DNA of 64,000 nucleotides from Patescibacteria group bacterium (GTDB lineage: Bacteria > Patescibacteriota > Microgenomatia > UBA12405). The DNA is taken from NCBI GenBank assembly GCA_050943115.1, contig JBMNON010000001.1:50023-114022 (forward strand). The letters run 5' to 3'. The notes under the pieces were generated by a model. The model saw only the letters and a program-made list of their open reading frames with translations. It had not been told where the DNA came from and searched no databases. Within the stretch, counting starts at the first letter, position 1, and every line of letters starts with the position of its first letter. The translations under genes were made by a program, and so were the position numbers. This document shows positions 1 through 64,000 of this stretch, piece by piece.

Positions 1-840
1 ATCGTAAAAACTACCATTATTGACATCCGCCGGGAACATCCAAAATTATGGCTGCGTTTTTCTGGGGAAGATGCCTTTAGGACAGAAATCTCAAGTCTTT
101 TTAATGTTTACGATCAAATTGCTGACCTTGTAGACACGATCGGCACTCCCGATACCACCGGCACTGCTACCCCAAAAACAGTAGCCCAAAGAGTCCGCGA
201 CCTCAAAACCCGCTACCCTAAAGTCAATCTTGAATGCCACTTTCACAACGATCTCGGCTTGGCTACAGCCAACACTCTGGCAGCAGTTGAAAACGGAGCC
301 GAGTTTGTCGATTCAACCGTTTGGGGCCTGGCTGAAAGATCTGGGATTACTTCTGTCACCGCCGCCCTAATTAATTTTTCCTACCTTGATCCAAAAATCC
401 TAGACAACTACAAAACAGAATTATGTTACCCCCTGAATGTTCTTATGGCTTCAATTCTAAAAATCCAAGTTCCCTGGTACGAACCGGTCTCCCTAACCAA
501 CAGAACCCATATCGCCGGTGTCCACCAAAAAGCCGTCCTGGCCAAACAAGGTTACGAAGCCCATCATCTGGATAAATTTGGAGTGATAACTGACCAGCTG
601 CTTCTTGGCCCTTTAAGCGGTTGGAACTTTATCCATTATTATCTCAAAGAGATTCTAAATTACATCGTCACCGAAGAACAGACCAAAGAAATTGCCGTCG
701 AATTCAAAAACCGCCAAAGTAAAACCAAAAAATCTATTGAACCGGAAAAACTTCTCAATCAAATAGCCATAGAATACAACTTGGTGAAAATTAGCATCCC
801 TGAAAAATTCGCCAAAACTCGCATTGAAAAACTGGACTGA
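1..840 (+). CDS. DRE-TIM metallolyase, 2-isopropylmalate/homocitrate synthase family (5'-partial, continues upstream of window)
   Basis: Frame 1 is open from nt 1. DTIGTPDTTG and HFHNDLGLATANTLAAVENGAEFVDSTVWGLAERSGI match the HMGL-like metal-binding motifs, and THIAGVHQKAV is the LeuA/NifV-type post-barrel motif. Confidence 0.6.
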   Translation: MVKTTIIDIRREHPKLWLRFSGEDAFRTEISSLFNVYDQIADLVDTIGTPDTTGTATPKTVAQRVRDLKTRYPKVNLECHFHNDLGLATANTLAAVENGAEFVDSTVWGLAERSGITSVTAALINFSYLDPKILDNYKTELCYPLNVLMASILKIQVPWYEPVSLTNRTHIAGVHQKAVLAKQGYEAHHLDKFGVITDQLLLGPLSGWNFIHYYLKEILNYIVTEEQTKEIAVEFKNRQSKTKKSIEPEKLLNQIAIEYNLVKISIPEKFAKTRIEKLD

Positions 841-911
841 AAGTTCAAGATCTCACCTTATTCTTATCTCTTTTTGTCTTAATACTTACTTAAAAGGTAT
901 ATTTTGAAAGC

Positions 912-1325
912 ATGAAAACATTAATTCTCTCCATAATTTTACCGCTCATCATATTAAGTTTTTCAAAAACTGCTCTGGCCGCTCCTTTTAAAGCCGCCGA
1001 CAAAAACCAGCAAATTGTTGCTTTTTACGAAGAAGGCACCCATGGTATCCCTGGCCAAACCTATACCCACGAAGGTAAAGATGTAGTCATGAAAGCCGGG
1101 GAAAGTCCAGTTGTCCAGCAATGGTTTGTCGGCACTAGTCAGGAAGAAGGATTCCATGGTGAGCATAGTGTCTGGAAGCTGTCAAAAGACGGTACTTGCC
1201 CTCCAAACTGGTTTAAAATGATAGTCACTGGGCCGGAAGGAAACAACTATTGGGGTGATGTTATGGAACCCGGAGCCACCTACTGCATCCACACCAGTCA
1301 GTTTCTCCAAGGGCAAAACCAATAA
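912..1325 (+). CDS. secreted hypothetical protein (N-terminal Sec signal peptide, cleavage near ALA-AP)
   Basis: ORF with N-terminal hydrophobic h-region MKTLILSIILPLIILSFSKTALA; no family recognised. Confidence 0.4.
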   Translation: MKTLILSIILPLIILSFSKTALAAPFKAADKNQQIVAFYEEGTHGIPGQTYTHEGKDVVMKAGESPVVQQWFVGTSQEEGFHGEHSVWKLSKDGTCPPNWFKMIVTGPEGNNYWGDVMEPGATYCIHTSQFLQGQNQ

Positions 1326-1376
1326 AAGCTGATTCATTCCCCAAATCACCAACGAGATAGTATACTGTTATTTACC

Positions 1377-1772
1377 ATGTCAAAACCCAACTACCCTCTT
1401 GCAGTCCTTGTTTTTATCCTTACTCTTGTAATCTTCACCATCCTCGGCCTTGCACTTTCCCGAAACAATCAAAATCTTCCACCGACAAACCAGCTCCCGA
1501 CGGACAACAGTCCCACACCAACTGCTATTGAAGCTAATTTTAATGAATCCGGTAACTTAATCAAAGAAAATGATTCCTGGAATTTCCTTTATGAAGAACC
1601 CGGTCAACCGGCTTTAAAAGTTTCTCTTAACTTTACCGGCGAAAGCCGCTGCGACATCTCCGGTTCTGTTGTTGAATGTGACGATGTAAACATAGAAACC
1701 GGTGCTCGGGCTATGGTAAAAGGCGACAAAATCGGCAATATAGTCACAGTTTACAACCTAATAAGCTTTTAA
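1377..1772 (+). CDS. hypothetical membrane-anchored/secreted protein
   Basis: ORF with N-terminal TM helix; Pro/Thr-rich segment then Cys-containing domain. Confidence 0.35.
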   Translation: MSKPNYPLAVLVFILTLVIFTILGLALSRNNQNLPPTNQLPTDNSPTPTAIEANFNESGNLIKENDSWNFLYEEPGQPALKVSLNFTGESRCDISGSVVECDDVNIETGARAMVKGDKIGNIVTVYNLISF

Positions 1773-2635
1773 GAAATATCTTCGGTATCTGACTCGTTAT
1801 TAGATATATGCTTCATCACTATCATATATCTGGACCATGTATAGTCACCAACTTCATCATTACCCTCCTCCCCCGGAACTCTCCATCCACAAAAAACTAC
1901 TACCAGATACTTCTCCTTTATCCTCTGCTCTGCTTGGGCATAATTCATTAGCGCTTTGGCATCACTCATAAATTCCCCTACTCCTTCAGGTGGAATTCTT
2001 ACCAAGTTCACCACTGAAAAATTTTCCCTATTTTCCTTTTGGACAAACTCTATTTCAGCCCTCATGATTAAATCAGCTCTTCTTTTTCTTTCATCTTCAT
2101 TAAATATATTTCCAAATAGCGACACTCCGCCCTCCAGAAAACTCCTCAAAGGCTCAGCCTCCAAAGGTATAGAATTTTTACTGCCACTATGCATTGCAAC
2201 CAGTGTGTAATCCTCTGTGTCCAAAGTAAATGCCCTACCGTCACCAGCTTTATATAATTCACCGACATCCGAAATTCCTTCAACATAAGGACTGGGAATA
2301 AATCCTATTTCAATACAACTCCCATCTTCCACCCTCACTATTCCTTGAACTTTTTCTTTGAATGACAAATTTATTTCACCAAAAACATATGGTTGTGACA
2401 TTTCTAATCCCGCAGATGGGACTATCACCGCACGCGGCTCATCATCAATGGGCTTTTTGCCAACCTCAATTGTAGGTACAGCTTTGGTATCATTGATAAT
2501 TCTCGAAATAGCTTCAGTACTTTCAGGCCCTGGGTTTTTATAGTTGTCTCCAGCACCACATGCAGACGCAGCCACACCTAGCACACTTAAAGCACTTATT
2601 TTTAAAAAATCTCTTCTGCCAAGTAATCTTTCCAT
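1769..2635 (-). CDS. Tat-signal lipoprotein, hypothetical
   Basis: MERLLGRRDFLKISALSVLGVAASACG carries a twin-arginine motif RRDFLK plus a lipobox-like ASAC. Confidence 0.45.
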   Translation of the reverse strand: MERLLGRRDFLKISALSVLGVAASACGAGDNYKNPGPESTEAISRIINDTKAVPTIEVGKKPIDDEPRAVIVPSAGLEMSQPYVFGEINLSFKEKVQGIVRVEDGSCIEIGFIPSPYVEGISDVGELYKAGDGRAFTLDTEDYTLVAMHSGSKNSIPLEAEPLRSFLEGGVSLFGNIFNEDERKRRADLIMRAEIEFVQKENRENFSVVNLVRIPPEGVGEFMSDAKALMNYAQAEQRIKEKYLVVVFCGWRVPGEEGNDEVGDYTWSRYMIVMKHISNNESDTEDIS

Positions 2636-2797
2636 AATTCATTTTTAAAATTAATTTAAAAATGAATTATGGAAATAACTTCAAACCACCCTTCAGGGAA
2701 CATAACACACAAACCTGTGCATCGCTGTTCCCCGAAGGAGGTGTTGGAGGGAATTTGGCACATCAATGTGCTTCCTTCCCTCCTCCCGAGAGATCCA

Positions 2798-3481
2798 CTA
2801 TGTTTCGTGCCGCCGCCCGGAACCATAGCCATACAAGTACCCGAAGAATGCTCCCAAGGCCATTGCTAGGAGAATAATAATTGCCATTTGGCAATCATTA
2901 TCCACACCACCCCCTGTAGGAATCAGTGGGATTGGTGTTGCCGTTAAAGTCGGCTGTTCCGGCGTCTCTGTCGGAGTGACTGGCGTAGCTGTCGGTGTCA
3001 CTGGAGTCGAAGTCGGCGTCATCGGCGTTGACGTTGGTGTCGGCTCCTCCGGCGTGCTCGTAGGAACTGGCGTTTCCGTCGGCTTCACGGGCGTTTCGGT
3101 AGGCACCGGAGTCTCAGTTGGCACCTCTGGTGTACTGGTCGGAGTCATTGTAGGGATCGGGCACTTGCATGTCCACGAAACGACAATGTGCGATATGTCT
3201 TGGCAGGCACTCGAATTGTCTTTCTCCCACACTCTCCAACCGGAATCATCCCAGGAAAACCCGAAACACTCGTTCGGACTACCTTGGTATTGTCCGGCCT
3301 TGATCTGAACGAAAGCTGACTCCACCCCATGTTCACAGTCAAACGATCCAGATTTCTCCGAATCGCTATCATTCCACTCGATCTTAACGGATCCGCCTCC
3401 ACAGGTTTCTGCTACAACCCACAAAGGGGTTGAAGCCAGAACCGTAACCAAAACGATCAACAAAAAGACTCTCCACTTCAT
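2798..3481 (-). CDS. GC-rich cassette: secreted Cys-domain protein with TP-repeat linker and C-terminal sortase-like sorting signal
   Basis: Start chosen at MKWRVFLL (ATG at 3481-3479) preceded by AAGGGAGGTCTGAA SD. Signal peptide, long TPTSTPEVPTETPVPTETPV... repeats, then LIPTGGG + hydrophobic helix + RRHET tail. Local GC is clearly above the window mean. Confidence 0.55.
   Translation of the reverse strand: MKWRVFLLIVLVTVLASTPLWVVAETCGGGSVKIEWNDSDSEKSGSFDCEHGVESAFVQIKAGQYQGSPNECFGFSWDDSGWRVWEKDNSSACQDISHIVVSWTCKCPIPTMTPTSTPEVPTETPVPTETPVKPTETPVPTSTPEEPTPTSTPMTPTSTPVTPTATPVTPTETPEQPTLTATPIPLIPTGGGVDNDCQMAIIILLAMALGAFFGYLYGYGSGRRHET
2925..3165. repeat. tandem low-complexity repeats encoding Thr-Pro-(Glu/Val/Ser) linker
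   Basis: Reiterated ggcgt/ggtgt/cggag units on the + strand; the opposite strand encodes PT(E/S/V)TP repeats. Confidence 0.5.
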
Positions 3482-3887
3482 TTCAGACCTCCCTTTCCTG
3501 TTCGTGTGAAGTATATTATCGGCCATCATTCTCACCACTATGGCAAGAATGTTTAACAAGGTTAGTTGCCAAGGGGCGGCAACTCTACAACAGATGGGGG
3601 TTAAAAGGGGTAATATATCCAAAAGGGACACTACCGGCAAATTTTACCGGCACTATCCCTCCTGGATATTTGATCTCTCGGATTGTTAAAGAACTATAAT
3701 CCACCCTCATTGATTAGCAATTAACCAAAAGTGGGAACTATAATACGACATTATAGGTTTTAATAGCTTAAAAGTCAATCACTTGATAGCCACTTTCCAC
3801 CATTCCTTGAAGCAAAATTCCAAAAATGTTATTCTTAAGAATAGATATCCTTGTTTGTGCCTTGATAATTACAAATTTTGATTTTAC

Positions 3888-4196
3888 ATGAACATACTCA
3901 TAACCGGCGACAATGTTGATATCACCCCCGAAATTAAAGAATTGGTTGATGAAAAAATTGACACCAAGCTCGACCCCCACCTCGCCCATTTCGCTCCGGA
4001 AATCAAAACTGCTGCCCTTAAAATCAGTCGTCAAACCAAAACAGGAAATTTCGAAGTTAATTTAGATATGATGTTGCCTGGAAAAATGCATGTTTACGCC
4101 AAAGCCGCCAATTCCCGTCTCGATTCAGCTCTTATTGACCTTAGGGAGCAAATAGAACGTCAGATTGAAAAATATAAAGCCGATCTAAGGCGATAA
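3888..4196 (+). CDS. hpf: ribosome hibernation promoting factor (short HPF/RaiA family)
   Basis: MNILITGDNVDITPEIKELVDEKIDTKL...IDLREQIERQIEKYK fits the YfiA/HPF pattern at about 100 aa. Confidence 0.75.
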   Translation: MNILITGDNVDITPEIKELVDEKIDTKLDPHLAHFAPEIKTAALKISRQTKTGNFEVNLDMMLPGKMHVYAKAANSRLDSALIDLREQIERQIEKYKADLRR

Positions 4197-4238
4197 CTGT
4201 AATTGCAATTTGCCCTTGCCTCACCTATAATACAGCCT

Positions 4239-4418
4239 ATGGCTAAAGCAAAAAAGACACCCAGAATATTAATCGCCCTAAACTGTGCTAAATGCGGCGC
4301 CCAAAATTATCTGAGTGAGAAAAATAGAACCAACACTACTGACAAGCTCAAATTCACCAAGTATTGTCGCTGGTGCAAAACCCGTACCGAACATCGGGAA
4401 TCTACCAAGCTCAAGTAA
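4239..4418 (+). CDS. rpmG: 50S ribosomal protein L33 (zinc-ribbon type)
   Basis: MAKAKKTPRILIALNCAKCGAQNYLSEKNRTNTTDKLKFTKYCRWCKTRTEHRE shows the C..C...C..C L33 signature. Start moved to the internal MAK. Confidence 0.8.
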   Translation: MAKAKKTPRILIALNCAKCGAQNYLSEKNRTNTTDKLKFTKYCRWCKTRTEHRESTKLK

Positions 4419-5464
4419 TGGTCCAAACTGAATCGCTTATTTCCGCCCTGGAAAATATCTACATCTCCCCTTTAGAGCAATGTAACTTGAACTGCAAGTA
4501 CTGCTACACTCACAAAACAAAAAATGTCCTTTCTAATAAACAAATATTAAACTTCGTCCGTGTTTATGGATCATTTTTAAAAAGTTACAGCCGCAAATTT
4601 TTGACAATCTCTCAACTCGGCAACGGACTTGACGGAGGCCAAAAATTTTGTGGCAAGACTGAAAATTCCCCTCGCTACAATAAATACATATCAAATTCTT
4701 TCAACACAAGTGCTTTTGACAGTCTTCAACGCCAAAACATTGACCAGCCCCAAAAACACCTCACCCAAAAGAATACATTATCCCTAAAATCCATCCTTTT
4801 TTGCGGCGGAGAAGTATTTCTTCTCCCTGACTTCCCTCCTCTGGTCAACCAACTTATCTCTCAAGGCATTTTTATTACCATCATCACCAACGGCACTATC
4901 GACCGGCTCTCCGAAATTAAAGACCCAACCAATTGTCAGCTATTAGTCTCCCTCGACGGACCCGAAAAAATCCACGATCAAAACCGAGGTTTGGGTAATT
5001 TTCAAAAGAGTAAAATTTTTATTCGTAATGCACTTAAATTAGGCTTTCCAGTGGAAATTATGTATCTCATAAGTTCCGCCTCTTACCCTTACAGAGACTC
5101 GTTTAACCTCTTTGATTTGCCCAAAACTTATCTTACAGACCGCCTTCATTCACTCGCTCCGGACCAAACCCTGAATATCAAAAAAAACTATCCTACCTAC
5201 CCCGCCAAAAACTTCGGTTGCTTTCAGCTGGCTTTGCAATCCGATACTTATATCTACGGTTGTTGCGAATCCTCAAAGTCCCTCGCCCGAATGTCTGATC
5301 CGCCCTCACGGATAATCGACAACTTCATCAATGCCCTCAAACCCTGCTCCCTCTGCTCCAATAAACAATGTCTGGGTTGCGTTGACCCCAGATACCTTTG
5401 TAGTTACAATTCCGAACTTTCCCAACAAAATTGCCAAAATGTTGTAAAATCTTTTACCCAATGA
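4418..5464 (+). CDS. radical SAM protein with SPASM/twitch-like C-terminal Cys cluster
   Basis: CNLNCKYCY (CxxxCxxC) at residue ~22, GGE motif FCGGEVFLL, C-terminal YGCC...CSLCSNKQCLGC. ATG at 4418 overlaps the rpmG stop (TAATG). Confidence 0.7.
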   Translation: MVQTESLISALENIYISPLEQCNLNCKYCYTHKTKNVLSNKQILNFVRVYGSFLKSYSRKFLTISQLGNGLDGGQKFCGKTENSPRYNKYISNSFNTSAFDSLQRQNIDQPQKHLTQKNTLSLKSILFCGGEVFLLPDFPPLVNQLISQGIFITIITNGTIDRLSEIKDPTNCQLLVSLDGPEKIHDQNRGLGNFQKSKIFIRNALKLGFPVEIMYLISSASYPYRDSFNLFDLPKTYLTDRLHSLAPDQTLNIKKNYPTYPAKNFGCFQLALQSDTYIYGCCESSKSLARMSDPPSRIIDNFINALKPCSLCSNKQCLGCVDPRYLCSYNSELSQQNCQNVVKSFTQ

Positions 5465-6483
5465 ATCAAAAATTTCAATCCCAATTTATCAAGGAATGGA
5501 CAATCCAGCTTGCAAGGGATTTTTTCCTGTCCCGGCACTTTCACGAGGTTGAAACTCCTACTCTCATGCCCCGGATTCCCATCGAACCCAATCTCTACCC
5601 GCTCAAAACCACTTGGGTCGAAAGAAAGCTTGATTTCTACCTGGCTACCTCGCCTGAAAGTTCTCTAAAAAAGTTAATCGCGGATGGTCTTGGCAACTGT
5701 TTTGCCATCAGCAAAGTCTTTCGTGATTTAGAAAATATAGGACCTACTCACAATCTGGAATTTTCCATGCTCGAATGGTATGAAATGGGCAAAACCTATC
5801 ATGATATCGCTCTAACTACTCAAAAATTACTAATACATGTTTACAATGGAATCCAAAATATATTAGGAATCTGCAATAACAATATACTCAACTACCAGGA
5901 TAACATAATTGATCTTAGCCCACCTTGGCACGAATATATCATGACTGATCTTTTTAAAAAATATGCGGATATGGATTTAAGCCAAAATTTAACCACCCAA
6001 AAGCTTAAAACCACCGCCCAAAAAAAAGGTTACAACACCGAAGGTGTTGACTCCTGGGAACCACTCTACACTCAAATATTTATTAACGAAATCGAATCCC
6101 GTCTTCCCATGGACAAACCCGTTATTATCTATGATTTTCCAACTCGCCAATCCCCCCTTTGCCAACCCTGTCCCAATTCCACCACCTTCTCTCAACGTTT
6201 TGAGTTTTATATCGGGGGCATGGAAATTGGCAATGCCTACACTGAATTGACAGACGCCAAGACCTTGGAAAAAAACTTTAAAAAAGAGGCTGCCTACCGC
6301 AAAAACCACTCCCTCCCCCTCCACCCTCCCGATGAAAAATTTGTTGAGGCCATTGGCCGTTTACCCCCCTGCGCCGGTATCGGACTGGGCGTCGACCGTC
6401 TAGCCATGCTTCTTGCCAATACATCCAATATCGAGGATGTTCTCTACTTCCCCACCTCCAAACTTATTTCTGACTCTAATTAG
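5461..6483 (+). CDS. epmA: EF-P--(R)-beta-lysine ligase EpmA/GenX-like (class II LysRS catalytic core, no anticodon domain)
   Basis: FHEVETPTL, ATSPESSLKKLIADGLGNCF, HNLEFSMLEWY (motif 2), RFEFYIGGMEIGNAYTELTD, LPLHPPDEKFVEAIGRLPPCAGIGLGVDRLAML (motif 3) align closely with E. coli EpmA. ATG at 5461 overlaps the rSAM stop (ATGA). Confidence 0.75.
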   Translation: MNQKFQSQFIKEWTIQLARDFFLSRHFHEVETPTLMPRIPIEPNLYPLKTTWVERKLDFYLATSPESSLKKLIADGLGNCFAISKVFRDLENIGPTHNLEFSMLEWYEMGKTYHDIALTTQKLLIHVYNGIQNILGICNNNILNYQDNIIDLSPPWHEYIMTDLFKKYADMDLSQNLTTQKLKTTAQKKGYNTEGVDSWEPLYTQIFINEIESRLPMDKPVIIYDFPTRQSPLCQPCPNSTTFSQRFEFYIGGMEIGNAYTELTDAKTLEKNFKKEAAYRKNHSLPLHPPDEKFVEAIGRLPPCAGIGLGVDRLAMLLANTSNIEDVLYFPTSKLISDSN

Positions 6484-7205
6484 CTTATCTTACTTGCCAA
6501 AACTCTAGCCGCCACCACAACTTCCTCACAGGCTGTTCTCTCTGCTGCCCTTCTTAAAACTTTTGAATACTTTCGCCTGGCTACCCAGGAACTAATTTCC
6601 GCCAATGGATACATATCAACAAAATACAATTTATTGCTTCCGTCTTCCACTACAAAATTTCTGAACTCGTCATGCGCCCGGTGAACACCTCCCAACAAAT
6701 CCGGCAAAACTGGATAACCTGCCTCTTTTTTTGTAACTTCGGCCATCTTGGTGCACCTTTCCAAAAAATAAGCCAATTGACTTCCCACATTGGCACTCAA
6801 CCTCCTCATCTCCGAAAGCGGTTGCCCCTTTATCCAATCCATAGAAATAATACAAACACAACCCGATGCCCATCTGGGATCGTCAACCACTTTCATTTCA
6901 CAACTCGGAATCATATTGTCAAGCCCCCACCTCTCGTCCTTAAGAAAATTAATACTTCTCCCCACTAGCCTTTCGTAATCTGATTTTTCCGGTATGCAGC
7001 TAAAGCCGCTTCCTGGCAAGTCGGGCAAATTAGTTACCTGTTTATGAACCCTGCCCTCTTTAGGGACCAAAACCATCGTATTCAAACCCATCTCTATCGT
7101 TCCCACAATGTATTCTACAACATTACCCCAAGGCTTGATAAAATAAAACAATATGACAAAAACAACTGAAAATAACCAACACCAACCGGAGCCCGCCCTA
7201 CCCAA
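6480..7205 (-). CDS. protein-kinase-like fold protein (Kdo/WaaP/KdkA-like), start uncertain
   Basis: HRAHDEFRNFVVEDGSNKLYFVDMY resembles a kinase catalytic loop plus a metal-binding D; the N-terminus is hydrophobic. Confidence 0.3.
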   Translation of the reverse strand: MGRAGSGWCWLFSVVFVILFYFIKPWGNVVEYIVGTIEMGLNTMVLVPKEGRVHKQVTNLPDLPGSGFSCIPEKSDYERLVGRSINFLKDERWGLDNMIPSCEMKVVDDPRWASGCVCIISMDWIKGQPLSEMRRLSANVGSQLAYFLERCTKMAEVTKKEAGYPVLPDLLGGVHRAHDEFRNFVVEDGSNKLYFVDMYPLAEISSWVARRKYSKVLRRAAERTACEEVVVAARVLASKIS

Positions 7206-7300
7206 GCGGCCCCCGATTCCTCAAATCCATCAAAAACCTTCTTTTGGCAATAAATCGTTCAACCGTACTTTCAACACACACAACCGTGGCCGCCGCTGAC

Positions 7301-8443
7301 TTATATCTTCTTCAATATATTCAATAGCTTGCCGTTAATCTTGTCCGGAGTAAAAACCTGCTTCATCCTATCCCTTACCTTGCCGCTTACTTCCTGGCGA
7401 TTAATTTCTCCGACCTTTTTATATACTTGAGCTGTCGACCTAAAATCTACCACCCAATCTTTTAAACCTAATTTTTTGAAAGTTTCTGCCACCCCCATAT
7501 TGGAGCTAACCAGAGCCGGAGTTCCGCAGGCAACGGCCTCCTGAGCTACATTTCCGTAAGTCTCAAAAAATGAAGGGCTCAAAACTACCCCCATATTACC
7601 ATAGAATTTAGCCAACCTCTGGTTATTCATCGGTTTAATTAACTTAACAAAATTATACAAATCACCCACATCATTTTTAGCCTTCTTGGTATCAGTTACC
7701 ACGTTAATTCTAAACAAATCACCGCGTTTATGGTTATATCTAACCAACTTCTTCACAAAATTTGGATTTTTTATATTTGACCAACGGCTAACTAAACCGA
7801 CGTTTTTGGCAGAACCCCCCTTCTTAATATCAAAGAAATGTTCCGGCACCGGATTGGGCAGCACTGCCCCCTGGCAAATCTTATGGCCAAAAACTTCGTT
7901 TTCAACAGTCTCCTTAGCTAGTTCCGACGGAAAAACATAGAACAATCTATCGTTGTCAAATGTCTTCTCCATTTCATTTACCAGTTTTCTTGGTTTTTCG
8001 TCCATATGCTCTGTTTCTTTAGTCAATATTCCGTGATAATGCAAAACCATTGACTGATTATTCTTATTCGACCCGGCCATAAATAAACACCATGGTACAA
8101 AGTATGTACCATTTACCAAAATTACGTCCGGCTTTTCCTTTTTAATTACTTCTTTATAGGTATCTATCAACTCTTGATAAGAGTTTTTTATGTCTTCAAC
8201 ACTTTCGGAATCCTTCAGCACATCCGCAAACACCTTGCATTTTTTATTAACTTTAAGCAGCTCAAAATTCTTCTTATCTTCTTTGTAAATTCCACTTTCA
8301 CAAGCATTCGGCTCTCCGCAAATTTCCACCCCGACAATTTTAACCTTCTTCTTTGAATCACTTTCTACATAATTAACAAAATTGGAAAAAGTCTGTCCGA
8401 TTCCTCCTAGTGGATTAGTTTGAACATTGGTTAATATTTTCAT
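7301..8443 (-). CDS. glycosyltransferase, GT4 (GT-B fold)
   Basis: FFETYGNVAQEAVACGTPALVSSNMGVAE matches the GT4 E..G....EA.A.G.PV motif. Confidence 0.65.
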   Translation of the reverse strand: MKILTNVQTNPLGGIGQTFSNFVNYVESDSKKKVKIVGVEICGEPNACESGIYKEDKKNFELLKVNKKCKVFADVLKDSESVEDIKNSYQELIDTYKEVIKKEKPDVILVNGTYFVPWCLFMAGSNKNNQSMVLHYHGILTKETEHMDEKPRKLVNEMEKTFDNDRLFYVFPSELAKETVENEVFGHKICQGAVLPNPVPEHFFDIKKGGSAKNVGLVSRWSNIKNPNFVKKLVRYNHKRGDLFRINVVTDTKKAKNDVGDLYNFVKLIKPMNNQRLAKFYGNMGVVLSPSFFETYGNVAQEAVACGTPALVSSNMGVAETFKKLGLKDWVVDFRSTAQVYKKVGEINRQEVSGKVRDRMKQVFTPDKINGKLLNILKKI

Positions 8444-8694
8444 AAGAAATCTCCATTCAAAAAATTATAGGATAGACTTCTATTTTACCATACGTTCACT
8501 TTATGTCAAAACATACAATTATAGGATTATCCGCGTCTTCTTATCATTCTCTTACACTAAGCTTACTCTCCCCTTAAACTTTGACCGTATCCTTATTCTT
8601 GAAAGGCACAAATAAAAAACACCAAGGTGAACTCTACCCCGTTGTGGGTCATACAAATTCAGCACCTTGGTTTTTTTATGTTATATTAGATTTC

Positions 8695-10116
8695 ATGCCC
8701 CGCCAGCCAGACAAATTGGTCTTCGTTGATATCGAAACTACCGGCACTAATTCATTTCGGGATCGTATCATCGAAATTGCTGCCCTCAGGGTTGAAAACG
8801 GACAGCTAATCGATACCTTTACAACCCTTGTCAATCCTGAATGCCACATTTCTCCTTTCATCGCTCAATTTACCGGCATCTCAGAGAAGGATTTGGAGAC
8901 AGCCCCTACTTTTGCTGAAATTAAAGAAAGACTGGAAGAAATTTTGGAAGGCTGCATCTTTGTCGCCCATAATGCGCGCTTCGATTATTCCTTTGTTAAA
9001 CGCAATTTAAAATTCCTAGGCGCAACTTATACCGCCCCCACTCTATGTACCGTCAAGCTCTCTAGAAACCTCTTCCCCCAGTATCGTAAACATGACTTGG
9101 ACAGTCTTATTGCCCGGTTTAATTTCGAATGCCCTAACCGCCATCGGGCTTATGACGACGCCAAAGTTCTCTTGGATTTTTACAACTATATAACCAAAAA
9201 TATTTCATCAAAGATAAATCATCATGCCTTCAGTCAAATCCTCCAAAAGCCTTCGCTGCCACCACATCTTGATCAAGCCCAAATTGATAGTCTTGACCAA
9301 TCCCCCGGTGTTTACATTTTCTACGATTCAAGAAATAATCCCCTATACGTTGGTAAAAGTAAAAATCTTAAAACCCGCGTTCTCTCCCACTTCCAAAATG
9401 ACGTCAATTCCAACCGGGAACTCGCTTTATCCCAAGCCACTGCTTCCATCAAAACCATTCCTACCGCCGGTGAGCTTGGAGCTCTTCTGCTTGAGTCCCA
9501 ACTGATAAAAGAACTTCAGCCCACCCATAATAGGCTTCTTCGCCACCGCAAAAAAATAGTTCTGGCAAAACAAACAACTGATAACAACGGCTATTATTCT
9601 GTTATCTTAGAGCCGGTTAAACGCATAACTCTGGAAAATACTTCAACGCTTCTCTCAGTCTTCAAAAACCAAAAACAAGCCATCGAATCCCTGCACCAAA
9701 TCGCCAAAAATCATCAACTATGCCCCAAGATCCTAAATCTCGACAAAAACAAAAATGCCTGTTTTAACTACCATTTGGGATTATGTAAAGGTGCCTGCAT
9801 CCAAAAAGAGAAGCCCCTTTTCTACAATATCCGCTTCCTTGAAGCTTTTTCCAAAAGAATCCAACCATGGCCTTTTGACGGTCCTGTTATTATCACCGAT
9901 GTTAATCCTGAAAACGGGATTACCGATAAATTTCTGGTAAATTTTTGGTGCTACTTAGGCAAACTTGAAGCGGAAGAACACACTGTTGATGCCACATGCT
10001 CTCAAAATAATTTTGATTACGACACTTACAAAATCCTCAATCGTTTTATCAACTCAAATTCCAATCAGTCCGCAATTACACCCCTCACTGCCTCTATCAA
10101 TTCATTTGAAGAATAA
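8695..10116 (+). CDS. DnaQ-like 3'-5' exonuclease fused to GIY-YIG nuclease domain (Cho/UvrC N-terminal-like)
   Basis: LVFVDIETTG (Exo I), FVAHNARFDYSF (Exo II), HRAYDDAKVL (Exo III); then GVYIFYDSRNNPLYVGKSKNLKTRVLSHF is GIY-YIG. Start moved to MPRQ (8695). Confidence 0.65.
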   Translation: MPRQPDKLVFVDIETTGTNSFRDRIIEIAALRVENGQLIDTFTTLVNPECHISPFIAQFTGISEKDLETAPTFAEIKERLEEILEGCIFVAHNARFDYSFVKRNLKFLGATYTAPTLCTVKLSRNLFPQYRKHDLDSLIARFNFECPNRHRAYDDAKVLLDFYNYITKNISSKINHHAFSQILQKPSLPPHLDQAQIDSLDQSPGVYIFYDSRNNPLYVGKSKNLKTRVLSHFQNDVNSNRELALSQATASIKTIPTAGELGALLLESQLIKELQPTHNRLLRHRKKIVLAKQTTDNNGYYSVILEPVKRITLENTSTLLSVFKNQKQAIESLHQIAKNHQLCPKILNLDKNKNACFNYHLGLCKGACIQKEKPLFYNIRFLEAFSKRIQPWPFDGPVIITDVNPENGITDKFLVNFWCYLGKLEAEEHTVDATCSQNNFDYDTYKILNRFINSNSNQSAITPLTASINSFEE

Positions 10117-11372
10117 TAGGCATAAAGCTCCTGCTCCCAGCTTTTTGATCTAATGTCAATTACGGGGTCAACACCTTTACCCTCAATCGGCTGTCCGTCT
10201 TCTCTCAAAGTTAAGCTGTGAACCAGGAACATTGAATGTTTTTCATCATCGGCAATCTGCTGTTTTAACGGAAAAACCCTCTCCACGGTTCCCCATCCCT
10301 TGCTCTTTGTCCCCACCAAAACTCCGACGTTATACTTTTTCAGAGTAGCCGCCATTAATTCCGCAGTAGATTGGCTGTTTTCATTTATTAAAATTACCAC
10401 CTTTTTAAATCTCACCATGCTTTCCATCCAGCCTACTTTAGTCTTAAAATCCACCTTTTCTCCTTGGTGAAAAAACTGATAAGCATACTGGTCCATTCCG
10501 ATAAATGGTCCCAAGAAGTATGGCAGCTGATCTATTGCCCCACCGATATTATTCCTTAAATCAAAAATTAGGTTCTCGACCCCCGTTCTGTCACCCAATT
10601 TCCCCATCACCCTGTTCAGCTCCTCAAAAGTCGTTGGAGAAAACTTTGTTAAATGGACATAATAAGTACTGTTATTTACAAGTTTGTAATCCATCGTCGG
10701 TTCAATTCCGGAAATATCATAAACTTTTCTGGCCTCCTCGTCCTTTAGCACCTTATATGCTTCCTGGATTTGTGCAAACTTTTCTGCAGCCTCGGGGTCA
10801 TCATTCGTCTCCGGATCCCATTCGGCCGACTTTTCGTTAAATGCCTTATCAATTGCACTTTGGGATGCTTGTTTATCTACCCCCAAGGCCTCATAGCGAT
10901 CCTGTCCGGATCTATTGGTTACATTGTCGCTTAATTCTTTTTCCTCTTTTTGGGTATAAAGCCTACTCCGGCCGAAAGGTTCCAAATTTGACAAGACCAC
11001 ATCGGCCAAAGTAGCACTAAACTCCTTCCTTTTCTCATCGCTGTCATACTGGTCCAAGATATCCAGCAAAGCCTTATTCCAAGTCACCTTATTTACTTCT
11101 GTTAAATTTAACGGCTGTCCAGTTAACTTCTCGGCCCCTAGGATAAAAAAATTCAAAAGGTCCGGCTCCTCCATCTTATTCCAGTGATTCTCTTTTATCG
11201 TTTGGTAGACCTCGTCCAAAAATAATGCATACTTATTCTGGCTCACGCCTGCAATCTCAGGTTGTACATCGGTAGCTTTATTTTTATTTCCCAAAAAGTA
11301 CCCTGCCGCCCCCCCGATTCCCAAAACCAAAAACATCACCAAAATCAGGGGCAGTAATTTTTTCAAGCGCAT
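10065..11372 (-). CDS. membrane-anchored S41 C-terminal processing peptidase with J-domain-like insert in place of PDZ
   Basis: LIFDLRNNIGGAIDQ, VVILINENSQSTAELMAATL and GVLVGTKSKGWGTV are S41 motifs. N-terminal TM. Residues ~158-222, DRYEALGVDKQASQSAIDKAF...EKFAQIQEAYKVLKDEEARKVYD, resemble a DnaJ J-domain with HPD replaced by DPE. Confidence 0.7.
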   Translation of the reverse strand: MRLKKLLPLILVMFLVLGIGGAAGYFLGNKNKATDVQPEIAGVSQNKYALFLDEVYQTIKENHWNKMEEPDLLNFFILGAEKLTGQPLNLTEVNKVTWNKALLDILDQYDSDEKRKEFSATLADVVLSNLEPFGRSRLYTQKEEKELSDNVTNRSGQDRYEALGVDKQASQSAIDKAFNEKSAEWDPETNDDPEAAEKFAQIQEAYKVLKDEEARKVYDISGIEPTMDYKLVNNSTYYVHLTKFSPTTFEELNRVMGKLGDRTGVENLIFDLRNNIGGAIDQLPYFLGPFIGMDQYAYQFFHQGEKVDFKTKVGWMESMVRFKKVVILINENSQSTAELMAATLKKYNVGVLVGTKSKGWGTVERVFPLKQQIADDEKHSMFLVHSLTLREDGQPIEGKGVDPVIDIRSKSWEQELYAYYSSNELIEAVRGVIAD

Positions 11373-11425
11373 GTCTTAAGATAAGCTATTTTGACTCCCT
11401 TTTCCAGTCTCTGGTAAAACTATAT

Positions 11426-11944
11426 ATGGCTTTATTACTGATACTTATATTCCTCCTTCTTCTTTCTTTCGGCATTTTAGTTTATTTTTTCTATCGTCTC
11501 GTAATTGCTCCCGGTGCCATTTACTATCCCACCCCAACCCATGTGGTTAGAAGCATGCTCAACCTGGCCAAAATCGGCCCTAGCGACACTATTCTCGATC
11601 TTGGTTCCGGCGATGGTCGTATTCTTATCGAAGCCGCCAAGCGCGGTGCCCATGCCATTGGCTATGAAATTGACCCCCTCCTTGTCCGCCAAACCCGAAA
11701 GCTGGTCAAAAATGAGAATCTCTCCCATCTTGTTACCGTTCACAATAAAAATATGTGGCAGGCTGATTTTAATGATGCAACCGTTATTACTCTCTATCTT
11801 TTCCCCAATTTTATGAACCGGCTTCAAAAAAACCTCGAATCCCGTCTCAACCATAAAATCAAATTAGTCTCCCATAACTACCGCTTTCCTAAAAAAAGGG
11901 AAATAAGCAGTAAGGACAATATATATCTCTATTCTTTCCCCTAA
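11426..11944 (+). CDS. class I SAM-dependent methyltransferase with N-terminal TM helix
   Basis: TILDLGSGDGRILIEAAKRGAHAIGYEID is SAM-binding motif I; N-terminal MALLLILIFLLLLSFGILVYFF. Confidence 0.6.
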   Translation: MALLLILIFLLLLSFGILVYFFYRLVIAPGAIYYPTPTHVVRSMLNLAKIGPSDTILDLGSGDGRILIEAAKRGAHAIGYEIDPLLVRQTRKLVKNENLSHLVTVHNKNMWQADFNDATVITLYLFPNFMNRLQKNLESRLNHKIKLVSHNYRFPKKREISSKDNIYLYSFP

Positions 11945-11963
11945 TCCAGCGTATAATTACCCT

Positions 11964-12830
11964 GTGATTAACCAGCTCCGCTACCTTGTTTCCGCCTGCA
12001 AGCAACTCAGCATAAGCTATTCTTTTATCGACAACCATCAAAATCTCATTAAGATAAATACCCTGCCCAATGCCACTTATTTTATCAACTACACCACCCC
12101 GTTAAATACCTCCGATGTCGTTCGTATTTGTTCAGACAAAGACTTTACCATCCAACTCTTAAAATCCGTTATTCTTACCCCCAAAACTAAAAGCTATCTT
12201 GATCCTTCCTGCCCCGAAAAATACCGGCATTACCTAAAGCACCGAACTCCCGAAGAGATATGCAATGATATATTACTTAACTTCAGTCTACCCCTGATTC
12301 TAAAAAAAAATTCCGGCTCCCAAGGATCAAACGTTTTTCTTTGTCACACCCGAAAAGAAATCAAATCAGCCGCCAAAACTATCTTTGACCAAAAATCAAA
12401 GGAATATGACTATATCTTATTGGCTCAGGAATATATTCACCCCAAGACAGAGTACCGGGTGGTTGTCTGCCGGCAGCAAATTACCTTTGCCTACCAAAAA
12501 GATATCTCCCAAGCCTTGTTTACAGGTAATTTGAGCCCCCTCCACTGGCACAACGCCAAGGCCTTACTCTGCTCCGACACCAAACTTCTAACAAAATTCC
12601 AAAATTTTCTCTCCCCGATTTATTCTCTTCTGCCGTTATCTTTTGGTGGTATCGACATAATCGAAGATCAAAACAATAACCTTTGGCTTATCGAAATTAA
12701 TACCAACCCCGGTTTCGATTACTTCCTCCGCGATAACAGTCCCAAACCCCTTATCGACACCTATAAACGTATTCTCTCCGGCCTTATTCCTACAACTCAC
12801 ACCAAAGATCTTCAGTGTAAATCAAAGTAA
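11964..12830 (+). CDS. ATP-grasp ligase (RimK/GshB-like)
   Basis: LILKKNSGSQGSNVFLC, LAQEYI, EYRVVVC, FGGIDIIEDQNNNLWLIEINTNPGF follow the ATP-grasp motif order. Confidence 0.55.
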   Translation: MINQLRYLVSACKQLSISYSFIDNHQNLIKINTLPNATYFINYTTPLNTSDVVRICSDKDFTIQLLKSVILTPKTKSYLDPSCPEKYRHYLKHRTPEEICNDILLNFSLPLILKKNSGSQGSNVFLCHTRKEIKSAAKTIFDQKSKEYDYILLAQEYIHPKTEYRVVVCRQQITFAYQKDISQALFTGNLSPLHWHNAKALLCSDTKLLTKFQNFLSPIYSLLPLSFGGIDIIEDQNNNLWLIEINTNPGFDYFLRDNSPKPLIDTYKRILSGLIPTTHTKDLQCKSK

Positions 12831-13924
12831 TATTCTATTTCTTCATTCCCAAAGCCAACCAGTTCAGGCTCATTTACTAATATCACCCCTAGTTTTTTAT
12901 AAACCTCCCTTCTTATAGCACGAAATAATTCCATCACGTCGTCTGCCGTTGCTCTGCCGTTATTTATTAATACCAAAGGCTGGTTTGGGTTAACATACAC
13001 CCCTTTTGCCTTCATGTTTTTTATGCCGCATATATCTAGGAGGGCTGCCGTTGGCACCTTAATGGATCCGGCCTCTACCCTTGTTAAATTTTCAACTTTT
13101 TTTGCCTCTTTCTCTCCGTATACCGTCTTCACCCTTTTGATTAACTTTCGAAACTCTTCCCTGCTCATTACCTGGTTTTTGAAAAAAGAACCCACACTGC
13201 CGCCTTTGGCTGCTAGGGGGAAAGGATACTTTTTGTCCCTAATCTCAATAATTGCCTGCCTGATGTCCTTTATATTGGGTTCCTGTATACCCTTTTTGGC
13301 AAAATACCCCCCCACATCCTTATAGCTTAAATTAGCCTTACCCTGCTTGTTTAACTTAATTGTTAATCCGACTATCACCATTTGCCCTCTCATTTCCTTA
13401 TTAAAAACACTCTCCCTGTATCCAAACCGGCATTCCTTTTTGCTTAATTCTAAAATTCTTTCCCGCTTCTTATGCCACACTTCCACACTTATCATCACAT
13501 CACTCACCTGCTGTCCGTAAGCACCGACATTTTGGACTGCCACCGCCCCGCAACTACCCGGAATATGGGATAAATTTTCAATTCCCCACCAGCCCCTCCC
13601 TACGGCCATTTTTACTACATCATCCCAAACCTCACCTGATTCCAACCTCAACCATACGCTTTTGTTATCTTCCTTAATTATTTTTATTCCCCGGTTAACC
13701 ATTCGTACAACCAACCCGCCAAACCCCCTTTCGGCAATTATCATATTACTTCCGCCGCCGAAAACCAATACCGGCAGATTTCTATTCCTGGCAAATTCCA
13801 ACACTTTACCTAAATCCTGACTCCGCTTCACCTCGGCAAAATATTTTGCCCTACCCCCCACTCTAAAAGTCGTTAAATTTTTCAGTAAATAATCTTTTTT
13901 AATTTCTACAGCTCTCACCTGCAT
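12812..13924 (-). CDS. murB: UDP-N-acetylenolpyruvoylglucosamine reductase (long form)
   Basis: LKNLTTFRVGGRAKYF and LPVLVFGGGSNMII form the FAD-binding domain. The C-terminal substrate domain includes KGGSVGSFFKN. Confidence 0.8.
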   Translation of the reverse strand: MQVRAVEIKKDYLLKNLTTFRVGGRAKYFAEVKRSQDLGKVLEFARNRNLPVLVFGGGSNMIIAERGFGGLVVRMVNRGIKIIKEDNKSVWLRLESGEVWDDVVKMAVGRGWWGIENLSHIPGSCGAVAVQNVGAYGQQVSDVMISVEVWHKKRERILELSKKECRFGYRESVFNKEMRGQMVIVGLTIKLNKQGKANLSYKDVGGYFAKKGIQEPNIKDIRQAIIEIRDKKYPFPLAAKGGSVGSFFKNQVMSREEFRKLIKRVKTVYGEKEAKKVENLTRVEAGSIKVPTAALLDICGIKNMKAKGVYVNPNQPLVLINNGRATADDVMELFRAIRREVYKKLGVILVNEPELVGFGNEEIEYYFDLH

Positions 13925-14025
13925 ACTTCATTTTATATACAAAATCATCCAAAACCCAGAGTCCTTCTTACTCCCTTCCCACTGTTTTCTTATTATTACC
14001 AGTAATTTGAGATATAAACTAAATC

Positions 14026-14604
14026 ATGAGTAGAACTACCGCCATTATCATCCTAGTACTCTTCTTCGCTCTGGCATTATTGTTTGGATTTGGCAATCGC
14101 CTTTCAGAGAACAGCAACAATCTCGCCTCACCCACAACAACACCCAGTCTCCAAACCACCGTCACCCCTTCACCTACAACCCGGCAAACCATTAATGTTT
14201 ATCTGGTCAGACTCGGTGGTAACGAAGATGATATCAACAATCCTGAGTCTTTTGGATGTGGTGACTTTTTGATACCAATTGAACGGCAAATCGAACCAAC
14301 TCAGGCAGTTTTAGAGGCTGCCTTCAACGAACTCCTCTCTCTCAAAGAACAGTTTGTAAACCGAAATGATTCCCGCCTCTACAACGCCCTCTACCAATCC
14401 AGTCTCAATTTTGACCGCGCGACGGTTGATAATGGTCTGGCTACTGTTTATTTAACGGGAACCCTAGCCTCTGGCGGTACTTGTGACGATCCCCGGATTG
14501 AAGAGCAGCTCACCGCTACCGCCCTCCAATTTAGTACCGTTAATGAAACTCGAATCTTCATAAATGACGAATCTATTGAAAATGTTCTGTCCCAAAGAAA
14601 TTAA
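14026..14604 (+). CDS. secreted hypothetical protein, possibly GerMN-like domain
   Basis: N-terminal TM/signal, Thr/Pro-rich linker, then a globular domain; the family call is weak. Confidence 0.35.
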   Translation: MSRTTAIIILVLFFALALLFGFGNRLSENSNNLASPTTTPSLQTTVTPSPTTRQTINVYLVRLGGNEDDINNPESFGCGDFLIPIERQIEPTQAVLEAAFNELLSLKEQFVNRNDSRLYNALYQSSLNFDRATVDNGLATVYLTGTLASGGTCDDPRIEEQLTATALQFSTVNETRIFINDESIENVLSQRN

Positions 14605-14629
14605 CCCCCAATCTTTCTTAACTTTTTTG

Positions 14630-14701
14630 CAGGCCCATCAGGATTCGAACCTGAAATAGCAGTTTTGGAGACTGCGGTGATAGCCATTTCACTATGGGCC
14701 T
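14630..14701 (-). tRNA. tRNA-Trp (anticodon CCA)
   Basis: Reverse complement folds as a cloverleaf: acceptor AGGCCCA/TGGGCCT, U8, D-stem GTGA/TCAC, anticodon stem GCAGT/ACTGC with loop CTCCAAA, T-arm TCAGG-TTCGAAT-CCTGA, discriminator G73. CCA is not encoded. Confidence 0.8.
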
Positions 14702-14728
14702 TAATAAAACATCAATATTATATCAATT

Positions 14729-15046
14729 TTACCTGTTGCTACCTTGACGTAAAAAATCACTAATCACACCGTCCACATTAGCCAACGCCTCGATTGACAA
14801 TAAACCACCGGCACTCACCGCTACCAAATTGACCCTATCGCCTCCGCCATAAAATTTGTCAATTACATCCATAAACCTTTTCTCCATTTCGACAAAACCC
14901 ACTTCCTTCCCGCTCCAATCAGGCCTAGCAATCTTTACATTCCAGCCCAATTGTGAAAACAATGCCGCTGGCACCTGGTAAACATTTTGAGCCCACTTCT
15001 GGCTCACGCCTGGTACCAAAACTAACTTTTCCGATTCTAGTTTCAT
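14729..15046 (-). CDS. hypothetical small protein (possible truncated alpha/beta-hydrolase fragment)
   Basis: The ORF tabled as 14729..15115 overlaps tRNA-Ala at its 5' end, so it is trimmed to MKLESEK. Contains AVSAGG (nucleophile-elbow-like) but is too short for a full hydrolase. Confidence 0.25.
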   Translation of the reverse strand: MKLESEKLVLVPGVSQKWAQNVYQVPAALFSQLGWNVKIARPDWSGKEVGFVEMEKRFMDVIDKFYGGGDRVNLVAVSAGGLLSIEALANVDGVISDFLRQGSNR

Positions 15047-15056
15047 AAAAATTTTG

Positions 15057-15130
15057 TGGACCTGGGGGGACTTGAACCCCCGACCTTCCCCATGCCATGG
15101 GGACGCGCTAGCCAACTACGCTACAGGCCC
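15057..15130 (-). tRNA. tRNA-Ala (anticodon GGC)
   Basis: Reverse complement GGGCCTG...CAGGTCCA with G3:U70 Ala identity pair, anticodon stem TCCCC/GGGGA with loop ATGGCAT, T-arm GGTCGGGGGTTCAAGTCCCCC. Confidence 0.85.
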
Positions 15131-15185
15131 TAAAAATTACTCCATATTCTATCAGACTTTACTCTGATTTAAAACAAAATTTTTT

Positions 15186-15431
15186 TTACAAATCTTGTCC
15201 GCTCACTCTTGGCACTTCTCTTCTTACGCCGTCAATATCAAGCAACTGCTCTGCCCAAGTTTTTGGGACAATACAATTTTCCATAAAACCCAAACCCATT
15301 TCTTCTGTCTTAAGTAAAATCCCATCCTGATTAAATACCAACATATCTACCCTGTCACTTCTCCTGATGCACTGTCTTCCTTCGCATGAACAACTACTAA
15401 CCCTAATACATTCCCTGCTTAGACTCGCCAT
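15186..15431 (-). CDS. hypothetical small Cys-containing protein
   Basis: ORF only; no recognised motif. Confidence 0.2.
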   Translation of the reverse strand: MASLSRECIRVSSCSCEGRQCIRRSDRVDMLVFNQDGILLKTEEMGLGFMENCIVPKTWAEQLLDIDGVRREVPRVSGQDL

Positions 15432-15488
15432 ATTTTAAAATTAAACAATAACTAAGCAAATTTTCCTCCAATAACAATAAATTATCAA

Positions 15489-16040
15489 CTACTTTTTTAC
15501 TTCGTCCAAATTTACTGGCTCCAAGGTCCTCAGTAAGTGCCATGAGTATACCCCAGGGTCTTTATCCTCCTCCCATGATTTAAGCTCCCTCACTCTGTGC
15601 ACCACCCTCGCCCAAACTTCATTTTCCACTCGACCATTCATCTTTTTATTTTCATATATTCCAATACCGTTAATCACCACCAACCCCTTAACCGGACTTG
15701 TTTCTCTCACCACTCCCCGGAGATCATCTGTTGGCCCCTGAACGCCCTTCCCGTTTGCCAAAGCTATTTCATTGTCAAACAACCCTCCTTCCAAACCATG
15801 CCGCAGGTCCTCTACTACCCGGCTGTTTCCCGCATACCTCTCCATATTCTGTTCATACCACTCCCTCTGGTATCTCCCTTCTCTTTCACTCTTTAGTTTA
15901 GCGGAATACTCAATAATCTTTTCGGCATCAGATCTGCTTTGGCCATCCATTAATTCAGATAATTTTCCCAATCCGGTAACCGCTGCTACCGCACCGGCTG
16001 TTCCTATAGCCACATCTCTTAAAAAATGCCTTCTTGTCAT
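15489..16040 (-). CDS. Tat-signal secreted hypothetical protein
   Basis: Start set at MTRRHFLRDVAIGTAGAVAA (twin-arginine motif), preceded by an AAGGTGAG SD. Confidence 0.45.
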   Translation of the reverse strand: MTRRHFLRDVAIGTAGAVAAVTGLGKLSELMDGQSRSDAEKIIEYSAKLKSEREGRYQREWYEQNMERYAGNSRVVEDLRHGLEGGLFDNEIALANGKGVQGPTDDLRGVVRETSPVKGLVVINGIGIYENKKMNGRVENEVWARVVHRVRELKSWEEDKDPGVYSWHLLRTLEPVNLDEVKK

Positions 16041-16120
16041 CTCACCTTTCTCGCCCATATTATTTAAATTAACTTATATTAAAACTATTATAGGAACTCC
16101 CCCTCTTTACTTCAAGCTTC

Positions 16121-16420
16121 CTATTTAATTTCAACGACACTCCGCCTTGGCATGTTTCTCACCACCGGCAATTCTAACTGAAAGTACTGTTCTTGACGCA
16201 TCTCCACCCCTACCATAGCCAAAGGAATATATCGGGAATCCAAACCTTGTGCATCTGCGTCTTTAACCAAGCTCTCAAGCAAAGACCTTACTCTTCTTGG
16301 AATATTTTCCTTATCCCTATATGGGCTGGTTGCTCTTTTAATTAAGTTATAAGTAACCGTTTTCATATTTAGCTCACATCTTTGGGCAATTACCATTCTA
16401 GCTCTTTCTAAGTCATTCAT
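16121..16420 (-). CDS. hypothetical protein
   Basis: ORF only. Confidence 0.3.
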   Translation of the reverse strand: MNDLERARMVIAQRCELNMKTVTYNLIKRATSPYRDKENIPRRVRSLLESLVKDADAQGLDSRYIPLAMVGVEMRQEQYFQLELPVVRNMPRRSVVEIK

Positions 16421-16557
16421 TTTTTTTGCAACCTATAATTTTATATAATTATCAGTCAACTCTTCTCCAAAAGCAACCGTCTTCCGAAACGAAACCGTTT
16501 CCCTGCATTCCTCTAATTTGCTAAACTAAAGGAATCCACGTTAACAGTTATTTTTAT

Positions 16558-17442
16558 ATGCCAATCACCAAAGCTATCATCGCCGCCGCCGGCCGCGGTA
16601 CTCGCTTTTTACCTGTTGTTAAAGCCTACCCCAAAGAACTTATCCCTCTTCTTTCCAAACCGAATATCCAACTATTAATCGAAGAAGCCATCGGCGCCGG
16701 AATTACTGACATTATGATCGTCCAACGTCAGGGTGAAACTGCCATAGAACGCTATTTCACTCCCGACGTGAAGCTCGAAAAATACCTCTCGGAAACCAAC
16801 AAAACCCCTTATTTGGATAGTCTTAAACGAATCTGGTCCCAAGCAAAAATCCACTTCACTTTTCAATCCTCCGACCTACCTTATGGCAATGCCTCACCCC
16901 TTCTGGCTTCCCGCGAATTTATCGGCCAGGAATCCTTTGTCTACATGTTTGGCGATGATTTAACCGTTGAACCCACACCCGGCCAATATCTAAAAGAACT
17001 TATCAACACCTACGATAAATATCAGCCTGCTGTTTTGCTCGGTGGCCAATACGTTCCTTGGGAAGAAATCAACCGTTACGGCTCTATGAAATTTATAGAA
17101 GACAAAAAATACCCTCAGCGTGTTACTGCCGTTTTGGAGAAAATGGAACCCAACCAAGCTCCCAGCAATTTTGCCCAGGGCGGCCGCTTCGTGGTTTCCG
17201 GCGCCAAAATATTCCCCGTTTTGGACAAACAAAGGTTGTCCCGGGATAACGAACTTTGGTTTGCCGATGCCAACAATACTTTAGCCCAAACTGATGTGGT
17301 TATGGCACAGGAAATCAAAGATGGTACCTGGTTAACTACCGGAGACCCCCTGCGTTGGCTGAAAGCCAATATCGCTCTGGCCCTACAGGATCCCGATATC
17401 GGCCCCAGCATCAAAGATTACCTGAAAAGCCTCCATATCTAA
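16558..17442 (+). CDS. galU: UTP--glucose-1-phosphate uridylyltransferase
   Basis: KAIIAAAGRGTRFLPVVKAYPKELIPLLSKPNIQLLIEEAIGAGITDI matches the GalU N-terminal signature. Confidence 0.8.
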   Translation: MPITKAIIAAAGRGTRFLPVVKAYPKELIPLLSKPNIQLLIEEAIGAGITDIMIVQRQGETAIERYFTPDVKLEKYLSETNKTPYLDSLKRIWSQAKIHFTFQSSDLPYGNASPLLASREFIGQESFVYMFGDDLTVEPTPGQYLKELINTYDKYQPAVLLGGQYVPWEEINRYGSMKFIEDKKYPQRVTAVLEKMEPNQAPSNFAQGGRFVVSGAKIFPVLDKQRLSRDNELWFADANNTLAQTDVVMAQEIKDGTWLTTGDPLRWLKANIALALQDPDIGPSIKDYLKSLHI

Positions 17443-17660
17443 CCATTATTATTACCGGCTTCTTAATATTCCTCAAAGTTTATTCTCTATTGACTTCCTA
17501 TTAACTGTACTTACACACTTCATACACATCCATAATAACCTATAGTTAGGTTGTTATTTATCGTGTCTTGTATGGTCCATGATAACTTTTTCTCATCCTT
17601 AAGGTAATAAATTACACTTAATTATTGATATTTGTCTAATAGTAACTTATAATATTTCTT

Positions 17661-17921
17661 ATGGATTTTAGGAAATATTCTTCTCTAATCCTAATATTGC
17701 TTGTCCTCTCGGCCATCAGCTTTTATGCTTTTGTCCAGATAGACCGCTATTTATCCCTCAAAGAGCAAAGCCTAAAAAATGACGCTGTCATTAACTGTCT
17801 TCGTTTTAGCGGTCAAAACAATCTTCTTAACAAGGAAGGCCAGATTACCGTTTCTTACCCTCTAAAAGAAATTTACACCTACTGTCTTAATGATCAGGGT
17901 TATTCTACTAACTGGAAATAA
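17661..17921 (+). CDS. hypothetical small membrane protein
   Basis: ORF with one TM helix. Confidence 0.3.
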   Translation: MDFRKYSSLILILLVLSAISFYAFVQIDRYLSLKEQSLKNDAVINCLRFSGQNNLLNKEGQITVSYPLKEIYTYCLNDQGYSTNWK

Positions 17922-17937
17922 GATTAGTATCCTATAA

Positions 17938-17966
17938 CTTGACATTATTACACATTTATTATATAA
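17938..17966 (+). promoter_or_regulatory. consensus sigma70-like promoter TTGACA-N17-TATAAT driving GC-rich cassette A
   Basis: TTGACA at 17938-17943, a 17-nt spacer, TATAAT at 17961-17966. Preceded by the recurrent TATCCTATAAC motif. Confidence 0.5.
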
Positions 17967-18290
17967 TATAGGTCATACAATCAAACAATTGATTGTTAGT
18001 ACTTTTTAAAAATAAAAGTAGTTGTCATAGGAGAGACGGGAGGTTGGGTGGCTCCTCTTAAACCCCCTGCTCCCCTTCTCCTTTGGCAATTCACTTGCCA
18101 AAAGTATGGACAAGACCTTTCCGGCACAGCGCTGGAAATCAGCTTTCCATACGGTTCTTTAACAACCTAGTTTCTTTACCCGCAAAACAACACCATATTG
18201 GGCATCTTCAAGGTGCCCGGCATGGTGTTGTTTTTAACATGTGGTTATCGGGCTCGTATCAAACAAACAGTTCGAAAAGGAGAAGCTGTC

Positions 18291-18848
18291 ATGAGAACGT
18301 TCTACTTTCTGCTTGCCGTCGCCTTGGTGTTTATGCCTGTTGGCTGTGGCGCCATCTATGCTGCGGTCGGGGGACGCAGTCTGATCGTCGGTCAACCGGA
18401 GGGATACATCCCACCGGCCGCTGACAGTCCCGCTGCTGATCCGACCCCAGTGCCGCCCACTGCCACCGCCCCCGTGACTCAGACTCTCCAGCGAAACGCG
18501 GAAGGCTACGTCGGTCCCACGACCGCCGAAGTCTCCGCCCTGGTTGGGGTGGATCTGGTTCGAGTGGGGACGGAGCCTTCCGCCTGGACATGGCGAGGGA
18601 AGCCTTCAACGGCAACCATCACCTGTCCGGAGGGCTTCTCATGCACGCTCGACGCCGTCGACGACATCACCGTCGTCGTCGGTGGAGTCAACCAGGAGGT
18701 TCTTGTTTACGCAGGGACCTTCAGATGGCTCGAGGCATACCCGCAAGGGATATGCGGCATCTTCGACTCGGAGCAGGAGTTTGCACTGAAAGAGGGCTAC
18801 CAAGTCCGCTATCAGGAAGCTTCTGGCTACGAGGCAGTCTGCCCATAA
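18291..18848 (+). CDS. GC-rich cassette A: secreted protein with Pro/Ala/Thr-rich linker (PPAADSPAADPTPVPPTATAPVTQT) and C-terminal globular domain
   Basis: ATG at 18291 sits 8 nt after AAAGGAGAAG. The signal peptide is MRTFYFLLAVALVFMPVGCG. The region is about 60% GC against about 40% background. Confidence 0.55.
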   Translation: MRTFYFLLAVALVFMPVGCGAIYAAVGGRSLIVGQPEGYIPPAADSPAADPTPVPPTATAPVTQTLQRNAEGYVGPTTAEVSALVGVDLVRVGTEPSAWTWRGKPSTATITCPEGFSCTLDAVDDITVVVGGVNQEVLVYAGTFRWLEAYPQGICGIFDSEQEFALKEGYQVRYQEASGYEAVCP

Positions 18849-18876
18849 CCACACCCACCCCAACAACACCCCCCGT

Positions 18877-18913
18877 GGGAGAGACCTGACATCGTCGTCA
18901 GATAATCTCTCCC
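18877..18913 (+). terminator. nested stem-loop downstream of cassette A gene (terminator-like, weak U tract)
   Basis: GGGAGAGA...TCTCTCCC with inner CTGAC/GTCAG; followed by tcggggtggggtggaatttt. Confidence 0.4.
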
Positions 18914-18946
18914 TCGGGGTGGGGTGGAATTTTGGGTAAGAAACTA

Positions 18947-19005
18947 GGTATGCGTCCTCTGATGAGTATCAGAGCTGATGAGTCCAAAAGGACGAAACGC
19001 AGACC
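18947..19005 (+). ncRNA. hammerhead ribozyme, type III topology
   Basis: GGUAUGCGUC^CUCUGA-UGAGUA-UCAGAG-CUGAUGA-GUCC-AAAA-GGAC-GAAA-CGCAGACC. It carries the GUC cleavage triplet (cut after C18956), closed stem I hairpin, CUGAUGA, 4-bp stem II with AAAA loop, GAAA, and open stem III (GCGU/ACGC plus extension). Confidence 0.75.
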
Positions 19006-19044
19006 ATTAAAACTTAAGCCCGATTATTCGGGCTTTCTTTGTAA

Positions 19045-19833
19045 ATGACTACAATTGACCTAATCATCCCCGTCTTCAACGAAGAAAAGCGTCTTCAAAA
19101 AACCTTTGAGGCTCTAAATTCTTTTGCCCCTCAAAAAGGCTTGAAAGTCCAAAAAGTCATTTTTATTAATGACGGTTCTGCCGACTCTACTCTAAAACTT
19201 ATCAAAACCACCAAAATTAAATTCAAAAAACATGTTATTTCCTATTCTCAAAACCAAGGTAAAGGTTATGCTGTTAAACAGGGCTTACTTGCTGCCCGAT
19301 CTGACTACGCCCTCTTTTTTGATGCCGATATGTCTACTCCTCTTACTGAAATTAAGAAATTCCTGCCTTATACCAAAAAAGGATGCCCAATCATAATTGG
19401 TACCCGCAAAAACGGCCACTCCACTGTTATTGTTCATCAACCCTTTGTCAGGGAACATTTGGGCCGTATTTTCACTAGACTCTCCCAAATAATCCTGGGC
19501 ACTTCAGTAACCGATTTTACTTGTGGCTTTAAAGCTTTTTCCAAAGAAGCCTACTCCGTAATCGCCCCCCTAATGCAAATAAACCGTTGGGGTTACGACA
19601 GCGAAATCATTTTTATTGCCCAAAAACACCAGCTTCCTATTCAGGAAAAATCAGTTACCTGGTCTGACGAGCCCAACACCAAGGTCAAATTACTAAAAGA
19701 CGGTTTCCGTTCTCTTAACGAACTTTTTCAAATTCGTTTAAACTATTTGAAAGGTAACTATGACCAAACAAACACAAAAAAAACTTGTCACTTCCCCTAT
19801 AACCGCACTCTTCCTACTGAAACTACATCTTAA
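19045..19833 (+). CDS. GT2 polyprenyl-phosphate sugar synthase-like glycosyltransferase (DPM1/GtrB/Ppm1-like)
   Basis: DLIIPVFNEEKRL, VIFINDGSADST, QGKGYAVKQG, FFDADMSTP (DxD) are the GT2 motifs in the expected order. Confidence 0.7.
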   Translation: MTTIDLIIPVFNEEKRLQKTFEALNSFAPQKGLKVQKVIFINDGSADSTLKLIKTTKIKFKKHVISYSQNQGKGYAVKQGLLAARSDYALFFDADMSTPLTEIKKFLPYTKKGCPIIIGTRKNGHSTVIVHQPFVREHLGRIFTRLSQIILGTSVTDFTCGFKAFSKEAYSVIAPLMQINRWGYDSEIIFIAQKHQLPIQEKSVTWSDEPNTKVKLLKDGFRSLNELFQIRLNYLKGNYDQTNTKKTCHFPYNRTLPTETTS

Positions 19834-19934
19834 TCCTAAACACTCAACTTGCCGCTCTTCTGTTACACTTTTATAAATAGTGTCTGTTTTAAAGCTAAAA
19901 TTACAGAACCACTTCCGCCTGCTTATCATTAATT

Positions 19935-21161
19935 ATGGACCATAAATTCGATCTTATTGTTATCAGCAGCTATCCCCCTAAAGGCCAAATCCATGGCAAA
20001 GGTACTGTAGGCGTAGCTATGTGCGCCAAAAACACTCTTCTGTCTATGTCCCGGGGTAAAAATCCTCCCAAAATCCTTGTTCTGGCTGAAAAGTTAATAA
20101 ATTCTCCCCAAAAATACCGCGAAGACAATGTCACTGTCAAAAGATGCTGGCAGAGAAACAGTCTGTCAATTTACTACCATCTTCTCGAAAATCTGCTTCA
20201 AAACCCGACCAACAAAGTTATGATCGAGTTCGAGGTTGCCATGCTTGGCAATCCCCTAATCAACGTCTTCTTCCCATTATTTATCCTGATCCTAAGGCTT
20301 TTTGGTATAAAAATTACCGTTGTCATTCATCAGGTTGTCCTCAACTTTTCTGAAATAAGCGGGCACATCGGTCAAAAAAAGGACAGCCCCAAAAACAATC
20401 TTCTATCCCTTTTGGCCCACGTCTTTTACCGTCTTGTTGTCCTCTTTTCCAACCAAACCATAGTTTTTGAACAGTTTCTCAAAAACCGTCTGGGGATTAA
20501 CGATCCTAAAATTAAAATCGTTCCCCTTGGCGTTGAAAACTATAAATTCCAAAAACCCAAGAATAATAAAACTTTTACCATTACCGTTTTTGGCTTTCTG
20601 GCCTGGTACAAAGGCACCGATTGGATTGTAGAAAAAATCAGCCGCTACCTCGACCGCCATCCCAAAGCTAATCTTAATCTCATTATCGCCGGTGGTCCCA
20701 ATCCCAACCACATCGATAAACCCCACTACCAGCAATTTCTCTCTAAAATTAACCGTCTTTCAGGCAAACACCCCCAAAACATAACCATTACCGGTTTCGT
20801 CCCCGAAGATAAAATAAAGGAATATTACCTTTCCTCCGACCTGATTGTACTTCCTTATCGTGTCGGCATGTCCTCTTCCGGACCCCTGTCCCTGGCTTTT
20901 AGTTACCACACACCTTTTTTAATCTCCGAAAAAATTGCCTTATCTCTCGATACTTTTGATTTTAAACAATCCCTGGAACAATTCTCAATTTCCCCCCGCC
21001 AAGTTACATTTAAGCTGAACTCAAAGGATTTTCTTAATAAGCTAGAACTCCTTGGGAAAAATCCAAAACTTTTAAACCAAATATCACTTGTAAGCCGTGA
21101 TATGTCCCAAAAACGCGACTGGGCTGAAATCGGAAAAATGTACAAAGAAATTGTCCTATAG
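19935..21161 (+). CDS. glycosyltransferase, GT-B fold (GT4-like)
   Basis: C-terminal ITITGFVPEDKIKEYYLSSDLIVLPYRVGMSSSGPL resembles a GT4 C-domain; moderate support. Confidence 0.5.
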   Translation: MDHKFDLIVISSYPPKGQIHGKGTVGVAMCAKNTLLSMSRGKNPPKILVLAEKLINSPQKYREDNVTVKRCWQRNSLSIYYHLLENLLQNPTNKVMIEFEVAMLGNPLINVFFPLFILILRLFGIKITVVIHQVVLNFSEISGHIGQKKDSPKNNLLSLLAHVFYRLVVLFSNQTIVFEQFLKNRLGINDPKIKIVPLGVENYKFQKPKNNKTFTITVFGFLAWYKGTDWIVEKISRYLDRHPKANLNLIIAGGPNPNHIDKPHYQQFLSKINRLSGKHPQNITITGFVPEDKIKEYYLSSDLIVLPYRVGMSSSGPLSLAFSYHTPFLISEKIALSLDTFDFKQSLEQFSISPRQVTFKLNSKDFLNKLELLGKNPKLLNQISLVSRDMSQKRDWAEIGKMYKEIVL

Positions 21162-21269
21162 TTGTAAACTATACGCATTTATTATATAATTCCCCTGTTC
21201 ATAAGAATCTTTAAAAATATTGCATTTTTATAGGATTTTTATGATGCTCTTTGACAGACTGCTAGGATT

Positions 21270-21320
21270 TGTGACGCAATTATTTAAGCCTATATAATAG
21301 GCTTGGCTATTTGCGTCACA
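21270..21320 (+). promoter_or_regulatory. promoter TGTGAC-N17-TATAAT embedded in nested perfect palindromes (candidate operator) for cassette B
   Basis: Outer inverted repeat TGTGACGCAA (21270-79) / TTGCGTCACA (21311-20). The inner palindrome AAGCCTAT-ATA-ATAGGCTT (21286-21304) is centred on the TATAAT -10 box. Confidence 0.45.
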
Positions 21321-21362
21321 AAAGGTGATGCATATTGTGCATAGAACAAAGGAGAAACTCAG

Positions 21363-22013
21363 ATGAAGTGGCAAGTTCTTTTAGGTCTTTTCGTTCTGGT
21401 CGTGATGGTCAGCTTCCCGGCTCTTGCCGAAGAGACAAAGACCATCTCCGTCTCAGGAAACACTGCCTGTTTAGCCTTCGTCGCCAACTACGACGGAGCA
21501 GCAACAGTCCATGTGTTGTGGGGCATCCCGGGCACTCCTCGTGAAGATCTTGTCTTCACCGAGCGGACTGTCCTGGTTGTCCCCCCGGAAGGCGCAAATA
21601 CCTTCTGGTTTGGAGGAAGCGAGGAGTTTGTGGTGGCAACTGATCTAACTCCGCTGGGAGAAGATTGGTATGCTATACCTCAAGTCCTGCAACCGACACC
21701 AGAACCGACTCCGCAACCGACTCCTGCACCGACATTCGATGTTTTCCTCCCCCTTGTCTTCTCGCCCCCCAGCACCATTACCATCGAACGTGATGGTAAC
21801 AATCTGGTCTTACGGGCCTCTAGGCAACCAAGTACCGACCTCTATCTCCTCTGGGGAGTGGAAAACACACCTCGACATAACCTGGTTTTCATCAATCAGG
21901 TCGCTACCACACCGATTCCCCAAGGGGCACAAACCTTCTGGTTTGCCGCACCCAACTTCAGGGTAAATACCAACTTTCAGGACCTCGGTTCTGATTGGTA
22001 CCAAATCCCCTGA
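21363..22013 (+). CDS. GC-rich cassette B: secreted two-domain protein (internal duplication) joined by PTPEPTPQPTPAPT linker
   Basis: AAAGGAGAAACTCAG-ATG RBS; signal peptide MKWQVLLGLFVLVVMVSFPALA. Two homologous ~60-aa modules (VLWGIPGTPREDLVF...FWFGGSEEF...DWYAIP and LLWGVENTPRHNLVF...FWFAAPNF...DWYQIP). Confidence 0.6.
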   Translation: MKWQVLLGLFVLVVMVSFPALAEETKTISVSGNTACLAFVANYDGAATVHVLWGIPGTPREDLVFTERTVLVVPPEGANTFWFGGSEEFVVATDLTPLGEDWYAIPQVLQPTPEPTPQPTPAPTFDVFLPLVFSPPSTITIERDGNNLVLRASRQPSTDLYLLWGVENTPRHNLVFINQVATTPIPQGAQTFWFAAPNFRVNTNFQDLGSDWYQIP

Positions 22014-22025
22014 TTTCCATGCCAA

Positions 22026-22058
22026 GCAGGGCGGCTGCCTCCAGGCTCGCCGCCCTGC
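22026..22058 (+). terminator. GC-rich 10-bp perfect stem-loop after cassette B gene
   Basis: GCAGGGCGGC-tgcctccaggctc-GCCGCCCTGC; no clean U tract. Confidence 0.45.
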
Positions 22059-22133
22059 CTCGGCCTCTCCTCCCCCGCACCACCCACTAGCAGTCTGTTT
22101 ATAATAAAGTAAGGAATTTATTTATCCTGCCTC

Positions 22134-24827
22134 ATGAAACTAGTCAAAACCATCTGGCCTCAAATTTTTCTCACCCTTATCTTAGGATTGGTCTTCTATC
22201 AAAACTATACTCCCGGCACCTACCTTACCGGCTGGGACAACCTTCACCCCGAATTCAATTTACCTGCCAATATTAAACGTTCTATCTTTTCCACCTGGCA
22301 AGAATACCAGGGTCTGGGGCTTTTAGCCGGCATGGCCCACGCCGCCGATCTCCCCCGTCAGCTTTTCCTTCTCCTCATCTCACCTCTAGTCCCCATTGAT
22401 CTATTAAGATACGTTTATCATTTTCTCCTAATTGGCCTTGGCACTTTTGGCGTTTATTATCTTGGCCTTTTTGTCACCCAAAATAAATCAAAAATTCCCT
22501 CATTTATCGGCGCCCTTTTTTATCTCCTTAATTTCGGCTCCATCCAATATCTTTCCCTGCCTTTCGAACCCTATACCACCTTCTGGGGCTTCCTGCCCTG
22601 GCTGATTTTGTCTCTTTTCTGTCTTCTTAAATCAAACACTAAAAAGAACTTTTTAATTTTCATCTTGCTCAATTTCTTGGCAGTCCCCTCTTTTTATGTC
22701 CAAACAATTTTTTTGGTTTACCTTATTTCTGTTATATTAATCCTCTTTCTCCAACATCTTCCCACCAATACTACTAACCATATCAAATTATCTCTCCTCA
22801 TCGTTTTTAGCATTCTTGTAGTTAACTCCTTCTGGCTCCTGCCCAATATTTACTTTACCCTATCCAAAGTCTCCGTCACCCAAAACGCCATGATAAATCT
22901 CATGGTCACCGACCAGTTTATCGAACAAAATTACCACCGGGGAAAAATCACCGACTTTATCCCCCTCCGCTTCCTTTACTATGACATAAAAGATAACCAG
23001 CAAAACCCTCCCATTCCCCTTTTCAATACCTGGCACCAGCATTTTTCCTCACCCCTCATTGTCGCTATCTCCTATCTATTTTTCTCCCTTGTCCTACTGG
23101 GCGCCATCTTTTCCAAAAACCGATATAAAAGATATTTCACCACTCTCCTCCTTTTTACCCTAATGGGCCTTCTTTCAGCTACTTTCCCCTTCAATCTGCT
23201 CAATACCATTCTTCGTGCCACCCCCCTGCTTAGCCAGATTTTCCGTAATTCTTTTACCAAACTTATCGTTCCCTGCCTTGTCTCCCTGTCGATACTATTG
23301 ACTTTTAGTCTGGATTTCCTGCCTAAAATTGCCCAGAAGTTCTCCATCCTTCTGCTACCCCTTCTTTTTATATTTTCTCTTCCGGCATTTAAAGGCAACT
23401 ATATCCATCCCCAAATGCGAAACAGCATCCCCGTAGAGTATTTTGAACTTTTTTCCTTCCTCAAAAACGTATCTACCCATTCCCGCATTATGAACCTGCC
23501 CCAATACAGTTTTTGGGGCTGGACAACTTACAGATGGGGGCCAACCGGTTCCGGTTTTCTCTGGTATGGCATCGACCAGCCAATTATGGACCGAGCTTTT
23601 GATGTCTGGAGTTCTGAACTGGAAAACTACTATTGGCAACTTCACTACGCTCTCCTCACGGAAAACCAAAACCAATTTAACCAAATCCTTGAAAAATATA
23701 ACATTGGCTACGTCCTTTTCGATAAAAATGTCATTCTGCCGGACGCTGGCAGCTCCAGTCGGATTGTCAGGGATACCGAAAACCTCTTATACCATTCCCA
23801 GCTTCTGGAACCGCAAGAAAGCTTTGGTCAAATTACGCTCTTTAAAGTCAAAAATCCTCCCCAAATCATCAACAATGTTACGATTCTCGACAACCCCCAA
23901 AACATTAATAATCCCGAACAGTTCCAGCACCTAGACCAAGCCTATTCCGACTTTGGTCCCTATATTACCTCAGGCTCTAATACCCAAATCCTCTATCCTT
24001 TTGGATCCCTTTTTACCAACCGCCCCGAAAAACCCGGCTTTTTACTCTCTCATTCTGATAGTTCCCAAACCATCCTGCTTTCTTCCGAATATAGCTCCCA
24101 CTCTCAAACTATTTCCCCCTCTTGGGAAAGTTGCCAGGGAACCCAAAAACTCCTCAATGCCCAAAACGAAGAAAAAACCTCTTTCTTTAGCTGTCAGTCG
24201 GATCTCGTCACTAATACCGCCTACCTCATAAAAATCACCGCGAACAACACCTCAAATCGCCCTCTTCTCTTCAAGGTCTTTTCTTTACTTGACAATCGTC
24301 TTTATGCTGACAGTCGGATTACAGAAAACGGCCGTTCTGAAACTTTAATCGTCGTCCCTCCCGGCAATAAATTTGATCAGGGTATCGGAATTAATTTTTC
24401 CAGCAATTCTTATTCAAATAAAACATCAAACAATCTTATCGAAGATGTCTCCATTTCCCCCATGCCCTATCACAGTCTTATCAGTCTCAAAACTCCCGTT
24501 ACTGAAAACCATAGCCCTGCCTTGACTTCACCCTTTAATGTTAAGCAGCCGAATCAAACCTTTTACAAAATCAACTTGGGCAGTTTACCCCACAAACCCA
24601 CCCTGGCTCTCTTCCAGTCCTACCACCCCGGCTGGTTGGCCTTCTCTCTAAACCCTCTACCCCAAATCCTAAAGCAACATTATCATCTTAGTAACTGGGC
24701 TAATGGCTGGCATCTTGAAAACAACCTAAGTAATCAAACCGTTTACGTGATATTCCTACCCCAACTCCTTCAATATATTGCTTTTTTCTTTACACCTCCC
24801 TTGCTCCTTCTAATCCTAAGAAAATAA
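22134..24827 (+). CDS. large polytopic membrane protein, putative GT-C fold glycosyltransferase (YfhO/Pmt/ArnT-like)
   Basis: 897 aa with more than 10 predicted TM helices in the N-terminal half. The first extracytoplasmic loop has acidic residues (TGWDNLHPEFN). Large C-terminal soluble region. The family assignment is tentative. Confidence 0.45.
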   Translation: MKLVKTIWPQIFLTLILGLVFYQNYTPGTYLTGWDNLHPEFNLPANIKRSIFSTWQEYQGLGLLAGMAHAADLPRQLFLLLISPLVPIDLLRYVYHFLLIGLGTFGVYYLGLFVTQNKSKIPSFIGALFYLLNFGSIQYLSLPFEPYTTFWGFLPWLILSLFCLLKSNTKKNFLIFILLNFLAVPSFYVQTIFLVYLISVILILFLQHLPTNTTNHIKLSLLIVFSILVVNSFWLLPNIYFTLSKVSVTQNAMINLMVTDQFIEQNYHRGKITDFIPLRFLYYDIKDNQQNPPIPLFNTWHQHFSSPLIVAISYLFFSLVLLGAIFSKNRYKRYFTTLLLFTLMGLLSATFPFNLLNTILRATPLLSQIFRNSFTKLIVPCLVSLSILLTFSLDFLPKIAQKFSILLLPLLFIFSLPAFKGNYIHPQMRNSIPVEYFELFSFLKNVSTHSRIMNLPQYSFWGWTTYRWGPTGSGFLWYGIDQPIMDRAFDVWSSELENYYWQLHYALLTENQNQFNQILEKYNIGYVLFDKNVILPDAGSSSRIVRDTENLLYHSQLLEPQESFGQITLFKVKNPPQIINNVTILDNPQNINNPEQFQHLDQAYSDFGPYITSGSNTQILYPFGSLFTNRPEKPGFLLSHSDSSQTILLSSEYSSHSQTISPSWESCQGTQKLLNAQNEEKTSFFSCQSDLVTNTAYLIKITANNTSNRPLLFKVFSLLDNRLYADSRITENGRSETLIVVPPGNKFDQGIGINFSSNSYSNKTSNNLIEDVSISPMPYHSLISLKTPVTENHSPALTSPFNVKQPNQTFYKINLGSLPHKPTLALFQSYHPGWLAFSLNPLPQILKQHYHLSNWANGWHLENNLSNQTVYVIFLPQLLQYIAFFFTPPLLLLILRK

Positions 24828-24849
24828 TACCAAGATAATATCCTATAAC

Positions 24850-24878
24850 TTGATTTTATTGTCTTTTTGATGTATAAT
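24850..24878 (+). promoter_or_regulatory. sigma70-like promoter TTGATT-N17-TATAAT driving cassette C
   Basis: TTGATT 24850-55, 17-nt spacer, TATAAT 24873-78. Preceded by the same TATCCTATAACTTGA 15-mer seen upstream of cassette A. Confidence 0.45.
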
Positions 24879-25114
24879 TCCTACATACTAACAACCGTTA
24901 GTAGATCTTTAACAGTATTGGTATTCTTCACCAAATATTGCTTTTGGAGTATGAGTCCAATACAGTTCTTTTACATGACAGGTCAGGGTTTGGGAATTGG
25001 TCTTATAGTTGGGCCCTTAAGGCCGACAAGGTGTTTGTCGGTCCTAAGGGCTACAACTATCAACTGACCCTATCCCGGGCCCTAGGGTCACAAGTATCGC
25101 TCGAAAGGAGCAAC

Positions 25115-25777
25115 ATGGTCATCAGCTGGAGTAACATCATTCTGTTTCTTGCGGGGATCGGAATCATCTTCATCGCTTTTCTTGCTTTGGGCGGAGCCAT
25201 CTACTGGTGGTTCTTTAAGAAGCCCACGGAAGAGCAACCCGAAGAGGTCGAGCCTGCCCCCCGACGCCGAGAGGAACACGACGAACCCGTCGTCGAACGT
25301 ACGACTGTACGTCGTGAGACTACGGTTCGCCCCGCGCGTCCACGAGAAGCCGTCATCGAAGAAGAGGTGGAAACTCGTCCCGTCGTCCGTCGTCGTCCGG
25401 CCACCCCCCCCGTTGTCCGCCGTCGTGCTCCAGCCCCCCCCAAGGAGGTAACCTCCTTCAACGAGGCTACCGACAAACTGGTGGATTATGTCGATCGCTA
25501 CGACACGAAAGAGATCCAGCTCCAACGGGACATTCGTCCTGCCTGGTCGGCTTTTCGAAGCTCCCTCGACGCGGCCGTTTCTGTCGGTGACAATCCGAAG
25601 ATCAACGTCACGAAAGTGGCCAAAATCCTCATTGACGCCGAGCAGGACGCCGCCAAGCGAAGCATGCCGGGCTACGCTCGAGAGTTCAGGTCCTACCTGA
25701 AGCAGCTCAACGTGGAGATCACCGAAGAGTCTTCGGACAAATCGGATGTACCACCTCCTCCCGCTCTCTCCGACTGA
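25115..25777 (+). CDS. GC-rich cassette C: N-terminally anchored protein with Arg/Pro/Glu-rich linker and C-terminal domain
   Basis: AAAGGAGCAAC-ATG RBS; TM helix IILFLAGIGIIFIAFLALGGAIYWWFF. Linker PRRREEHDEPVVERTTVRRETTVRPARP...RRRPATPPVVRRRAPAPP; about 60% GC. Confidence 0.5.
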   Translation: MVISWSNIILFLAGIGIIFIAFLALGGAIYWWFFKKPTEEQPEEVEPAPRRREEHDEPVVERTTVRRETTVRPARPREAVIEEEVETRPVVRRRPATPPVVRRRAPAPPKEVTSFNEATDKLVDYVDRYDTKEIQLQRDIRPAWSAFRSSLDAAVSVGDNPKINVTKVAKILIDAEQDAAKRSMPGYAREFRSYLKQLNVEITEESSDKSDVPPPPALSD

Positions 25778-25917
25778 CCCTCAACCTGTCATAACCGCGC
25801 ACTGCGCAAAATTTGGACCCTTTGGGGACCATCTTTTGTAATGTGCGCGGCTTGACCTTTGTCCAAAAATTATTTTTTAGCCAGAGGCCAAGCCCTAAAT
25901 TTTATAATTCAACAAAA

Positions 25918-25942
25918 AGCAGTCTTGAAGGGACTGCTTTTT
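25918..25942 (+). terminator. rho-independent terminator after cassette C
   Basis: GCAGTC-ttgaaggg-GACTGC followed by TTTTTT. Confidence 0.7.
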
Positions 25943-26144
25943 TGTTAGTCTCAAAATAGTCCTATAATAATAGTTTATTATTCCCTAGTTTCAGGCAATT
26001 ATTTGGCAATAACGCCATCCCTAATTTCTTGAAACTTTATTGTTCTTTGACAACCGACCGTAACTGATACAGCCAGAAAAGCTGATAAAAATCTTCTCGA
26101 TTTTTCTGGCTGTTTCAGACTTTTTCACAAGAAGGGAGTCACTC

Positions 26145-26264
26145 ATGTATCGCCTCCGCATGTTCACCCCGGCGACCATCCTTACCCTCGTCTTCGTAGT
26201 ACTGGTTTTGATTCTAACTGCTCTTGTCCTAAATCCCAATACCCAGCTTATTCTTATCAACTAG
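26145..26264 (+). CDS. possible 39-aa hydrophobic peptide (MYRLRMFTPATILTLVFVVLVLILTALVLNPNTQLILIN)
   Basis: AAGAAGGGAGTCACTC-ATG SD; followed by a 14-bp stem-loop at 26272-26303. Below the ORF-track size cutoff. Confidence 0.2.
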   Translation: MYRLRMFTPATILTLVFVVLVLILTALVLNPNTQLILIN

Positions 26265-26336
26265 TCTCTCCGGCTCCCGGAAAACCCCCGTTTTTCGGGA
26301 GCCTCCCTCTTTGGGAAATCTCACGCGGTCGGTTGT

Positions 26337-27539
26337 CTACAAACTCTTCACCAAAATTTTTACTTCTTGTCCTATCGTTCCTTTGCTCTCGCCCCGGATT
26401 AGCCTGTCAATTAACTCCCCTGTTTTTCGGAATTCCTCAACTCCAAACCCCCTTGTTGTCATCGCCGGACTTCCCAGTCGAATTCCTGAAGGCTTCATTG
26501 GGCTCCCTTCGTCGTGGGGTATGGTATTCGCGTTACAGACTATCCCGGCCTCTTCCAGCGCCACCGCCACTTCCTTGCCCTTTTCCTTACCTACGTCCAC
26601 CACCATTAGATGGTTTTCCGTACCAAACACCTTATAACCCCTCCTTTTTAACTCCTCAGCCAAGGCTTTTGCATTCTCCACCACTCTTTTTACATAATTT
26701 TGAAACTCAGGTTTTATTGCTTCTCCGAACACTATGGCCATTGCCGCCACAGCATTCTCGTGTGGCCCACCCTGCAACCCCGGGAATACGGCCCGATCAA
26801 TTTTCTTTGCTAAATCCGCATCTCTCTCCAAGCCCTTATCCGTAACTGCCACAAATGCCCCTCTCGGTCCTCGCAATGTCTTGTGCGTTGTTGATGTCAC
26901 AACGTGCGCATAATCTACCGGACTCGGATGAACGCCTCCGGTTACCAACCCGACTATGTGAGAAATGTCTGCCACCAACCAAGCCCCGACACTCTCGGCA
27001 ATTTTCCCAAATCTCACAAAATCCAGGACATACGGATAAGCCGTTGTTCCGGCTATGATCATTTTTGGTCTGTTTTGTTCTACTAATTGTTGCAATTTGT
27101 CATAGTCTATACGCCCATCTTCCTCCACATCATATTGGACACTATCAAAAAATTTCCCCGAAAAAGTGATCTTGGGGTGACCATGGGTCAAATGTCCCCC
27201 GGCTGACAACTTCAATCCGCAAATTCTATCTCCCCGTTCCAGTAAGGCCATCTGCACTGCACTGTTTGCCGGACTGCCAGAATAAGGTTGGACGTTCATA
27301 TGAGGTACTCCCAATAACCTTTTCCCTCTTTCTACTGCCTCATTTTCCACTTCATCTACTATCTCGTTTCCCTGGTAATAACGCTTGCCCGGATAACCCT
27401 CGGCGTATTTATTTGTCAACACACTTCCCAAAGCTCTCCTCACCTCATCTGAAGCAAAATTTTCGCTTGGTATCAAATGAATGCAATTTTTCTGCCTTTC
27501 CTCTTCCCTTTTTATTAAGTTAAGAATTTTCTCGTCCAT
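26337..27539 (-). CDS. glyA: serine hydroxymethyltransferase
   Basis: HLIPSENFAS, TNKYAEGYPGKRYY, GGHLTHGH, TTHKTLRGPRG (PLP lysine) are the canonical GlyA motifs. Confidence 0.9.
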   Translation of the reverse strand: MDEKILNLIKREEERQKNCIHLIPSENFASDEVRRALGSVLTNKYAEGYPGKRYYQGNEIVDEVENEAVERGKRLLGVPHMNVQPYSGSPANSAVQMALLERGDRICGLKLSAGGHLTHGHPKITFSGKFFDSVQYDVEEDGRIDYDKLQQLVEQNRPKMIIAGTTAYPYVLDFVRFGKIAESVGAWLVADISHIVGLVTGGVHPSPVDYAHVVTSTTHKTLRGPRGAFVAVTDKGLERDADLAKKIDRAVFPGLQGGPHENAVAAMAIVFGEAIKPEFQNYVKRVVENAKALAEELKRRGYKVFGTENHLMVVDVGKEKGKEVAVALEEAGIVCNANTIPHDEGSPMKPSGIRLGSPAMTTRGFGVEEFRKTGELIDRLIRGESKGTIGQEVKILVKSL

Positions 27540-27651
27540 TCCCTATTTTACATCCTAATACCCGATTCTATTTTCTCAGTTTCTCCGTATCCGCATATTT
27601 CAAATTAATTTTCTTACTAACAAGCCCTCGCAAAATCTATATAATCAGTCC

Positions 27652-28293
27652 ATGTCTTTACAAAACGGTGAAATAATTGGCTATGTCGGTCCGATGAAAT
27701 CCGGCAAGTCCGCCAAGCTAATTGAAATTGCTTCCAGAAACGAAACTCTTGGTCTGACCACCCTGGCTTTTTATCCGGAAATCGATTGCCGTTGTCATCC
27801 GGATACTATTCAATCACGCCGCGGCACTAACTCTCCCGCCTTCCCTGTTTCCTGCACCAATCCGGAAGATGTCTTGTGGATGGTTAGTCAGGAAAAACAA
27901 CGCGTCCACACCGTTATCTTTGATGAAATGCAGTTCTTTGCCCCGGAATATTCTGATGCCATTCGGGATTTGGCTAATTCTGACATCAAAGTAATTTACG
28001 GCGGACTGCTTCATGATTTTAGAGGCGAATTCTTCCCTGTTGTCAAAAAATTATTATCCTGTTCTGACAGAGTCCACTCTCTTTCAGCCCACTGCGATTA
28101 CCGTATAAACGGTCATACTTGCACCAGACCTGCCACCAGAACTCAAAGATTAATCAACGGAGAACCTGCTCCCTATAATAGCCCCGTCGTCGTCATCGAT
28201 AGTTCAAACAACACTTCCGTCACTTACGAAGCCAGATGTACCCAGCATTGGACCGTTCCGGGTCTTCCGGAATCCAGAAGAAAAATATTTTAG
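27652..28293 (+). CDS. tdk: thymidine kinase
   Basis: GYVGPMKSGKSAKLI P-loop, IFDEMQFF, C-terminal zinc ribbon CDYRINGHTCTRPA. Confidence 0.8.
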   Translation: MSLQNGEIIGYVGPMKSGKSAKLIEIASRNETLGLTTLAFYPEIDCRCHPDTIQSRRGTNSPAFPVSCTNPEDVLWMVSQEKQRVHTVIFDEMQFFAPEYSDAIRDLANSDIKVIYGGLLHDFRGEFFPVVKKLLSCSDRVHSLSAHCDYRINGHTCTRPATRTQRLINGEPAPYNSPVVVIDSSNNTSVTYEARCTQHWTVPGLPESRRKIF

Positions 28294-28907
28294 GAAACCA
28301 GTCCCCTTCGGGCAACTTCCTCATATATTAAGTTGCTAATTCTTTCTTCCTTGCAATCACCGTCAACTACAAATGTTCTTTCTTCAAATTCCTTTGCCAA
28401 CTCCAAATAAATTTTTCTCGCTGCTGCCAGCTTATCCTCTTTCTCAAATATTGTTGAATCCGACCTCCCCTTTGCCATTCTCACCATAGCCACTCGGGGA
28501 TCTATGTCCACCAGAACCCACAATTCCGGCTCTTCCAGTCCGGCTTCTAAGTTTAAATCAAGAAGCTTTCTTTTGTCCCATACAGCTGCCCCATACGCCA
28601 CCGTCGACCAATAATATCTATCACTAACAACCGACCTGCCACTTGTTAGTGCCTGCTTGATAAAACCCTCACTGTGGTCAATCCTGTCCGCGACAAACAT
28701 ATATTGCAAAGCCCTGGGATGAATCACTTGTTTTTTTGTTACCACTCTTTCAATAGTTTCTCCCGCAGCTCCCGTTAATGTGTGTTCTCTTGTCAACACT
28801 ACGTCAGCACCGCCAGCCACCATCATTTCCTGCAGCCTTTTTGCCTGTGTTGATTTGCCGCTGCCGTCAATTCCTTCTACCGCAATAAACCTGCCTCTCT
28901 CGCTCAT
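28290..28907 (-). CDS. tmk: thymidylate kinase
   Basis: FIAVEGIDGSGKSTQ P-loop; DRY motif SDRYYWS. Confidence 0.85.
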   Translation of the reverse strand: MSERGRFIAVEGIDGSGKSTQAKRLQEMMVAGGADVVLTREHTLTGAAGETIERVVTKKQVIHPRALQYMFVADRIDHSEGFIKQALTSGRSVVSDRYYWSTVAYGAAVWDKRKLLDLNLEAGLEEPELWVLVDIDPRVAMVRMAKGRSDSTIFEKEDKLAAARKIYLELAKEFEERTFVVDGDCKEERISNLIYEEVARRGLVS

Positions 28908-29470
28908 TTTTCCTCCTTAAAATTTAAATAACCCATTGATGCTGTCGGCCCTCTTTGTCCCTTATATTTACTTCCCAGTACCTCACTTCCATAAGGGTTA
29001 TCAACTTCACTACTCATTTGCAGAAAGCAAATTTGGGCAATTTTCATGCCGCCGTACAGTCGGATTGGCAATCTGGAAATATTGGTAATTTCAAAAGTCA
29101 ACTGGCCTTCAAATCCCGGATCTACGAACCCTGCCGTCGCGTGGACAATTAAACCCAGTCTCCCCAATGAACTCTTCCCTTCCAGCTTACCCGCCAAGTC
29201 TTTTGGTATGGCAAAAATTTCCGTCGTCGATCCCAGGATAAATTCTCCCGGATGAATGACAAATCCTTCTTTGCCAATTTCCACTATTCTGGAAACATCT
29301 TGTCTCTCCCTAACATCAATCACACTGGCAGCATAGTTATCAAATACCAGTACCTTATTCTGTAAATGCAAATCATAAGAGGAAGGTTGGACGCATTCCG
29401 GCTCAAAAGGATCGATTAAGATTCTTTTTGATTCAATTGCTTTCTTAATATCCTTATCGGACAGAATCAT
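28904..29470 (-). CDS. dcd: dCTP deaminase
   Basis: MILSDKDIKKAI..., EGKSSLGRLGL, HATAGFVDPGFEG fit Dcd/dUTPase-like motifs. Confidence 0.8.
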   Translation of the reverse strand: MILSDKDIKKAIESKRILIDPFEPECVQPSSYDLHLQNKVLVFDNYAASVIDVRERQDVSRIVEIGKEGFVIHPGEFILGSTTEIFAIPKDLAGKLEGKSSLGRLGLIVHATAGFVDPGFEGQLTFEITNISRLPIRLYGGMKIAQICFLQMSSEVDNPYGSEVLGSKYKGQRGPTASMGYLNFKEEK

Positions 29471-29657
29471 TAAAACTGTTTATAACAACCAAGCTGGCTT
29501 TTACCAAGTTTTATATCAAAGCAAGCAAGCTCACTTTATTCCATAATTTCCGCCACCTTTTAGATTGCTAGTTTCCAAGGCTAAAAATATAGACATATGC
29601 CGATAAACAGGATATAATTAAATATTCTCCATTTCTTTTTCATTTTCCCAATTTCTC

Positions 29658-30728
29658 ATGGCCAAAGAAATCTCCCGGAGAGACTTTCTTCGTCTTTCAG
29701 GATTAACCATCGCCAACTTAAGTCTGCCCAAATCGCGGGAGCTTCGTCAGGATTTTATCTCCCCAGAGTACCACTTTCATAATTTCTACAGAATCCACCG
29801 TCTCGACTTTCAAAACCAAGACATTAGAAATACCAATTCCGGCGGCCCCTTGACTCTGGCTACCACTCTTACCAATTGCGGCGCCATTGACTGCCGTAAA
29901 ACCGATGAAGTTCTTGGTCTTGCCGGTCGGGCCTTAATTATGGAGAAATGGAATTGGCGAGGCTGCAACTTGTCTTCTCTTCAGGATCTTGCTGCTTCTT
30001 ATGGCTGCCGCTACCACTGTCTTAGGCCAACCGAAGCCCCAAGCCTTCACAATCTGTCTTCAAATTCCCCCGCGCCTCTTCTTATCGAATACCCCGACAA
30101 CCATCAGAATACCGCTTTCCATAATCCCATCATGCTTATTGTCGGAACTGATTTAGCAAACAATCAAATTTCTCTCTACAACCCTTGTTCGAAATCCTCC
30201 TCTGAAGCTACCCAAACTCTCCCCTTTCCCGGATTCTTTTCCCGCTGGCCCAACTCATTGCAAAGAGTTCTCGTCCCTACTGAAAATGAAATCCGGACAC
30301 TAGATATTGACGATATCCCAACTTTTTTGGCTCCTCAAGTTTTGTCCTGGCGTCAAGAAATTATCGAATATACTCCGGAAGGATTTCCGCCATCTATCAC
30401 CGCAATTCTGATGCAACTTGAATCATTGGGAGATCAATACTTAGTATCCCATACCGGCGCTCTGGGCTTGCTTCAGGTAATGCCCTTCCATTTTAGACAA
30501 CACGATGATCCTTTGGACCCAAAAACGAACATTCAAACTGGCTTTACCGTCTTCCGGGAATGTCTCAACAAAGCCCTCGCCAGTCAACTTCCAGTCAAAG
30601 AAGCTCTGATTGAAGCAGCCGCCAATTATTCTGGCGGCAGCCGCCAATACGGGAAAGATTTCTACGCTTTTTTTGTCAGTCACCATCAAGGAATAGATGA
30701 TTGGTACAAGCGCCGCAGCGGTAATTGA
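29658..30728 (+). CDS. Tat-signal lytic transglycosylase (SLT domain) protein
   Basis: RRDFLRLSGLT Tat motif; ES...GALGLLQVMP and TNIQTGFTVFRE are SLT motifs. Confidence 0.55.
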   Translation: MAKEISRRDFLRLSGLTIANLSLPKSRELRQDFISPEYHFHNFYRIHRLDFQNQDIRNTNSGGPLTLATTLTNCGAIDCRKTDEVLGLAGRALIMEKWNWRGCNLSSLQDLAASYGCRYHCLRPTEAPSLHNLSSNSPAPLLIEYPDNHQNTAFHNPIMLIVGTDLANNQISLYNPCSKSSSEATQTLPFPGFFSRWPNSLQRVLVPTENEIRTLDIDDIPTFLAPQVLSWRQEIIEYTPEGFPPSITAILMQLESLGDQYLVSHTGALGLLQVMPFHFRQHDDPLDPKTNIQTGFTVFRECLNKALASQLPVKEALIEAAANYSGGSRQYGKDFYAFFVSHHQGIDDWYKRRSGN

Positions 30729-30759
30729 TAATTACAAAAAGCCTCTATATACTCAAAAC

Positions 30760-31404
30760 ATGACTGAAATTCTCAACCGCATTCTTGAGCTGGTTCATGT
30801 TAACGGTACCCTGGCCATGTTTATAGGAGGCGTTGTTGAACAGATTATCGTCCCCATCCCCTCTCCCATTATCACTATGGCCGGTGGCGCCTTTCTGATA
30901 GAACACGGTTTACCCATTTTTGAAACTGTCTGGCGCATTTTTTCTCATGTCACTCTCCCCTATGCTATCGGCGCCACCATCGGCACCAGCCTCGTTTATT
31001 TTATCGCCTATTTTGGCGGTAAGCCCATCATGGATCGCTTCGGTAAATTTATTGGTCTTTCCTGGAATTTAATAGAAAAAGTTAAAACAGACTTCCAAAA
31101 AACCATCAGGGACGAAATCTTCATTCTAGTTGCTTGCTCCATACCCATTGTCCCCGTTTCTCTGATCACCGGTTTCTGCGGCGGTTTTAAAATCCCTCCT
31201 CTAAAATTCTATCCCATGCTTTTTCTGGCCTTATTAATCCGCGCCACCCTCCTCGGCTTTATCGGTTTCCAAATGGGTGAAGCGTTCACGGAATTAGCTC
31301 ATGGTCTCGACAAAATTGAATCACTTCTCACTGTTGTCGGAGCCCTTCTCATTCTCGGCTTTCTTTACCTAAAGCGGGAAAAATGGCTCAAAACCAACGA
31401 ATAA
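30760..31404 (+). CDS. DedA/SNARE-associated family membrane protein
   Basis: Multi-TM protein ~215 aa with GGVVEQIIVPIPSPIIT...GG.F re-entrant-loop-like segments. Start moved to MTEIL. Confidence 0.5.
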   Translation: MTEILNRILELVHVNGTLAMFIGGVVEQIIVPIPSPIITMAGGAFLIEHGLPIFETVWRIFSHVTLPYAIGATIGTSLVYFIAYFGGKPIMDRFGKFIGLSWNLIEKVKTDFQKTIRDEIFILVACSIPIVPVSLITGFCGGFKIPPLKFYPMLFLALLIRATLLGFIGFQMGEAFTELAHGLDKIESLLTVVGALLILGFLYLKREKWLKTNE

Positions 31405-31457
31405 CCCTTACGTCTTTTCGGCTTCAAGGTTATCTTTCCTCATGGGGAATTCATCTC

Positions 31458-31637
31458 CTAGTATATAAGCAGCCATTGTTCCCACCCTACCGCCCCGCCT
31501 ATTCTAGCTTCCGGGCTTCTTCCGGCATAAAGTCCCGCCATACCTACCAAGGCCACCCCGGTAAACGCCATCCCGGTGATTTCATCCAAAACTGCTCTAA
31601 ACCGATTATCTCTTGATCTGTCAATTTCTTTATTCAT
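31458..31637 (-). CDS. possible 59-aa small membrane protein
   Basis: Unlisted ORF MNKEIDRSRDNRFRAVLDEITGMAFTGVALVGMAGLYAGRSPEARIGGAVGWEQWLLIY in a 300-nt gap. Confidence 0.2.
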   Translation of the reverse strand: MNKEIDRSRDNRFRAVLDEITGMAFTGVALVGMAGLYAGRSPEARIGGAVGWEQWLLIY

Positions 31638-31706
31638 GGCTTATTATAAACCTCGTTTGTGTAGTTTTAATAACCGGCAGCTTCGTTTATAGTATTTATA
31701 TAACCT

Positions 31707-33260
31707 ATGATCAAAATTACCCTACCTCGGCTTTTTTTCCTAAACGACATTCAGCAAACTAACGAAACTGAAGTTTTAAATACCATTAACCATAATAGCC
31801 GTCTCTCCGTCTCGTTTATCCTTCTTCTGGTTTCTTCAACCATAATTTGCACCCTTGGTCTTCTTCTGAACAACTCCCCGGTTATTATCGGCGGTATGAT
31901 TATCTCTCCAATTATGTGGGCGCTCTCCAAAATTTCTATTGGTATATCTTATGAAAGACGAAGCTATCTCCAACAAGGCCTTTTACTCTTAATCATCGCT
32001 ACTTTCGTCGGTTTTATCAGTTCTTATTTAATCACCGTCATCTCGCCAGTTAAAGTCATCAGTAGTGAAATTCTCTCCCGTACCAATCCTACTCTCTTGG
32101 ACTTGATTATTGCCTTTGCCGCTGGAGCCATTGCTGCCCTGGCCATCACCCAACCGAAAATTTCGGAAAGCTTAGCCGGTGTCGCTATTGCCACTTCCCT
32201 TACACCACCGCTATGTGTCAGCGGCATTGGCTTAGCTCTCTCCAACCTTTCCGTTTTCACCGGTAGCTATCTGCTTTATCTTACCAATGTGCTAAGCATT
32301 ATCTTTGTTTCCGTACTAGCTTTCATTATAATTGGTATAAAACGAAACAGCGACCCCCAACTATACAAAAAATCAATTTCTGTAATTGCCACCCTGCTTA
32401 TCCTTATCTCCATCCCCCTCTACCTTCTCCTTCAAAACTATTCTTTTAAAATTCTTGCCTTTGATCAAATCGAAGAAACCCTAACAACCGAACTCCAAAG
32501 CATTTCACCCTCCATTCATCTTCAGGACATCGATACCCGTTTCTCAACTTCCGGTTTAAAAAATTTGGTTGTCATTGAAGCCAGTGTTTTGCTGCCGGAA
32601 AACATATCCATAAACTTTAAACAACAGGAAAATATTCTCAAGATTCTGGAAAATAAATTAAAAAAAAATATTGATCTCCAGCTAAAACTTCAGCGCACCC
32701 TTTCTATCAAAAATCGTCAAAATATGGAAGAAGAAGAACTGAAAAAAAATCTTCGCACGGCTTTTGAGTCTGAAATTCATAATATCGACCAATCGCTAAC
32801 CATTGATTCTCTTGATATCTTTTTCAGCAGCATCAAGCTAATTACCCTCAACGCCGTCATTCGTGCCGACGCCGGAGTTTCCCTCACCTACAACCATCAA
32901 AAAAATATTGAAAGTTCTCTCACGCAACAATTTAACCGTGCTATCGCTCTCAACCTAGAAGCCCTGCCCCGTATCAAGCTCAAATCTCAACCCGATTTGG
33001 AAAGCGACCAAATCAAAAAAGAAATTGTCTCACTGCTCCAATCCATATCAGGGCAAATTGAAATATCTTCTATCAACCTTAAAAATGAAAATCAGGAAGG
33101 CCAAGAACTTATAACGGTTGACGCCGAGCTTAAAAAACCGGATAATTTAAAACTAACACATTCTGATTTAGAAGCAATAAAAAATTATCTTGAATACAAA
33201 TACCAAAAACCCCTCATCCTCAACTTCAAAGTCTACCAGAATACCGGATTTTCAGTTTGA
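31707..33260 (+). CDS. DUF389-like hydrophobic-domain membrane protein with long C-terminal soluble extension
   Basis: N-terminal ~220 aa of TM helices with GGMIISPIM / AAGAIAALAITQP resembling the TIGR00341/DUF389 hydrophobic domain. Confidence 0.4.
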   Translation: MIKITLPRLFFLNDIQQTNETEVLNTINHNSRLSVSFILLLVSSTIICTLGLLLNNSPVIIGGMIISPIMWALSKISIGISYERRSYLQQGLLLLIIATFVGFISSYLITVISPVKVISSEILSRTNPTLLDLIIAFAAGAIAALAITQPKISESLAGVAIATSLTPPLCVSGIGLALSNLSVFTGSYLLYLTNVLSIIFVSVLAFIIIGIKRNSDPQLYKKSISVIATLLILISIPLYLLLQNYSFKILAFDQIEETLTTELQSISPSIHLQDIDTRFSTSGLKNLVVIEASVLLPENISINFKQQENILKILENKLKKNIDLQLKLQRTLSIKNRQNMEEEELKKNLRTAFESEIHNIDQSLTIDSLDIFFSSIKLITLNAVIRADAGVSLTYNHQKNIESSLTQQFNRAIALNLEALPRIKLKSQPDLESDQIKKEIVSLLQSISGQIEISSINLKNENQEGQELITVDAELKKPDNLKLTHSDLEAIKNYLEYKYQKPLILNFKVYQNTGFSV

Positions 33261-33807
33261 TACTCTTCTCCAAAACCGCCTGGACCAACCTTTCTTTAAC
33301 AAAGATGTAGTCCTGGTCGCCCAAAAACTCTTGGGCTGCTACTTGGTTGTCTTCAAAAACAGTATCCTTCGTATAGGTCAAATTACTGAAACCGAAGCCT
33401 ATGGCGGAACATCCGACCTTGCCTCTCATGCCCGCCACGGTCCCACCCCCAGAAATAAAATAATGTGGGGGCCCCCTGGTATTCTTTACGTGTATCTTGT
33501 TTACGGCCTTCATCATCTTTTCAACATCATCGTAAAACCCCCACAACAACCCTCCGGTGTTCTCATCCGCAGCCTGAAACCGGTTCTCAACCTTCCCCAA
33601 AACGTTGACGGTCCGGCCAGACTCACCAAAGCTCTTGGGATTACCAGGAACGACACCGGGCATAATCTCACCCAAAGTTCACAAATATTTATTGCCAAAT
33701 CGGCAAATACCCCAGTATCTTTCTGCTCCCTACCCCGAATTGGCATTGATTATGCACCGGAACCTTGGCGATCTATCCCTTGGCGCTTCACTCTCAAAAA
33801 ACACTAA
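33190..33807 (+). CDS. mpg: DNA-3-methyladenine glycosylase (Mpg/AAG family); start uncertain
   Basis: VAQKLLGCYLV, GQITETEAYGGTSDLASHARHGPTPRNKIMWGPPGILYVYLVYGLHHLFNIIV is the Mpg signature. The ATG at 33190 overlaps the upstream gene by 70 nt. Confidence 0.65.
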   Translation: MNTNTKNPSSSTSKSTRIPDFQFDTLLQNRLDQPFFNKDVVLVAQKLLGCYLVVFKNSILRIGQITETEAYGGTSDLASHARHGPTPRNKIMWGPPGILYVYLVYGLHHLFNIIVKPPQQPSGVLIRSLKPVLNLPQNVDGPARLTKALGITRNDTGHNLTQSSQIFIAKSANTPVSFCSLPRIGIDYAPEPWRSIPWRFTLKKH

Positions 33808-33808
33808 A

Positions 33809-34753
33809 CTAACTACAAAAAGGACACGAGTCTCCCGAATAATACAATCCGCATTTTTTGCACAACTTATAACCTTCGGGAACATTACCATAAATCACCT
33901 TTCTTACCCCTGAAACTTCTGCAATAAAATACCCCCTACCGGTCACTTCGGCAACCATTGTACTACCACTGCAACCAAAACTCCTTTTCGCCTCCATCCC
34001 AACAAAATTGGCAGCAATATATTCCATTTTCATCTCATCGGAAACCCCAGCCCCTCCCCTGGCTCTTGCCTCCAATTGCCGAAAAGCATAAGAATACAAA
34101 CCCAAAATAGCCTTCTCATCACCATACAAATCATTTTTCCAGCTACCATAGAAACTATTAACAGCCTCACTTACTACTGCTTGGACATCCACCTGACCCA
34201 CACTGCCCCCTCTAGTCCCGGCAATTCGCAACCTCTCCATAACCTCTGCCATTTTTACACCCGTCTGCACCGGCTTACCCAAAATTTCTAACCTGCTGGT
34301 AACCTCTCCCTGTCCCCCCAGTTGCTTTCTTATCTCCCTCATCTCGCCAAAACCCTGTCTTACTACTATTCGATTCCATTTGATTTGACCCTCGACCCTC
34401 CTCCAAAAATCTATACAATCATCGGTATAGTTTAATTCTTCATTCCGGGGGCTAAAGTAAACCCACATTTTCAAAGGATCACGCTCCAACCCCTTTTCTA
34501 TTGCCTCTATTGCCTCCGATTCCTCTTTTATTGAATACCTCCTGGTAATGTCTACCACCCCCAATCCCGACACTGGATCTACAATTTTTCCACCTCTTAT
34601 GTCATATGTTTTACTAAACTTGACCAACCCAAAATCCTCAGCCAGTTGAGTACTCAGTTCAGCTTCCAAACTTCTCCGCCGCCTACTCGCCTCAACTCTC
34701 AACAAAAATTCTTTTTCTTTTACTGGTGAAAATCCTATTGTCCTTTCCATCAC
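33809..34753 (-). CDS. hypothetical protein with C-terminal zinc ribbon (CKKCG...CPFC)
   Basis: ORF; no recognised family. Confidence 0.35.
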   Translation of the reverse strand: MMERTIGFSPVKEKEFLLRVEASRRRRSLEAELSTQLAEDFGLVKFSKTYDIRGGKIVDPVSGLGVVDITRRYSIKEESEAIEAIEKGLERDPLKMWVYFSPRNEELNYTDDCIDFWRRVEGQIKWNRIVVRQGFGEMREIRKQLGGQGEVTSRLEILGKPVQTGVKMAEVMERLRIAGTRGGSVGQVDVQAVVSEAVNSFYGSWKNDLYGDEKAILGLYSYAFRQLEARARGGAGVSDEMKMEYIAANFVGMEAKRSFGCSGSTMVAEVTGRGYFIAEVSGVRKVIYGNVPEGYKLCKKCGLYYSGDSCPFCS

Positions 34754-34832
34754 TTTTGCTCGAAAGTTTTACGTGGGTCGGGCTTTAACCGTAGCGGCAC
34801 TGCTCAGGAATTTCACCTGCTTCCAATATAAT

Positions 34833-35324
34833 TTACTGTTCTTCCGACTTTCTCCCCAACATAAATAAATAATCCGACAATCTATTAAAATAAGTCAAAA
34901 CATCTTCCCGTACTTCTCTGTTCCTGCTGAATCTTACCAGCCGCCTTTCTACCCTCCTTGCTACTGTCCTCGCCCAATTAAGTAATGCCCCCAATCTACA
35001 CTCAAAACCGATAAACTTCCTAATCGGAACTGTTTCTTTCTCCATCTTCTCAATCGCCTCTTCCAGCTGAATTATCCTGCAACCACAATCCCTGTATTTA
35101 ATGCCACAGCTTAATTCACCCATAATTCCCCACAAATCATCCTCAATGTCTTTAATGCCAGCCTTCACCTCCTTATTCTTCTCTGCCTCCAATCTCACCA
35201 GCCCCATAACTGCCTTTAGCTCATCCGCCACCCCTATTGCTTCCAACAAATCCCCATCCTTGTCCTCCTCTCTCCCCATCCAATAGCTCTTTCCTTTATC
35301 CCCTATTTTTGTCATTATGTCCAT
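34833..35324 (-). CDS. PduO-type ATP:cob(I)alamin adenosyltransferase
   Basis: MTKIGDKGKSYWMGREEDKDGDLLEAIGVADELKAVMG matches TKTGDxGxT...EA.GtvDEL of PduO/MMAB ATR. Confidence 0.65.
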   Translation of the reverse strand: MDIMTKIGDKGKSYWMGREEDKDGDLLEAIGVADELKAVMGLVRLEAEKNKEVKAGIKDIEDDLWGIMGELSCGIKYRDCGCRIIQLEEAIEKMEKETVPIRKFIGFECRLGALLNWARTVARRVERRLVRFSRNREVREDVLTYFNRLSDYLFMLGRKSEEQ

Positions 35325-35366
35325 ATTCTCACCCCTTGCGGTAGATACACTTTAACCTCAAAGATC

Positions 35367-37895
35367 TCAACTGCACTTGCTGTAACCGCAAAAGCTGTTT
35401 GAACATTTAAAACACCCCTCCTCGGCATACAAAGGGCTGCCGCAATCCGGGCATGAGCTAAACTTGCTTTCACTACTTGCCAGTTTATTTCTGATTTCCG
35501 AAAGCAAATCCAAACTCGGTTGAACAATTACCTGCTGGCTCTGAGGCTTTATCTTGTCCTTTTCTTCCTTAAAAAGATCCAACTGTGCGCCTCTGGAAAT
35601 CTCCAATATGGATTTTCCAACTGCATCAAACATACTCAAAACAGTACCATGACCAATTCCCACTTTCTGTCCGCATGATATTCCTACCATTTCCTCAGCA
35701 ACCTCATCTAAACTAGCACCGTACTTTAATGCCAAAGATGCCAATCTTCCTGTCACCTCCGCCGCTGCTGCCATATACCCTCCGCTTTTCCCCAAAACTA
35801 CAAATACCTCGACAGGGCCGTCTCCCTCTTCAAAAAACACCGACGTATAAACGTTCCCCATATCGCATGCTTTTTTCACCCTAGCACCATTGGCAATCAT
35901 TGGTGTACTTTTCTTCATTGATACCGGCAGATGACTCTTACCATTACCCTCAACCTCCATACTACCCTTCCCCTCTTTCTCCTTTACCTTTTGCAAAACC
36001 TCTTTTTCCCTGGAACCTGTCCGGTATATTGTAATTCCCTTGGTTCCCAATTTGTATGCCTGCAAATAAGCCCTCCTGACTTCTTCAACACTTGCTTCCT
36101 TGGGAAAATTAATCGTTTTTGACACTGCATTATCAACATTTTCTTGAAAAGCCGCTTGAATTTTAATATGCCACTCCGGTGAAATTTCCAAAGCTGTTCT
36201 AAATACTTCCTTAATATCATCGGGAATTTCCTCAATACCTGTTAGTACCCCTCCGTTTTTGGAAATCTTCTCAATCAAAACGTCATTGTATAAATCCCTC
36301 TTTTTCAACTCTTCCACTAACACCGGATTAACATTGTAAAGCACTTTTCCCTCAATTGTATTCTTTTGGAAAGCTAGAGAAAATACCGGCTCAATACCGC
36401 TGCTGGTATCGGCAATCACACTTATTGTTCCCGTTGGGGCTATCGTGGTTAAGGCCATATTCCTTGGTTTATAGTCTCCTCCCGCAAACACGCTATCTTC
36501 CCAAGCCGGAAATACTCCTCTTTCCCGTCCCAACACTATCGTCGCCTCCCTGGCTTTCTCATCGATAAATTTCATCACCTTTCCGGCCCATCTTACCCCT
36601 TCCTCCGAGTCATATTTAACTCCCAGCTTGAATAACATATCGGCAAAACCCATTACCCCCAACCCTACCCTCCTAAACTTCCTTACGGTTTCTGAAATTT
36701 TCTCCACCGGAAATTCATTGACTTCGACTACATTGTCCAAAAAATGTATTGCTTCTTTTACTGTTTGCCCCAAACTCTCCCAATCTACCTCTTTGTTCTT
36801 CACAAAACCGGCCAAATTTATACTTCCTAAATTACAGGCGTCATAAGGCAAAAGAGGCTGTTCTCCGCAAGGATTTGTAGCCTCAATCTTACCCAATTTA
36901 ATGACCGGATTTGACCTTTCATTATTCATTCTGTCAATAAATACCAACCCCGGATCACCGTATTGCCAAGCTAACCTGGTAATTAAATTAAAGACCTTAT
37001 AAGCGTTCAACTTCATGGTAACCTGGTTATCCCGGGGGTTTATCAGCTCATAACCCTCCCCTTGGCTTTTTGCTTCCGCCCATTCATATAATTTGGCAAT
37101 TCCCTCCTCTACCTGCTTTAACCGGGCATCCACATCCCGATTCTGTTCCGCTTCCCTAATTGCTTCTACCACATCCTCCGGAACGCTATCGTCATCAACA
37201 TATTTTTTATCGCTCTCCACCTTCTCCATGAAGGTGTTTGTTACTGCCAGTGAAATATTAAAATTTGTCAAACTAAACTCATCCAGTTTCACCACCGCAA
37301 AACGCAACACATCCGGATGGTCAATGGACAACATTCCCATGTTGGCACCCCGCCTCACCCCTCCCTGTTTAATTTGTGAAGTCACGTCATTATATGCCTG
37401 CATAAAAGATACCGGCCCCACTGTAGTCCCACCGCTGGTTTTTATGTAATCACCATAAGGTCTCAACCTGGAAAAAGAAAATCCGGTTCCCCCACCGCTT
37501 TTATGAATCATCGCCATATCCGCCATAGTCCTTAAAATTGATTCCATCGAATCATCAATTGGCAAAACAAAACAAGCCGATAATTGTTGATGCGTCTTTC
37601 CCGCATTCACCAAACAGGGAGTATTTGGAAAAAATCTTTGCTCTGCCATCATGGTATAAAACCTTTTGGCCAAGTTATTTACCTCATCCTCGTTTTTACT
37701 AAAAACTTTATCAGCTTTGGCGATGCTGGAAGCCACCCTCCAAAATATATCCCTAATTTTTTCTGTTGGTTTGCCGTCAGCCCCCTTCATGGCATACCTG
37801 GTTTCGGCAATATACCTGGCATTATCCGACATCTTTACTTCGGGCAGGTCATTAACAATATTATCACTATTTGAAAGAATTTTTATATCTGTCAT
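35367..37895 (-). CDS. nrdJ: class II (adenosylcobalamin-dependent) ribonucleotide reductase
   Basis: FFPNTPCLVNAG, LSACFVLPIDDSM, ATNPCGEQPLLPYDACNLGSINL are class II RNR motifs; C-terminal Zn ribbon. Confidence 0.85.
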   Translation of the reverse strand: MTDIKILSNSDNIVNDLPEVKMSDNARYIAETRYAMKGADGKPTEKIRDIFWRVASSIAKADKVFSKNEDEVNNLAKRFYTMMAEQRFFPNTPCLVNAGKTHQQLSACFVLPIDDSMESILRTMADMAMIHKSGGGTGFSFSRLRPYGDYIKTSGGTTVGPVSFMQAYNDVTSQIKQGGVRRGANMGMLSIDHPDVLRFAVVKLDEFSLTNFNISLAVTNTFMEKVESDKKYVDDDSVPEDVVEAIREAEQNRDVDARLKQVEEGIAKLYEWAEAKSQGEGYELINPRDNQVTMKLNAYKVFNLITRLAWQYGDPGLVFIDRMNNERSNPVIKLGKIEATNPCGEQPLLPYDACNLGSINLAGFVKNKEVDWESLGQTVKEAIHFLDNVVEVNEFPVEKISETVRKFRRVGLGVMGFADMLFKLGVKYDSEEGVRWAGKVMKFIDEKAREATIVLGRERGVFPAWEDSVFAGGDYKPRNMALTTIAPTGTISVIADTSSGIEPVFSLAFQKNTIEGKVLYNVNPVLVEELKKRDLYNDVLIEKISKNGGVLTGIEEIPDDIKEVFRTALEISPEWHIKIQAAFQENVDNAVSKTINFPKEASVEEVRRAYLQAYKLGTKGITIYRTGSREKEVLQKVKEKEGKGSMEVEGNGKSHLPVSMKKSTPMIANGARVKKACDMGNVYTSVFFEEGDGPVEVFVVLGKSGGYMAAAAEVTGRLASLALKYGASLDEVAEEMVGISCGQKVGIGHGTVLSMFDAVGKSILEISRGAQLDLFKEEKDKIKPQSQQVIVQPSLDLLSEIRNKLASSESKFSSCPDCGSPLYAEEGCFKCSNSFCGYSKCS

Positions 37896-37897
37896 TT

Positions 37898-38347
37898 TTA
37901 TTTTTTATTTTGAAATTCAACCACTAAATTTTTAAAATCTTCAATTGACTTAATATCCAAATATACTGTCGCAAAACGGATATACGCTACCGGATCAATG
38001 TCTTTTAATTTATTCATTACCATTAGGCCGATTTCCCGGCTTGGTATTTCCACTTTTTCCCAATTCAAAAGCTTTTTTTCTATCTCATCAATCAGCTTAT
38101 CCCTCTCTTCTGCCCCCAGCTTCCAGCAAGCCTTGTCAAAGCATCGCGCTAACTTTTCTCTGGAATAATCTTCTACCCGACCATCCTTTTTAACCACTCT
38201 AAGCTCAATACTGCCCACTTTTTCATAAGTAGTAAATCTCTTGCCACATTTCAAACACTCCCGTCTTCTTCTCGTCGCCCTGCCCTCCTGAGCGTCACGG
38301 CTTTCCAAAACATTGGATTCATCAAATCCACAATATGGACATAACAT
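37898..38347 (-). CDS. nrdR: transcriptional repressor NrdR
   Basis: MLCPYCGFDESNVLESR...CLKCGKRFTTYE zinc ribbon plus ATP-cone. Confidence 0.85.
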   Translation of the reverse strand: MLCPYCGFDESNVLESRDAQEGRATRRRRECLKCGKRFTTYEKVGSIELRVVKKDGRVEDYSREKLARCFDKACWKLGAEERDKLIDEIEKKLLNWEKVEIPSREIGLMVMNKLKDIDPVAYIRFATVYLDIKSIEDFKNLVVEFQNKK

Positions 38348-38388
38348 ATTTTGCGTAATGTTAAACCTTTAATAAGTTTTTGGGGCAG

Positions 38389-38405
38389 TACACTATAACT
38401 AGTGA
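38389..38405. promoter_or_regulatory. candidate NrdR box upstream of nrdR
   Basis: TACACTATAACTAGTGA resembles the acaCwAtATaTwGtgt consensus. Only one copy was seen. Confidence 0.35.
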
Positions 38406-38535
38406 ATAATTACCATCATACACACCACGGGAAGTGCCAGTCAACTACAAACAACTGCACCAAACTAAGTCAAGTTAAAAAAATTACCTTCCTCCAAAAC
38501 TCGCCACCTTCCAATGTCTACGGTATAATACCCCT

Positions 38536-38826
38536 ATGCAAAAAATTATCCGTTTTTTCAACGAAGTTAAAGTTGAATTCAAGAACATCTCTTGGCCCAA
38601 AAAAGATACTTTAATTCAGCTTTCAGTTGTGGTAATATCAATCTCGATCTTAACTTCCCTAATTTTAGGAGGTTTCGATTATTTGTTTACTAATTCGATT
38701 GCTCTTTTGAGCAGGGTTAATAATCCCGCTTCTGAAGTCCAAATCGAGCCTGAAATTCAAATTGAAGAGGCCACTCCTTCAGCAGAAAGCCCCTCCTCAA
38801 CGGAATCATCAGAAATTCAAAACTAA
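38536..38826 (+). CDS. secE: preprotein translocase subunit SecE (with acidic C-terminal extension)
   Basis: FFNEVKVEFKNISWPKKDTLIQLSVVVISISIL is a SecE-like single TM; located immediately upstream of nusG. Confidence 0.7.
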   Translation: MQKIIRFFNEVKVEFKNISWPKKDTLIQLSVVVISISILTSLILGGFDYLFTNSIALLSRVNNPASEVQIEPEIQIEEATPSAESPSSTESSEIQN

Positions 38827-38827
38827 A

Positions 38828-39424
38828 ATGCCCAATACTTCTAATAAAACTAAAAAAAAGGAATTTTTGTTCAAGCTCTCTCCAAAAGAGCCTAGCTTTG
38901 ATGCCGCCTGGTACGTCATCAACACCTACTCCGGTCACGAATATAAAGTTATTGACGCTCTCAAAACCCGTATTAAAACTATGGGTCTCGAGGATCAAAT
39001 TTTTCAGGCCATTGTCCCCATTCAAAGCAAAATGGTCATCCGCCGCGGTCAAAAGGTCAAAACCCAGGAAAAAACTTTTCCTGGTTATGTCTTAATCCAA
39101 ATGGCTCTTAGTGATGATTCCTGGATTACAGTCAGAACCACCCAGGGTGTTACCGGCTTTGTCGGTATTGGCAATCAGCCCTCTCCCATCTCCCAAAAAG
39201 AAGTTGACAACATTATCAAAACCGTCCAGGAAGAAAAACCCAAATACCAAACACCTTTTGCAATGGGCGATGTCGTCAAGATCACCAACGGTCCTTTCGC
39301 CGACTTCATCGGTACTATTGACAATATTGACCAGGAAAAAGGCAAGCTTCGTGTTTTGGTCTCCTTCTTTGAGCGGGAAACCCCGGTTGAGCTTGATTTC
39401 TTACAAGTTACCAAAGAATTATAA
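38828..39424 (+). CDS. nusG: transcription termination/antitermination factor NusG
   Basis: WYVINTYSGHEYKV...; KOW motif GDVVKITNGPFADFIGTI. Start moved to MPNTSNK. Confidence 0.85.
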   Translation: MPNTSNKTKKKEFLFKLSPKEPSFDAAWYVINTYSGHEYKVIDALKTRIKTMGLEDQIFQAIVPIQSKMVIRRGQKVKTQEKTFPGYVLIQMALSDDSWITVRTTQGVTGFVGIGNQPSPISQKEVDNIIKTVQEEKPKYQTPFAMGDVVKITNGPFADFIGTIDNIDQEKGKLRVLVSFFERETPVELDFLQVTKEL

Positions 39425-39429
39425 AAATT

Positions 39430-39855
39430 ATGCCTAAAAAAATAAAAACTATTGTTAAATTAGCCATTCCCGCAGGTTCTGCCAACCCGGCACCTCCCGT
39501 TGGAACCGCTCTTGGTCCTCAAGGTATCAAAATCATGGACTTCTGCAATGAGTTCAATGAAAAAACCAAAGACATGAGAGGCTCCCTTATTCCTTCTGTT
39601 ATTACTATCTACGAAGACCGCTCCTTCGACTTTATCATCAAGAAGCCCCCGGTTTCTGATATGATCAAAAAAATGGCCGGACTTCAAAAAGGCGCCCAAA
39701 CCACCGGCCGCGAAAAAGTCGGCAAACTCTCACCCGCTCAGGTTGAACAAATTGCACAGGATAAACTGGTCGATTTGAACACCAAAAACCTTGAATCAGC
39801 CAAAAAAACCGTTATGGGCACTGCCCGTTCTATGGGTGTCGAAATTACCGAATAA
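39430..39855 (+). CDS. rplK: 50S ribosomal protein L11
   Basis: MPKKIKTIVKLAIPAGSANPAPPVGTALGPQGIKIMDFCNEFN. Confidence 0.9.
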   Translation: MPKKIKTIVKLAIPAGSANPAPPVGTALGPQGIKIMDFCNEFNEKTKDMRGSLIPSVITIYEDRSFDFIIKKPPVSDMIKKMAGLQKGAQTTGREKVGKLSPAQVEQIAQDKLVDLNTKNLESAKKTVMGTARSMGVEITE

Positions 39856-39886
39856 ACTATTTATTTTATATATTTCTAAATAAATT

Positions 39887-40657
39887 ATGAGCAAAACCAC
39901 AAAAGACCTAAAAGCCAAAAAAGCTCGGGAAGAGCAGGCCCAGGTGGAAGAGCAGGCAACAGAAACTGCTCGCGAGGCCCAAAATCAGGAAGAGGCAGTA
40001 CAGATAGAAAAAGTTGAGACCAATCCTTCCTCGGACACCCAAGACACCTCTGCCGCTACAATTAAAACCGCCAAAACCCGAAGTAAGCAATACAAAACGG
40101 CTAAAGCCAAAGTCGATAAAGACAAGTATTATTCCCTACCGGAAGCTGTATCCCTTGTCAAAAAAACCTCTTACGCCAAATTCGGTGGCAAAGTCGAAGC
40201 TCACGTAGTTGTAACCGATGTTGGAACCGTTGGGGAAATTTCTTTTCCTCACTTGGAAACTGCCGCCAAAAAAATTGCCGTTCTCGACGATAAAGTCCTG
40301 GCAGCCATCAAAGACGGCAATATTGATTTCGATATCCTCATTGCCACACCGGCCACCATGCCCAAACTTCTTCCCTACGCCCGCCTGCTTGGACCCAAAG
40401 GTCTAATGCCCAATCCCAAAAGTGGTACATTAACTGACAAACTACAGGACGCCGTCAAGAAACTTTCTGCTGCCAAAACTGTCCTCAAAACCGAAAAGAA
40501 AGCTCCGGTACTCCACCTGGTCACCGGCCAAGTTTCTCAACCCGAAAAAGAACTGGTAGAAAATATCGATGAACTAATCAAAACCATTGGCGCTACCAAA
40601 ATTAAAAAATTGGTACTGAAAGCCACCATGGGACCAGCTGTCAAAGTAGCTCTTTAA
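39887..40657 (+). CDS. rplA: 50S ribosomal protein L1 with ~60-aa N-terminal extension
   Basis: YYSLPEAVSLVKKTSYAKFGGKVEAHVVV; IATPATMPKLLPYARLLGPKGLMPNPKSGT. Confidence 0.85.
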   Translation: MSKTTKDLKAKKAREEQAQVEEQATETAREAQNQEEAVQIEKVETNPSSDTQDTSAATIKTAKTRSKQYKTAKAKVDKDKYYSLPEAVSLVKKTSYAKFGGKVEAHVVVTDVGTVGEISFPHLETAAKKIAVLDDKVLAAIKDGNIDFDILIATPATMPKLLPYARLLGPKGLMPNPKSGTLTDKLQDAVKKLSAAKTVLKTEKKAPVLHLVTGQVSQPEKELVENIDELIKTIGATKIKKLVLKATMGPAVKVAL

Positions 40658-40672
40658 TCAAAAGACAATTTA

Positions 40673-40703
40673 AAACCCTCCAAACAAACGGAGGGTTTTA
40701 ATT
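40673..40703 (+). terminator. rho-independent terminator after rplA
   Basis: AAACCCTCC-aaacaaac-GGAGGGTTTT. Confidence 0.6.
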
Positions 40704-40716
40704 GTTATGCCCTTGC

Positions 40717-41277
40717 CTACACGCTTACATCAACTGTTCTCACCTGAGCGACTCCGTTTCGGTTAAAAATTCTCTCAACTTCATTACTCCTGCCGTCAGC
40801 TACCGGCACCATCAGCATTACATCTTCACCCCGAACCTCCTCATCGTAATAAGCTCCCGCCTCTTCCCTGACTCCACCGGCTCTCTCCAATGCTCCAATA
40901 AGACCGCCGATAGCTGCTCCCAATACCGCCCCCGTCACTGTTACGGCTGCAATCCCGGTTAACCCCAAAGCTCCGGCTATGGGTCCGACAAACAATATTC
41001 CTGCCAATCCAGGCACAATCGTTGCCACAATACCATAAATCAGGCCTGCAAGGGCTCCGATAATTGCTCCGGTGATAACTCCGTTACCGATATTTCCTGT
41101 CCTATCCCTCCTCATGGTTGTCACGCCCCCCCTTCTTCCAGCCTCACTAACATTACTTTGCCTCCGGGAGCCGCCCAGTTCCATATCCTCGACATCAAAT
41201 CCGGCCCCCCTTAAATCTCTTAAGGCTTTGTCGGCATCGTCGTAGTTATCAAAAATTCCGACCATCATTCCTGCCAT
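40717..41277 (-). CDS. general-stress-like membrane protein (YflT/DUF1269-like N-domain plus glycine-zipper TM segments)
   Basis: GIFDNYDDADKALRDLRGAGFDVEDME N-domain; GxxxG-rich TM region. Confidence 0.35.
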   Translation of the reverse strand: MAGMMVGIFDNYDDADKALRDLRGAGFDVEDMELGGSRRQSNVSEAGRRGGVTTMRRDRTGNIGNGVITGAIIGALAGLIYGIVATIVPGLAGILFVGPIAGALGLTGIAAVTVTGAVLGAAIGGLIGALERAGGVREEAGAYYDEEVRGEDVMLMVPVADGRSNEVERIFNRNGVAQVRTVDVSV

Positions 41278-41403
41278 ACTTGTTCCTCCTGCTTTAATAA
41301 ATAATTATTTACTAATATCTTCGAAAAAAACCTTCAGAAACCAAACAGAAACAAGCAAGAATCAAGTAAGAACCAAAATCAAATATACGATAAAATACTT
41401 TAA

Positions 41404-42630
41404 GTGAAGCAAAAAATATCCATTGTATTTTTGAACTATCTTCGGATTCTCGCAAAAATCCAGCTTTTTAAGATCCGAATTATTCAGATTGCTAAAAAAC
41501 GTCCCCTCTGTATAATCGGGATCACTGGCTCAGCTGGTAAAACCTCCACCCTGTCTGCCCTCCATTCAGCCCTGTCGCCTCAATACCAAATAAAAACTAA
41601 TTCTGGTTCTAATTCCGAATCCGGTATTCCCCTGGACATTTTAGGTTTAAAGATCAAAGAATTCTCTCTTACAAGTTGGCTCAAAATCGCCCTCCTTTCC
41701 ATCTGGAAAATTCTTACAAACTGGCAAAGTTATCAAATATATATTGCCGAAATGGGAATTGATAGCCCTAAAGAGCCCAAAAATATGACTTACCTGTTAA
41801 AAATTTTTACACCCGACATCGGTATCTTTCTCAATGTTAGCCCTGTCCATTTGGAATATTTTGACAGTCTTGATCAAATCGCTTTGGAAAAGGCCAAAAT
41901 GATAGCATCCCTTCCATCCTCGGGTTTTGCCATTCTAAACCTTGAAGATCCTCTTGTGAAAAAATATGCCCAAAATACTCCCGCTCGAATAGTTCCCATC
42001 AAACCCGTCAAAATTAATTTCCCCGGCTTTATTATTCCTGATGTTTATCAGGATTCTTTTGGCGCGGCTATCGCCACAGCCCGGGTTCTTGGTATAAAAA
42101 CAGAAACGGCCACCATCAATATCATAAACAATTTTCGCCTCCCTCCCGGCCGTGCTTCCATTCTCCGCGGCCTTAATAATTCCACAATTATTGACAGTAC
42201 TTATAACGCTTCACCCTTGGCCGCTACTGAAATGCTAAACTTCCTCCGCAACTTCCCGCCCCCCCGAATTGCTGTCCTCGGAGACATGAGGGAGCTTGGA
42301 CAAGCCTCCCGGGAAGAACACCAAAAACTTTACACCAAAGCCATCAAATCAAGCGACCTTCTCATTAGTGTAGGTCCCCTAACTTGTAAGTACTTTGGAC
42401 CAAAAGCCCAAAAATTCGACTTTTGGTGGCAGGCAGCCGACTATATGAAAACCCATCTTCCCACCAACGCTACCGTCTTGGTTAAAGGCTCCCAGAATAC
42501 GATTTTCCTCGAAGAACTAGTCAAGTCTCTCCTCCAAAATCCTTCCGACAAACAACTCTTATGCCGCCAAAACAACTACTGGCAAAAAACCAAAAGTGCC
42601 TTTCGCAAATCCATCAAAAAACCCTCCTAG
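41404..42630 (+). CDS. Mur ligase family protein (MurF-like central plus C-terminal domains, no N-terminal domain)
   Basis: IGITGSAGKTST P-loop; IAEMGIDSP...IGIFLNVSPVHLEYF; IIDSTYNASPLAATEMLNFL; RIAVLGDMRELG. Confidence 0.6.
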   Translation: MKQKISIVFLNYLRILAKIQLFKIRIIQIAKKRPLCIIGITGSAGKTSTLSALHSALSPQYQIKTNSGSNSESGIPLDILGLKIKEFSLTSWLKIALLSIWKILTNWQSYQIYIAEMGIDSPKEPKNMTYLLKIFTPDIGIFLNVSPVHLEYFDSLDQIALEKAKMIASLPSSGFAILNLEDPLVKKYAQNTPARIVPIKPVKINFPGFIIPDVYQDSFGAAIATARVLGIKTETATINIINNFRLPPGRASILRGLNNSTIIDSTYNASPLAATEMLNFLRNFPPPRIAVLGDMRELGQASREEHQKLYTKAIKSSDLLISVGPLTCKYFGPKAQKFDFWWQAADYMKTHLPTNATVLVKGSQNTIFLEELVKSLLQNPSDKQLLCRQNNYWQKTKSAFRKSIKKPS

Positions 42631-43196
42631 GCCGAGTATTCTTTATCCTTCTTCATCTCTTTTTCAATCAAGTTTCTCAAAAACACTGATCTTGGCAGTC
42701 TCTTTTTCTTGGCCACCCAATCAAGATAGTTTAATATCTTGGGCGAAACAAAAAAGTTAAAACGGACATCGGCGCTTTTAATTGCCTCCTCAATGGCTTC
42801 TTCCAAGGCAGCCTCCACGTTACCCAGCTCATATTGAACAATTTGCATCTTGTCATAATCGGAACCAAAAAACAAACCTGGCTTCCGGTCTCCTGCAAAC
42901 AACACCACCAATGGCTTATTTAATGCCATGACTTCAGTCAATTCATGGCCGACTGACAAGCTTTGGGTTGACACCTCAGCCACGATTACTTGGGCTTTCT
43001 TAATTTCTGATATAATTTTTACGTAATTTTTCCTAGCTTCGGCTTTTGACAAACTATCAACACTTTGAGAACCGTCCTTTAAAATATGTTCCGAATACAC
43101 CTTATGCCCCATCTTGCTTAATACTCTTACAATTTCCTCATAATTTTCACTGAACTCTTTCTTTCCTCGGAGAGATGCGGTAAAATATATTCTCAT
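42627..43196 (-). CDS. DNPH1/Rcl-like 2'-deoxynucleoside 5'-phosphate N-hydrolase / nucleoside 2-deoxyribosyltransferase superfamily, with C-terminal extension
   Basis: MRIYFTASLRG and VIVAEVSTQSLSVGHELT match IYFCGSIRGG / AEVTQPSLGVGYELG of DNPH1. Confidence 0.5.
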   Translation of the reverse strand: MRIYFTASLRGKKEFSENYEEIVRVLSKMGHKVYSEHILKDGSQSVDSLSKAEARKNYVKIISEIKKAQVIVAEVSTQSLSVGHELTEVMALNKPLVVLFAGDRKPGLFFGSDYDKMQIVQYELGNVEAALEEAIEEAIKSADVRFNFFVSPKILNYLDWVAKKKRLPRSVFLRNLIEKEMKKDKEYSA

Positions 43197-43223
43197 AAAA
43201 CAGATTATATCATTATTAATCCC

Positions 43224-44231
43224 TTGATAACAGATTCTAAAAAGATTGCCATTTATTTAACTAATAAATGTAACCTTAAATGCAAACACTGCTTCATGGA
43301 AGGATCTCCCATGAACGACAGTTTCTTAAGCTGGGGTCAGATAAAAACGGCTCTCAGCAATTTCTTTTCCCAGGACTTCAAACATGTCGAACTTTCCGGA
43401 GGCGAATCCTGCCTCTCCCCCTATTTTCTCGACGCTATAAATGAGGCCAAAAGGATCGGCTACACTGTCGGTGTCAGTACCAATGGCACTAACGGTCATA
43501 TATTTAAAATTATTAATCCCAAAATTGTAGACAAGATCACTTTCAGCCTCGATGGCGCTACCGCCTCAACCCATGCCCGTCTTCGCGGACCACAAGCTTA
43601 TGAGCTCTGTTTAAACAACATCAAAAAAGCGGTTTCCCAAGGGTTTCGTGTCGAAGTTGTTTATACCGTTCACCGCTATAATCTCAAAGAAATCGCTCCT
43701 GTTATTAAACTTCTCGATAAGCTCAAAGTAGACCGTCTCACTTTTGGTTTTATCAACAATGCCGGGTCGGCTACTTTAAATCAGCATTTCCTTCTTGAAG
43801 CCAAAAATTGGATAACAGCCAAAAAAGATATCGAAGCCCATTCTAACACCCAACACATGAGCATCCGCTATCCGCCCCTTTTTGTCACTAAGTCCGAATT
43901 TGAGGCTATTAAAACTAATACCGATTACCGTTGTCTTGTCGCTGACCCTGTCAAAATTGAAATCTACCCTGATGGATACTTTTACGGTTGCTGCTTTGTT
44001 ACATCCAACAAAGATTTATCCCTAGGTAAAATATTTGACGATCATGTTGAGGCCGACAACACTAATGCCAAAAACTTCTCCCAAAAATATTGTGCCAAAA
44101 GCTGTCCGGCAATTCAAACTAGTCTTATCTTCTCCAACAATAACAAACTAGTTCCCGTCTGCCTCTACTGTAAAATTATTACCCAGCCCCATCCTGTCAA
44201 CAAGATGCTCGGTGCCAAATCCCATAGTTGA
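43224..44231 (+). CDS. radical SAM/SPASM-like protein (paralog of 4418..5464)
   Basis: CNLKCKHCF (CxxxCxxC), GGESCL, C-terminal FYGCCF...CAKSCP...CLYC; shares a Y.YGCC motif with the first rSAM. Confidence 0.7.
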   Translation: MITDSKKIAIYLTNKCNLKCKHCFMEGSPMNDSFLSWGQIKTALSNFFSQDFKHVELSGGESCLSPYFLDAINEAKRIGYTVGVSTNGTNGHIFKIINPKIVDKITFSLDGATASTHARLRGPQAYELCLNNIKKAVSQGFRVEVVYTVHRYNLKEIAPVIKLLDKLKVDRLTFGFINNAGSATLNQHFLLEAKNWITAKKDIEAHSNTQHMSIRYPPLFVTKSEFEAIKTNTDYRCLVADPVKIEIYPDGYFYGCCFVTSNKDLSLGKIFDDHVEADNTNAKNFSQKYCAKSCPAIQTSLIFSNNNKLVPVCLYCKIITQPHPVNKMLGAKSHS

Positions 44232-45005
44232 CATTGAAGCCACCCGACATGCTTCTTCAAGGGCATCTTTTTTACCCGCTCCGTTTAAAAGCTGAGCTAT
44301 AAATACCCCGGCAACCACATCTCCGGCCCCGATAGTGTCCCGAACTTCAATATTGTCAATTGTAGCCGCCTTCACCTCTAATTTCCCCTTCGAATAATAT
44401 TCTGCCCCCTTTGCACCCAATTTTAAAACCATATCTGTGTCTAAATTCTCTCCTCCAATTTCCCTCCCTTCAAACTCATTGGCAAAACCTAAATTGCACT
44501 TTTCCATCACTTTTTTTACCAAATTCGGTCTTGTTCTTGTAAACGTGTCAAATGTATCACAAGATATCGGAACATCACCAAAACCCATGGTCTTAATTTG
44601 TTCGAGCCATTCCAGTTGCTGTTCTGGCGATGAAGCCGCCAAATGTATCCACCCAACTCCTTCTATATCTTCCACGTCTTTAATATCAATATTTTTGCCC
44701 AAATCACCTTCGCTCCGGAAAGCCCTTCTGCCTCCTTCTTCGTTCAGCCAGTGTCGGTCAGTCATTTTCCCGCTATCTATTCCTAAATAACTAATATCAA
44801 TACCTAAATTCTTCAATATTGACAAATCAAAATCCTTTCCTATCCTGCTTTTTATTACTACTTGTCCCACAGGCAAATAAAAGGAGGCTGCTAAACTAAC
44901 ATGAAATGCCGATCCTCCCCAGAATTTATGGCACACTGAATTCCTTTTAACGATATCTCTGGCCAAATGGCCGACAACTAAAAGTTTACCCTTAATCAAA
45001 TTCAC
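44148..45005 (-). CDS. PfkB-family carbohydrate/nucleoside kinase
   Basis: DTIGAGDVVAGVF (PfkB signature 2), N-terminal GG-like motif; the 3' end overlaps the rSAM by 84 nt. Confidence 0.65.
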   Translation of the reverse strand: MNLIKGKLLVVGHLARDIVKRNSVCHKFWGGSAFHVSLAASFYLPVGQVVIKSRIGKDFDLSILKNLGIDISYLGIDSGKMTDRHWLNEEGGRRAFRSEGDLGKNIDIKDVEDIEGVGWIHLAASSPEQQLEWLEQIKTMGFGDVPISCDTFDTFTRTRPNLVKKVMEKCNLGFANEFEGREIGGENLDTDMVLKLGAKGAEYYSKGKLEVKAATIDNIEVRDTIGAGDVVAGVFIAQLLNGAGKKDALEEACRVASMSTMGFGTEHLVDRMGLGNNFTVEADGN

Positions 45006-45063
45006 GCCAAATTATAACACCCCCCAAACTCTTTTCTTCTCCATCAAATTTCGCAATCATTTT

Positions 45064-46077
45064 CTAATTTATTAAATTCTTTTTATAAAACAAGACGTCC
45101 CCTTCTGCCACCTCCTCCCAATTACCTGAAAGGTTGTGATCATCATTTGAGTATACATAAAGCATTACTTCTTTATCAACCGCTCTCAATCCTTCAACCA
45201 CTTCCTCCTGCCACGTTACTTCACACCAAGCATCTGCAGTTCCCTGGTGGATCACTATTGGCGCTGCTACCCAATCATAGTAATTTTCAAAAGCATATCT
45301 TCGGCTGTCGTGATGTTTTTCGAAATTATTTATAGCCTTAATTACTGCCTTCCCACCATCATCTAATCCTGACGCCGTATCCAATACACTTTTTGGAAAA
45401 GGATTTGTCATTGGCGCCCACAAGCTGGTCGGATAATTTCCACTGGTAATTTCCAAAACGGACAGGGCAATCTGCCCGCCATTACTATGGGCCCAAATTC
45501 CGATGTTATTTTCATCTACAAATCCGACCTCTTTTACCGATTCTATTAAATCCAATACTGTCGGCACTTTCTCAAAGCGTGCTTCCATCATATCCAGACT
45601 CTCCGCATCGGACTCTCCGAATCCCAAAAAATCTATGGAAAATGTTACAAAACCATTCTCTGCCAGCTTATCAGCCATTCTCCAGCTTCCCGATCCTACA
45701 TAGTAGCCAGACTTGTCCGCATATCCACGTATCATAATAATTGCTGGTTTCTTCCGGCTTTCCTCTGGATTCGGTATGTTTACCATACCTGAAATTTTTT
45801 TTCCGTCCGAATAAAAATAGAATACTCTACTGTCAATATTTTCCAGAACCTCTTTTCTCCTTATGCAAACCCCTTCCGGTTCTCCGCCAAACTCTATTTT
45901 GCTAACTTTCCCGCCCCTTTTTTTCAAGTTATCAAAATCGTACTTTTCCAAATAATTTTCTGCCTCCTGTTCCCTCTCTCCTGTCGGTTGGGTTAGTTTA
46001 AGACCCCACTTCCAATAACCAAAAGCTGTTGCTACCAAGCCCATTATCAAACCCAAAACTACAAAAAGTCGCTTCAT
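45064..46077 (-). CDS. secreted alpha/beta hydrolase (S9/DLH-like)
   Basis: N-terminal signal/TM, nucleophile elbow AHSNGG, later D and H (DDHN). Confidence 0.55.
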   Translation of the reverse strand: MKRLFVVLGLIMGLVATAFGYWKWGLKLTQPTGEREQEAENYLEKYDFDNLKKRGGKVSKIEFGGEPEGVCIRRKEVLENIDSRVFYFYSDGKKISGMVNIPNPEESRKKPAIIMIRGYADKSGYYVGSGSWRMADKLAENGFVTFSIDFLGFGESDAESLDMMEARFEKVPTVLDLIESVKEVGFVDENNIGIWAHSNGGQIALSVLEITSGNYPTSLWAPMTNPFPKSVLDTASGLDDGGKAVIKAINNFEKHHDSRRYAFENYYDWVAAPIVIHQGTADAWCEVTWQEEVVEGLRAVDKEVMLYVYSNDDHNLSGNWEEVAEGDVLFYKKNLIN

Positions 46078-46136
46078 TACAATTATTTTACCCCAAACAC
46101 CTTCTCTCTAAATACTTCCAAGTGCTATCATCACTT

Positions 46137-47633
46137 ATGTCTTCTTTGCTGAACTTCCTCAAAAAACATCGCTTGCTTATTTTCATTTTAGTATTGGGTT
46201 TATCTTTTCGTTTCTATAATTATCCTAATCGTTGGGTTTTGAACCAAGATCAAGCTCGTGATGTTTCTATCGCCCTTTATGCAATTAGAAACCGAACCCT
46301 CCCCCTTCTTGGTTCACCTTCCTCCGCAGGTCCTTTTAACTTCGGACCTCTTTATGATTGGCTCGTTATTATTACAACCCTGCTTTTCCCCTTCACTTCT
46401 GGTCCTTGGGTTGCCTTTACCCTGCTTTCAACCCTTGTTATCGTTATCTTCTATTTAATCGGACGTCAATTTGCCGATCATTCAACCGGGCTCATTTTTG
46501 CTCTTACTACCGCTTTTGCTGCTGGTCCCATTGGTAATGCTCCCGACATGCTCAACACGGTTATTGTTCTTTTTTGGGTATCTCTTGCCTTTCTTTGCTT
46601 AACTTTTCTAATCACAAAAAAGAAAATTGCCTACGCCATTCCACTATCTTTTTTTATCGGCGCTGCTCTCAACTCCCATTTTCAATCTCTCGGCTTATTT
46701 GCCCTGCTTCTGTCAGCGTTTCTCATCAACCCATTTAATTTTAAGCAAAAAATTCAAACCGGATTCCTTTTTTTATTCGGTTTTCTTCTCGCCTTCCTGC
46801 CTCTTTTAGTCTTTGATATAACTCATAAATGGATCTGGATTAAAAGTGTTTTTGCTTATTACACCAATGGTCAAAACAAATTTCATGTTCCGATCCGTTG
46901 GCTTACTGATCTTCGTGATTTTTGGCCCCAATTATGGGGCAGCACCATTCTTGATCTACCCTATGCCGGCTACTTTTTTTTGGTTCTCTTCTTTGTAGCC
47001 ATTTATCTTTATTACCACAAACACCGTCGATTACCTCTTCCTCTGATCATTCTAACCGTCTCGTTACTTATCCAAGTTGTCCTGCTTCGTTATTACAAAG
47101 GTGTTCGTTCTCGTGAATACCTCATTGTTTTTCATTCCTACTTCATTTTTTATACAGGCTGGCTCCTTTCTGTGTTTATTCACACCAATCGTCGCTTAGG
47201 CCAATTTTTAATTGGCCTTTTTTTACTAATCTCTTGTTACTCTAATTACAAAATTATACAAAAAACTTCTCAAGCTAAAATAATCCTAACTTTCAAAAAA
47301 AATATTGACAGTCTGCATTTGGGAAATTTTGAATACTATGTCAAAAATTCTCCCAATGATCAGCTTAATACTCCTCTCTTTTACTTGCTATATAAAGAAA
47401 ACCGTATTAATCCTTCGGCATACAAAATTGGCACTTGTTATCCCAAACACGATTCTGACTATTGCCCTTCACCGGAGTATATTATTCACCAGTCAACAAA
47501 ACCTCCTTATATTCTTTACAACCTGTCTCATTTATCATCCGAGGACCTAGCCAGATTAGGTTTCTACCAATATACCCCCAAAAACATATACGAACGCCTT
47601 TTTGTTAATTATCCTCAAGCATTAAATAATTGA
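46137..47633 (+). CDS. GT-C glycosyltransferase (GT39/GT83, ArnT/PMT-like)
   Basis: More than 10 TM helices. First loop FRFYNYPNRWVLNQDQARDVSIALYAI...GPFNFGPLYDWL matches the ArnT/PMT_2 N-terminal pattern. Start moved to MSSLLNF. Confidence 0.55.
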   Translation: MSSLLNFLKKHRLLIFILVLGLSFRFYNYPNRWVLNQDQARDVSIALYAIRNRTLPLLGSPSSAGPFNFGPLYDWLVIITTLLFPFTSGPWVAFTLLSTLVIVIFYLIGRQFADHSTGLIFALTTAFAAGPIGNAPDMLNTVIVLFWVSLAFLCLTFLITKKKIAYAIPLSFFIGAALNSHFQSLGLFALLLSAFLINPFNFKQKIQTGFLFLFGFLLAFLPLLVFDITHKWIWIKSVFAYYTNGQNKFHVPIRWLTDLRDFWPQLWGSTILDLPYAGYFFLVLFFVAIYLYYHKHRRLPLPLIILTVSLLIQVVLLRYYKGVRSREYLIVFHSYFIFYTGWLLSVFIHTNRRLGQFLIGLFLLISCYSNYKIIQKTSQAKIILTFKKNIDSLHLGNFEYYVKNSPNDQLNTPLFYLLYKENRINPSAYKIGTCYPKHDSDYCPSPEYIIHQSTKPPYILYNLSHLSSEDLARLGFYQYTPKNIYERLFVNYPQALNN

Positions 47634-47639
47634 TTCTTT

Positions 47640-47784
47640 TGAAAACATCGTTTATAATCAGCCTATCCTTAAACCGAAGACAGTAGGTACCCGCAACCCG
47701 GGTCGAAGCATCCTACCGAGGCAGACACAAATCAATTTTGTTGTTGACACCTCGCTTCGGCGGGGTTTTTTATTTTAAATACAT
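47640..47784 (+). promoter_or_regulatory. putative rplJ (L10) leader with attenuator-like hairpin
   Basis: Structured 145-nt leader ending CCUCGC-UUCG-GCGGGG followed by UUUUUUAUUUU, immediately upstream of rplJ. Confidence 0.45.
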
Positions 47785-48297
47785 ATGCCAACCCAACAAA
47801 AAATCGACCAGGTCAAAGAAGTTGCTGATAAAATCAGCGAATCCAAATCAGCCGCTCTCGTTCAATACCAGGGCCTGAACGCTGAAGATATATCAGCCCT
47901 TCGGGATAATATCAAACAGGCCGGCGGCCGAATGGAAGTTATCAAAAACACTCTCCTAATGCGTGCTTTGGAAAGTTTAGGTATAAAACTTCCTGAAAAA
48001 CTTACCGGCCCTACCTCAATTACCTATTGTCTTGATGACGAAATCGCCCCCCTAAAAGAAATCGACAAAGTCAACAAAGACAAAGAATTAACCGGGTTCA
48101 AATACGGTATCTTTGAGAACAAGCTGCTTTCAGTCGAAGAGTTGACTAAGTTCCTAATTCTTCCTTCCAAATCCACCCTCATTGCTCAATTTGTCGGTGG
48201 TTTGGCCAATCCCCTGACCCGTCTCGTTTATTCTCTTAAATATAGCCATACCAGATTGGCTTTGGTTCTCAAAGCCATCTCAGAAAAACAGCAATAA
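47785..48297 (+). CDS. rplJ: 50S ribosomal protein L10
   Basis: MPTQQKIDQVKEVADKISESKSAALVQYQGLNAEDISALR. Confidence 0.85.
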   Translation: MPTQQKIDQVKEVADKISESKSAALVQYQGLNAEDISALRDNIKQAGGRMEVIKNTLLMRALESLGIKLPEKLTGPTSITYCLDDEIAPLKEIDKVNKDKELTGFKYGIFENKLLSVEELTKFLILPSKSTLIAQFVGGLANPLTRLVYSLKYSHTRLALVLKAISEKQQ

Positions 48298-48326
48298 ATT
48301 ATTAATTATTTAAAAAGAAAAAAAAT

Positions 48327-48740
48327 ATGTCAGAACAAACAACCCAAGTTTCAGAAAAACTCCAGAAAATCATCGATTCTGTTTCTGAACTCTCCGTTCT
48401 CGAGCTCTCCGATCTTGTCAAGGCTCTTGAAGAAAAATTCGATGTTCAGGCTGTCGCTGCCGCTCCTGTAGCTGCTGCCGGTACCGCTCCCGCCGCCAAT
48501 GGCGAAGCCGCCGCTCCCGCTGAAGAGAAAAGCGAATTTGAAGTTGTTATCACCAATGCCGGTGCTAACAAAATCGCCGTTATCAAAGCTGTCCGCGAGT
48601 TCAAGCCGGAACTTGGCCTCAAAGAAGCCAAAGATATGGTCGATGCTGTCCCTGCTTCTCTTGGTACCATGAAAAAAGAGGATGCGGAAAATGCCAAAAC
48701 CAAACTCACCGAAGCCGGTGCCCAAGTTGACCTTAAATAA
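48327..48740 (+). CDS. rplL: 50S ribosomal protein L7/L12
   Basis: Ala-rich hinge, then [22 protein letters not shown]...[10 protein letters not shown]. Confidence 0.9.
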
Positions 48741-48759
48741 CTTTAAGTCAATTTAAAAC

Positions 48760-48790
48760 AAACCCTCACGATAACGTGGGGGTTTTTGGT
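48760..48790 (+). terminator. rho-independent terminator after rplL
   Basis: CCCTCACG-ataa-CGTGGGGG followed by TTTTT. Confidence 0.65.
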
Positions 48791-48793
48791 TGT

Positions 48794-50299
48794 TTAAGTT
48801 GTCAGTCCGTCTGTGGACAGCCACATCGATAACTTCCTAAAAATATTTCTGTCTGCCGCCGATGGTGTATGGGTGGTGTGAATAAAACAGTTTTTTAATT
48901 TTCCCAAGTAAGATAAAGCCTTTCTTGCCAGTGGATTATCCCTGGCCGATATCGCCCAGGCCATCATCATTTCCGAACAATCCAGCGAACAGGACTTGTC
49001 ACCCAACCTTTTATTAAGCAAATTTACTTCCTTGATAACCGAAGGCGATATCAATTCAAACTTATCATCTATCCCCGCCAATTCCTTGACGGCGTTTAAT
49101 ACCGCCGCTGCTTCGGCATGCAACAATGAAGAATTCTTTCCGCAAATCACGCTCCCGTCCGCAAGCTCAATTGCCGCCCCGCAATAAATTCCCATACTCC
49201 CCTTGTCTTTTCTCTTTTTTGCCTCCGCTCTGGCTGTCCTGGCCTTGCTAACCACTCTCAAATATTCCTCGTCTATTCCGACCTTGTCCAATAATTTTCC
49301 CATCCTCTCCAGGGTATCTTTATCCACCAACCCCTTTCTATACTCTTCGCGGTAACGAAACACATAAAAATTAATCTCCTTTTTTGCCGCTTCTTTCAAT
49401 ATTTCATCGTTGACAATCCCGCTTGATAATCTGTTAAACCCCATATCTGTCGGTGACCTATAACTCCTGGCAAAATTTCCCTTCTTCATCAACCTTTCAA
49501 AAATACTCTTCATAATCGGAAATGAATCCACATCCCGGTTGTAATTAACCGCTGAAACTCCATAAGATTTTTTATGGAAAGTATCGATCACATTGTAATC
49601 CCCCAAATCGGCGGTTGCTGCCTCATAAGCTATATTTACTGGGTGCTCTAAAGGTAAATCCCACACCGGGAAAGTCTCAAACTTGGCATAACCCGAATTC
49701 AATCCCATTTTTTCTTCATGATATATTTGCCCCAAACAAGTCGACAACTTTCCCGATCCTGGCCCTGCCCCCCAAACTACCACCAACTTATTCTTTGGTG
49801 CTAAATATTCGTCTGCCCCAAAACCCCTATCACTCAAAATTTCCCTGATCTTCTTGGGATAACCTCTGATCTCCCGCCTTTTGAACACTTTTATCCCCAT
49901 TTGCCCAAGTCTTCTTTCAAACACGTCTGCCTCCCGTTCCCCTTCGTATCTGTTTATTGCTACACCTTCAACCTCCAACCCCTCCTCCATTAGTCCACTT
50001 ATGGCTTTTATTGTCGCCTCATCGTAACCCAACCCCCAATCTCCTCTCAATTTACCATCAGCCAGCTGCTTGGCTGATATACAGTAAATTACCCCCATCG
50101 TCCTCTTTAGGCTTTTTAGAAGTGCCAATTTTGCATTCGGATCATAACCCAGCAAAGTTCTGGAAGCATGAAAATCATCCATTAGTTTCCCTCCAAACTC
50201 CAAATACAATCTTCCGCTAAACTTCTCCAGCCTCTTCTCGACGGCAATTTTTTGGGCTTTCAAGTAGGTTTCAGTATCAAAACCTACTTTTTTCATCAT
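48794..50299 (-). CDS. UPF0371/DUF1846 family protein
   Basis: RLYLEFGGKLMDDFHASR, VVVWGAGPGSGKLSTCLGQIYHE, GYAKFETFPVWDLPLEHPVNIAYEAATADL, RSPTDMG match family hallmarks. Confidence 0.7.
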   Translation of the reverse strand: MMKKVGFDTETYLKAQKIAVEKRLEKFSGRLYLEFGGKLMDDFHASRTLLGYDPNAKLALLKSLKRTMGVIYCISAKQLADGKLRGDWGLGYDEATIKAISGLMEEGLEVEGVAINRYEGEREADVFERRLGQMGIKVFKRREIRGYPKKIREILSDRGFGADEYLAPKNKLVVVWGAGPGSGKLSTCLGQIYHEEKMGLNSGYAKFETFPVWDLPLEHPVNIAYEAATADLGDYNVIDTFHKKSYGVSAVNYNRDVDSFPIMKSIFERLMKKGNFARSYRSPTDMGFNRLSSGIVNDEILKEAAKKEINFYVFRYREEYRKGLVDKDTLERMGKLLDKVGIDEEYLRVVSKARTARAEAKKRKDKGSMGIYCGAAIELADGSVICGKNSSLLHAEAAAVLNAVKELAGIDDKFELISPSVIKEVNLLNKRLGDKSCSLDCSEMMMAWAISARDNPLARKALSYLGKLKNCFIHTTHTPSAADRNIFRKLSMWLSTDGLTT

Positions 50300-50584
50300 T
50301 CCTCTATCCTACTAGCAAGCGATCACTTATTCAACCCCTATACATAAACCTCATTTTATTTATAATTTTTCTAACATGACCATATCGCTTCAAACCTCAC
50401 CCCGTCACAGATCGCCGGAAATAATTGATACCAAACTAGGCTATTGTAATATCACCCAAAGCTAGGTCCCTCTTATTAGAACATTTCACGGCTGGCGCTG
50501 CGACTGCCCTCTCCGACTTAATAACTGCAACGACGAAATCGACACTGTCGGTCAAATTCTTCGCCGCCAGTCAAAATAATTCCC

Positions 50585-51589
50585 TTATAAAAGCTCTCCC
50601 CGGCCTTCTTCTTTAAGTTTGTCAACCACTTGCCCTACTTTACCGCTGTCGCTCTTTTTCATTATCAGGAGGGCGTCTGGCGTGTCCACAATTACCAAAT
50701 CTTCCACGCCTATAGTAGCCACATAGCGGTCGCTCTTCCAGACAAAATTATTATTACTATCCAATTCAAAATCGGCTGGACGCTTGCCTAAATAGGCTGC
50801 CAGTGATTCCCATGTCCCAAAGTCCCTCCACACAAAAGGCAATTCAATCACCAAGCCTTCCTTCAATTCAAATTGGGTTACCTCTTCAATTGGACCTTTT
50901 GGCATTTTGGCGTATTCCTCAGCAATATTACCACCCTGAACAATATTCATTAAAGGTTCGTACCACTCCGGCTTGCGCTCCTTAAGACATTCTAACAAAC
51001 CTCTGGGGGTCCAGGCGTAGTGGTTAGTATGGATCAATGCCTTGCCATCCGCAAGATAACTTTCAATTACCTCTTTCTCACCCCGGCCCAACCACTCTTG
51101 CATCCGATGGCTCTCAGGATCGACAATCAGGTAGTCTACCCCCATCACGGCATAATCCGGTTTGAGACCAGCTGTCATCAGCCGCCCTTCGCTTTTTATT
51201 GTCCTGTCAAAAAGCTCGATCATTTCAATAAATTTCTCGGCAGGTTCTCTTAGTACATCGGCTTGAACCAGCATAAATGGCTCATCGGGAAATTTTTTAA
51301 AAAGCATCGCCGCCGCAAACCCTGTCGCCGGACCCTGATTTCTCATTTCCGGTTCGATAAAATAATTTTCTTGGGGTATCTCGGGTACTTGTTCCTGGGC
51401 AATTTTAGCTTGTTCTTCGTTAGTCTGTACAAATATTTCCTCTGCTCTAAACTTCAATCTTAAAGCTTCGTAATTCAACTGAAACAATGATTTATTACCC
51501 AATAATTTGGCAAAGTGCTTAGGACAGCTGCTTCGGCTGACTGGCCACATCTTCGAGCCAATTCCGCCGCATATGATTACTGGATTCAT
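50585..51589 (-). CDS. mannose-1-phosphate guanylyltransferase-like nucleotidyltransferase (no cupin domain)
   Basis: MNPVIICGGIGSKMWPVSRSSCPKHFAKLLG matches PVILAGGSGTRLWPLSR...PKQF. Confidence 0.6.
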   Translation of the reverse strand: MNPVIICGGIGSKMWPVSRSSCPKHFAKLLGNKSLFQLNYEALRLKFRAEEIFVQTNEEQAKIAQEQVPEIPQENYFIEPEMRNQGPATGFAAAMLFKKFPDEPFMLVQADVLREPAEKFIEMIELFDRTIKSEGRLMTAGLKPDYAVMGVDYLIVDPESHRMQEWLGRGEKEVIESYLADGKALIHTNHYAWTPRGLLECLKERKPEWYEPLMNIVQGGNIAEEYAKMPKGPIEEVTQFELKEGLVIELPFVWRDFGTWESLAAYLGKRPADFELDSNNNFVWKSDRYVATIGVEDLVIVDTPDALLIMKKSDSGKVGQVVDKLKEEGRGELL

Positions 51590-51704
51590 TATGTTTTCTC
51601 CAAATTTAATATTTAAATATCAAATAACTTATCAAATAAAGTCAATTAAGCATTAGTAGCTTATTATATATTACCAACTTTATTTTTTTCCAAAAAACAC
51701 CTTC

Positions 51705-54700
51705 TTAGTCTCCGTAATACCAGGAAACCGCTTCTTTGAGATCTTTTGACATACTGAAAATATAAGCAGGATTGTATGTCACCACTACCGCCGGACTGGT
51801 ATTGTTCGTTGAAGCATCGGTATAACTCCGGGTAAATTGAACTCCGTTTGCCAGAATTATTCCTGAAATTGTCAACCTGGAAGTGCTATCCCCACCAGCG
51901 CTAAAACTACCATTGCCCACATAGACCCCCTCCACCCTGCTGACACTCTCGTCAACAGTAATACTGCCCTTTACCACCACCATCAGGAACCTGTTGCCAA
52001 CCAAATCAATTGGCGTAGTGGTAATATTTAAGTTCCCATTGACAAAAACCATTTCCAACTCACTGTCAGCATTTACCAGGTTCATTATCTGGCTTGAAGT
52101 AGCATTTCCGTCAATCAACTCCCCTTCACCCATTCCCTGATAATACCTATTGAAGAAGAAATCATAACCATAAGAATCATCAACTATACTCGCCCCACTT
52201 CTATACCAGTTGTTTGGACTCCCGTAAGATCCGCTGGCCGGATTAAGTTGCCCTGCAATCACTAGACCGTTGTTACTGCTAGTTGTGCTTATATCCAATG
52301 CTGGTATACATGTAGATGAACTGGCACAAGTACTGGGCACTTCTCTTGTTATCGTATTTTCTCCGACAATTCCTCCCCCCTCAACTTGATACCATGGGTC
52401 TTGGTGTCTATAAGATGAAAAATCTACCATAATATTTGTATTTGCAGAATACGGATTAACCACTGATGAATTAATTATGAAATTCAAATTGCAGCCTATT
52501 ATTTCACCCACCCTTCCCAAATCATCCAGCCTGGCTTCCATTGGCTCCGACCCATCAGTAAAACCCGAAATTACCGCTTGATATTGCTTGCCCCAACGCA
52601 AATGGTTGCCGTTACTATTGGAATGGTATTGGGGATCAGTCGTGGGAACTACTGTCATTGCTTTGTCTTCGGTACCAATTCCGTCAAACAACAATGAATA
52701 ACTTGATCTTAACACGGTAGTATACAAACTCGGATCCGGACAAACACCACTAGTACCAGTCTTGTCATACATGGACCCGCTTACTTCGACATTACAATCC
52801 CAAATCTTTAAATTCCTGGTCGTGTCTGTATAAGAGCCATTATTACTCCATACCCCCATTGAATCCTGTACTCGTACTTCAATATCATATGTCCTTTCAG
52901 CCATAGTGCTTTCAAACCTGATCGGGAATATATATCTTCTGGTCGTTGAGTTAACGGTTTCTACTGTAGTTGCTGTAGACGTCAAAACTGTTCCGGGAGA
53001 ATTATTGTTAGAGGTACTGATACTTAACACTGAACCGCTGATCGATCCGTCCAAAGTTATCGTATTACTGCCATTAACCATTCTGACCACAACCCGGCTT
53101 ATAGTACTTGCCCCCTGGGCGTCGCTGGCTTCCACCACCAATCTCATCATCCTTTCGGTAGCTCCGCTGACAAACCTCTGGTCACAAACCTGATTATAAA
53201 GATTTCCGGTATGTTCTCCCGGCACGGTTACATCCGCCGGTGTCCTAATCGAAAATGTTCCGACTGTCGGCGCTGAATTCACCACACTAAACTTGCCATA
53301 ATCACTACTGCTGCAGCTCAACCAACCATCACAGTTATCCCTGGAAGCTGTTATGGCGCTGTCTGCAGATCCGATACCTGGCGGCGGCGGACAAAAAGGG
53401 TTTCCGGAACACTTAGAAGCATCCGGGCCTGGATTCGGAGGGCTACTGGGCAAATCACAATGAACAAAATATGTTCCCAAAGGTAAATTGGTAATCGTCC
53501 GGCTAAAAGTTGCAGGAACATTCGTCTGGCTATAAGTTGTAGTCCCAATTTGGTAATAATTATTACCGGTTGCATTTGTGTACATGGGGTAAGAAGATAA
53601 AGCTGTCCCGCTCACCACTCCGCCATCACTTTTTTCCAGAAACATCCTTACCGGCTCACCCAAAGAATTTCCCACACCCGATACAGTCAGGGTGACACTA
53701 CCTCCGGGATTCACGTCTGAAGAACTGACTGTCACACTACACCTCTTAGGAATATCAACTTGCTCATTAATAATGCTATAGTTCACACTCTGTGAACACT
53801 GACTTGAACAAATGCTCGGATAATCATCTCGGCAGTTTACCCACGATCTAGTCCAAGTGTAATTGCCGGGATAATAACCCCTATAAGCTGTCACATTGTC
53901 CGGTGCCCAAAAGCGGGTGGGGTCACAGTCTGTTCTGGGATTCATGGATCCGTCAGGATTCAGGCCGTGGTTAGCCAAACCACCATTGTTGGTAATACTG
54001 GGGTCCCCGTTCGGCCGGCAGTCATTGTTAATGTATTCATGTCCCTGGCAGCCCCCTAATACAAAATCTATAGTATCACCTACTCTAACCCTATTTGTTC
54101 CATCTGCCGGGTTTCTCACATTCATCCCCGTTACCTGGTATGAGTTACATGGCGCTGCGGTCCTGGGTACACTAGTTCCGGTATTATTCGACCAAATGGT
54201 GAAAGCCATGCCTCCCTGCCAATAAATCCCATTGTTATCATAACATCCACAGCTCCCGCCCGGGCAATCTTTCTCTTGAACATCCAATTGGCCCGTCCTG
54301 TCATTTGGCACCTCTACCCTTAGGTTGATTGTTTCCCCTGGCCGCAAGCAATACAAATACCTATCAGCCGAAATAGCAGGGTCATTTTCATTGGGGTTAC
54401 CATCAGAAGCCGCATCTACATTTCCATTACACTGATAACGCCAGTCATCTGGAGTCGGATTACTTAGATTATCGAAACTATGGTAACTGCATATGTTTTC
54501 AAGTGCCTCCAGAACTACAGTATAGTTCTTGTTGTTAGTAATCACCAAAGTGTCTTCATTTAATTTATTCCTCCCATAACAGCTCTGTCCTGGGCTGCAG
54601 CCCATACCACCTTCCGGATAACAAACCAAATTTTGTGCGACAACTATACTTGAAAAACCATACAACCAAGCTACACTCACTACCCCAAATATTAGCAATA

Positions 54701-54713
54701 GCTTCTTTGTCAT
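51705..54713 (-). CDS. giant (1002 aa) secreted Cys-rich surface protein, unknown function
   Basis: Signal peptide MTKKLLLIFGVVSVAWLYGFSSIVVA. Many Cys, Asn/Gly/Ser/Thr-rich, likely beta-rich repeats; no enzymatic motif recognised. Confidence 0.5.
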   Translation of the reverse strand: MTKKLLLIFGVVSVAWLYGFSSIVVAQNLVCYPEGGMGCSPGQSCYGRNKLNEDTLVITNNKNYTVVLEALENICSYHSFDNLSNPTPDDWRYQCNGNVDAASDGNPNENDPAISADRYLYCLRPGETINLRVEVPNDRTGQLDVQEKDCPGGSCGCYDNNGIYWQGGMAFTIWSNNTGTSVPRTAAPCNSYQVTGMNVRNPADGTNRVRVGDTIDFVLGGCQGHEYINNDCRPNGDPSITNNGGLANHGLNPDGSMNPRTDCDPTRFWAPDNVTAYRGYYPGNYTWTRSWVNCRDDYPSICSSQCSQSVNYSIINEQVDIPKRCSVTVSSSDVNPGGSVTLTVSGVGNSLGEPVRMFLEKSDGGVVSGTALSSYPMYTNATGNNYYQIGTTTYSQTNVPATFSRTITNLPLGTYFVHCDLPSSPPNPGPDASKCSGNPFCPPPPGIGSADSAITASRDNCDGWLSCSSSDYGKFSVVNSAPTVGTFSIRTPADVTVPGEHTGNLYNQVCDQRFVSGATERMMRLVVEASDAQGASTISRVVVRMVNGSNTITLDGSISGSVLSISTSNNNSPGTVLTSTATTVETVNSTTRRYIFPIRFESTMAERTYDIEVRVQDSMGVWSNNGSYTDTTRNLKIWDCNVEVSGSMYDKTGTSGVCPDPSLYTTVLRSSYSLLFDGIGTEDKAMTVVPTTDPQYHSNSNGNHLRWGKQYQAVISGFTDGSEPMEARLDDLGRVGEIIGCNLNFIINSSVVNPYSANTNIMVDFSSYRHQDPWYQVEGGGIVGENTITREVPSTCASSSTCIPALDISTTSSNNGLVIAGQLNPASGSYGSPNNWYRSGASIVDDSYGYDFFFNRYYQGMGEGELIDGNATSSQIMNLVNADSELEMVFVNGNLNITTTPIDLVGNRFLMVVVKGSITVDESVSRVEGVYVGNGSFSAGGDSTSRLTISGIILANGVQFTRSYTDASTNNTSPAVVVTYNPAYIFSMSKDLKEAVSWYYGD

Positions 54714-54731
54714 ATTTCTAATATCATCATA

Positions 54732-55166
54732 TCATTCAATAATTATCTTTTGGGCGGCAATTGCTTCATATATTTCGGTTTCTACTCTATCTTTCTTGAA
54801 ATAAAGCACCCTCACCTTTTTGCCAACAATCTCCCTCCTCCCCACTACCCTCACTCCATCCCAAACAGTGGAGCTCTCCCTTAAGCTCACCACGGCGTCG
54901 TCATTCAAACCAATATTTAAAAAATAAGCCTTGTCCTTTTCCAATTCCGAAGTAATCACCCCGCCAACCTCTTCCAGCTCTTCTTTTTTCTGTTTTCCTA
55001 CCAAATCCATTGCTATATCACTTACTATGGGAATCCTGTTAATAGCACTGCTTACCTTTCCACCCCTGTTCTCATATTCCTGTAACAGTAGTAAGTTTAC
55101 TAAAAGTAATAAATCCACCCAAACAATGGCCATCAACACCATCCACATAGTTCTCTTCTTTTTCAT
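54732..55166 (-). CDS. membrane-anchored hypothetical protein
   Basis: N-terminal TM; co-oriented 18 nt downstream of the giant gene's start. Confidence 0.35.
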   Translation of the reverse strand: MKKKRTMWMVLMAIVWVDLLLLVNLLLLQEYENRGGKVSSAINRIPIVSDIAMDLVGKQKKEELEEVGGVITSELEKDKAYFLNIGLNDDAVVSLRESSTVWDGVRVVGRREIVGKKVRVLYFKKDRVETEIYEAIAAQKIIIE

Positions 55167-55221
55167 TTAATTAATGATAGTCAAAACCCTACTGCACGTC
55201 AAATTAAAAACATTCAAGTTT

Positions 55222-56184
55222 TTATTCATTCCTCACCACCAAAGGTATAAAAACCTTGTTTTTTAACTCTGGTGCCGGTGTGGGTGTTGCTGGCGGTTGC
55301 TGGTCAAAGTTAAGCTTGAGAGTGTCTATATAAGCATTCAAATTCGTATCTGGCATTTTCCCTACATCGTTAACATACTCATAGGGCATCATCGCTATAG
55401 ACACATCATAAAGTTGACTCCACCACAAATAAAATACCCCCATGCTACCATCCGGAGTTACCACATTATCATCATAGCCGATTAATGGTACTGCGTGACC
55501 GCTGGTAAACTCCTGTCCGTCAGACAATCTCTTGACAAAACCGCCATTATAAGTTTCTAGACTTCCTGGAAAAGTGGGAAATCCTAAGACTATTGGACCT
55601 GTCATCACTCTCTTCCTAACCTCCGCCACAGCATCCGTCTGCCTGATTTCTGTTGGGTTATACATTTTCAAATCAAAACTGCTAGGCCGATAGTTTAATG
55701 CATCTTGCTTTTGTTCATCGGTTGGTATTGAAGTCGGATCGCCTTGCTCAATAAAATTCGGAGCGATATGATTGCGGCAGATCCCATTTCTCACCAAAGC
55801 ATCTCCTGTTTGATACAAAGATAAAACAACTGATCTCCAGCTTCCCGTTAAGAAATTCGGGTTAAATACCTGGTCAGAATAGGGGTCGCTTGAAGCTTGG
55901 TTGCAAATCCCTTCTCTGAATCCACCATACAATCGATTCATTTCCATTCTCATTAATTCGGATGTAGCTAAAGAGGTACAGTTTGATGTTCCTTGAAATG
56001 ATGCCCGGTACGGAACATGTGTTTCCCAGCTCACTCTCTCTGGGAGTGTCTCTACCAAAGGTGCTGCTTCTACTTTACTTCCCCCGTAAAACCTCCTGCC
56101 AATCTCCTCGGCTACCAAACCCGCTCCCGTCAACCCGGCCAGCCTCAAAAATTCTCTTCTGTCAAATTTTCTCTCTTTTTTCAT
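55222..56184 (-). CDS. Tat-signal papain-like (C1) cysteine peptidase
   Basis: RREFLRLAGLTGAG Tat motif; QGTSNCTSLA (Gln/Cys), SGHAVPLIGYDDN (His), and FYLWWSQ, a probable Asn/Trp region. Confidence 0.5.
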   Translation of the reverse strand: MKKERKFDRREFLRLAGLTGAGLVAEEIGRRFYGGSKVEAAPLVETLPERVSWETHVPYRASFQGTSNCTSLATSELMRMEMNRLYGGFREGICNQASSDPYSDQVFNPNFLTGSWRSVVLSLYQTGDALVRNGICRNHIAPNFIEQGDPTSIPTDEQKQDALNYRPSSFDLKMYNPTEIRQTDAVAEVRKRVMTGPIVLGFPTFPGSLETYNGGFVKRLSDGQEFTSGHAVPLIGYDDNVVTPDGSMGVFYLWWSQLYDVSIAMMPYEYVNDVGKMPDTNLNAYIDTLKLNFDQQPPATPTPAPELKNKVFIPLVVRNE

Positions 56185-56216
56185 AAAAACAAAAAACCGG
56201 CCGCAAAACGGCCGGT
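56185..56216 (-). terminator. intrinsic terminator hairpin (minus strand) ending 1 nt before the C1 peptidase start codon
   Basis: Minus-strand GACCGGCCG-uuuug-CGGCCGGUU followed by UUUUUUGUUUUU then AUG. Confidence 0.5.
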
Positions 56217-56463
56217 CGGATTAACGATTATTTGTCAAAAAACTATAAATATAATGCAAGATTCCTGCAAATATTTGCATTTGCGCAATTATAATCCCCA
56301 AAGATCCCAAAGTCAATATATTATAGGATACATATCAAATACACACTACTTCCTCTCCGCGCCTACGCAACCATGACATACAAAAACAGACTATCAGACT
56401 ATAGGATAATACCTTAACTTAAGCAGAAATATAAAACACAATAAGTATCAAGATTACAGTAAT

Positions 56464-57477
56464 TTATATAACACTTACCTTGCAAAAATCTACGATACTA
56501 CCAACAGTCGTCTCCACGATACGGCCTATCGCCTCCCTGGTATTAAAGGCATTATGGGGTGTCAACACCACGTCATCCCGGTCCCGCAATAAATGATAGC
56601 TGACCATTTCCCTCAAATCATCCTTCGTCACACCATTAGCCAACACTCCCTCTCCGTTATCAATCAAAAGTCCTTCTTCCTCAACTACATCCAAACCGGC
56701 TCCGGCCAAAATACCTTTATTAAGCGCCCACACTATCGCCTCCGCCTCCACCACAGTCCCCCGCGAAGTGTTAATCAGGATACATCCCCGTTTCATCAGT
56801 TTTATGTTCTCTTTGTTTATCAAATGGAATGTTTCCGGAATACTGGGCACATGCAAACTGACAAAATCCGATTCTTTCAAACACTTTTCCAAATCGGCAT
56901 ATTTAAAACCCATTTTTTTCTCGAGTCCGGGTACTCTGTGTCCATCGACCCCCAAAACTTTCATTCTAAAGCCTCTGGCGAAACGAATCATATTTTGTCC
57001 TATCTTTCCAACACCAATTACACCCATAGTTTTTCCGGCCAAATCCACACCCGTCAAACCTTCCGGACTAAAGTAATTCTCTTCCACAGCCTGGTGCCCG
57101 CAGACAATTTTCTTGGCAACGGCCAAAAGCAACGCCATTGCGTATTCAGCCACCGTCTCCGACCCGTATACCGGCACGTTTTCCACCTTAATTCCCCTAC
57201 TCTTAGCTTCCTCCACATCTATATGGTCAATCCCCGTCGATCTGGAAGCAATCATTTTTAGCTTCGGCAATTTTTCCAAAACCTTCTTGTCCATTTTGGA
57301 ATATATAAAAGTTGAAATTACATCATATTCTTTGGCAATTTCCAAATCTTCATGAACTTCTTTTTCAAATATCCCAATCCCGAAACTATCAATCCGCGAA
57401 ATCTCTTTTTCGATAATCTCCCTTTCCCACGGCTTAACTCCAAAAAAGGCAATCTTAAAATTTTCTCTGTTATTCAT
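56464..57477 (-). CDS. D-isomer-specific 2-hydroxyacid dehydrogenase (D-lactate dehydrogenase-like)
   Basis: GKTMGVIGVGKIGQ NAD-binding; catalytic R/E/H region VLTPHNAFNT. Confidence 0.75.
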   Translation of the reverse strand: MNNRENFKIAFFGVKPWEREIIEKEISRIDSFGIGIFEKEVHEDLEIAKEYDVISTFIYSKMDKKVLEKLPKLKMIASRSTGIDHIDVEEAKSRGIKVENVPVYGSETVAEYAMALLLAVAKKIVCGHQAVEENYFSPEGLTGVDLAGKTMGVIGVGKIGQNMIRFARGFRMKVLGVDGHRVPGLEKKMGFKYADLEKCLKESDFVSLHVPSIPETFHLINKENIKLMKRGCILINTSRGTVVEAEAIVWALNKGILAGAGLDVVEEEGLLIDNGEGVLANGVTKDDLREMVSYHLLRDRDDVVLTPHNAFNTREAIGRIVETTVGSIVDFCKVSVI

Positions 57478-57633
57478 ACCAAAATTTTACACTAAATCTA
57501 AACTTTTCCCATACCTGCCAACTACACTATATCTGGTGTCAATAATTATCTATTTACCTTGTTGACACACAAATATCCAATATGTTTTACTGATTACAGT
57601 TATACATTATTTTGATACAACAGGAATCAGTAT

Positions 57634-57891
57634 ATGGATGAACAAACTCAAACACAAGATAAACTTGTGAATCAAAACTCCACCCCCAAAAAGGTCAATG
57701 GCGTTTCTATCGACAATCTTCCCGACCTTCTTACAGTCGCAGAAGTTGCCGATCTTCTCAGGGTTAGTAAATTAACAATCAAAAGGTGGGGTAAAAGAGG
57801 CAAACTTCCTGCTATCCGTATCAATGCTCGCGGTGACCGCCGCTACCGAAAAGAAGCTGTTCTTTGGCTTTTAGGTATCCAAAGCGAATAA
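57634..57891 (+). CDS. excisionase/MerR-like helix-turn-helix DNA-binding protein
   Basis: LLTVAEVADLLRVSKLTIKRWGKRGKLPAIRI matches the HTH_17/Xis pattern. Confidence 0.45.
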   Translation: MDEQTQTQDKLVNQNSTPKKVNGVSIDNLPDLLTVAEVADLLRVSKLTIKRWGKRGKLPAIRINARGDRRYRKEAVLWLLGIQSE

Positions 57892-57933
57892 ATCATTCGT
57901 CCCAATGTCACTGGGACCCCAAAAAATGCCACT

Positions 57934-57968
57934 AAGGTGTTTTGGCTTCGCCAGGACACCTTTTTTGG
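57934..57968 (+). terminator. rho-independent terminator (serves HTH gene; hairpin shared with ruvB end)
   Basis: AAGGTGT-tttggcttcgccagg-ACACCTT followed by TTTTTGG. Confidence 0.6.
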
Positions 57969-57969
57969 T

Positions 57970-58932
57970 TTAAGAAACTAACACTCTTCCCCTTGGTGTT
58001 CTCTTTACCAGCCCCTTTTTCATCAAAAATGGCTCGTATACTTCGGTAATCGTACCCACATCCTCGGTCAATGCCGCTGCCAAATTCTCCACTCCCACCG
58101 GCCCGCCATCATAATGCACCCTGATCACCTCCAAATATTTTCTGTCCGCCTCCGATAGTCCCATTTCATCCACTCCCAGCATCTTTAATGCTGTTTTAGC
58201 TTCATTTATGGTAATCAGTCCGTCGTTGTTGACTTGGGCATAATCTCTTACCCGCCGCAGTAGACGATTGGCCACCCTGGGCGTCCCCCTTGACCTTTTG
58301 GCAATTTCCAATGCCGCTTCTTTCTCAATTTTTACCTTCAAAACTTCTGCCGTTCTCTCCACAATTTCCCTCAAACTGTCCTCCGTATAAAAATCCAATT
58401 GCTGGACGTAACCGAACCTGTCTCTCATTGGTCCGCCGATCAATCCGATCCTGGTTGTTGCTCCTACTACCGTAAACTTCTGTAAATTCAACCTAACCGT
58501 TTTTGCTGACGGTCCCTTGCCCAAAACAATATCCAAAGCAAAATCTTCCATAGCACTGTACAGTGTTTCCTCTACCAGTTTATTCATCCGGTGGATCTCG
58601 TCTATAAACAAAAAATCGCCCTTCTTTAGTCCGGACAGAATTGCTGCTAAATCCCCCGCTCTGGTCAAAGCCGGTCCCGAAGTGATCTTGATATTCGCCC
58701 CCATTTCCTTTGCCATCAGAAAAGACAATGTGGTTTTCCCCAATCCCGGCGGACCGTAAAACAGAATGTGGTCCAACGGCTCACCTCTCGACCTTGCTGC
58801 TTCCAAAAATATCCCCAACTGTTCCTTTAATCTTTCCTGACCGATAAATTCACCTAAACTCTGCGGTCGTAAACTCTTCTCGATAATTTTTTCTTCCTTT
58901 TTTGGCCTGGCATCTAAATTCATATCACTCAT
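57970..58932 (-). CDS. ruvB: Holliday junction branch-migration helicase RuvB
   Basis: [24 protein letters not shown] Walker A, DEIHRM Walker B. Confidence 0.9.
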
Positions 58933-59238
58933 CCTTTTATTCTACATCAAAACCCAAATTACCCTCCCCAAAACCCTATTCAATTCATCAGGCACCACAA
59001 AGTCTCTCTTTACCTATCCCCAAAAATTTGGACCTTGGCTTGCATATTAAAACCCAGTCACCATGTCCATTAACAGGATGAACCGTCTTCTCCTCCCCCC
59101 TGTTGGCTGGACAAACCGGGCATTGCTCCTCCATAGTATATCTGATTCTCTCTTCTGTCCCCTATAGCAATACTCTTCCTGCCGGACAACGGCTCACATA
59201 TACAAATCTGCTGTCTTGTTCCTTTGGCATATTCGTAT

Positions 59239-59811
59239 TTATACCATATTCGCCAGACACCAACTCAACCTTTCCTCCACACCGCCTATCTCCTGCGGCA
59301 GTTTCCTTATCACCGACTCAATTTCCACCCTGCCAAAACCTAATTGTTTTAAGCTCAAATACAAATCATCCTCTACCACCTCACTCTCCTGCCCTAAGTC
59401 CAACTCTCCCAAACCTCCAATTTTTGGCTTTAAGTCAACAATAATTCTTTGGGCTGCCTTCTTGCCGATTCCCTTAATTTTTTCAAAAAACTTCACATCG
59501 GCATCCCCGATAGCTTTTAGAATATCAATATAGCTGCATTCACCCAAAATTTGTGCTGCCGTCTTTGGACCGATTCCGGAAACCCCGATAATCATTTTGA
59601 AAAGCTCCACCTCTTCCGGACTTTCAAAACCAAACAAACTCATGTCAGTCTCTGATACCGCCATGTAGGTTTCCACTCTTATCTCTTCGCCTTCTTTATG
59701 TTTCCGAAGATAGCCGTTGCCTACTCTTACCAAATATCCCACTCCATTAACATCAATCTCTATCAAACTACCTCTTGTTCTGCTGATTATCCCCCTTAAA
59801 CTGGAAATCAT
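59239..59811 (-). CDS. ruvA: Holliday junction DNA helicase RuvA
   Basis: MISSLRGIISR...GVGYLV; GVSGIGPKTAAQIL HhH motifs. Confidence 0.8.
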   Translation of the reverse strand: MISSLRGIISRTRGSLIEIDVNGVGYLVRVGNGYLRKHKEGEEIRVETYMAVSETDMSLFGFESPEEVELFKMIIGVSGIGPKTAAQILGECSYIDILKAIGDADVKFFEKIKGIGKKAAQRIIVDLKPKIGGLGELDLGQESEVVEDDLYLSLKQLGFGRVEIESVIRKLPQEIGGVEERLSWCLANMV

Positions 59812-59827
59812 AATTTATTATAAAGGA

Positions 59828-60427
59828 TCATTTGCCCAAATATCTCTCCGTCGTTCTCCTGGCCCTGTCCAAAATTCCCGCGGCCTCCTCCGCTGCCTCT
59901 GATCCCTCCATATTTCTTATAATAAAATAGTCAGCCCAATGGACAAAAGGGGTGAACGCCTTATTTTCTCGACTGCCGTATCTTTTCTCCGATTCAATAG
60001 CATTATAATCATGGGCCAAATCCCACAAAAAGTTCAATTCTTCCACCTGATCCATAGATCCTTCTTTCATTTTCCTGTAAGCTTCCGGATGGATAATCAT
60101 CACAAATTTATTGCCCCGCCTGCTTTCCTTGATTCTTTTAACCCTTACCTGGTTCTCATCGTAGGTATACAATTCCCCCTTTTTACCACTGTACAACCCT
60201 TCCTCATCTACGGCAACCACCACCCCCTCCCTATCCAATACTTCTTGGAATCTTGTCAACGCCTCACCGCTGCTTCTTCCGTTGTAAAGATTCTCCAAAC
60301 CACCTCTCAGTGCTCTGATGCCTTCAGAACTTCCCACGAAATTGGCCGCCTCTCTTCTTATATCCGTTTCCCTTACTTCCTTCCTGACACCCATAAATAA
60401 TTCTTTTATTCCGCCGTCAATTCCCAT
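59828..60427 (-). CDS. hypothetical protein inserted between ruvA and ruvC
   Basis: ORF, moderately GC-enriched; no family recognised. Confidence 0.4.
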   Translation of the reverse strand: MGIDGGIKELFMGVRKEVRETDIRREAANFVGSSEGIRALRGGLENLYNGRSSGEALTRFQEVLDREGVVVAVDEEGLYSGKKGELYTYDENQVRVKRIKESRRGNKFVMIIHPEAYRKMKEGSMDQVEELNFLWDLAHDYNAIESEKRYGSRENKAFTPFVHWADYFIIRNMEGSEAAEEAAGILDRARRTTERYLGK

Positions 60428-60435
60428 AATGTCTC

Positions 60436-60702
60436 CTATTCACACGCCCAATCCTCGCAATTTCCCCTCTTGCATTGTAAATCCAATAGACAAAAACAAT
60501 TTCTGCCCGAATTCCACAATCCGCATCTTTCCTCCTCATCTTCCTCCCCTTCCAGATAGCCCATCTCCGTGTTCATCACATATTTTTCTTCGGCAAAATT
60601 CCTGTTGTCCTGGTTTTGTCCCACCAGCCTCAAAGCCAAAGGCAGCGACAAAACCATAATTGCCAGCACCAACACCAGGGGAATTTGCGTTAATCCTTTC
60701 AT
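60436..60702 (-). CDS. small secreted 6-Cys peptide (paralog 1)
   Basis: Signal peptide, then C-terminal RCGLWNSGRNCFCLLDLQCKRGNCEDWACE. Confidence 0.45.
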   Translation of the reverse strand: MKGLTQIPLVLVLAIMVLSLPLALRLVGQNQDNRNFAEEKYVMNTEMGYLEGEEDEEERCGLWNSGRNCFCLLDLQCKRGNCEDWACE

Positions 60703-60706
60703 ATTT

Positions 60707-61036
60707 TCATTTTACACTTTCGTCTTCACAATACCAATCGACACAGTTTTTACTCAAACACTGGTTGCTCATCAGACAAAAGCAGCCTTCCTTTAAGTTG
60801 ATTAAAACGCATTTTTCCTTTACCTGCACACTACCATACAAAGTCGCCATCTCATCCACCTGGTTAACTTCCAAAATATACGGATCTCTGCCAGGTAATT
60901 TGTCGGAAGCCCTATCCCGTAAATCCCTTTTTTCTTTAACAGACTTCACCAAAGTCGGCAGCATCCCCGCCATAAACAGCATTATCACAATAACCCCGAT
61001 ACTTGATCCACCATCCTGCCTTTTTACTGGGCCCAT
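60707..61036 (-). CDS. small membrane-anchored/secreted 6-Cys peptide (paralog 2)
   Basis: C-terminal KCVLINLKEGCFCLMSNQCLSKNCVDWYCE shares the C..C.CL...QC...NC.DW.CE spacing with paralog 1. Confidence 0.45.
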   Translation of the reverse strand: MGPVKRQDGGSSIGVIVIMLFMAGMLPTLVKSVKEKRDLRDRASDKLPGRDPYILEVNQVDEMATLYGSVQVKEKCVLINLKEGCFCLMSNQCLSKNCVDWYCEDESVK

Positions 61037-61056
61037 TTACATAAATTGTACTCTAT

Positions 61057-61527
61057 TTAAGCTACTTTTAGTCGGGCCGTAAATAAGTGTGTCAAAGCCA
61101 CCGCCACCGCATCCGAAGCGTGTCCTGGCTTTATCGGCTCACTTCTCCCCAAAAAATTCCTCACCATCATCTCCACCTGTTCTTTTTCCGCCCTTCCGTA
61201 ACCCACCAAAGCCATCTTTACCTGTAGGGGGGTATATTCCTTTACTTCTATTCCGCTTTTTTGTCCGCACACCTTTAACACTCCTATCGCTTCCGCCACC
61301 TTTATCGCCGATTTGGCATTTTTAGCAAAATAAAGGCTTTCGATAGCCACCTCTCTCACACCATATTTATTTATGATTTGTTCTAATTCGGTATATATCT
61401 GATATAGCCTAATTGCTGAACTGTTTTCAATTTTTGTCCTAAAGCAACCACAGTCCACCAATGTCCTTTCGTCCTTTAAAACCGCCCAACCGGTATTTGC
61501 TAAACCCGGATCAATTCCCAATATCAT
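61057..61527 (-). CDS. ruvC: crossover junction endodeoxyribonuclease RuvC
   Basis: MILGIDPGLANTGWAVL; catalytic acidic residues follow the RuvC pattern. Confidence 0.8.
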   Translation of the reverse strand: MILGIDPGLANTGWAVLKDERTLVDCGCFRTKIENSSAIRLYQIYTELEQIINKYGVREVAIESLYFAKNAKSAIKVAEAIGVLKVCGQKSGIEVKEYTPLQVKMALVGYGRAEKEQVEMMVRNFLGRSEPIKPGHASDAVAVALTHLFTARLKVA

Positions 61528-62350
61528 TATTTTCTGAAATTATAACCTGCCTCTCTAATATACCACTCTTGATCTTAAATTCCGTGTACCTGGGTGCCTG
61601 AGTATTCCGGTTTCTGCTGACTGCCCCAACCAGATAAGTCCTGATTCCGTCAATCTCATAAGAACTGGAATAGTGTAAGTGACCGGCAATAATATCCTTA
61701 ACCCCTTCGTTTCTCAGAATCTCCAACAAATTTTTAGCCTCCCTGCTTACTTCTTCGTTGCCCTCCCCCATCACATAGGTTGAAAAGTTGTGATTAAGCG
61801 GCATATGCATTACCGCCACACAATAATAATCCCCGCACTCATCTAGCTCTTCTTTTATCCAGTCAAACTGCTCTCTCCCCAAACCTTTTTCGCTGCCGTT
61901 GTTTATCAGAATAAACTTATTGTCTTCGGTCTTAAAGCTTTGGTATTCTCTTCCAAAATATTCAGAAAACACATTTTCCCCGTTCTTCTCGCCCCACCAC
62001 AAATCATGATTTCCGGGAACGGCATAATAGCTCACCCCGCCCCTCTCCAGCATCTCCTTTGCTTTTGCTGTCTCCTGCCTGGTCCCCAGTGAAGTCATGT
62101 CCCCGGCCACCAAAACAAACTCACTGCCCCTTTCCCCAGCCTTTTCCAAAAATTTCTCCATGTCGCTCCAATTCAAATGAATATCAGCCATTACAGCAAA
62201 CCTTACCTCCCTTGCCTCCTTCACCGTTGGCTCAATTTCTGTTGGCTCACCTTCAGTCTTTATTACCCCACCGTCCCAAAAACCGTATCTCCAGGCTACC
62301 AATGCCAACAAAACTAATACGATTACCCAATTCATCAGCTTTCTTGTCAT
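61511..62350 (-). CDS. membrane-anchored calcineurin-like metallophosphoesterase
   Basis: AVMADIHLN, VAGDMTS, VPGNHD, GHLH are the metallophosphoesterase motifs. Confidence 0.65.
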   Translation of the reverse strand: MTRKLMNWVIVLVLLALVAWRYGFWDGGVIKTEGEPTEIEPTVKEAREVRFAVMADIHLNWSDMEKFLEKAGERGSEFVLVAGDMTSLGTRQETAKAKEMLERGGVSYYAVPGNHDLWWGEKNGENVFSEYFGREYQSFKTEDNKFILINNGSEKGLGREQFDWIKEELDECGDYYCVAVMHMPLNHNFSTYVMGEGNEEVSREAKNLLEILRNEGVKDIIAGHLHYSSSYEIDGIRTYLVGAVSRNRNTQAPRYTEFKIKSGILERQVIISENNDIGN

Positions 62351-62534
62351 TCTTAATTTTACCTAATTTATTAAACAAACAAATTATAGGATAAGTTAAT
62401 AATTACTCACTTTTCCACATCAACAACCTATAATTAGATATTACATAAATTTCATCAATGTTATTAGGATAATATCCTTGAATGTCACCTGCTGTTAGGT
62501 TAAACAAGCTCCTGTACATAAGCTATAATCACTT

Positions 62535-63491
62535 ATGGACCAGTCCCTTGTCCTTCAAATCCAAAATCGCTTTCCTGAAATTAACATCAAAACTGATTAT
62601 CCCCTGGCTCCTTTCACCACCTTAAAAATTGGCGGTCCTGCCGATATATTTATTCAAACCGAATCGGTATCTCAGCTTACCCGTCTCCTTACTTTCTTGG
62701 CATCCCAAAGTACCCCCATTACTATCCTTGGCAACGGTTCCAACATTCTCATCTCCGATTTCGGACTCTCCGGCGTAGTCATAAAAAACACCGGCAATTC
62801 TATTACTACTTCCGAATCTAATCCCAACCACGTTACTATCTCTTCCGGTACCAGTTTGGCTTATGCCATTAATTGGACTCTAGACCATCACCTTACGGGT
62901 CTTGAATATTACGCCTATATCCCCGCCACCATCGGCGGTGCCGTTTATTCCCATATCCATGGTGTTGAAAATCATCAGTTTTCTCAAATCCTCAACACTG
63001 TCACCGTCTTTAATCTTAAAAAACGAAAAGTTGAAAACTTGCAGGCAACCGCTTTGAAATGGGCTTATGACTACTCCCAGCTTCAGGACGAACCCCACCT
63101 TGTTATTCTCTCCGCCAAGTTCAATCTAATTCCTGGCAACCCCCAAAAAGCTAAACAGTTCGCCAAAGATATTATTGACCAAAAATCATCAGTTCAACCA
63201 CTTAATTCCGCAGGATCGGTATTTAAAAATCCCACACCCAAAGACTGCCTTCCCCTGTGGGGCGAAACCAAATCTGCCGGTTGGATTATTGAACACGAAC
63301 TCAACTTAAAAGGTTATTCCTTGGGTGACGCTCAGATCGGCCCTCAGCACGCCAACATCTTCACCAACCAGGACAAGGCTACCGCTTCTGACTTCTACCG
63401 TCTTATCCGGCTCGTCCAGGATCAATCGCTAAAAAAACTGGGCTTACCCCTTCAATTAGAAATTCAACTTCTCGGCCAATTTAAAGACTAA
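62535..63491 (+). CDS. murB: UDP-N-acetylenolpyruvoylglucosamine reductase (short form, second copy)
   Basis: LAPFTTLKIGGPADIF, ITILGNGSNILI, and C-terminal SAGSVFKNP and GDAQIGPQHANIFTN. Confidence 0.75.
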   Translation: MDQSLVLQIQNRFPEINIKTDYPLAPFTTLKIGGPADIFIQTESVSQLTRLLTFLASQSTPITILGNGSNILISDFGLSGVVIKNTGNSITTSESNPNHVTISSGTSLAYAINWTLDHHLTGLEYYAYIPATIGGAVYSHIHGVENHQFSQILNTVTVFNLKKRKVENLQATALKWAYDYSQLQDEPHLVILSAKFNLIPGNPQKAKQFAKDIIDQKSSVQPLNSAGSVFKNPTPKDCLPLWGETKSAGWIIEHELNLKGYSLGDAQIGPQHANIFTNQDKATASDFYRLIRLVQDQSLKKLGLPLQLEIQLLGQFKD

Positions 63492-63750
63492 ATATTCTCT
63501 TGGATTTCCTCTTCCCAAGGAGCCAAAGGGTGTCTTCTCCTTCTTATCTGAATCGCATCCGCCTTTTCCGGGTCCAAGTCCTCAACAAAGGTTTCATCAA
63601 AACAATAAGCTCCGTCCCTCAACCTGATTCCATAGCTCACTCTCTCATTCACCAGCTTCCAAGCTCTTACACCTATTCCGCTTATATGTTCAACTATCCC
63701 ATGGCACCCCCCACAAATCCTTAATAAATATCTTTAATTTTAAAACGCTA

Positions 63751-64000
63751 CTATGTTACTTTTCCACTATCAAGCAATATCCTGGCAACAAACTTCGGCA
63801 GTTCCATCTGCCTCCTCCATCTTTTTGGTTCTTTGACAAGTGAGTATAGCCACTCCAAACCCATCTTCCTAAGCATCATAGGAGCCCTTTTTAAATCACC
63901 ACTGTAATAGTCAAAACTCCTCCCGACTCCCATCACCATGCCTACTTTTAATTTCTTTAAATTTCTGTCAATCCATTCCTCCTGCCTTTTCATTCCATAA
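63751..64000 (-). CDS. GT26 WecG/TagA/CpsF-family glycosyltransferase (3' part; continues beyond window end)
   Basis: GMKRQEEWIDRNLKKLKVGMVMGVGRSFDYYSGDLKRAPMMLRKMGLEWLYSLVKEPKRW matches the GT26 C-terminal signature. The frame is open to nt 64000. Confidence 0.6.
   Translation of the reverse strand, partial: YGMKRQEEWIDRNLKKLKVGMVMGVGRSFDYYSGDLKRAPMMLRKMGLEWLYSLVKEPKRWRRQMELPKFVARILLDSGKVT

Follow-up and report, generated by a model that had tools for sequence, protein, structure and literature searches.

A leader/3'UTR helix beside a predicted hammerhead ribozyme at a putative surface-protein gene of a Patescibacteria bacterium

In Bacillus subtilis, the 5'UTR and 3'UTR of the hbs mRNA form a helix of ~14 bp by an AU-rich single-stranded site, which modulates RNase access and mRNA stability (Braun, Durand and Condon 2017, PMC5737220). 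In Staphylococcus aureus, translation of icaR is repressed by its own 3'UTR, which masks the Shine-Dalgarno sequence and generates a site for RNase III (Ruiz de los Mozos et al. 2013, PMC3868564). Hammerhead ribozymes are found flanking genes in the polycistronic RNAs of prophages (Perreault et al. 2011, PMC3088659). The locus described here lies in a stretch of 64,000 nucleotides from a Patescibacteria group bacterium, analyzed as a whole and referred to as the window, and combines a 5'/3'-UTR interaction with a predicted hammerhead-processed operon. The homologs of its glycosyltransferases place the uncultured host among Shapirobacteria-like CPR bacteria.

The gene in question, cassette A, resembles hbs in that the structured 5'UTR of one strongly promoted mRNA is predicted to pair with its 3'UTR. 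However, the cassette A helix abuts a predicted self-cleaving ribozyme that would make the 3' end, reaches 18–23 bp in relatives, belongs to a CPR bacterium and comes with an extra conserved 5' domain. Unlike icaR, cassette A keeps its Shine-Dalgarno sequence free, the paired leader strand being located ~100 nt further upstream. The ribozyme shares its core, its three stems and its position between genes of one transcript with type III and prophage hammerheads; in contrast to the prophage examples, it is a single chromosomal copy at a conserved cell-envelope locus, and a strand of the distant leader extends its stem III. Synthetic insulators such as RiboJ place a hammerhead between transcript parts, whereby the downstream RNA receives a defined 5'-OH and a hairpin, whereas the hammerhead of cassette A is a natural one, placed 3' of a gene and linked to the leader/3'UTR helix. 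Finally, the long structured leader with its mutually exclusive helices and, in the window lineage, a hairpin followed by a U-run is reminiscent of riboswitch and attenuator platforms; however, neither the terminator nor the leader peptide is conserved, and the leader contains no known aptamer. The literature searched contained no relevant link of hammerheads with CPR or Patescibacteria.

The locus begins with an NTP-transferase gene, which is followed by cassette A and then by genes for GT2, GT1 and an 897-aa membrane protein; the features of the cassette A region are collected in Table 1. The consensus promoter named in a preliminary description of this DNA proved to be a perfect one, and its extended -35 region, CCTATAACTTGACA, is kept in relatives and repeated ahead of two further cassettes of the window, B and C. 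The cassette A protein starts with a lipoprotein-like signal sequence, which a Pro/Thr/Ala-rich linker joins to a C-terminal domain. It has no Pfam match, and a first protein search with it returned itself alone; a profile search then gave a family of 34 hypothetical proteins, every one of them from Patescibacteria. In a six-sequence alignment, the window protein is 16 to 44% identical to the others, the 44% being that of the L042 protein, and the mean pairwise identity of the cassette ORFs is 0.54. The AlphaFold model has a pLDDT of 80.6, rising above 90 for residues 80–170 (the C-terminal domain), and its comparison with the PDB gave no match (best E = 0.38). The product is best explained as a putative fast-evolving, membrane-anchored surface protein encoded by a strongly promoted gene.

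Table 1. Coordinates of the features of the cassette A region (positions are those of the window).
Feature	Positions	Strand	Remarks
Promoter TTGACA-17-TATAAT	17939-17967	+	12/12 sigma-70 consensus matches
Transcription start (estimated)	~17974-17975	+	within conserved TATAATATAGG context
Cassette A leader (5' untranslated)	roughly 17975-18290	+	~316 nt
P0, two small 5' hairpins	17977-17996, 18000-18020	+	minimum-energy fold; related hairpins in homologs
P1 long hairpin	18020-18091	+	outer stem 18020-18034/18077-18091; inner stem 18039-18046/18067-18074
P1 apical loop	18047-18066	+	contains GTGGCTCCTC (18048-18057)
P2alt, TTGGCAA-ttcac-TTGCCAA	18083-18101	+	shares strand 18083-18089 with outer P1
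P3 variable hairpin	18104-18152	+	RNAalifold helix, columns 105-136, with compensatory changes
uORF	18106-18162	+	18 codons
Single-stranded motif TCTTTAACAA (TCTTTAAMAA)	18156-18165	+	invariant in 12/12 leaders
Long-range strand, leader	18165-18181	+	ACCTAGTTTCTT, bulged T, ACCC; pyrimidine-rich
P4 terminator-like hairpin	18184-18235	+	25-nt arms 18184-18208 and 18210-18234, 84% complementary
Shine-Dalgarno AAGGAG	18277-18282	+	ATG at 18291
Cassette A ORF	18291-18848	+	185 aa; G+C 0.62
GC-rich 3' hairpin	18855-18927	+	directly past stop codon; minimum-energy fold of full transcript; equivalent in every homolog
Long-range strand, 3'UTR	18934-18949	+	GGGT AAGAAACTAGGT; purine-rich; ends 1 nt before hammerhead stem III
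Type III hammerhead	18951-19001	+	between cassette A gene and downstream glycosyltransferase genes
Hammerhead stem III	18951-18955 with 18997-19001	+	
Hammerhead stem I	18957-18963 with 18968-18974	+	
Hammerhead core CUGAUGA	18975-18981	+	
Hammerhead stem II GUCC-AAAA-GGAC	18982-18993	+	
Hammerhead GAA	18994-18996	+	
Terminator-like hairpin	19016-19035	+	between hammerhead and GT2 start (19045)

With its G+C of 0.62, the cassette A ORF is a GC island, and the G+C of the cassette ORF exceeds that of its own genome by 10–20 points in all 12 loci; the island is therefore persistent. The GC-rich "cassettes" of these small genomes are accordingly expression modules of long standing rather than recent imports. 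Upstream of the cassette, in the region 17625–17921, an 86-aa ORF (17661–17921) that is conserved in L003 and L027 begins 7 nt past a TTGATA-17-TATAAT promoter, and its mRNA is therefore probably leaderless.

Eleven homologous leaders were obtained from Shapirobacteria-like contigs, giving 12 distinct leaders together with the window, and all 11 occupy the same locus, between an NTP-transferase gene and glycosyltransferase genes. The locus order is shared by contigs with GT2 relatives of 62–69% identity, and further leaders were recovered from JGI metagenomes by a pattern built on the conserved leader parts. Four of the 14 loci from this metagenome scan (L029–L031 and L038) were discarded as chance matches, as were all 14 matches of the leader pattern to genome contigs, which fell in unrelated phyla. 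A covariance model of the leader detects a single copy at each locus and scores 122 bits in the window; the number of independent lineages among the homologs behind it is small (effective number 2.6). The distant relatives L025, L040, L042, L044 and L045 have neither the leader domain nor the hammerhead, as judged by covariance model and comparison.

L004 and L032 have leader 5' domains that are 98% identical but differ in cassette ORF, hammerhead stems and downstream glycosyltransferase, a pattern indicating that strains have replaced the block of cassette and glycosyltransferase while retaining the leader. At the far end of the L032 contig (75–144, + strand), and unrelated to the leader, a match to the AdoCbl-II riboswitch comes near its threshold (33.4 bits vs a gathering score of 36.5).

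The leader is strongly folded. A 327-nt segment (17974–18300) reaches -121.6 kcal/mol vs -79.4 +/- 5.4 for shuffled sequences (z = -7.8), and 0 of 100 shuffles folded as low. Mean identity across relatives is 0.71 in the 5' domain and 0.54 in the 3' half, and RNAalifold places 37 consensus pairs, 18 of which show compensatory changes, so that the covariation check suggested earlier for homologous leaders speaks for conservation. These data support the leader as a conserved, structured, cis-acting RNA. Rfam 15 at gathering thresholds has no match in 17968–18290, and a scan of 17400–19200 at E <= 10 gave over the leader only weak miRNA/snoRNA-type matches below threshold (E 0.35–4.3, 17–23 bits), in agreement with the earlier remark that no known aptamer class could be recognized; nor does any Rfam family match the homologous leaders in the 12 loci. 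A T-box, considered for a GGGUGG resemblance, was dropped in the absence of an Rfam T-box match. The leader thus adds an RNA domain that is absent from Rfam.

Much of what the preliminary description saw in the leader was recovered: the hairpins, the promoter, the uORF and the Shine-Dalgarno sequence stood, and one coordinate and the GC-richness of the leader did not. The AACAAT-tg-ATTGTT element is found at 17985–17998, in the first P0 hairpin, and GGAAA-tcagc-TTTCC at 18134–18148, in P3, which also includes most of the uORF. The TTGGCAA-ttcac-TTGCCAA hairpin exists, although 15 nt away from the position given for it (18098–18116), and is the element termed P2alt in Table 1. Rather than being GC-rich, the leader has a G+C of 0.44–0.445 in 200-nt windows vs about 0.43 for the whole window, the P1 part alone being GC-rich.

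The outer stem of P1 is paired to 98.9% and includes 6 pairs with changes on both sides (alignment A2). For P1 as a whole, pairing reaches 95.5%, with 9 doubly changed pairs, vs 45–57% in controls with slid partner columns; for P2alt, it reaches 95.7%, with 3 such pairs. Because both use the strand 18083–18089, the outer part of P1 and P2alt are mutually exclusive, and two exclusive covarying helices are what a regulatory switch would look like. P1 is the ground state in all 12 leaders, and P2alt is 3–14 kcal/mol less stable.

The sequence GUGGCUCCUC (18048–18057) of the P1 loop is invariant in 11 of the 12 leaders, and no consistent partner site for it was found in the leader, the Shine-Dalgarno region, the ORF or the 3'UTR. 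Pairing of the loop with the hammerhead core (CUCGUCA/UGAUGAG) was dropped as a candidate, since the loops of the window and L033 are without that sequence. The single-stranded UCUUUAAMAA motif downstream of P3, for which no partner is predicted, recurs upstream of P1 in most homologs, so that the motif flanks the P1–P3 domain on both sides; in the window, a degenerate copy, CTTTTTAAAAAT (18002–18013), is held in the second P0 hairpin. The motif may be a site for an RNase or another protein.

Directly downstream of the motif, the pyrimidine-rich strand of the leader is complementary to a purine-rich strand of the 3'UTR, ~760 nt away. In the window, the helix comprises 12 bp, a bulge and 4 bp; in relatives, it comprises 18–23 bp in two segments. 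A perfect 12-nt complement to 18938–18949 was reached by 0 of 300 and 0 of 1000 shuffles. Across 10 loci, the perfect Watson–Crick runs measure 9–14 nt, and the observed run is reached by 0–6 of 1000 shuffles. The strands themselves differ among loci, as in L003 (AACCTAATTTCTTC/GAAGAAATTAGGTT), L033 (AATCTCTTTCTCT/AGAGAAAGAGATT) and L036 (TCTTTTTCTTCT/AGAAGAAAAAGA), and among the 5040 permutations possible for 7 distinct sequence classes, the cognate assignment of strands is the unique best. All nine full transcripts (1033–1510 nt) include the helix in their global minimum-energy fold. The helix contains 4 G-U pairs, its sole 1x1 mismatch is U-U, and there is no A-C mismatch, which favors RNA pairing over a DNA repeat. 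Comparison of the loci demonstrates that the predicted pairing of the 5'UTR with the 3'UTR exceeds chance complementarity and is kept by compensatory change.

One nucleotide past the 3'UTR strand begins a predicted self-cleaving ribozyme with the canonical features of a type III hammerhead. All core nucleotides and the A15.1-U16.1 pair are present, and cleavage is predicted at the GUC site, after C18956. The window hammerhead scores 42.5 bits against Rfam RF00008 (E = 1.9e-7), under the gathering threshold of 48.5, and was therefore missed by the default Rfam scan; sub-threshold matches occur at the same place in L021 (46.4 bits), L037 (39.4 bits), and L028 and L036 (22–24 bits), the E values spanning 1.9e-7 to 3.3. 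A hammerhead with a conserved core is found at this place in every locus whose contig extends that far, and in nine loci, seven of them parsed by script and two (the window and L003) by hand, stems I, II and III vary in sequence yet stay paired. Both overlooked in the earlier reading, the 3'UTR partner strand and the hammerhead explain the conservation of the pyrimidine-rich part of the leader.

The hammerheads of L004, L032 and L036 carry the U15.1-A16.1 core variant, a natural variant with weak activity in vitro (PMC3088659), and cleavage may therefore be slow or dispensable. In the same three loci (in L004 at about 7870–7935), the 5' strand of stem III is part of a purine tract that also pairs with the leader.

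Downstream of the hammerhead, the terminator-like hairpin of the window is missing from most homologs, and there the GT2 ATG is located 1–5 nt past the hammerhead, a spacing from stem III that was recorded in 5 loci. The GT2 gene of the window starts at 19045 without a Shine-Dalgarno sequence. In L040 (Collierbacteria), a locus without a hammerhead, a terminator and a separate promoter are found instead: its GT2 gene has its own TATAACTTGACA-type promoter (3399–3503), with the ATG ~8 nt past the -10 element, and this closeness fits the missing Shine-Dalgarno sequence before the window GT2. L044 (3122–3367) and L045 (3080–3298), whose cassette proteins are ~45% identical to that of the window, likewise lack a hammerhead and have another conserved 3'UTR structure, GCCTTAGGG...CCCTAAGGC, followed by a hairpin over the GT2 start codon.

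With moderate confidence, we propose that the mRNA is closed by the leader/3'UTR helix and that the hammerhead sets a protected 3' end, which would uncouple the surface-protein mRNA from the glycosyltransferase genes. The helix would close the mRNA into a large loop, and P4 on one side and the GC-rich 3' hairpin on the other would keep ribosomes off it. The hammerhead would cut after C18956, and the surface-protein mRNA would then end 7 nt past the stable duplex, which, near the new 3' end, would protect against 3' exonucleases. The glycosyltransferase RNA would be freed with a 5'-OH and a hammerhead cap, and one promoter could then yield very different amounts of the two products. A probable role of the P1/P2 domain and the UCUUUAACAA motif is to bind a protein or RNase, or to tune the process. 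By covariation, a hammerhead at a fixed place in a conserved chromosomal locus is tied to the mRNA's own 5' leader, which offers a testable natural role for a bacterial hammerhead. A transcript of ~1.1 kb, with a single predicted cut site and a single helix open to mutation and compensation, provides a cheap test system, addressing both ribozyme-defined mRNA ends and the 5'-3' closure of bacterial mRNAs.

Three features are not accounted for by the closure model, namely the invariant P1 loop, the UCUUUAAMAA motif and the covariation of P2alt, and they leave room for a leader that controls the ribozyme. The P1/P2 switch and the UCUUUAACAA motif could sense a protein or ligand and set the folding and cutting of the hammerhead via the helix at stem III, thereby regulating the ratio of surface protein to glycosyltransferase. 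The exclusive helices, both of which covary, are in line with such a conditional hammerhead, as is the place of the invariant motif, where the long-range helix meets stem III; moreover, the purine tract of the U15.1 variants offers several registers for the 3' strand of stem III, of which pairing with the leader frees the correct one only. However, P1 is favored by 3–14 kcal/mol in 12 of 12 leaders, the invariant loop lacks a partner, and the minimum-energy structure already contains a correctly folded hammerhead with no input, and we therefore regard this regulation as unlikely. Its boldest form, to which we assign an equally low probability, would make the leader the sensor half of a split ribozyme, i.e., a natural allosteric hammerhead acting over ~800 nt of mRNA, with cleavage and the ratio of the two products set by a protein or metabolite.

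The reading originally put forward takes the leader for a transcription-attenuation riboswitch or leader-peptide attenuator whose intrinsic terminator would be P4. P4, whose arms contain AAACAACACCAT (18185–18196) and ATGGTGTTGTTT (18222–18233), is very stable, and the stem described earlier proved to be a long hairpin (18184–18234) with five T (18231–18235), ~42 nt ahead of the Shine-Dalgarno sequence; four of these T pair with AAAA at 18184–18187, and a simple terminator scan does not call P4. The combination of stable hairpin and U-tract holds in the window lineage. All 11 homologs have a long hairpin (18–37 bp) directly past the long-range strand, unrelated in sequence, and a layout as that of P4 is found in cassettes B and C; however, a U-tract of at least 5 follows the equivalent hairpin in 0 of 11 homologs, the best cases being UUUAU(A/U)AA. 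The conserved alternative helices P1 and P2alt (18020–18101) are located ~90 nt upstream of P4 and do not overlap it, in contrast to what is expected of an attenuator, and no Rfam riboswitch is matched at E <= 10. The 18-codon uORF exists as reported, yet an in-frame start for it is missing in 8 of the 11 homologous leaders; L004 and L032 have a 3-codon ATG ORF, and L003 has a TTG start only. The uORF is not conserved, which makes a leader-peptide attenuator unlikely, and on its absence from those eight leaders the leader peptide was rejected. Of the original proposal, a structured cis-acting RNA with conserved, exclusive, covarying helices thus survives, whereas an aptamer family, a conserved terminator and a conserved uORF do not, and attenuation as a whole appears very unlikely. 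P4 is probably best read as a structural module of the leader, with a U-tail that in the window lineage derives from an A/U-rich stem base; some termination at P4 in that lineage is compatible with its five-U tail.

It is equally doubtful, in our estimate, that P4 and the other long hairpins are processing signals, i.e., sites for RNase III or another RNase, or that P4 in the window lineage ends a small RNA of ~260 nt from the strong promoter. Near-perfect hairpins at a conserved position without conserved sequence would suit such a role, as would the U-tail of the window P4 and the UCUUUAAMAA copies on both sides of the P1–P3 domain in most homologs; however, cutting P4 would part the long-range strand from the ORF that it seems to protect, and the U-tail is confined to the window lineage. 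The least probable reading takes the two strands for inverted repeats that bound a DNA cassette able to invert (phase variation) or to move (a transposon), as their placement around a variable surface-protein gene and the replacement of the cassette/glycosyltransferase block behind a 98% identical leader (L004 vs L032) might suggest, and an inverton or transposon was rejected as the main reading since the repeats are wholly different among cassettes A, B and C of one genome, the G-U pairs and the lone U-U mismatch noted above favor RNA, no recombinase or transposase gene lies in the scanned flanks (window ~11.4–29.5 kb), all 10 loci have one orientation, and the 3' strand always abuts hammerhead stem III.

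Cassette C (21197–22133) has a leader/3'UTR complement of its own, in which 21254–21265 matches 22087–22098 over 12 bp, and its layout consists of motif, strand, long hairpin, Shine-Dalgarno sequence, ORF, GC-rich 3' hairpin and partner strand. Of 60 window genes, those of cassettes A and C stand out most in leader/3'UTR complementarity, and the 9+5 bp complement of cassette B (24885–25965) is by itself not above chance (41 of 300 shuffles). Both B and C are GC-rich, with related promoters and long, hairpin-rich leaders, and encode membrane or secreted proteins without a Pfam match. Neither has a hammerhead, and the helix therefore does not need one; both cassettes are absent from the relatives examined. 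The UCUUUAAMAA motif is also present near the 5' ends of the transcripts of cassette C (21208) and cassette B (24906). Throughout the window, GC skew on the + strand is strongly negative, most 1-kb windows giving about -0.2 to -0.5, irrespective of gene strand.

Follow-up and report, generated by a model that had tools for sequence, protein, structure and literature searches.

On the + strand of the 64,000-nucleotide stretch of Patescibacteria DNA analysed here (the window), a complete type III hammerhead ribozyme was found at positions 18947-19005, placed between a GC-rich gene coding for a 185-aa protein (cassette A) and a GT2 glycosyltransferase gene. The element is a true type III hammerhead kept in evolution, and it probably cuts the cassette A-GT2 co-transcript and uncouples both messages. 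From the sequence we infer that the two genes are transcribed together, that the RNA is cleaved and in which direction GT2 expression would change.

The hammerhead element in the window

A preliminary description had proposed a complete type III hammerhead at this site, and its core, cleavage triplet and three stems were confirmed by the match to the Rfam model RF00008 and by folding, at the following positions:

18947-19005, + strand: complete type III hammerhead ribozyme (end-to-end RF00008 match, hammerhead MFE fold), with the element order GGUAUGCGUC / CUCUGAU-GAGU-AUCAGAG / CUGAUGA / GUCC-AAAA-GGAC / GAA / ACGCAGACC
18947-18955, + strand: 5′ strand of stem III (positions 16.9-16.1), GGUAUGCGU, pairing with 18997-19005
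18954-18956, + strand: cleavage triplet GUC
18956, + strand: cleavage-site nucleotide C17, with the predicted cut between 18956 and 18957
18957-18974, + strand: stem I hairpin CUCUGAU-GAGU-AUCAGAG, 7 bp (18957-18963 with 18968-18974) and a 4-nt loop, GAGU
18975-18981, + strand: catalytic core C3-A9, CUGAUGA, unchanged in orthologous copies
18982-18993, + strand: stem II hairpin GUCC-AAAA-GGAC, 4 bp
18994-19005, + strand: core G12-A13-A14 (GAA, 18994-18996), then the stem III strand A15.1-CGCAGACC
18997-19005, + strand: 3′ strand of stem III, ACGCAGACC, as read from the sequence

All the core nucleotides (C3, U4, G5, A6, N7, G8 and A9, together with G12, A13 and A14) are present and aligned to the RF00008 core, the A15.1-U16.1 pair is formed by A18997 and U18955, and position 17 is occupied by a non-G nucleotide, C18956. 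In both the MFE and centroid folds, the topology is that of type III, in which loops close stems I and II and stem III is left open. The canonical CUGAUGA...GAA core, the A15.1-U16.1 pair, the GUC triplet and this arrangement of closed and open stems are shared with RF00008, whereas the CPR family described below differs from that model in its stem II, fixed at 4 bp with an NAAA loop, and in its stem I, a hairpin of 7 bp whose GAU-GNGU-AUC tip is conserved. The stem I hairpin recognized in the preliminary description stands, with a length of 7 bp, one above the 6 counted earlier. Stem III of the window sequence consists of 8 pairs and one A-G mismatch (A18950-G19002), and its inner four pairs covary in the family alignment.

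The 59-nt element adopts the hammerhead fold as both MFE and centroid (–20.1 kcal/mol, z = –3.4). The fold was kept in both predictions within 215 nt of native context (18846-19060), where a large GC-rich hairpin (18855-18927) precedes the hammerhead and a second hairpin (19016-19035) follows it. A second CUGAUGAG, already noticed inside stem I, is present at 18959-18966, and the alternative, perhaps inactive fold that had been suspected was not borne out, the hammerhead being MFE and centroid in the 215-nt context. A hammerhead built on the first CUGAUGA (18959-18965) was ruled out, as it would have no stem II of at least 3 bp; the embedded CUGAUGAG reflects the conserved GAU-GNGU-AUC tip of the family stem I, with no usable stem II.

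A scan of the window at the Rfam gathering threshold missed the hammerhead, which was revealed by the E-value mode alone. In this mode, positions 1-54 of RF00008 (Hammerhead_3) were aligned end to end. The score was 42.5 bits, the gathering score being 48.5; the E-value was 6.9e-6 over all 64 kb of the window and 2.7e-8 in the local search, and the match ranked fourth among the RNA matches within the 64 kb. The cmsearch check, for which the preliminary description had named a score below the gathering threshold as refuting, gave a significant E-value together with such a score. This threshold is a curation cut-off and no biochemical criterion, and it is too strict for refutation because sibling copies straddle 48.5 bits and covariation is decisive: siblings score 48.8-52.9 bits with RF00008, some above the gathering score, so that the family lies on both sides of the Rfam cut-off. 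With the family model R1, whose seed included the window sequence, the window copy scored 71.8 bits.

In 1.15 Mb of fetched loci, an independent descriptor scan counted 164 hammerheads, versus none in block-shuffled controls, and it found exactly one hammerhead in the window, as did the RF00008 and R1 searches. The motif match is far above chance level. Moreover, a 5.6-kb contig of a sister strain from another sample (ERR10905742) covers this region as well; four differences were counted over 1.2 kb, none of them in the ribozyme. This shows that the arrangement in the window is real and excludes an assembly artefact.

A hammerhead family centred on Patescibacteria

GTDB representative genomes contain the exact 24-nt core CTGATGAGTCCAAAAGGACGAAAC in at least 119 stretches, by record title nearly all from Patescibacteria, and the carriers among the matches listed include Saccharibacteria, Paceibacterota and Kaiser-, Falkow-, Vogel-, Berkel- and Shapirobacteria. 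Among the matches listed, 129 of the 130 distinct copies could be parsed as hammerheads, and in these N17 was C in 94, U in 24, A in 11 and G in none, which fits the NUH rule. The same matches presented 83 distinct stem I sequences, every one of 6-8 bp and mostly with a GUGU-type loop, and the GAGU loop of the window was common to five other copies.

Covariation was assessed in an alignment of 125 copies taken from the matches listed for the exact 24-mer. In this alignment, stem I was paired in 98.9% and showed double (compensatory) changes at six of its seven pairs, a level of covariation reached in none of 500 shuffles, and pairing amounted to 87% in the true register versus 32-44% in slid registers. 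Stem II was held constant by the exact-core search pattern, and its covariation was judged on copies outside this pattern, among which the descriptor scan revealed the stem II variants GCUC/GAGC, GUCU, GGCU and GAGC, with NAAA loops. The covariation that had been proposed as a check in relatives was thus found for stems I and II and the inner part of stem III. In the 125 copies, the U at the tip of stem I (U1.7) was invariant and the first base of loop I was G with at least 90% conservation, while loop II was NAAA even in copies that had not been selected for it. The conservation of these positions would fit a selected tertiary contact between stems or loops I and II, on which fast cleavage at physiological Mg2+ depends, and the earlier statement that the element offers little loop-loop contact is therefore doubtful.

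Family members are not confined to cellular genomes. The predicted viral contig L025 carries at least four strong copies placed 400-1100 nt apart, and a pattern search of viral contigs revealed mostly other hammerhead types, weak with R1, the family being found only on L025 and L014. Near-identical tandem copies were observed in L097, L137 and L127. About 80% of the family copies are intergenic according to a crude ORF call. The upstream gene lies on the same strand in 69 cases versus 27 on the opposite one, and the downstream gene in 63 versus 27. The commonest arrangement is between co-directional genes (42), and other copies lie before a convergent gene (18), after divergent genes (13) or between opposite-strand genes (9); the copies before convergent genes or between opposite-strand genes imply that a single role may not suit all of them. 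The genes downstream of family copies are diverse and mostly without a Pfam domain, which rules out a ribozyme tied to one gene family.

The surroundings of the copies are stereotyped on one side. The 40 nt upstream form a stable hairpin (mean MFE –10.3 kcal/mol, mean z = –2.6), whose distance from stem III is 0-2 nt in about 87% of the hairpin-bearing copies, and the 40 nt downstream showed no structure (z = –0.2). A U-rich GUUCUUU(G/A)AAA-like motif is enriched directly after stem III, and its counterpart in the window, cUUUCUUUGUAAA, follows the extra hairpin present there. No description of hammerheads in CPR bacteria was found in the literature searchable without subscription, and this large family, centred on the ultra-small bacteria of the poorly understood CPR radiation (Patescibacteria), is apparently undescribed.

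The conserved junction upstream of GT2

The ribozyme of the window lies in a gene cluster whose transcription signals, genes and hairpins are placed as follows:

17939-17967, + strand: 12/12 consensus promoter, TTGACA-17-TATAAT (promoter scan)
18291-18848, + strand: cassette A, GC-rich gene of a 185-aa protein (ORF translation)
18855-18927, + strand: strong GC-rich 3′-UTR hairpin of cassette A, with no U-tract (fold of 18846-19060)
19016-19041, + strand: hairpin AAGCCCGAUUAUUCGGGCUU with a U-rich tail, downstream of the ribozyme and upstream of the GT2 AUG (terminator-like call, fold)
19045-19833, + strand: GT2 glycosyltransferase gene, the downstream cistron, polyprenyl-phosphate sugar synthase-like (Pfam PF00535)

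The distances given in the preliminary description hold, the cassette A stop ending at 18848, 98 nt upstream of the element, and the GT2 ATG lying at 19045, 39 nt downstream. Its placement between two co-directional cistrons was likewise confirmed, with no promoter-like site between them: in the window scan, no + strand promoter-like site was found from 17967 to a weak one inside GT2 at 19445. An independent or leaderless promoter of GT2 within 18970-19044 was ruled out, as no promoter-like site was present in the scan. The promoter at 17939-17967 is, from its sequence, the likely start of the cassette A-hammerhead-GT2 transcript. The GT2 product resembles PgfS, AglJ and PpgS of NCBIfam, every score being below cut-off. 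Its homologs assign the organism to the Shapirobacteria/Microgenomates of the CPR. GalU-like, GT2 and GT1 genes neighbour the ribozyme in the window, in conserved synteny. No Shine-Dalgarno (SD) sequence precedes GT2 in the window or in the ortholog lineages, and within the window a GGAG/GAGG SD was found in only 7 of 50 genes, the other 43 being SD-less and many of them apparently leaderless. Cassettes A and B carry strong SDs, unlike most window genes.

The cassette A protein has a signal- or lipoprotein-like segment at its N-terminus, then a linker rich in Pro, Ala and Thr, and at its C-terminus a domain that contains Cys. Its gene has 61% GC and a GC3 of 0.67, against 43% GC for the window, and it had been described as a gene of foreign composition next to the native GT2. 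This view was not borne out, since the syntenic gene is GC-rich in relatives too, and its protein in L160 is 50% identical to that of cassette A. The GC contents of the upstream gene and of its locus in the relatives were:

L155: upstream gene 55%, locus 37%
L152: upstream gene 65%, locus 45%
L153: upstream gene 58%, locus 39%
L157: upstream gene 47%, locus 35%
L159: upstream gene 58%, locus 44%
L160: upstream gene 51%, locus 36%
L119: upstream gene 61%, locus 42%

The sole exception is L158, with 49% in the upstream gene against 48% in the locus and a protein of a different kind. The 50% identity to the L160 protein was obtained by direct comparison of the C-terminal domain (E = 3e-33); cassette A also shows weak similarity to the proteins of L155 and L153, a pair with 56% mutual identity. 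All these homologous upstream proteins share the N-terminal signal or anchor, the Pro/Ala/Thr-rich linker and the Cys-containing domain. Cassette A had looked like an orphan in a word-indexed search, which gave the sister copy alone, and this reading was discarded when synteny-guided comparison found clear homologs. Cassette A and the syntenic upstream proteins had no Pfam match, and cassette A, cassette B and an 897-aa membrane protein of the window had none in Pfam or NCBIfam. Homology and shared GC richness at the syntenic slot show cassette A to be a vertically inherited, fast-evolving native gene with a persistent compositional anomaly and not an inserted cassette, and the ribozyme is part of the conserved junction and not of such a cassette. 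This corrects a tempting misreading, the GC-rich neighbour being a conserved, compositionally odd native gene. A GC-rich upstream gene as a family-wide rule was rejected, only a modest trend being seen (median +4% GC upstream versus 0% downstream); the strong upstream GC enrichment is specific to the GT2 junction. It may be speculated that the upstream protein is a glycosylation substrate.

Around GT2, relatives keep the order of a GalU-like NTP-transferase, small hypotheticals, a gene of 185-235 aa, GT2, GT1 and a protein of about 670-925 aa. At least six further lineages of Microgenomates, namely L151 (identical), L152, L155/L156, L157, L119 and L121, also have a hammerhead directly before the orthologous GT2, and in the sampled orthologs (L152, L155/L156 and L157) GT2 is 62-68% identical to that of the window. 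The copies that vary between these lineages are:

L155/L156: 58.8 bits; stem I UGCCGAU/AUCGGCA; stem II GUCC/GGAC, unchanged, with loop AAUA; stem III GUGUGU/ACACAC; N17 = A
L152: 25.8 bits; stem I GUCC/GGAC; stem II GUUCCGA/UCGGAAC; stem III AGCGU/ACGCU
L157: 29.9 bits; stem I UUCCGC/GCGGAA; stem II GACCU/AGGUC; stem III GGUGU/ACACU
L119: exact-core copy; stem I UACCGAU/AUCGGUA; stem II GUCC/GGAC; stem III AGCGU/ACGCU; N17 = U
L121: exact-core copy; stem I UAUCGAU/GUCGAUA; stem II GUCC/GGAC; stem III UCCAGU/ACUGGA

The cores of the orthologous copies are identical, and all three stems vary between lineages yet pair. Retention across lineages whose GT2 is only 62-68% identical, together with these compensatory stem changes, points to long vertical maintenance under selection. 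The distance from stem III to the GT2 start codon is 0-16 nt in five ortholog lineages versus 39 nt in the window, where the hairpin at 19016-19041 is inserted. This hairpin is absent in the orthologs and thus lineage-specific; from its modelled fold, it may be an attenuator or a 5′ stabiliser, and it resembles an intrinsic terminator, which, if efficient, would make the GT2 message obtained by read-through scarce. The hairpin at 18855-18927 has analogous GC-rich counterparts in relatives, with a CTGACAT loop motif common to L152 and the window, and it is probably a protective 3′ structure of the upstream cleavage product.

Other lineages lack the element or carry it in altered form. The L153/L154 variant presents U15.1-A16.1 (GAAU), a sequence that is probably impaired and poorly active, indicating that the element can decay. 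In L158, L159 and L160, no hammerhead was detected at the junction by a model search with filters off. An 11/12 TG-extended promoter ends 10 nt before the GT2 ATG in L159, where the scanner called no terminator and a hairpin with a T-run after the upstream gene was seen by eye only; L160 has a weak 9/12 promoter-like site. Overall, the junction carries a hammerhead in seven lineages, a decayed variant in L153 and no hammerhead in three lineages. Ribozyme-less relatives can carry an ordinary promoter instead, which is clear in one of them, L159.

Proposed message separation, other readings and known systems

Under the favoured reading, transcription would start at the consensus promoter at 17939-17967 and read through the GC-rich surface-protein gene (18291-18848), its 3′ hairpin without a U-tract, the ribozyme and then the GT2-GT1 genes. 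The hammerhead would fold co-transcriptionally and cut after C18956. The upstream message would end in a stable hairpin and a short tail with a 2′,3′-cyclic phosphate, while the downstream message would start with a 5′-OH and the compact ribozyme body, followed by the extra hairpin and the SD-less GT2 start codon. The expectation of the preliminary description that the GT2 message, if cleaved, would keep the ribozyme body at its 5′ end is supported by this arrangement. As a net result, a structural protein, probably an abundant one, and the downstream enzymes would no longer be coupled in stability and expression, the ribozyme doing a task otherwise left to a terminator and a promoter. Message separation is proposed as the job of the ribozyme because the junction is conserved with compensatory changes, because the window has no intervening promoter-like site and because a promoter is present in a ribozyme-less lineage. 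What a 5′-OH end does to an mRNA depends on the organism; the 5′-OH product of the glmS ribozyme is degraded by RNase J1 in Bacillus subtilis, so that cleavage might reduce GT2 expression and not insulate it.

It is also conceivable, if rather unlikely, that the main task of the ribozyme is maturation and protection of the upstream mRNA at its 3′ end. Transcripts would then end at 19016-19041 and be trimmed by cleavage to the GC-rich hairpin, with the 2′,3′-cyclic phosphate blocking 3′ exonucleases, a ribozyme-terminator piece of about 85 nt as by-product, and GT2 expressed through rare read-through alone. The strong hairpin that ends 0-2 nt before stem III across the family speaks for this, as do the 18 intergenic copies that precede a convergent gene and thus have no downstream cistron to serve, and the terminator-like hairpin after the ribozyme, called in the window and seen by eye in a few other loci, such as L129 and L138. 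However, the window hairpin is lineage-specific, and in five ortholog lineages GT2 starts 0-16 nt past stem III with no terminator or promoter between them, so that GT2 must be translated there from cleaved or read-through RNA. Such 3′ maturation is compatible with message separation and does not exclude it.

Down-regulation in the manner of glmS, in which the 5′-OH product would be degraded by an RNase J-type enzyme and GT2/GT1 kept low relative to the surface protein, possibly in a condition-dependent way, is improbable. The 5′-leader position is the same as that of glmS, for whose product the degradation by B. subtilis RNase J1 offers a precedent, and the downstream genes have no SD. Nevertheless, SD-less starts prevail in the window genome (43 of 50 genes), the genes that follow this module are very diverse, and a minimal hammerhead of about 58-59 nt leaves no space for a ligand-binding domain.

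A selfish or mobile hairpin-hammerhead module, or part of a phage-derived cassette, spreading in CPR genomes and phages with no site-specific host function, would account for the many copies per lineage and several per locus, including the near-identical tandem ones of L097, L137 and L127, for the four or more strong copies of viral contig L025 and for a 24-nt core conserved across phyla. This origin is very unlikely for the window element, which is retained at one orthologous junction with compensatory stem changes although GT2 is only 62-68% identical, which follows a vertically inherited gene, and whose single copy provides no flanking pair for excision or circularisation. Finally, a chance match or inactive relic, to which the score under the Rfam gathering threshold, the mismatch in outer stem III and the probably crippled version of the relative L153 might point, is scarcely credible in view of E = 6.9e-6, the absence of descriptor matches in shuffled controls, the fully canonical core positions, the identical sister-strain copy, the family-wide covariation and the orthologous conservation.

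Message separation by a hammerhead has precedents. Cleavage of polycistronic RNAs, both in vitro and in vivo, is known for clustered hammerheads of bacteria and phages (Perreault et al. 2011, PMC3088659), and they were proposed to cut long transcripts into gene-length mRNAs, with cleavage shown for some (PMC3088659). By analogy, the separating role considered here would be one already proposed for bacterial and phage hammerheads and partly demonstrated. The present family resembles those hammerheads in being intergenic, co-oriented with the flanking genes and often present several times per locus. The hammerheads of Perreault et al. were mostly located in prophages with variable neighbours, whereas the window copy occupies a conserved chromosomal junction of a cell-envelope glycosylation cluster and is kept across divergent Microgenomates. 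It is the only copy in the window and has no prophage or mobile neighbourhood, while other family members are clustered or viral. Similarly, in HHphage of the haloviruses HF1/HF2, the hammerhead precedes a start codon by 13 nt, and the mapped 5′ end is the cleavage site (PMC3088659). Both elements are placed a few nt before a start codon, HHphage preceding the first ORF of a polycistronic transcript; HHphage differs as an archaeal virus element with core insertions and salt dependence, the window core being canonical and its host bacterial.

The negative feedback exerted through glmS has been summarised (PMC6765202). The likeness to glmS lies in self-cleavage within a 5′ leader, which yields a 5′-OH downstream mRNA whose fate sets expression, but glmS has another fold and requires GlcN6P, whereas the window element has no evident ligand-binding element. 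No Rfam glmS match was found in the window, and no extra domain in the hammerhead fold.

The purpose of bacterial hammerheads, though they are common, was still called undefined in a 2019 review (PMC6765202). In this context, the Patescibacteria-centred family with its stereotyped upstream hairpin, the retention in an envelope-glycosylation cluster and the alternation between ribozyme and promoter look new. As a tentative generalization, which is possible at best, Patescibacteria and their phages might use a many-copy module of hairpin and type III hammerhead to cut operon transcripts and define mRNA ends, evolutionarily interchangeable with a terminator-promoter pair. If true, a self-cleaving ribozyme would have a housekeeping function throughout a clade, in cellular and not phage genes of bacteria, and in organisms with mostly SD-less or leaderless mRNAs. 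The GT2 junction offers a natural experiment, with a hammerhead or none at the same site and a promoter in one ribozyme-less lineage. For metatranscriptomes, the predictions are 5′-OH ends at fixed sites and a step in coverage from one cistron to the next.

The sTRSV hammerhead has type III topology, GUC cleavage, a GUCC/GGAC stem II, a GUGA loop II and an internal loop in stem I. RiboJ is a synthetic insulator in which the ribozyme body remains at the mRNA 5′ end with a hairpin before the start codon, the upstream context being removed. With these two the window element shares the type III topology, the GUC triplet, the GUCC/GGAC stem II, a hairpin before the start codon and, once cleaved, a ribozyme body that would remain at the 5′ end of the downstream mRNA. 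It differs from sTRSV in its AAAA loop II and in a stem I closed as a tetraloop hairpin without internal loop, the sequence identity being confined to the core, and from the engineered RiboJ in being natural; the hammerhead family suggests compact natural insulator parts.

Leader and GC-rich gene upstream of the glycosyltransferase junction

The region between the consensus (12/12) promoter and the start codon of cassette A, the GC-rich gene that precedes the glycosyltransferase gene GT2, corresponded to an unusually structured leader:

17975-18290, + strand: cassette A leader, about 315 nt, from the 12/12 promoter to the cassette A start codon

Fold prediction revealed a very strong structure in this leader, with a minimum free energy of -121.6 kcal/mol and a z-score of -7.8, and visual inspection identified, at approximately 18186-18237, a long hairpin with UUUUU on its 3' side, an arrangement that resembles an attenuator or a riboswitch-type terminator. 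The Rfam scans of the window assigned the leader to no family. It was preserved in the sister strain, a near-identical contig from another sample, with three small differences.

Genes upstream of GT2 at the window's junction and at the orthologous junctions of relatives were located as follows:

GC-rich gene upstream of GT2
Window: 18291-18848
L152: 4129-4803
L153: 4186-4782
L155: 4415-4972
L159: 2691-3398
L160: 2639-3256
L119: approximately 1782-2366

In most lineages, the GC content at third codon positions of this gene ranged from 0.54 to 0.77, against 0.28-0.51 in GT2, and its marked GC-richness persisted across lineages whose genomes have 34-45% GC. The encoded protein evolves fast, yet the GC-rich composition was retained, third codon positions included. 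One of these loci, L159, belonging to a Collierbacteria-like relative devoid of a hammerhead at the GT2 junction, also carried a Y1 transposase gene (PF01797, IS200/IS605-type; 5189-5869) two genes downstream of GT2.

Variants of the hammerhead family and the adjacent U-rich motif

A hammerhead-like element occurred in two relatives at the junction orthologous to the window's GT2 junction:

L153, approximately 4892-4950 (also in L154): hammerhead-like element

In this element CUGAUGA was complete, and stems II and III comprised 7 bp and 6 bp, respectively. The A15.1-U16.1 pair, which is normally invariant, was reversed to U-A (GAAU; triplet AAC), and the element may represent a ribozyme in decay or, alternatively, a natural variant of the core. 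The predicted viral contig L025 (IMG/VR UViG_3300008262_000065) harbored at least four strong copies of the family (57-64 bits) within 3946-6200, placed 400-1100 nt apart and flanking small genes on both sides; in one copy the core was CUGACGA, and in one loop II was AAGA. The predicted viral contig L014 also carried the family.

Immediately 3' of stem III, a U-rich motif resembling GUUCUUU(G/A)AAA was enriched among the loci with hammerhead-family copies (L032-L150): of approximately 129 copies, 25 had TTCTTT and 22 had GTTCTT after the ribozyme. In the window, CTTTCTTTGTAAA (19034-19044) immediately precedes the GT2 ATG, and GGTTCTTTAACAA (18154-18166) lies within the cassette A leader. Candidate readings of the motif are a U-tract, a site of nuclease action or a site where ribosomes load.

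Cassette B and translation starts

A second GC-rich gene (53% GC) was found without a hammerhead:

21363-22013, + strand: cassette B gene, within region 21162-22100
21162-21190, + strand: promoter-like site of cassette B
21269-21298, + strand: promoter-like site of cassette B

Cassette B has a strong Shine-Dalgarno sequence, and its product is a secreted protein of 216 aa whose two internal repeats are connected by a PTPEPTPQPTPAPT linker. The second -10 box is surrounded by a perfect inverted repeat, TGTGACGCAA...TTGCGTCACA, which resembles an operator. No gene occupied this position in the relatives examined, where a gene for an 844-884-aa protein directly followed the glycosyltransferase gene GT1.

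Across the whole window, a GGAG/GAGG Shine-Dalgarno preceded only 7 of the 50 long ORFs, and many start codons were placed 6-12 nt past a TATAAT-like box, which suggests that leaderless or Shine-Dalgarno-independent translation is widespread in this organism. At 34766-34836 (- strand), the aptamer model of the AdoCbl-II cobalamin riboswitch matched below threshold (29.2 bits, gathering score 36.5, E = 0.011). Between 14000 and 24000, the + strand GC skew stayed strongly negative, at about -0.2 to -0.57, over genes of both strands, nearing zero only in the two GC-rich genes.

Follow-up and report, generated by a model that had tools for sequence, protein, structure and literature searches.

Seven genes between rplA and rplJ

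The window, by which we mean the whole 64-kb stretch of DNA analysed, contains the ribosomal protein gene pairs rplK-rplA and rplJ-rplL separated by 7.1 kb and seven genes. The list of open reading frames (ORFs), Pfam and NCBIfam agree on the order secE, nusG, rplK, rplA, seven genes, rplJ and rplL; the seven genes between rplA and rplJ had been described in an earlier sequence-only reading. The seven genes are numbered g1 to g7:

39430-39855, plus strand: rplK (called Ribosomal_L11 in an identical contig, L090)
39887-40657, plus strand: rplA (Pfam Ribosomal_L1, 5e-22; called L1 in the same identical contig)
40670-40701, both strands: terminator-like hairpin with a 12-13 bp stem, between the convergent rplA and g1
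40717-41277, minus strand: g1, YflT-like (Pfam YflT, 24.1 bits, under the 26.2 cut-off)
41404-42630, plus strand: g2, MurF-like Mur ligase with M and C domains (PF08245, 1.2e-20; PF02875, 2.1e-10)
42627-43196, minus strand: g3, Nuc_deoxyrib_tr-like, DNPH1/MilB-like (PF05014, 23.3 bits, under the 28.8 gathering score)
43224-44231, plus strand: g4, radical SAM (rSAM) protein (Pfam PF04055 Radical_SAM, 8.7e-18)
44148-45005, minus strand: g5, PfkB/ribokinase-family kinase (Pfam PfkB, 1.7e-19; ribokinase-family PDB sequence matches)
45064-46077, minus strand: g6, S9/DLH-like alpha/beta hydrolase (Pfam) with a hydrophobic N-terminal anchor or signal sequence
46137-47633, plus strand: g7, PMT_2/GT-C-like multi-pass membrane protein (PF13231, PMT_2, 25.5 bits versus a 26.1 cut-off)
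47630-47658, plus strand: sigma-70-like promoter match (TTGATT-17-TATAAT, a consensus match only), just 5' of the L10 leader
47656-47781, plus strand: L10 leader RF00557 (Rfam, 55.8 bits versus a gathering score of 44), directly 5' of rplJ
47785-48297, plus strand: rplJ (Pfam Ribosomal_L10, 2.5e-21)
48327-48740, plus strand: rplL (ORF list and profile searches)
48760-48785, plus strand: terminator-like hairpin after rplL (terminator scan)

In E. coli, the L11 operon and the L10/beta operon are separately promoted and regulated units. Compared with the canonical E. coli cluster (secE-nusG-rplKA-rplJL-rpoBC), each half is intact here, with secE and nusG upstream of rplK-rplA and an L10 leader before rplJ, and the break falls at the boundary of the two E. 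coli units. Unlike in E. coli, seven genes lie between rplA and rplJ, and rplL is followed not by rpoBC but by an opposite-strand DUF1846 gene, a feature common to the Shapirobacteria relatives examined. The L10 leader also precedes rplJ in three relatives (L097, L099 and L101), and by its sequence match it is predicted to mark rplJL as a separately regulated unit. The terminator that the sequence-only reading had placed after rplA corresponds to the hairpin at 40670-40701, which scored as terminator-like. Its statement that the L10 leader and rplJ resume after the block also holds, but the coding start of rplJ is at 47785 rather than 47640.

Related contigs contain homologues of each of the seven ORFs, which are therefore real genes. 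Together they would form at least five transcription units (g1; g2; g3; g4; g5-g6; g7).

A MurF-like ligase with a short N-terminus

The product of g1 consists of a YflT-like N-domain followed by a glycine-rich segment that is probably membrane-embedded, and is 80-81% identical (tblastn) to its counterparts in the two nearest relatives, L097 and L101.

Like MurF (UDP-MurNAc-tripeptide--D-Ala-D-Ala ligase; PDB 3zl8, 4cvk and 1gg4), g2 has central ATP-binding and C-terminal domains, with the P-loop GITGSAGKTS at residue 39. MurF proteins take the first seven places among its PDB sequence matches, and murF (TIGR01143, 1.4e-52) is by far its best NCBIfam family. Unlike canonical MurF, it scores below the TIGR01143 cut-off (179 versus 288.6 bits) and lacks the canonical N-terminal domain 1 of ~80 residues, carrying instead a conserved helix-like segment of ~35 amino acids; the alignment with T. 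maritima MurF (3zl8) pairs its residue 36 with residue 83. The P-loop motif was found in 10 relatives, in every case at residue 31-39, indicating that the short N-terminus is lineage-wide.

The MurF-like gene adjoins ddl in ten relatives (in L105 the Ddl-like match is weak and on the opposite strand) and alr in L001, and from this context a D-Ala-D-Ala adding role is predicted for g2. Against this assignment stand the sub-cut-off profile score and the missing partner, as no ddl was found in the g1-g7 block or in the whole 64-kb window. The g2 gene is the conserved anchor of the rplA-rplJ interval and very probably the housekeeping MurF, probably essential, rather than an accessory gene.

A DNPH1-like/RHH protein and a radical SAM protein

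The g3 gene is convergent with g2, the two stop codons overlapping by 4 bp, and encodes a two-domain protein: a nucleotide N-glycosidase fold like that of DNPH1 and MilB, joined to a highly conserved RHH-like domain at the C-terminus. The RHH-like domain had been absent from the sequence-only reading, which was otherwise essentially right on gene identities (a MurF-like g2 without its N-domain, a DNPH1-like g3, a radical SAM g4, a PfkB g5, a hydrolase g6 and a GT-C-like g7). The AF2 model of g3 (pLDDT 84) has the flavodoxin-like NDT fold, and its top Foldseek PDB matches are DNPH1 (E 3e-8, prob 1.00, TMt 0.76-0.84, ~30% identity). The modelled N-domain superposes on both DNPH1 and MilB, members of the DNPH1 (Rcl)/MilB/nucleoside 2-deoxyribosyltransferase superfamily, from which g3 differs in its fused RHH-like domain, its several subtypes and its sub-cut-off Pfam score; many family members have a precomputed PF05014 match.

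The family comprises 437 cluster representatives at E<=1e-10 (clusters counted at 50% identity), mostly of ~190 amino acids and matched end to end. In an alignment of 52 sequences, E74 is invariant and E85 nearly so, making both candidates for the catalytic glutamate nucleophile. We distinguish several subtypes, g3 belonging to subtype A; in subtype B, Y/I replaces 'HE', so that the Glu of the 'GHE' motif is missing. The last ~45 C-terminal residues are nearly invariant across subtypes.

Divergent from g3, across a 27-bp spacer, is g4. Its CX3CX2C motif lies at residues 16-23 (C16, C20 and C23 are invariant in the alignment), and the start must therefore be at 43224. Five further cysteines towards the C-terminus are invariant (C237, C256, C257, C294 and C313) in a twitch/SPASM-like pattern, giving a Cys-rich C-terminus; Pfam returned no match to PF13186 (SPASM). 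The AF2 model (pLDDT 78) is a partial TIM barrel whose nearest folds are SkfB, BlsE, DesII, viperin and MoaA, the best being the twitch enzyme SkfB (TMq 0.62). The g4 protein shares with these twitch/SPASM radical SAM enzymes the motif, the partial barrel of its model and the extra C-terminal cysteines, but differs from each in its distance (TM 0.5-0.65, identity <=21%), and no NCBIfam equivalog profile reaches its cut-off. A word-indexed search returned 17 homologues, 16 at 47-76% identity and one being the identical cluster. An rSAM gene occupies the same position in L105, L106 and L107.

The 3' end of g5 overlaps that of g4 by 84 bp; in L105 and L106, the gene after rSAM is a g5 orthologue. 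Orthologues of g6, a membrane-anchored or secreted hydrolase, are 50-81% identical and occupy the same position in seven relatives (L097, L099, L101, L103, L105, L106 and L107). The longest ORF for g7 begins at 46029; the called start at 46137, giving 498 amino acids, is probably correct. Orthologues of g7 (50-55% identical) lie directly 5' of rplJ in L097 and L101; that of L105, with a weak PMT_2 match, has the same position on a contig that ends before rplJ.

Gene order in Candidatus Shapirobacteria

We compared the interval with 12 Candidatus Shapirobacteria relatives, picked by the length of their contigs and not a systematic sample (L10 61-81% identical where rplJ is on the contig). Percentages are identities to the window:

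L101 (L10 81%): YflT, MurF, DNPH1-like, hydrolase, GT-C
L097 (L10 79%): the same set as L101, plus Ddl and a methyltransferase
L104, L103, L102, L099 (L10 68-71%): Ddl and/or MurF with a DNPH1-like gene, plus other genes
L105, L106, L107 (L1 54-59%; L10 61-63% in L106 and L107): DNPH1-like, rSAM, (PfkB), hydrolase, (GT-C), in the window's order and orientation
L108 (minimal form): L1-Ddl-MurF-DNPH1-like-two ORFs-L10
L001 (after rplA): Ddl-Alr-MurF-HAD-DNPH1-like

A murF-like gene paired with a DNPH1-like/RHH gene lies beside rplA or rplJ in all 12, and the nine contigs spanning both ribosomal genes have an rplA-rplJ gap of 4-9 kb. The shared core is (ddl)-murF-like plus the convergent DNPH1-like/RHH gene; the window and its nearest relatives also share the YflT-like, hydrolase and GT-C genes, and each of the seven families occurs in the interval of at least one relative. 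The wider synteny, nrdD-nrdR-secE-nusG-rplKA ... rplJL ... followed by a sugar-1-phosphate nucleotidyltransferase gene, is likewise common to the window and its relatives, and in the relatives continues with a 2-hydroxyacid dehydrogenase gene, a merR-like gene and ruvBA.

Identities of MurF to the window fall roughly with those of L10 (L10/MurF 81/72, 79/70, 71/58, 68/58, 63/55 and 61/52%), L099 being off the trend (71/48%). Hydrolase identities (81, 71, 57, 51, 52 and 50%) do so as well, which fits vertical descent. The DNPH1-like subtype, unlike MurF and the hydrolase, which broadly do so, does not track L10 identity: counterparts of g3 share 65-69% identity with it in the distant L105-L107 versus 42-48% in L097 and L101, where the subtype is different.

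Further afield, 35 of 77 informative loci have an unbroken rplKAJL. The window does depart from that arrangement, as the sequence-only reading had stressed; however, the contiguous loci are mostly outside Patescibacteria, and among the 15 nearest L1 loci (Patescibacteria) only three are clearly contiguous. In other Microgenomates, the genes that follow rplA are unrelated ones.

Composition and mobility signatures

GC content of the block (0.39-0.45) and plus-strand GC skew (-0.22 to -0.39) are the same as in the flanks. Third-position skew of the seven genes (-0.16 to -0.62) lies inside the range of the window (-0.09 to -0.68), whatever the gene orientation; by this measure g4 (-0.62) and g5 (-0.34) are native. 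Over the whole 64 kb, one strand is ~30% richer in C than G (skew ~-0.3), independent of gene orientation, and this extreme bias is also seen in other Shapirobacteria loci. A similar strand disparity is reported for the Microgenomates order UBA1400 (29.8% C versus 15.0% G; Kadnikov et al. 2020, PMC7143001), a paper in which the name Shapirobacteria does not occur; here the bias is in Shapirobacteria loci, over the 64 kb seen.

Pfam detected no integrase or transposase domain among the seven genes, and a search for defence systems gave nothing in the block beyond a generic rSAM match. The block contains no tRNA gene, the nearest being at 14.6-15.1 kb, and the search for flanking direct repeats or att-like sites returned only short, chance-level repeats.

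A probably old, lineage-wide arrangement

We consider it likely (probability roughly 0.85) that Candidatus Shapirobacteria (Patescibacteria, Microgenomates) inherited this gene order from their ancestor and that the 7-kb interval is the form it takes in this species, not a recent island, 'ancestral' resting here on 12 relatives and pairwise identities. This reading draws on the observed gene content, positional conservation, co-divergence with the ribosomal proteins and composition. The rplKA and rplJL operons would be separated, exactly at a natural operon boundary, by a resident neighbourhood. Going by the predicted roles of the seven products, it would be built around peptidoglycan-precursor genes, (ddl)-murF, and the convergent DNPH1-like/RHH gene, followed by a variable slot, here rSAM and PfkB, and then by putative envelope genes for the membrane-anchored alpha/beta hydrolase and the GT-C glycosyltransferase. 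As rplJL appears to keep its own promoter-like site and the L10 leader for autoregulation, the regulation of ribosomal proteins should be indifferent to whatever lies in between. This would account for the tolerance of the break and for the drift of its content from one species to another.

Strict ancestry of the whole block is put in doubt by L097 and L101, where rSAM and PfkB are missing and the DNPH1-like gene is of another subtype. Exchange among Shapirobacteria, as opposed to strictly vertical inheritance, could therefore account for the stretch at ~42.6-45.0 kb. In such a scheme, the subtype-A DNPH1-like/RHH, rSAM and PfkB genes would be a replaceable cassette within an ancestral block. 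The nearest relatives would have lost or replaced it, or else recombination with another Shapirobacterium would have brought it back here, with the 3' end of murF or the RHH-coding stretch and the hydrolase gene as homologous flanks. The slot after murF does differ between relatives: subtype A accompanies rSAM and sometimes PfkB as well (the window and L105-L107), subtype B either a methyltransferase (L097 and L099) or a HAD hydrolase (L102 and L103), and subtype C either a methyltransferase (in L099) or a P-loop protein (in L101). The closeness of g3 to the distant relatives and the near-invariant C-terminus of its family also suit such exchange. However, the identities to L105-L107 (g3 65-69%, rSAM 54-74%) are about those of the ribosomal proteins (L10 61-63%, L1 54-59%), with none of the excess similarity that follows recent transfer, and the GC3 skew of g4 and g5 is native, although a same-orientation transfer from another Shapirobacterium would leave no compositional trace, the strand bias being lineage-wide. 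Furthermore, L099 carries two DNPH1-like subtypes in tandem, so that paralogy in the ancestor, with differential loss, accounts for the pattern just as well. We regard turnover of this kind as possible but unlikely, and infer that the patchy distribution of rSAM and PfkB reflects ancestral presence followed by replacement rather than re-acquisition.

The sequence-only reading had instead proposed an accessory pathway, for the envelope or for nucleoside modification, acquired into a conserved locus; as a recent horizontal insertion of a 7-kb island in this organism, this is very improbable. The contiguous rplKAJL loci elsewhere and the mixed orientation and functions of the seven genes would favour it, and mixed-function genes interrupting a conserved cluster do recall genomic islands and integrative elements. 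Yet the block differs from these in lacking an integrase, tRNA, att repeat or compositional deviation (its GC content and strand skew are native), in being present in relatives and in co-diverging with its flanks. Species with ~80% L10 identity (L097 and L101) have five of the seven genes at this position, the more distant L105-L107 have rSAM and PfkB there, gene identities co-vary with those of the ribosomal proteins, and g2 is a probable essential MurF. The comparison with related genomes that had been suggested as a check thus points to an ancestral lineage trait, the outcome which the sequence-only reading had itself named as speaking against an insertion. Nor do the seven genes make up one pathway, since at least five transcription units are predicted for them and relatives combine them differently.

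Chimeric joins at rplA/g1 or g7/rplJ, an artefact that the sequence-only reading had named as a possible refutation, have no evidence in their favour and are scarcely conceivable, as four independent SRA assemblies have the same gene order and junctions with strain-level differences (96-100% amino acid identity), and relatives have the same junction genes, YflT adjoining rplA and GT-C adjoining the L10 leader.

The variable slot after murF

The locus as a whole is ordinary lineage-specific synteny, and its mildly interesting remainder is the variable slot after murF. We raise, as a speculation that is unlikely to hold, that the g3 family is an undescribed nucleotide-sensing or nucleotide-sanitising regulator or enzyme. 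It would be part of a lineage-specific modular system that links the salvage or modification of nucleosides to the making of cell-wall precursors in Shapirobacteria. Its partner enzymes may be nucleotide-acting and the slot swappable. A g3-family gene lies next to or near a murF-like gene in the 12 relatives, usually convergently, and its subtypes pair with different partners: a BlsE/viperin/SkfB-like radical SAM protein and PfkB here, and methyltransferases, a HAD phosphatase or a P-loop protein elsewhere.

Gene content between rplA and rplJ

Seven genes (g1 to g7) lie between rplA and rplJ in the window, as borne out by the ORF list, Pfam and NCBIfam. Upstream of rplK are nrdD and nrdR (both on the minus strand), secE and nusG (Pfam, NCBIfam and ORF list). 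From rplK onwards (rplK and rplA called by the ORF list, Pfam and NCBIfam), the features are:

39430-39855, +, rplK
39887-40657, +, rplA
40670-40701, terminator-like hairpin, scored on both strands
40717-41277, -, g1, YflT-like
41404-42630, +, g2, Mur ligase
42627-43196, -, g3, Nuc_deoxyrib_tr-like
43224-44231, +, g4, radical SAM (rSAM)
44148-45005, -, g5, PfkB
45064-46077, -, g6, alpha/beta hydrolase
46137-47633, +, g7, PMT_2-like membrane protein
47630-47658, promoter-like site
47656-47781, L10 leader (Rfam, 55.8 bits)
47785-48297, +, rplJ
48327-48740, +, rplL
48760-48785, terminator-like hairpin
48794-50299, -, DUF1846 gene (419 bits; 78% identical in the relative L101), in the place after rplL

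The mixed orientations of g1-g7 point to at least five transcription units, so the block is not one operon. The sequence-only reading, whose gene calls proved largely right (Pfam, NCBIfam, PDB sequence matches and fold searches), had considered that the junctions might be chimeric. The exact g2 protein is present on contigs of several SRA runs, and four SRA contigs (L090-L093) cover most or all of the region in identical order with 96-100% amino acid identity (strain level), which rules out an assembly artefact. rpoBC does not lie 3' of rplL in the window; DUF1846, a mannose-1-phosphate guanylyltransferase-like gene and a 1,002-aa ORF (51705-54713, minus strand) are found instead, the last having no Pfam match and the weakest third-position (GC3) skew in the window (-0.09).

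Synteny in Candidatus Shapirobacteria

A scan of a genome collection with L1 placed the window in Patescibacteria/Microgenomates; the universal motif KGLMPNPK dominated the matches, yet the scan still yielded an outgroup panel and the nearest species representative, a Candidatus Shapirobacteria MAG (L001; nusG 83%, L11 77%, nrdD 73%, L1 59% identity). L10 homologues at 62-81% identity were abundant, several labelled Shapirobacteria by their sources. Scanning metagenome contigs with the g2 protein gave, among the matches listed, only distant MurF (25-29% identity, unrelated organisms) and was useless for synteny. Contexts were taken from homologues of L10, of the rSAM protein and, in one case, of g3, and window proteins were mapped onto them by tblastn.

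Genes for a MurF-like ligase and a DNPH1-like/ribbon-helix-helix (RHH) protein adjoin rplA or rplJ in 12/12 relatives, and rplA and rplJ are 4-9 kb apart in the nine contigs spanning both.

Gene content of the interval in 12 Shapirobacteria relatives (identity to the window in brackets; strand where noted)
L101 (L10 81%): YflT(-), MurF(+), DNPH1-like(-), P-loop protein(-), hydrolase(-), GT-C(+)
L097 (L10 79%): YflT(-), Ddl(-), MurF(+), DNPH1-like(-), methyltransferase(-), hydrolase(-), GT-C(+)
L100 (L10 72%): only 1.8 kb available upstream of rplJ; uninformative on the interval
L104 (L10 71%): CmpB-like, Ddl(-), MurF(+), DNPH1-like(-), small ORFs
L102 (L10 71%): extended version containing another kind of Mur ligase, aminotransferase, FemAB, HAD, DNPH1-like
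L099 (L10 71%; 1.1-Mb contig): Ddl(-), MurF(+), two DNPH1-like interleaved with two methyltransferases, hydrolase(-); rplA >10 kb away
L103 (L10 68%): 170-aa gene(-), Ddl(-), MurF(+), HAD(-), DNPH1-like(-), hydrolase(-), small ORFs
L105 (rSAM 73-74%): Hsp70-like, MurF, Ddl-like, C39 peptidase, DNPH1-like(-), rSAM(+), PfkB(-), hydrolase(-), two small ORFs, GT-C(+); contig stops short of rplJ
L106 (rSAM 62-63%): ..., Ddl(-), MurF(+), HAD(-), DNPH1-like(-), rSAM(+), PfkB(-), hydrolase(-)
L107 (rSAM 51-54%; 949-kb contig): ..., Ddl(-), MurF(+), DNPH1-like(-), rSAM(+), hydrolase(-)
L108 (g3 45%; 837-kb contig): minimal form with Ddl, MurF, DNPH1-like, two ORFs
L001 (L1 59%): Ddl(-), Alr(+), MurF(+), HAD(-), DNPH1-like(-); contig stops short of rplJ

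All seven gene families of the window thus occur in the rplA-rplJ interval of other Shapirobacteria, so the situation is the one that the sequence-only reading had itself set against its proposal of an acquired 7-kb accessory insertion, namely that the arrangement is common to all related genomes. Window and relatives also agree in the wider frame, with nrdD-nrdR-secE-nusG-rplKA upstream and a sugar-1-phosphate nucleotidyltransferase gene after rplJL; further downstream, the relatives carry a 2-hydroxyacid dehydrogenase gene, a merR-like gene and ruvBA. An AdoCbl-II riboswitch match in L108 (18779-18849; 37.1 bits against a gathering threshold of 36.5) lies beside nrdD and Cob_adeno_trans genes, and Rfam reported no match at the equivalent place in the window.

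Descent of the block and tolerance of the break

Identity of block genes to the window declines roughly in step with that of the flanking ribosomal proteins (tblastn). L10/MurF pairs run 81/72, 79/70, 71/58, 68/58, 63/55 and 61/52; L099, at 71/48, falls outside this series. The hydrolase gives 81, 71, 57, 51, 52 and 50%. A gene recently inverted, or recently imported from an unbiased genome, should stand out by its skew; none of the seven does (plus-strand GC3 skew -0.16, -0.48, -0.28, -0.62, -0.34, -0.35 and -0.51, inside the window range of -0.09 to -0.68), and composition agrees with the trend in the identities. No tRNA was found near the block and Pfam revealed no integrase among its genes. 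Flanking direct repeats or att-like sites, a check put forward with the insertion proposal, did not emerge: a repeat search gave only 14-28-nt imperfect matches inside coding regions. PADLOC returned a single match, to pVip models (69.7 bits), which is generic for radical SAM proteins and was unaccompanied by a kinase or any other defence partner. This is no defence-system signature, and a defence island was rejected. We consider it likely (probability roughly 0.85), from these sequence comparisons, that the lineage as a whole inherited this rplA-rplJ arrangement from an ancestor, the break falling at an operon boundary and enclosing a variable slot; interpretation as an acquired accessory insertion is not supported.

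E. coli transcribes and regulates rplKA separately from rplJL(-rpoBC), and rplJL is autoregulated through the L10 leader. The leader is intact in the window and in L097, L099 and L101, whose upstream neighbours differ. Given this separate regulation and the intact leader, the intervening block is not expected to disturb regulation; with the leader kept beside rplJL, a break at the operon boundary would be tolerable whatever the upstream content.

Such breaks are common. Among 77 informative L1 loci, rplJ lies within 600 bp in 35, mostly outside Patescibacteria; rplJL lies 0.6-8 kb downstream in 13 and is undetected within at least 3 kb in 29, some of them possibly tblastn false negatives. Only 3 of the 15 nearest loci have a clearly contiguous rplKAJL, and other Microgenomates carry unrelated genes 3' of rplA (for example, transketolase-, cytidylate-kinase- and tRNA-synthetase-like ORFs, judged by their N-terminal sequences). 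What is specific to Shapirobacteria, on present comparisons, is the ddl-murF-DNPH1-like content and not the break. Because rplKAJL is often broken at the operon boundary in Patescibacteria, and the break here is probably old and vertically inherited, gene-order breaks should not by themselves count as evidence of acquisition in this group; an island-like interruption of a 'universal' rplKAJL is an attractive but wrong reading, corrected here.

The MurF-like ligase

The best profile match of g2 is MurF TIGR01143 (1.4e-52, below cut-off), and MurF proteins take the first seven places among its PDB sequence matches. Residue 36 of g2 pairs with residue 83 of T. maritima MurF in the alignment, so a segment of ~35 aa stands in for the canonical N-domain, as the sequence-only call of a MurF-like ligase lacking this domain had it. 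The short form recurs in 10/10 relatives in which the P-loop motif was found (P-loop at residue 31-39); its N-terminal segment is conserved (KQKISxxFLxYLRxLAKIQLxKI), and the start codon is usually GTG. ddl adjoins or lies near murF in ten relatives (the L105 match is weak) and was found neither in the block, nor in the whole 64-kb window, nor in L101. From its adjacency to ddl and alr in relatives, g2 is most likely the housekeeping MurF of the lineage. Literature searches on MurF in CPR found nothing.

The DNPH1-like/RHH family and the variable slot

The predicted model of g3 is confident (pLDDT 84). In a fold search, its first ~140 residues matched DNPH1 (E 3e-8, TMt about 0.8, about 30% identity) and MilB, in keeping with its earlier description as a DNPH1-like enzyme; the final ~45 residues hardly vary and appear RHH-like in alignment and model. 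The family comprises 437 cluster representatives at E<=1e-10 (50% identity clusters), most of them ~190 aa long and aligned over their full length.

At least three subtypes exist, each with its own neighbouring enzyme. In every case, subtype A (window and L105-L107; 65-70% identical among themselves) lies beside the rSAM gene in divergent orientation. In subtype B (L097, L102-L104 and one L099 copy, L099b), the Glu of the conserved 'GHE' motif is missing, and a methyltransferase or HAD hydrolase is adjacent in 4/5 loci; subtype C (L099a and L101a) adjoins a methyltransferase or P-loop protein. The window's closest relatives by ribosomal proteins hold subtype B or C, not A. Ancestral tandem paralogues, differentially lost, fit this pattern, and L099 still holds two DNPH1-like copies, as expected of tandem paralogy with loss. 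Exchange among Shapirobacteria of the slot, the variable stretch after murF that here holds g4 and g5, could likewise scatter the subtypes but seems unlikely: identities of g3 and the rSAM protein to L105-L107 are no higher than ribosomal-protein divergence predicts, and so do not point to a recent transfer. From the pairing with nucleotide-acting enzymes one may speculate on a modular function in nucleoside salvage or modification.

The remaining block genes

g4, described from sequence as an rSAM/SPASM protein, has a CX3CX2C motif (residues 16-23) and, in the alignment, five invariant C-terminal cysteines; its closest folds (SkfB, BlsE, DesII, viperin and MoaA) are of low identity, and profile and fold searches yield family-level similarity only, too little to assign a substrate. 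The motif's position, with which homologues concur, places the true start at the TTG at 43224; public calls of this rSAM protein (306 aa in Logan, 311 aa in JGI) begin 3' of the motif (window 43224-43311). By Pfam, with PDB sequence matches for g5, g5 is a generic ribokinase-family kinase, g6 an S9/DLH-like hydrolase whose N-terminus is hydrophobic, and g7 a multi-TM protein scoring just below the PMT_2 threshold.

Strand G/C bias

Every 2-kb bin of the 64-kb window has a plus-strand GC skew between -0.13 and -0.49, and third-position skew on that strand is negative for all ~70 ORFs in either orientation (-0.09 to -0.68). The 11 Shapirobacteria loci checked, from L001 and L097-L107, shared the bias (-0.16 to -0.35); seven other Patescibacteria loci ranged from -0.12 to +0.23. 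It resembles the whole-chromosome disparity of the Microgenomates order UBA1400 (29.8% C versus 15.0% G; PMC7143001), although here it is seen in a 64-kb window and loci only. That paper does not mention Shapirobacteria, and literature searches on GC skew in this group found nothing. In the loci checked, extreme strand G/C bias extends to Shapirobacteria. Together with the N-domain-less MurF and the DNPH1-like/RHH family, it may interest work on CPR cell envelopes and nucleotide salvage, and alters no major open question.

Four ORFs (2798-3640, 18198-18848, 21363-22013 and 24938-25777) combine a GC content of 0.52-0.59 with weak skew; none has a Pfam match, and most have a hydrophobic signal or anchor segment. 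A foreign origin was considered and set aside, as their composition probably reflects the Pro/Thr/Ala-rich proteins that they encode.
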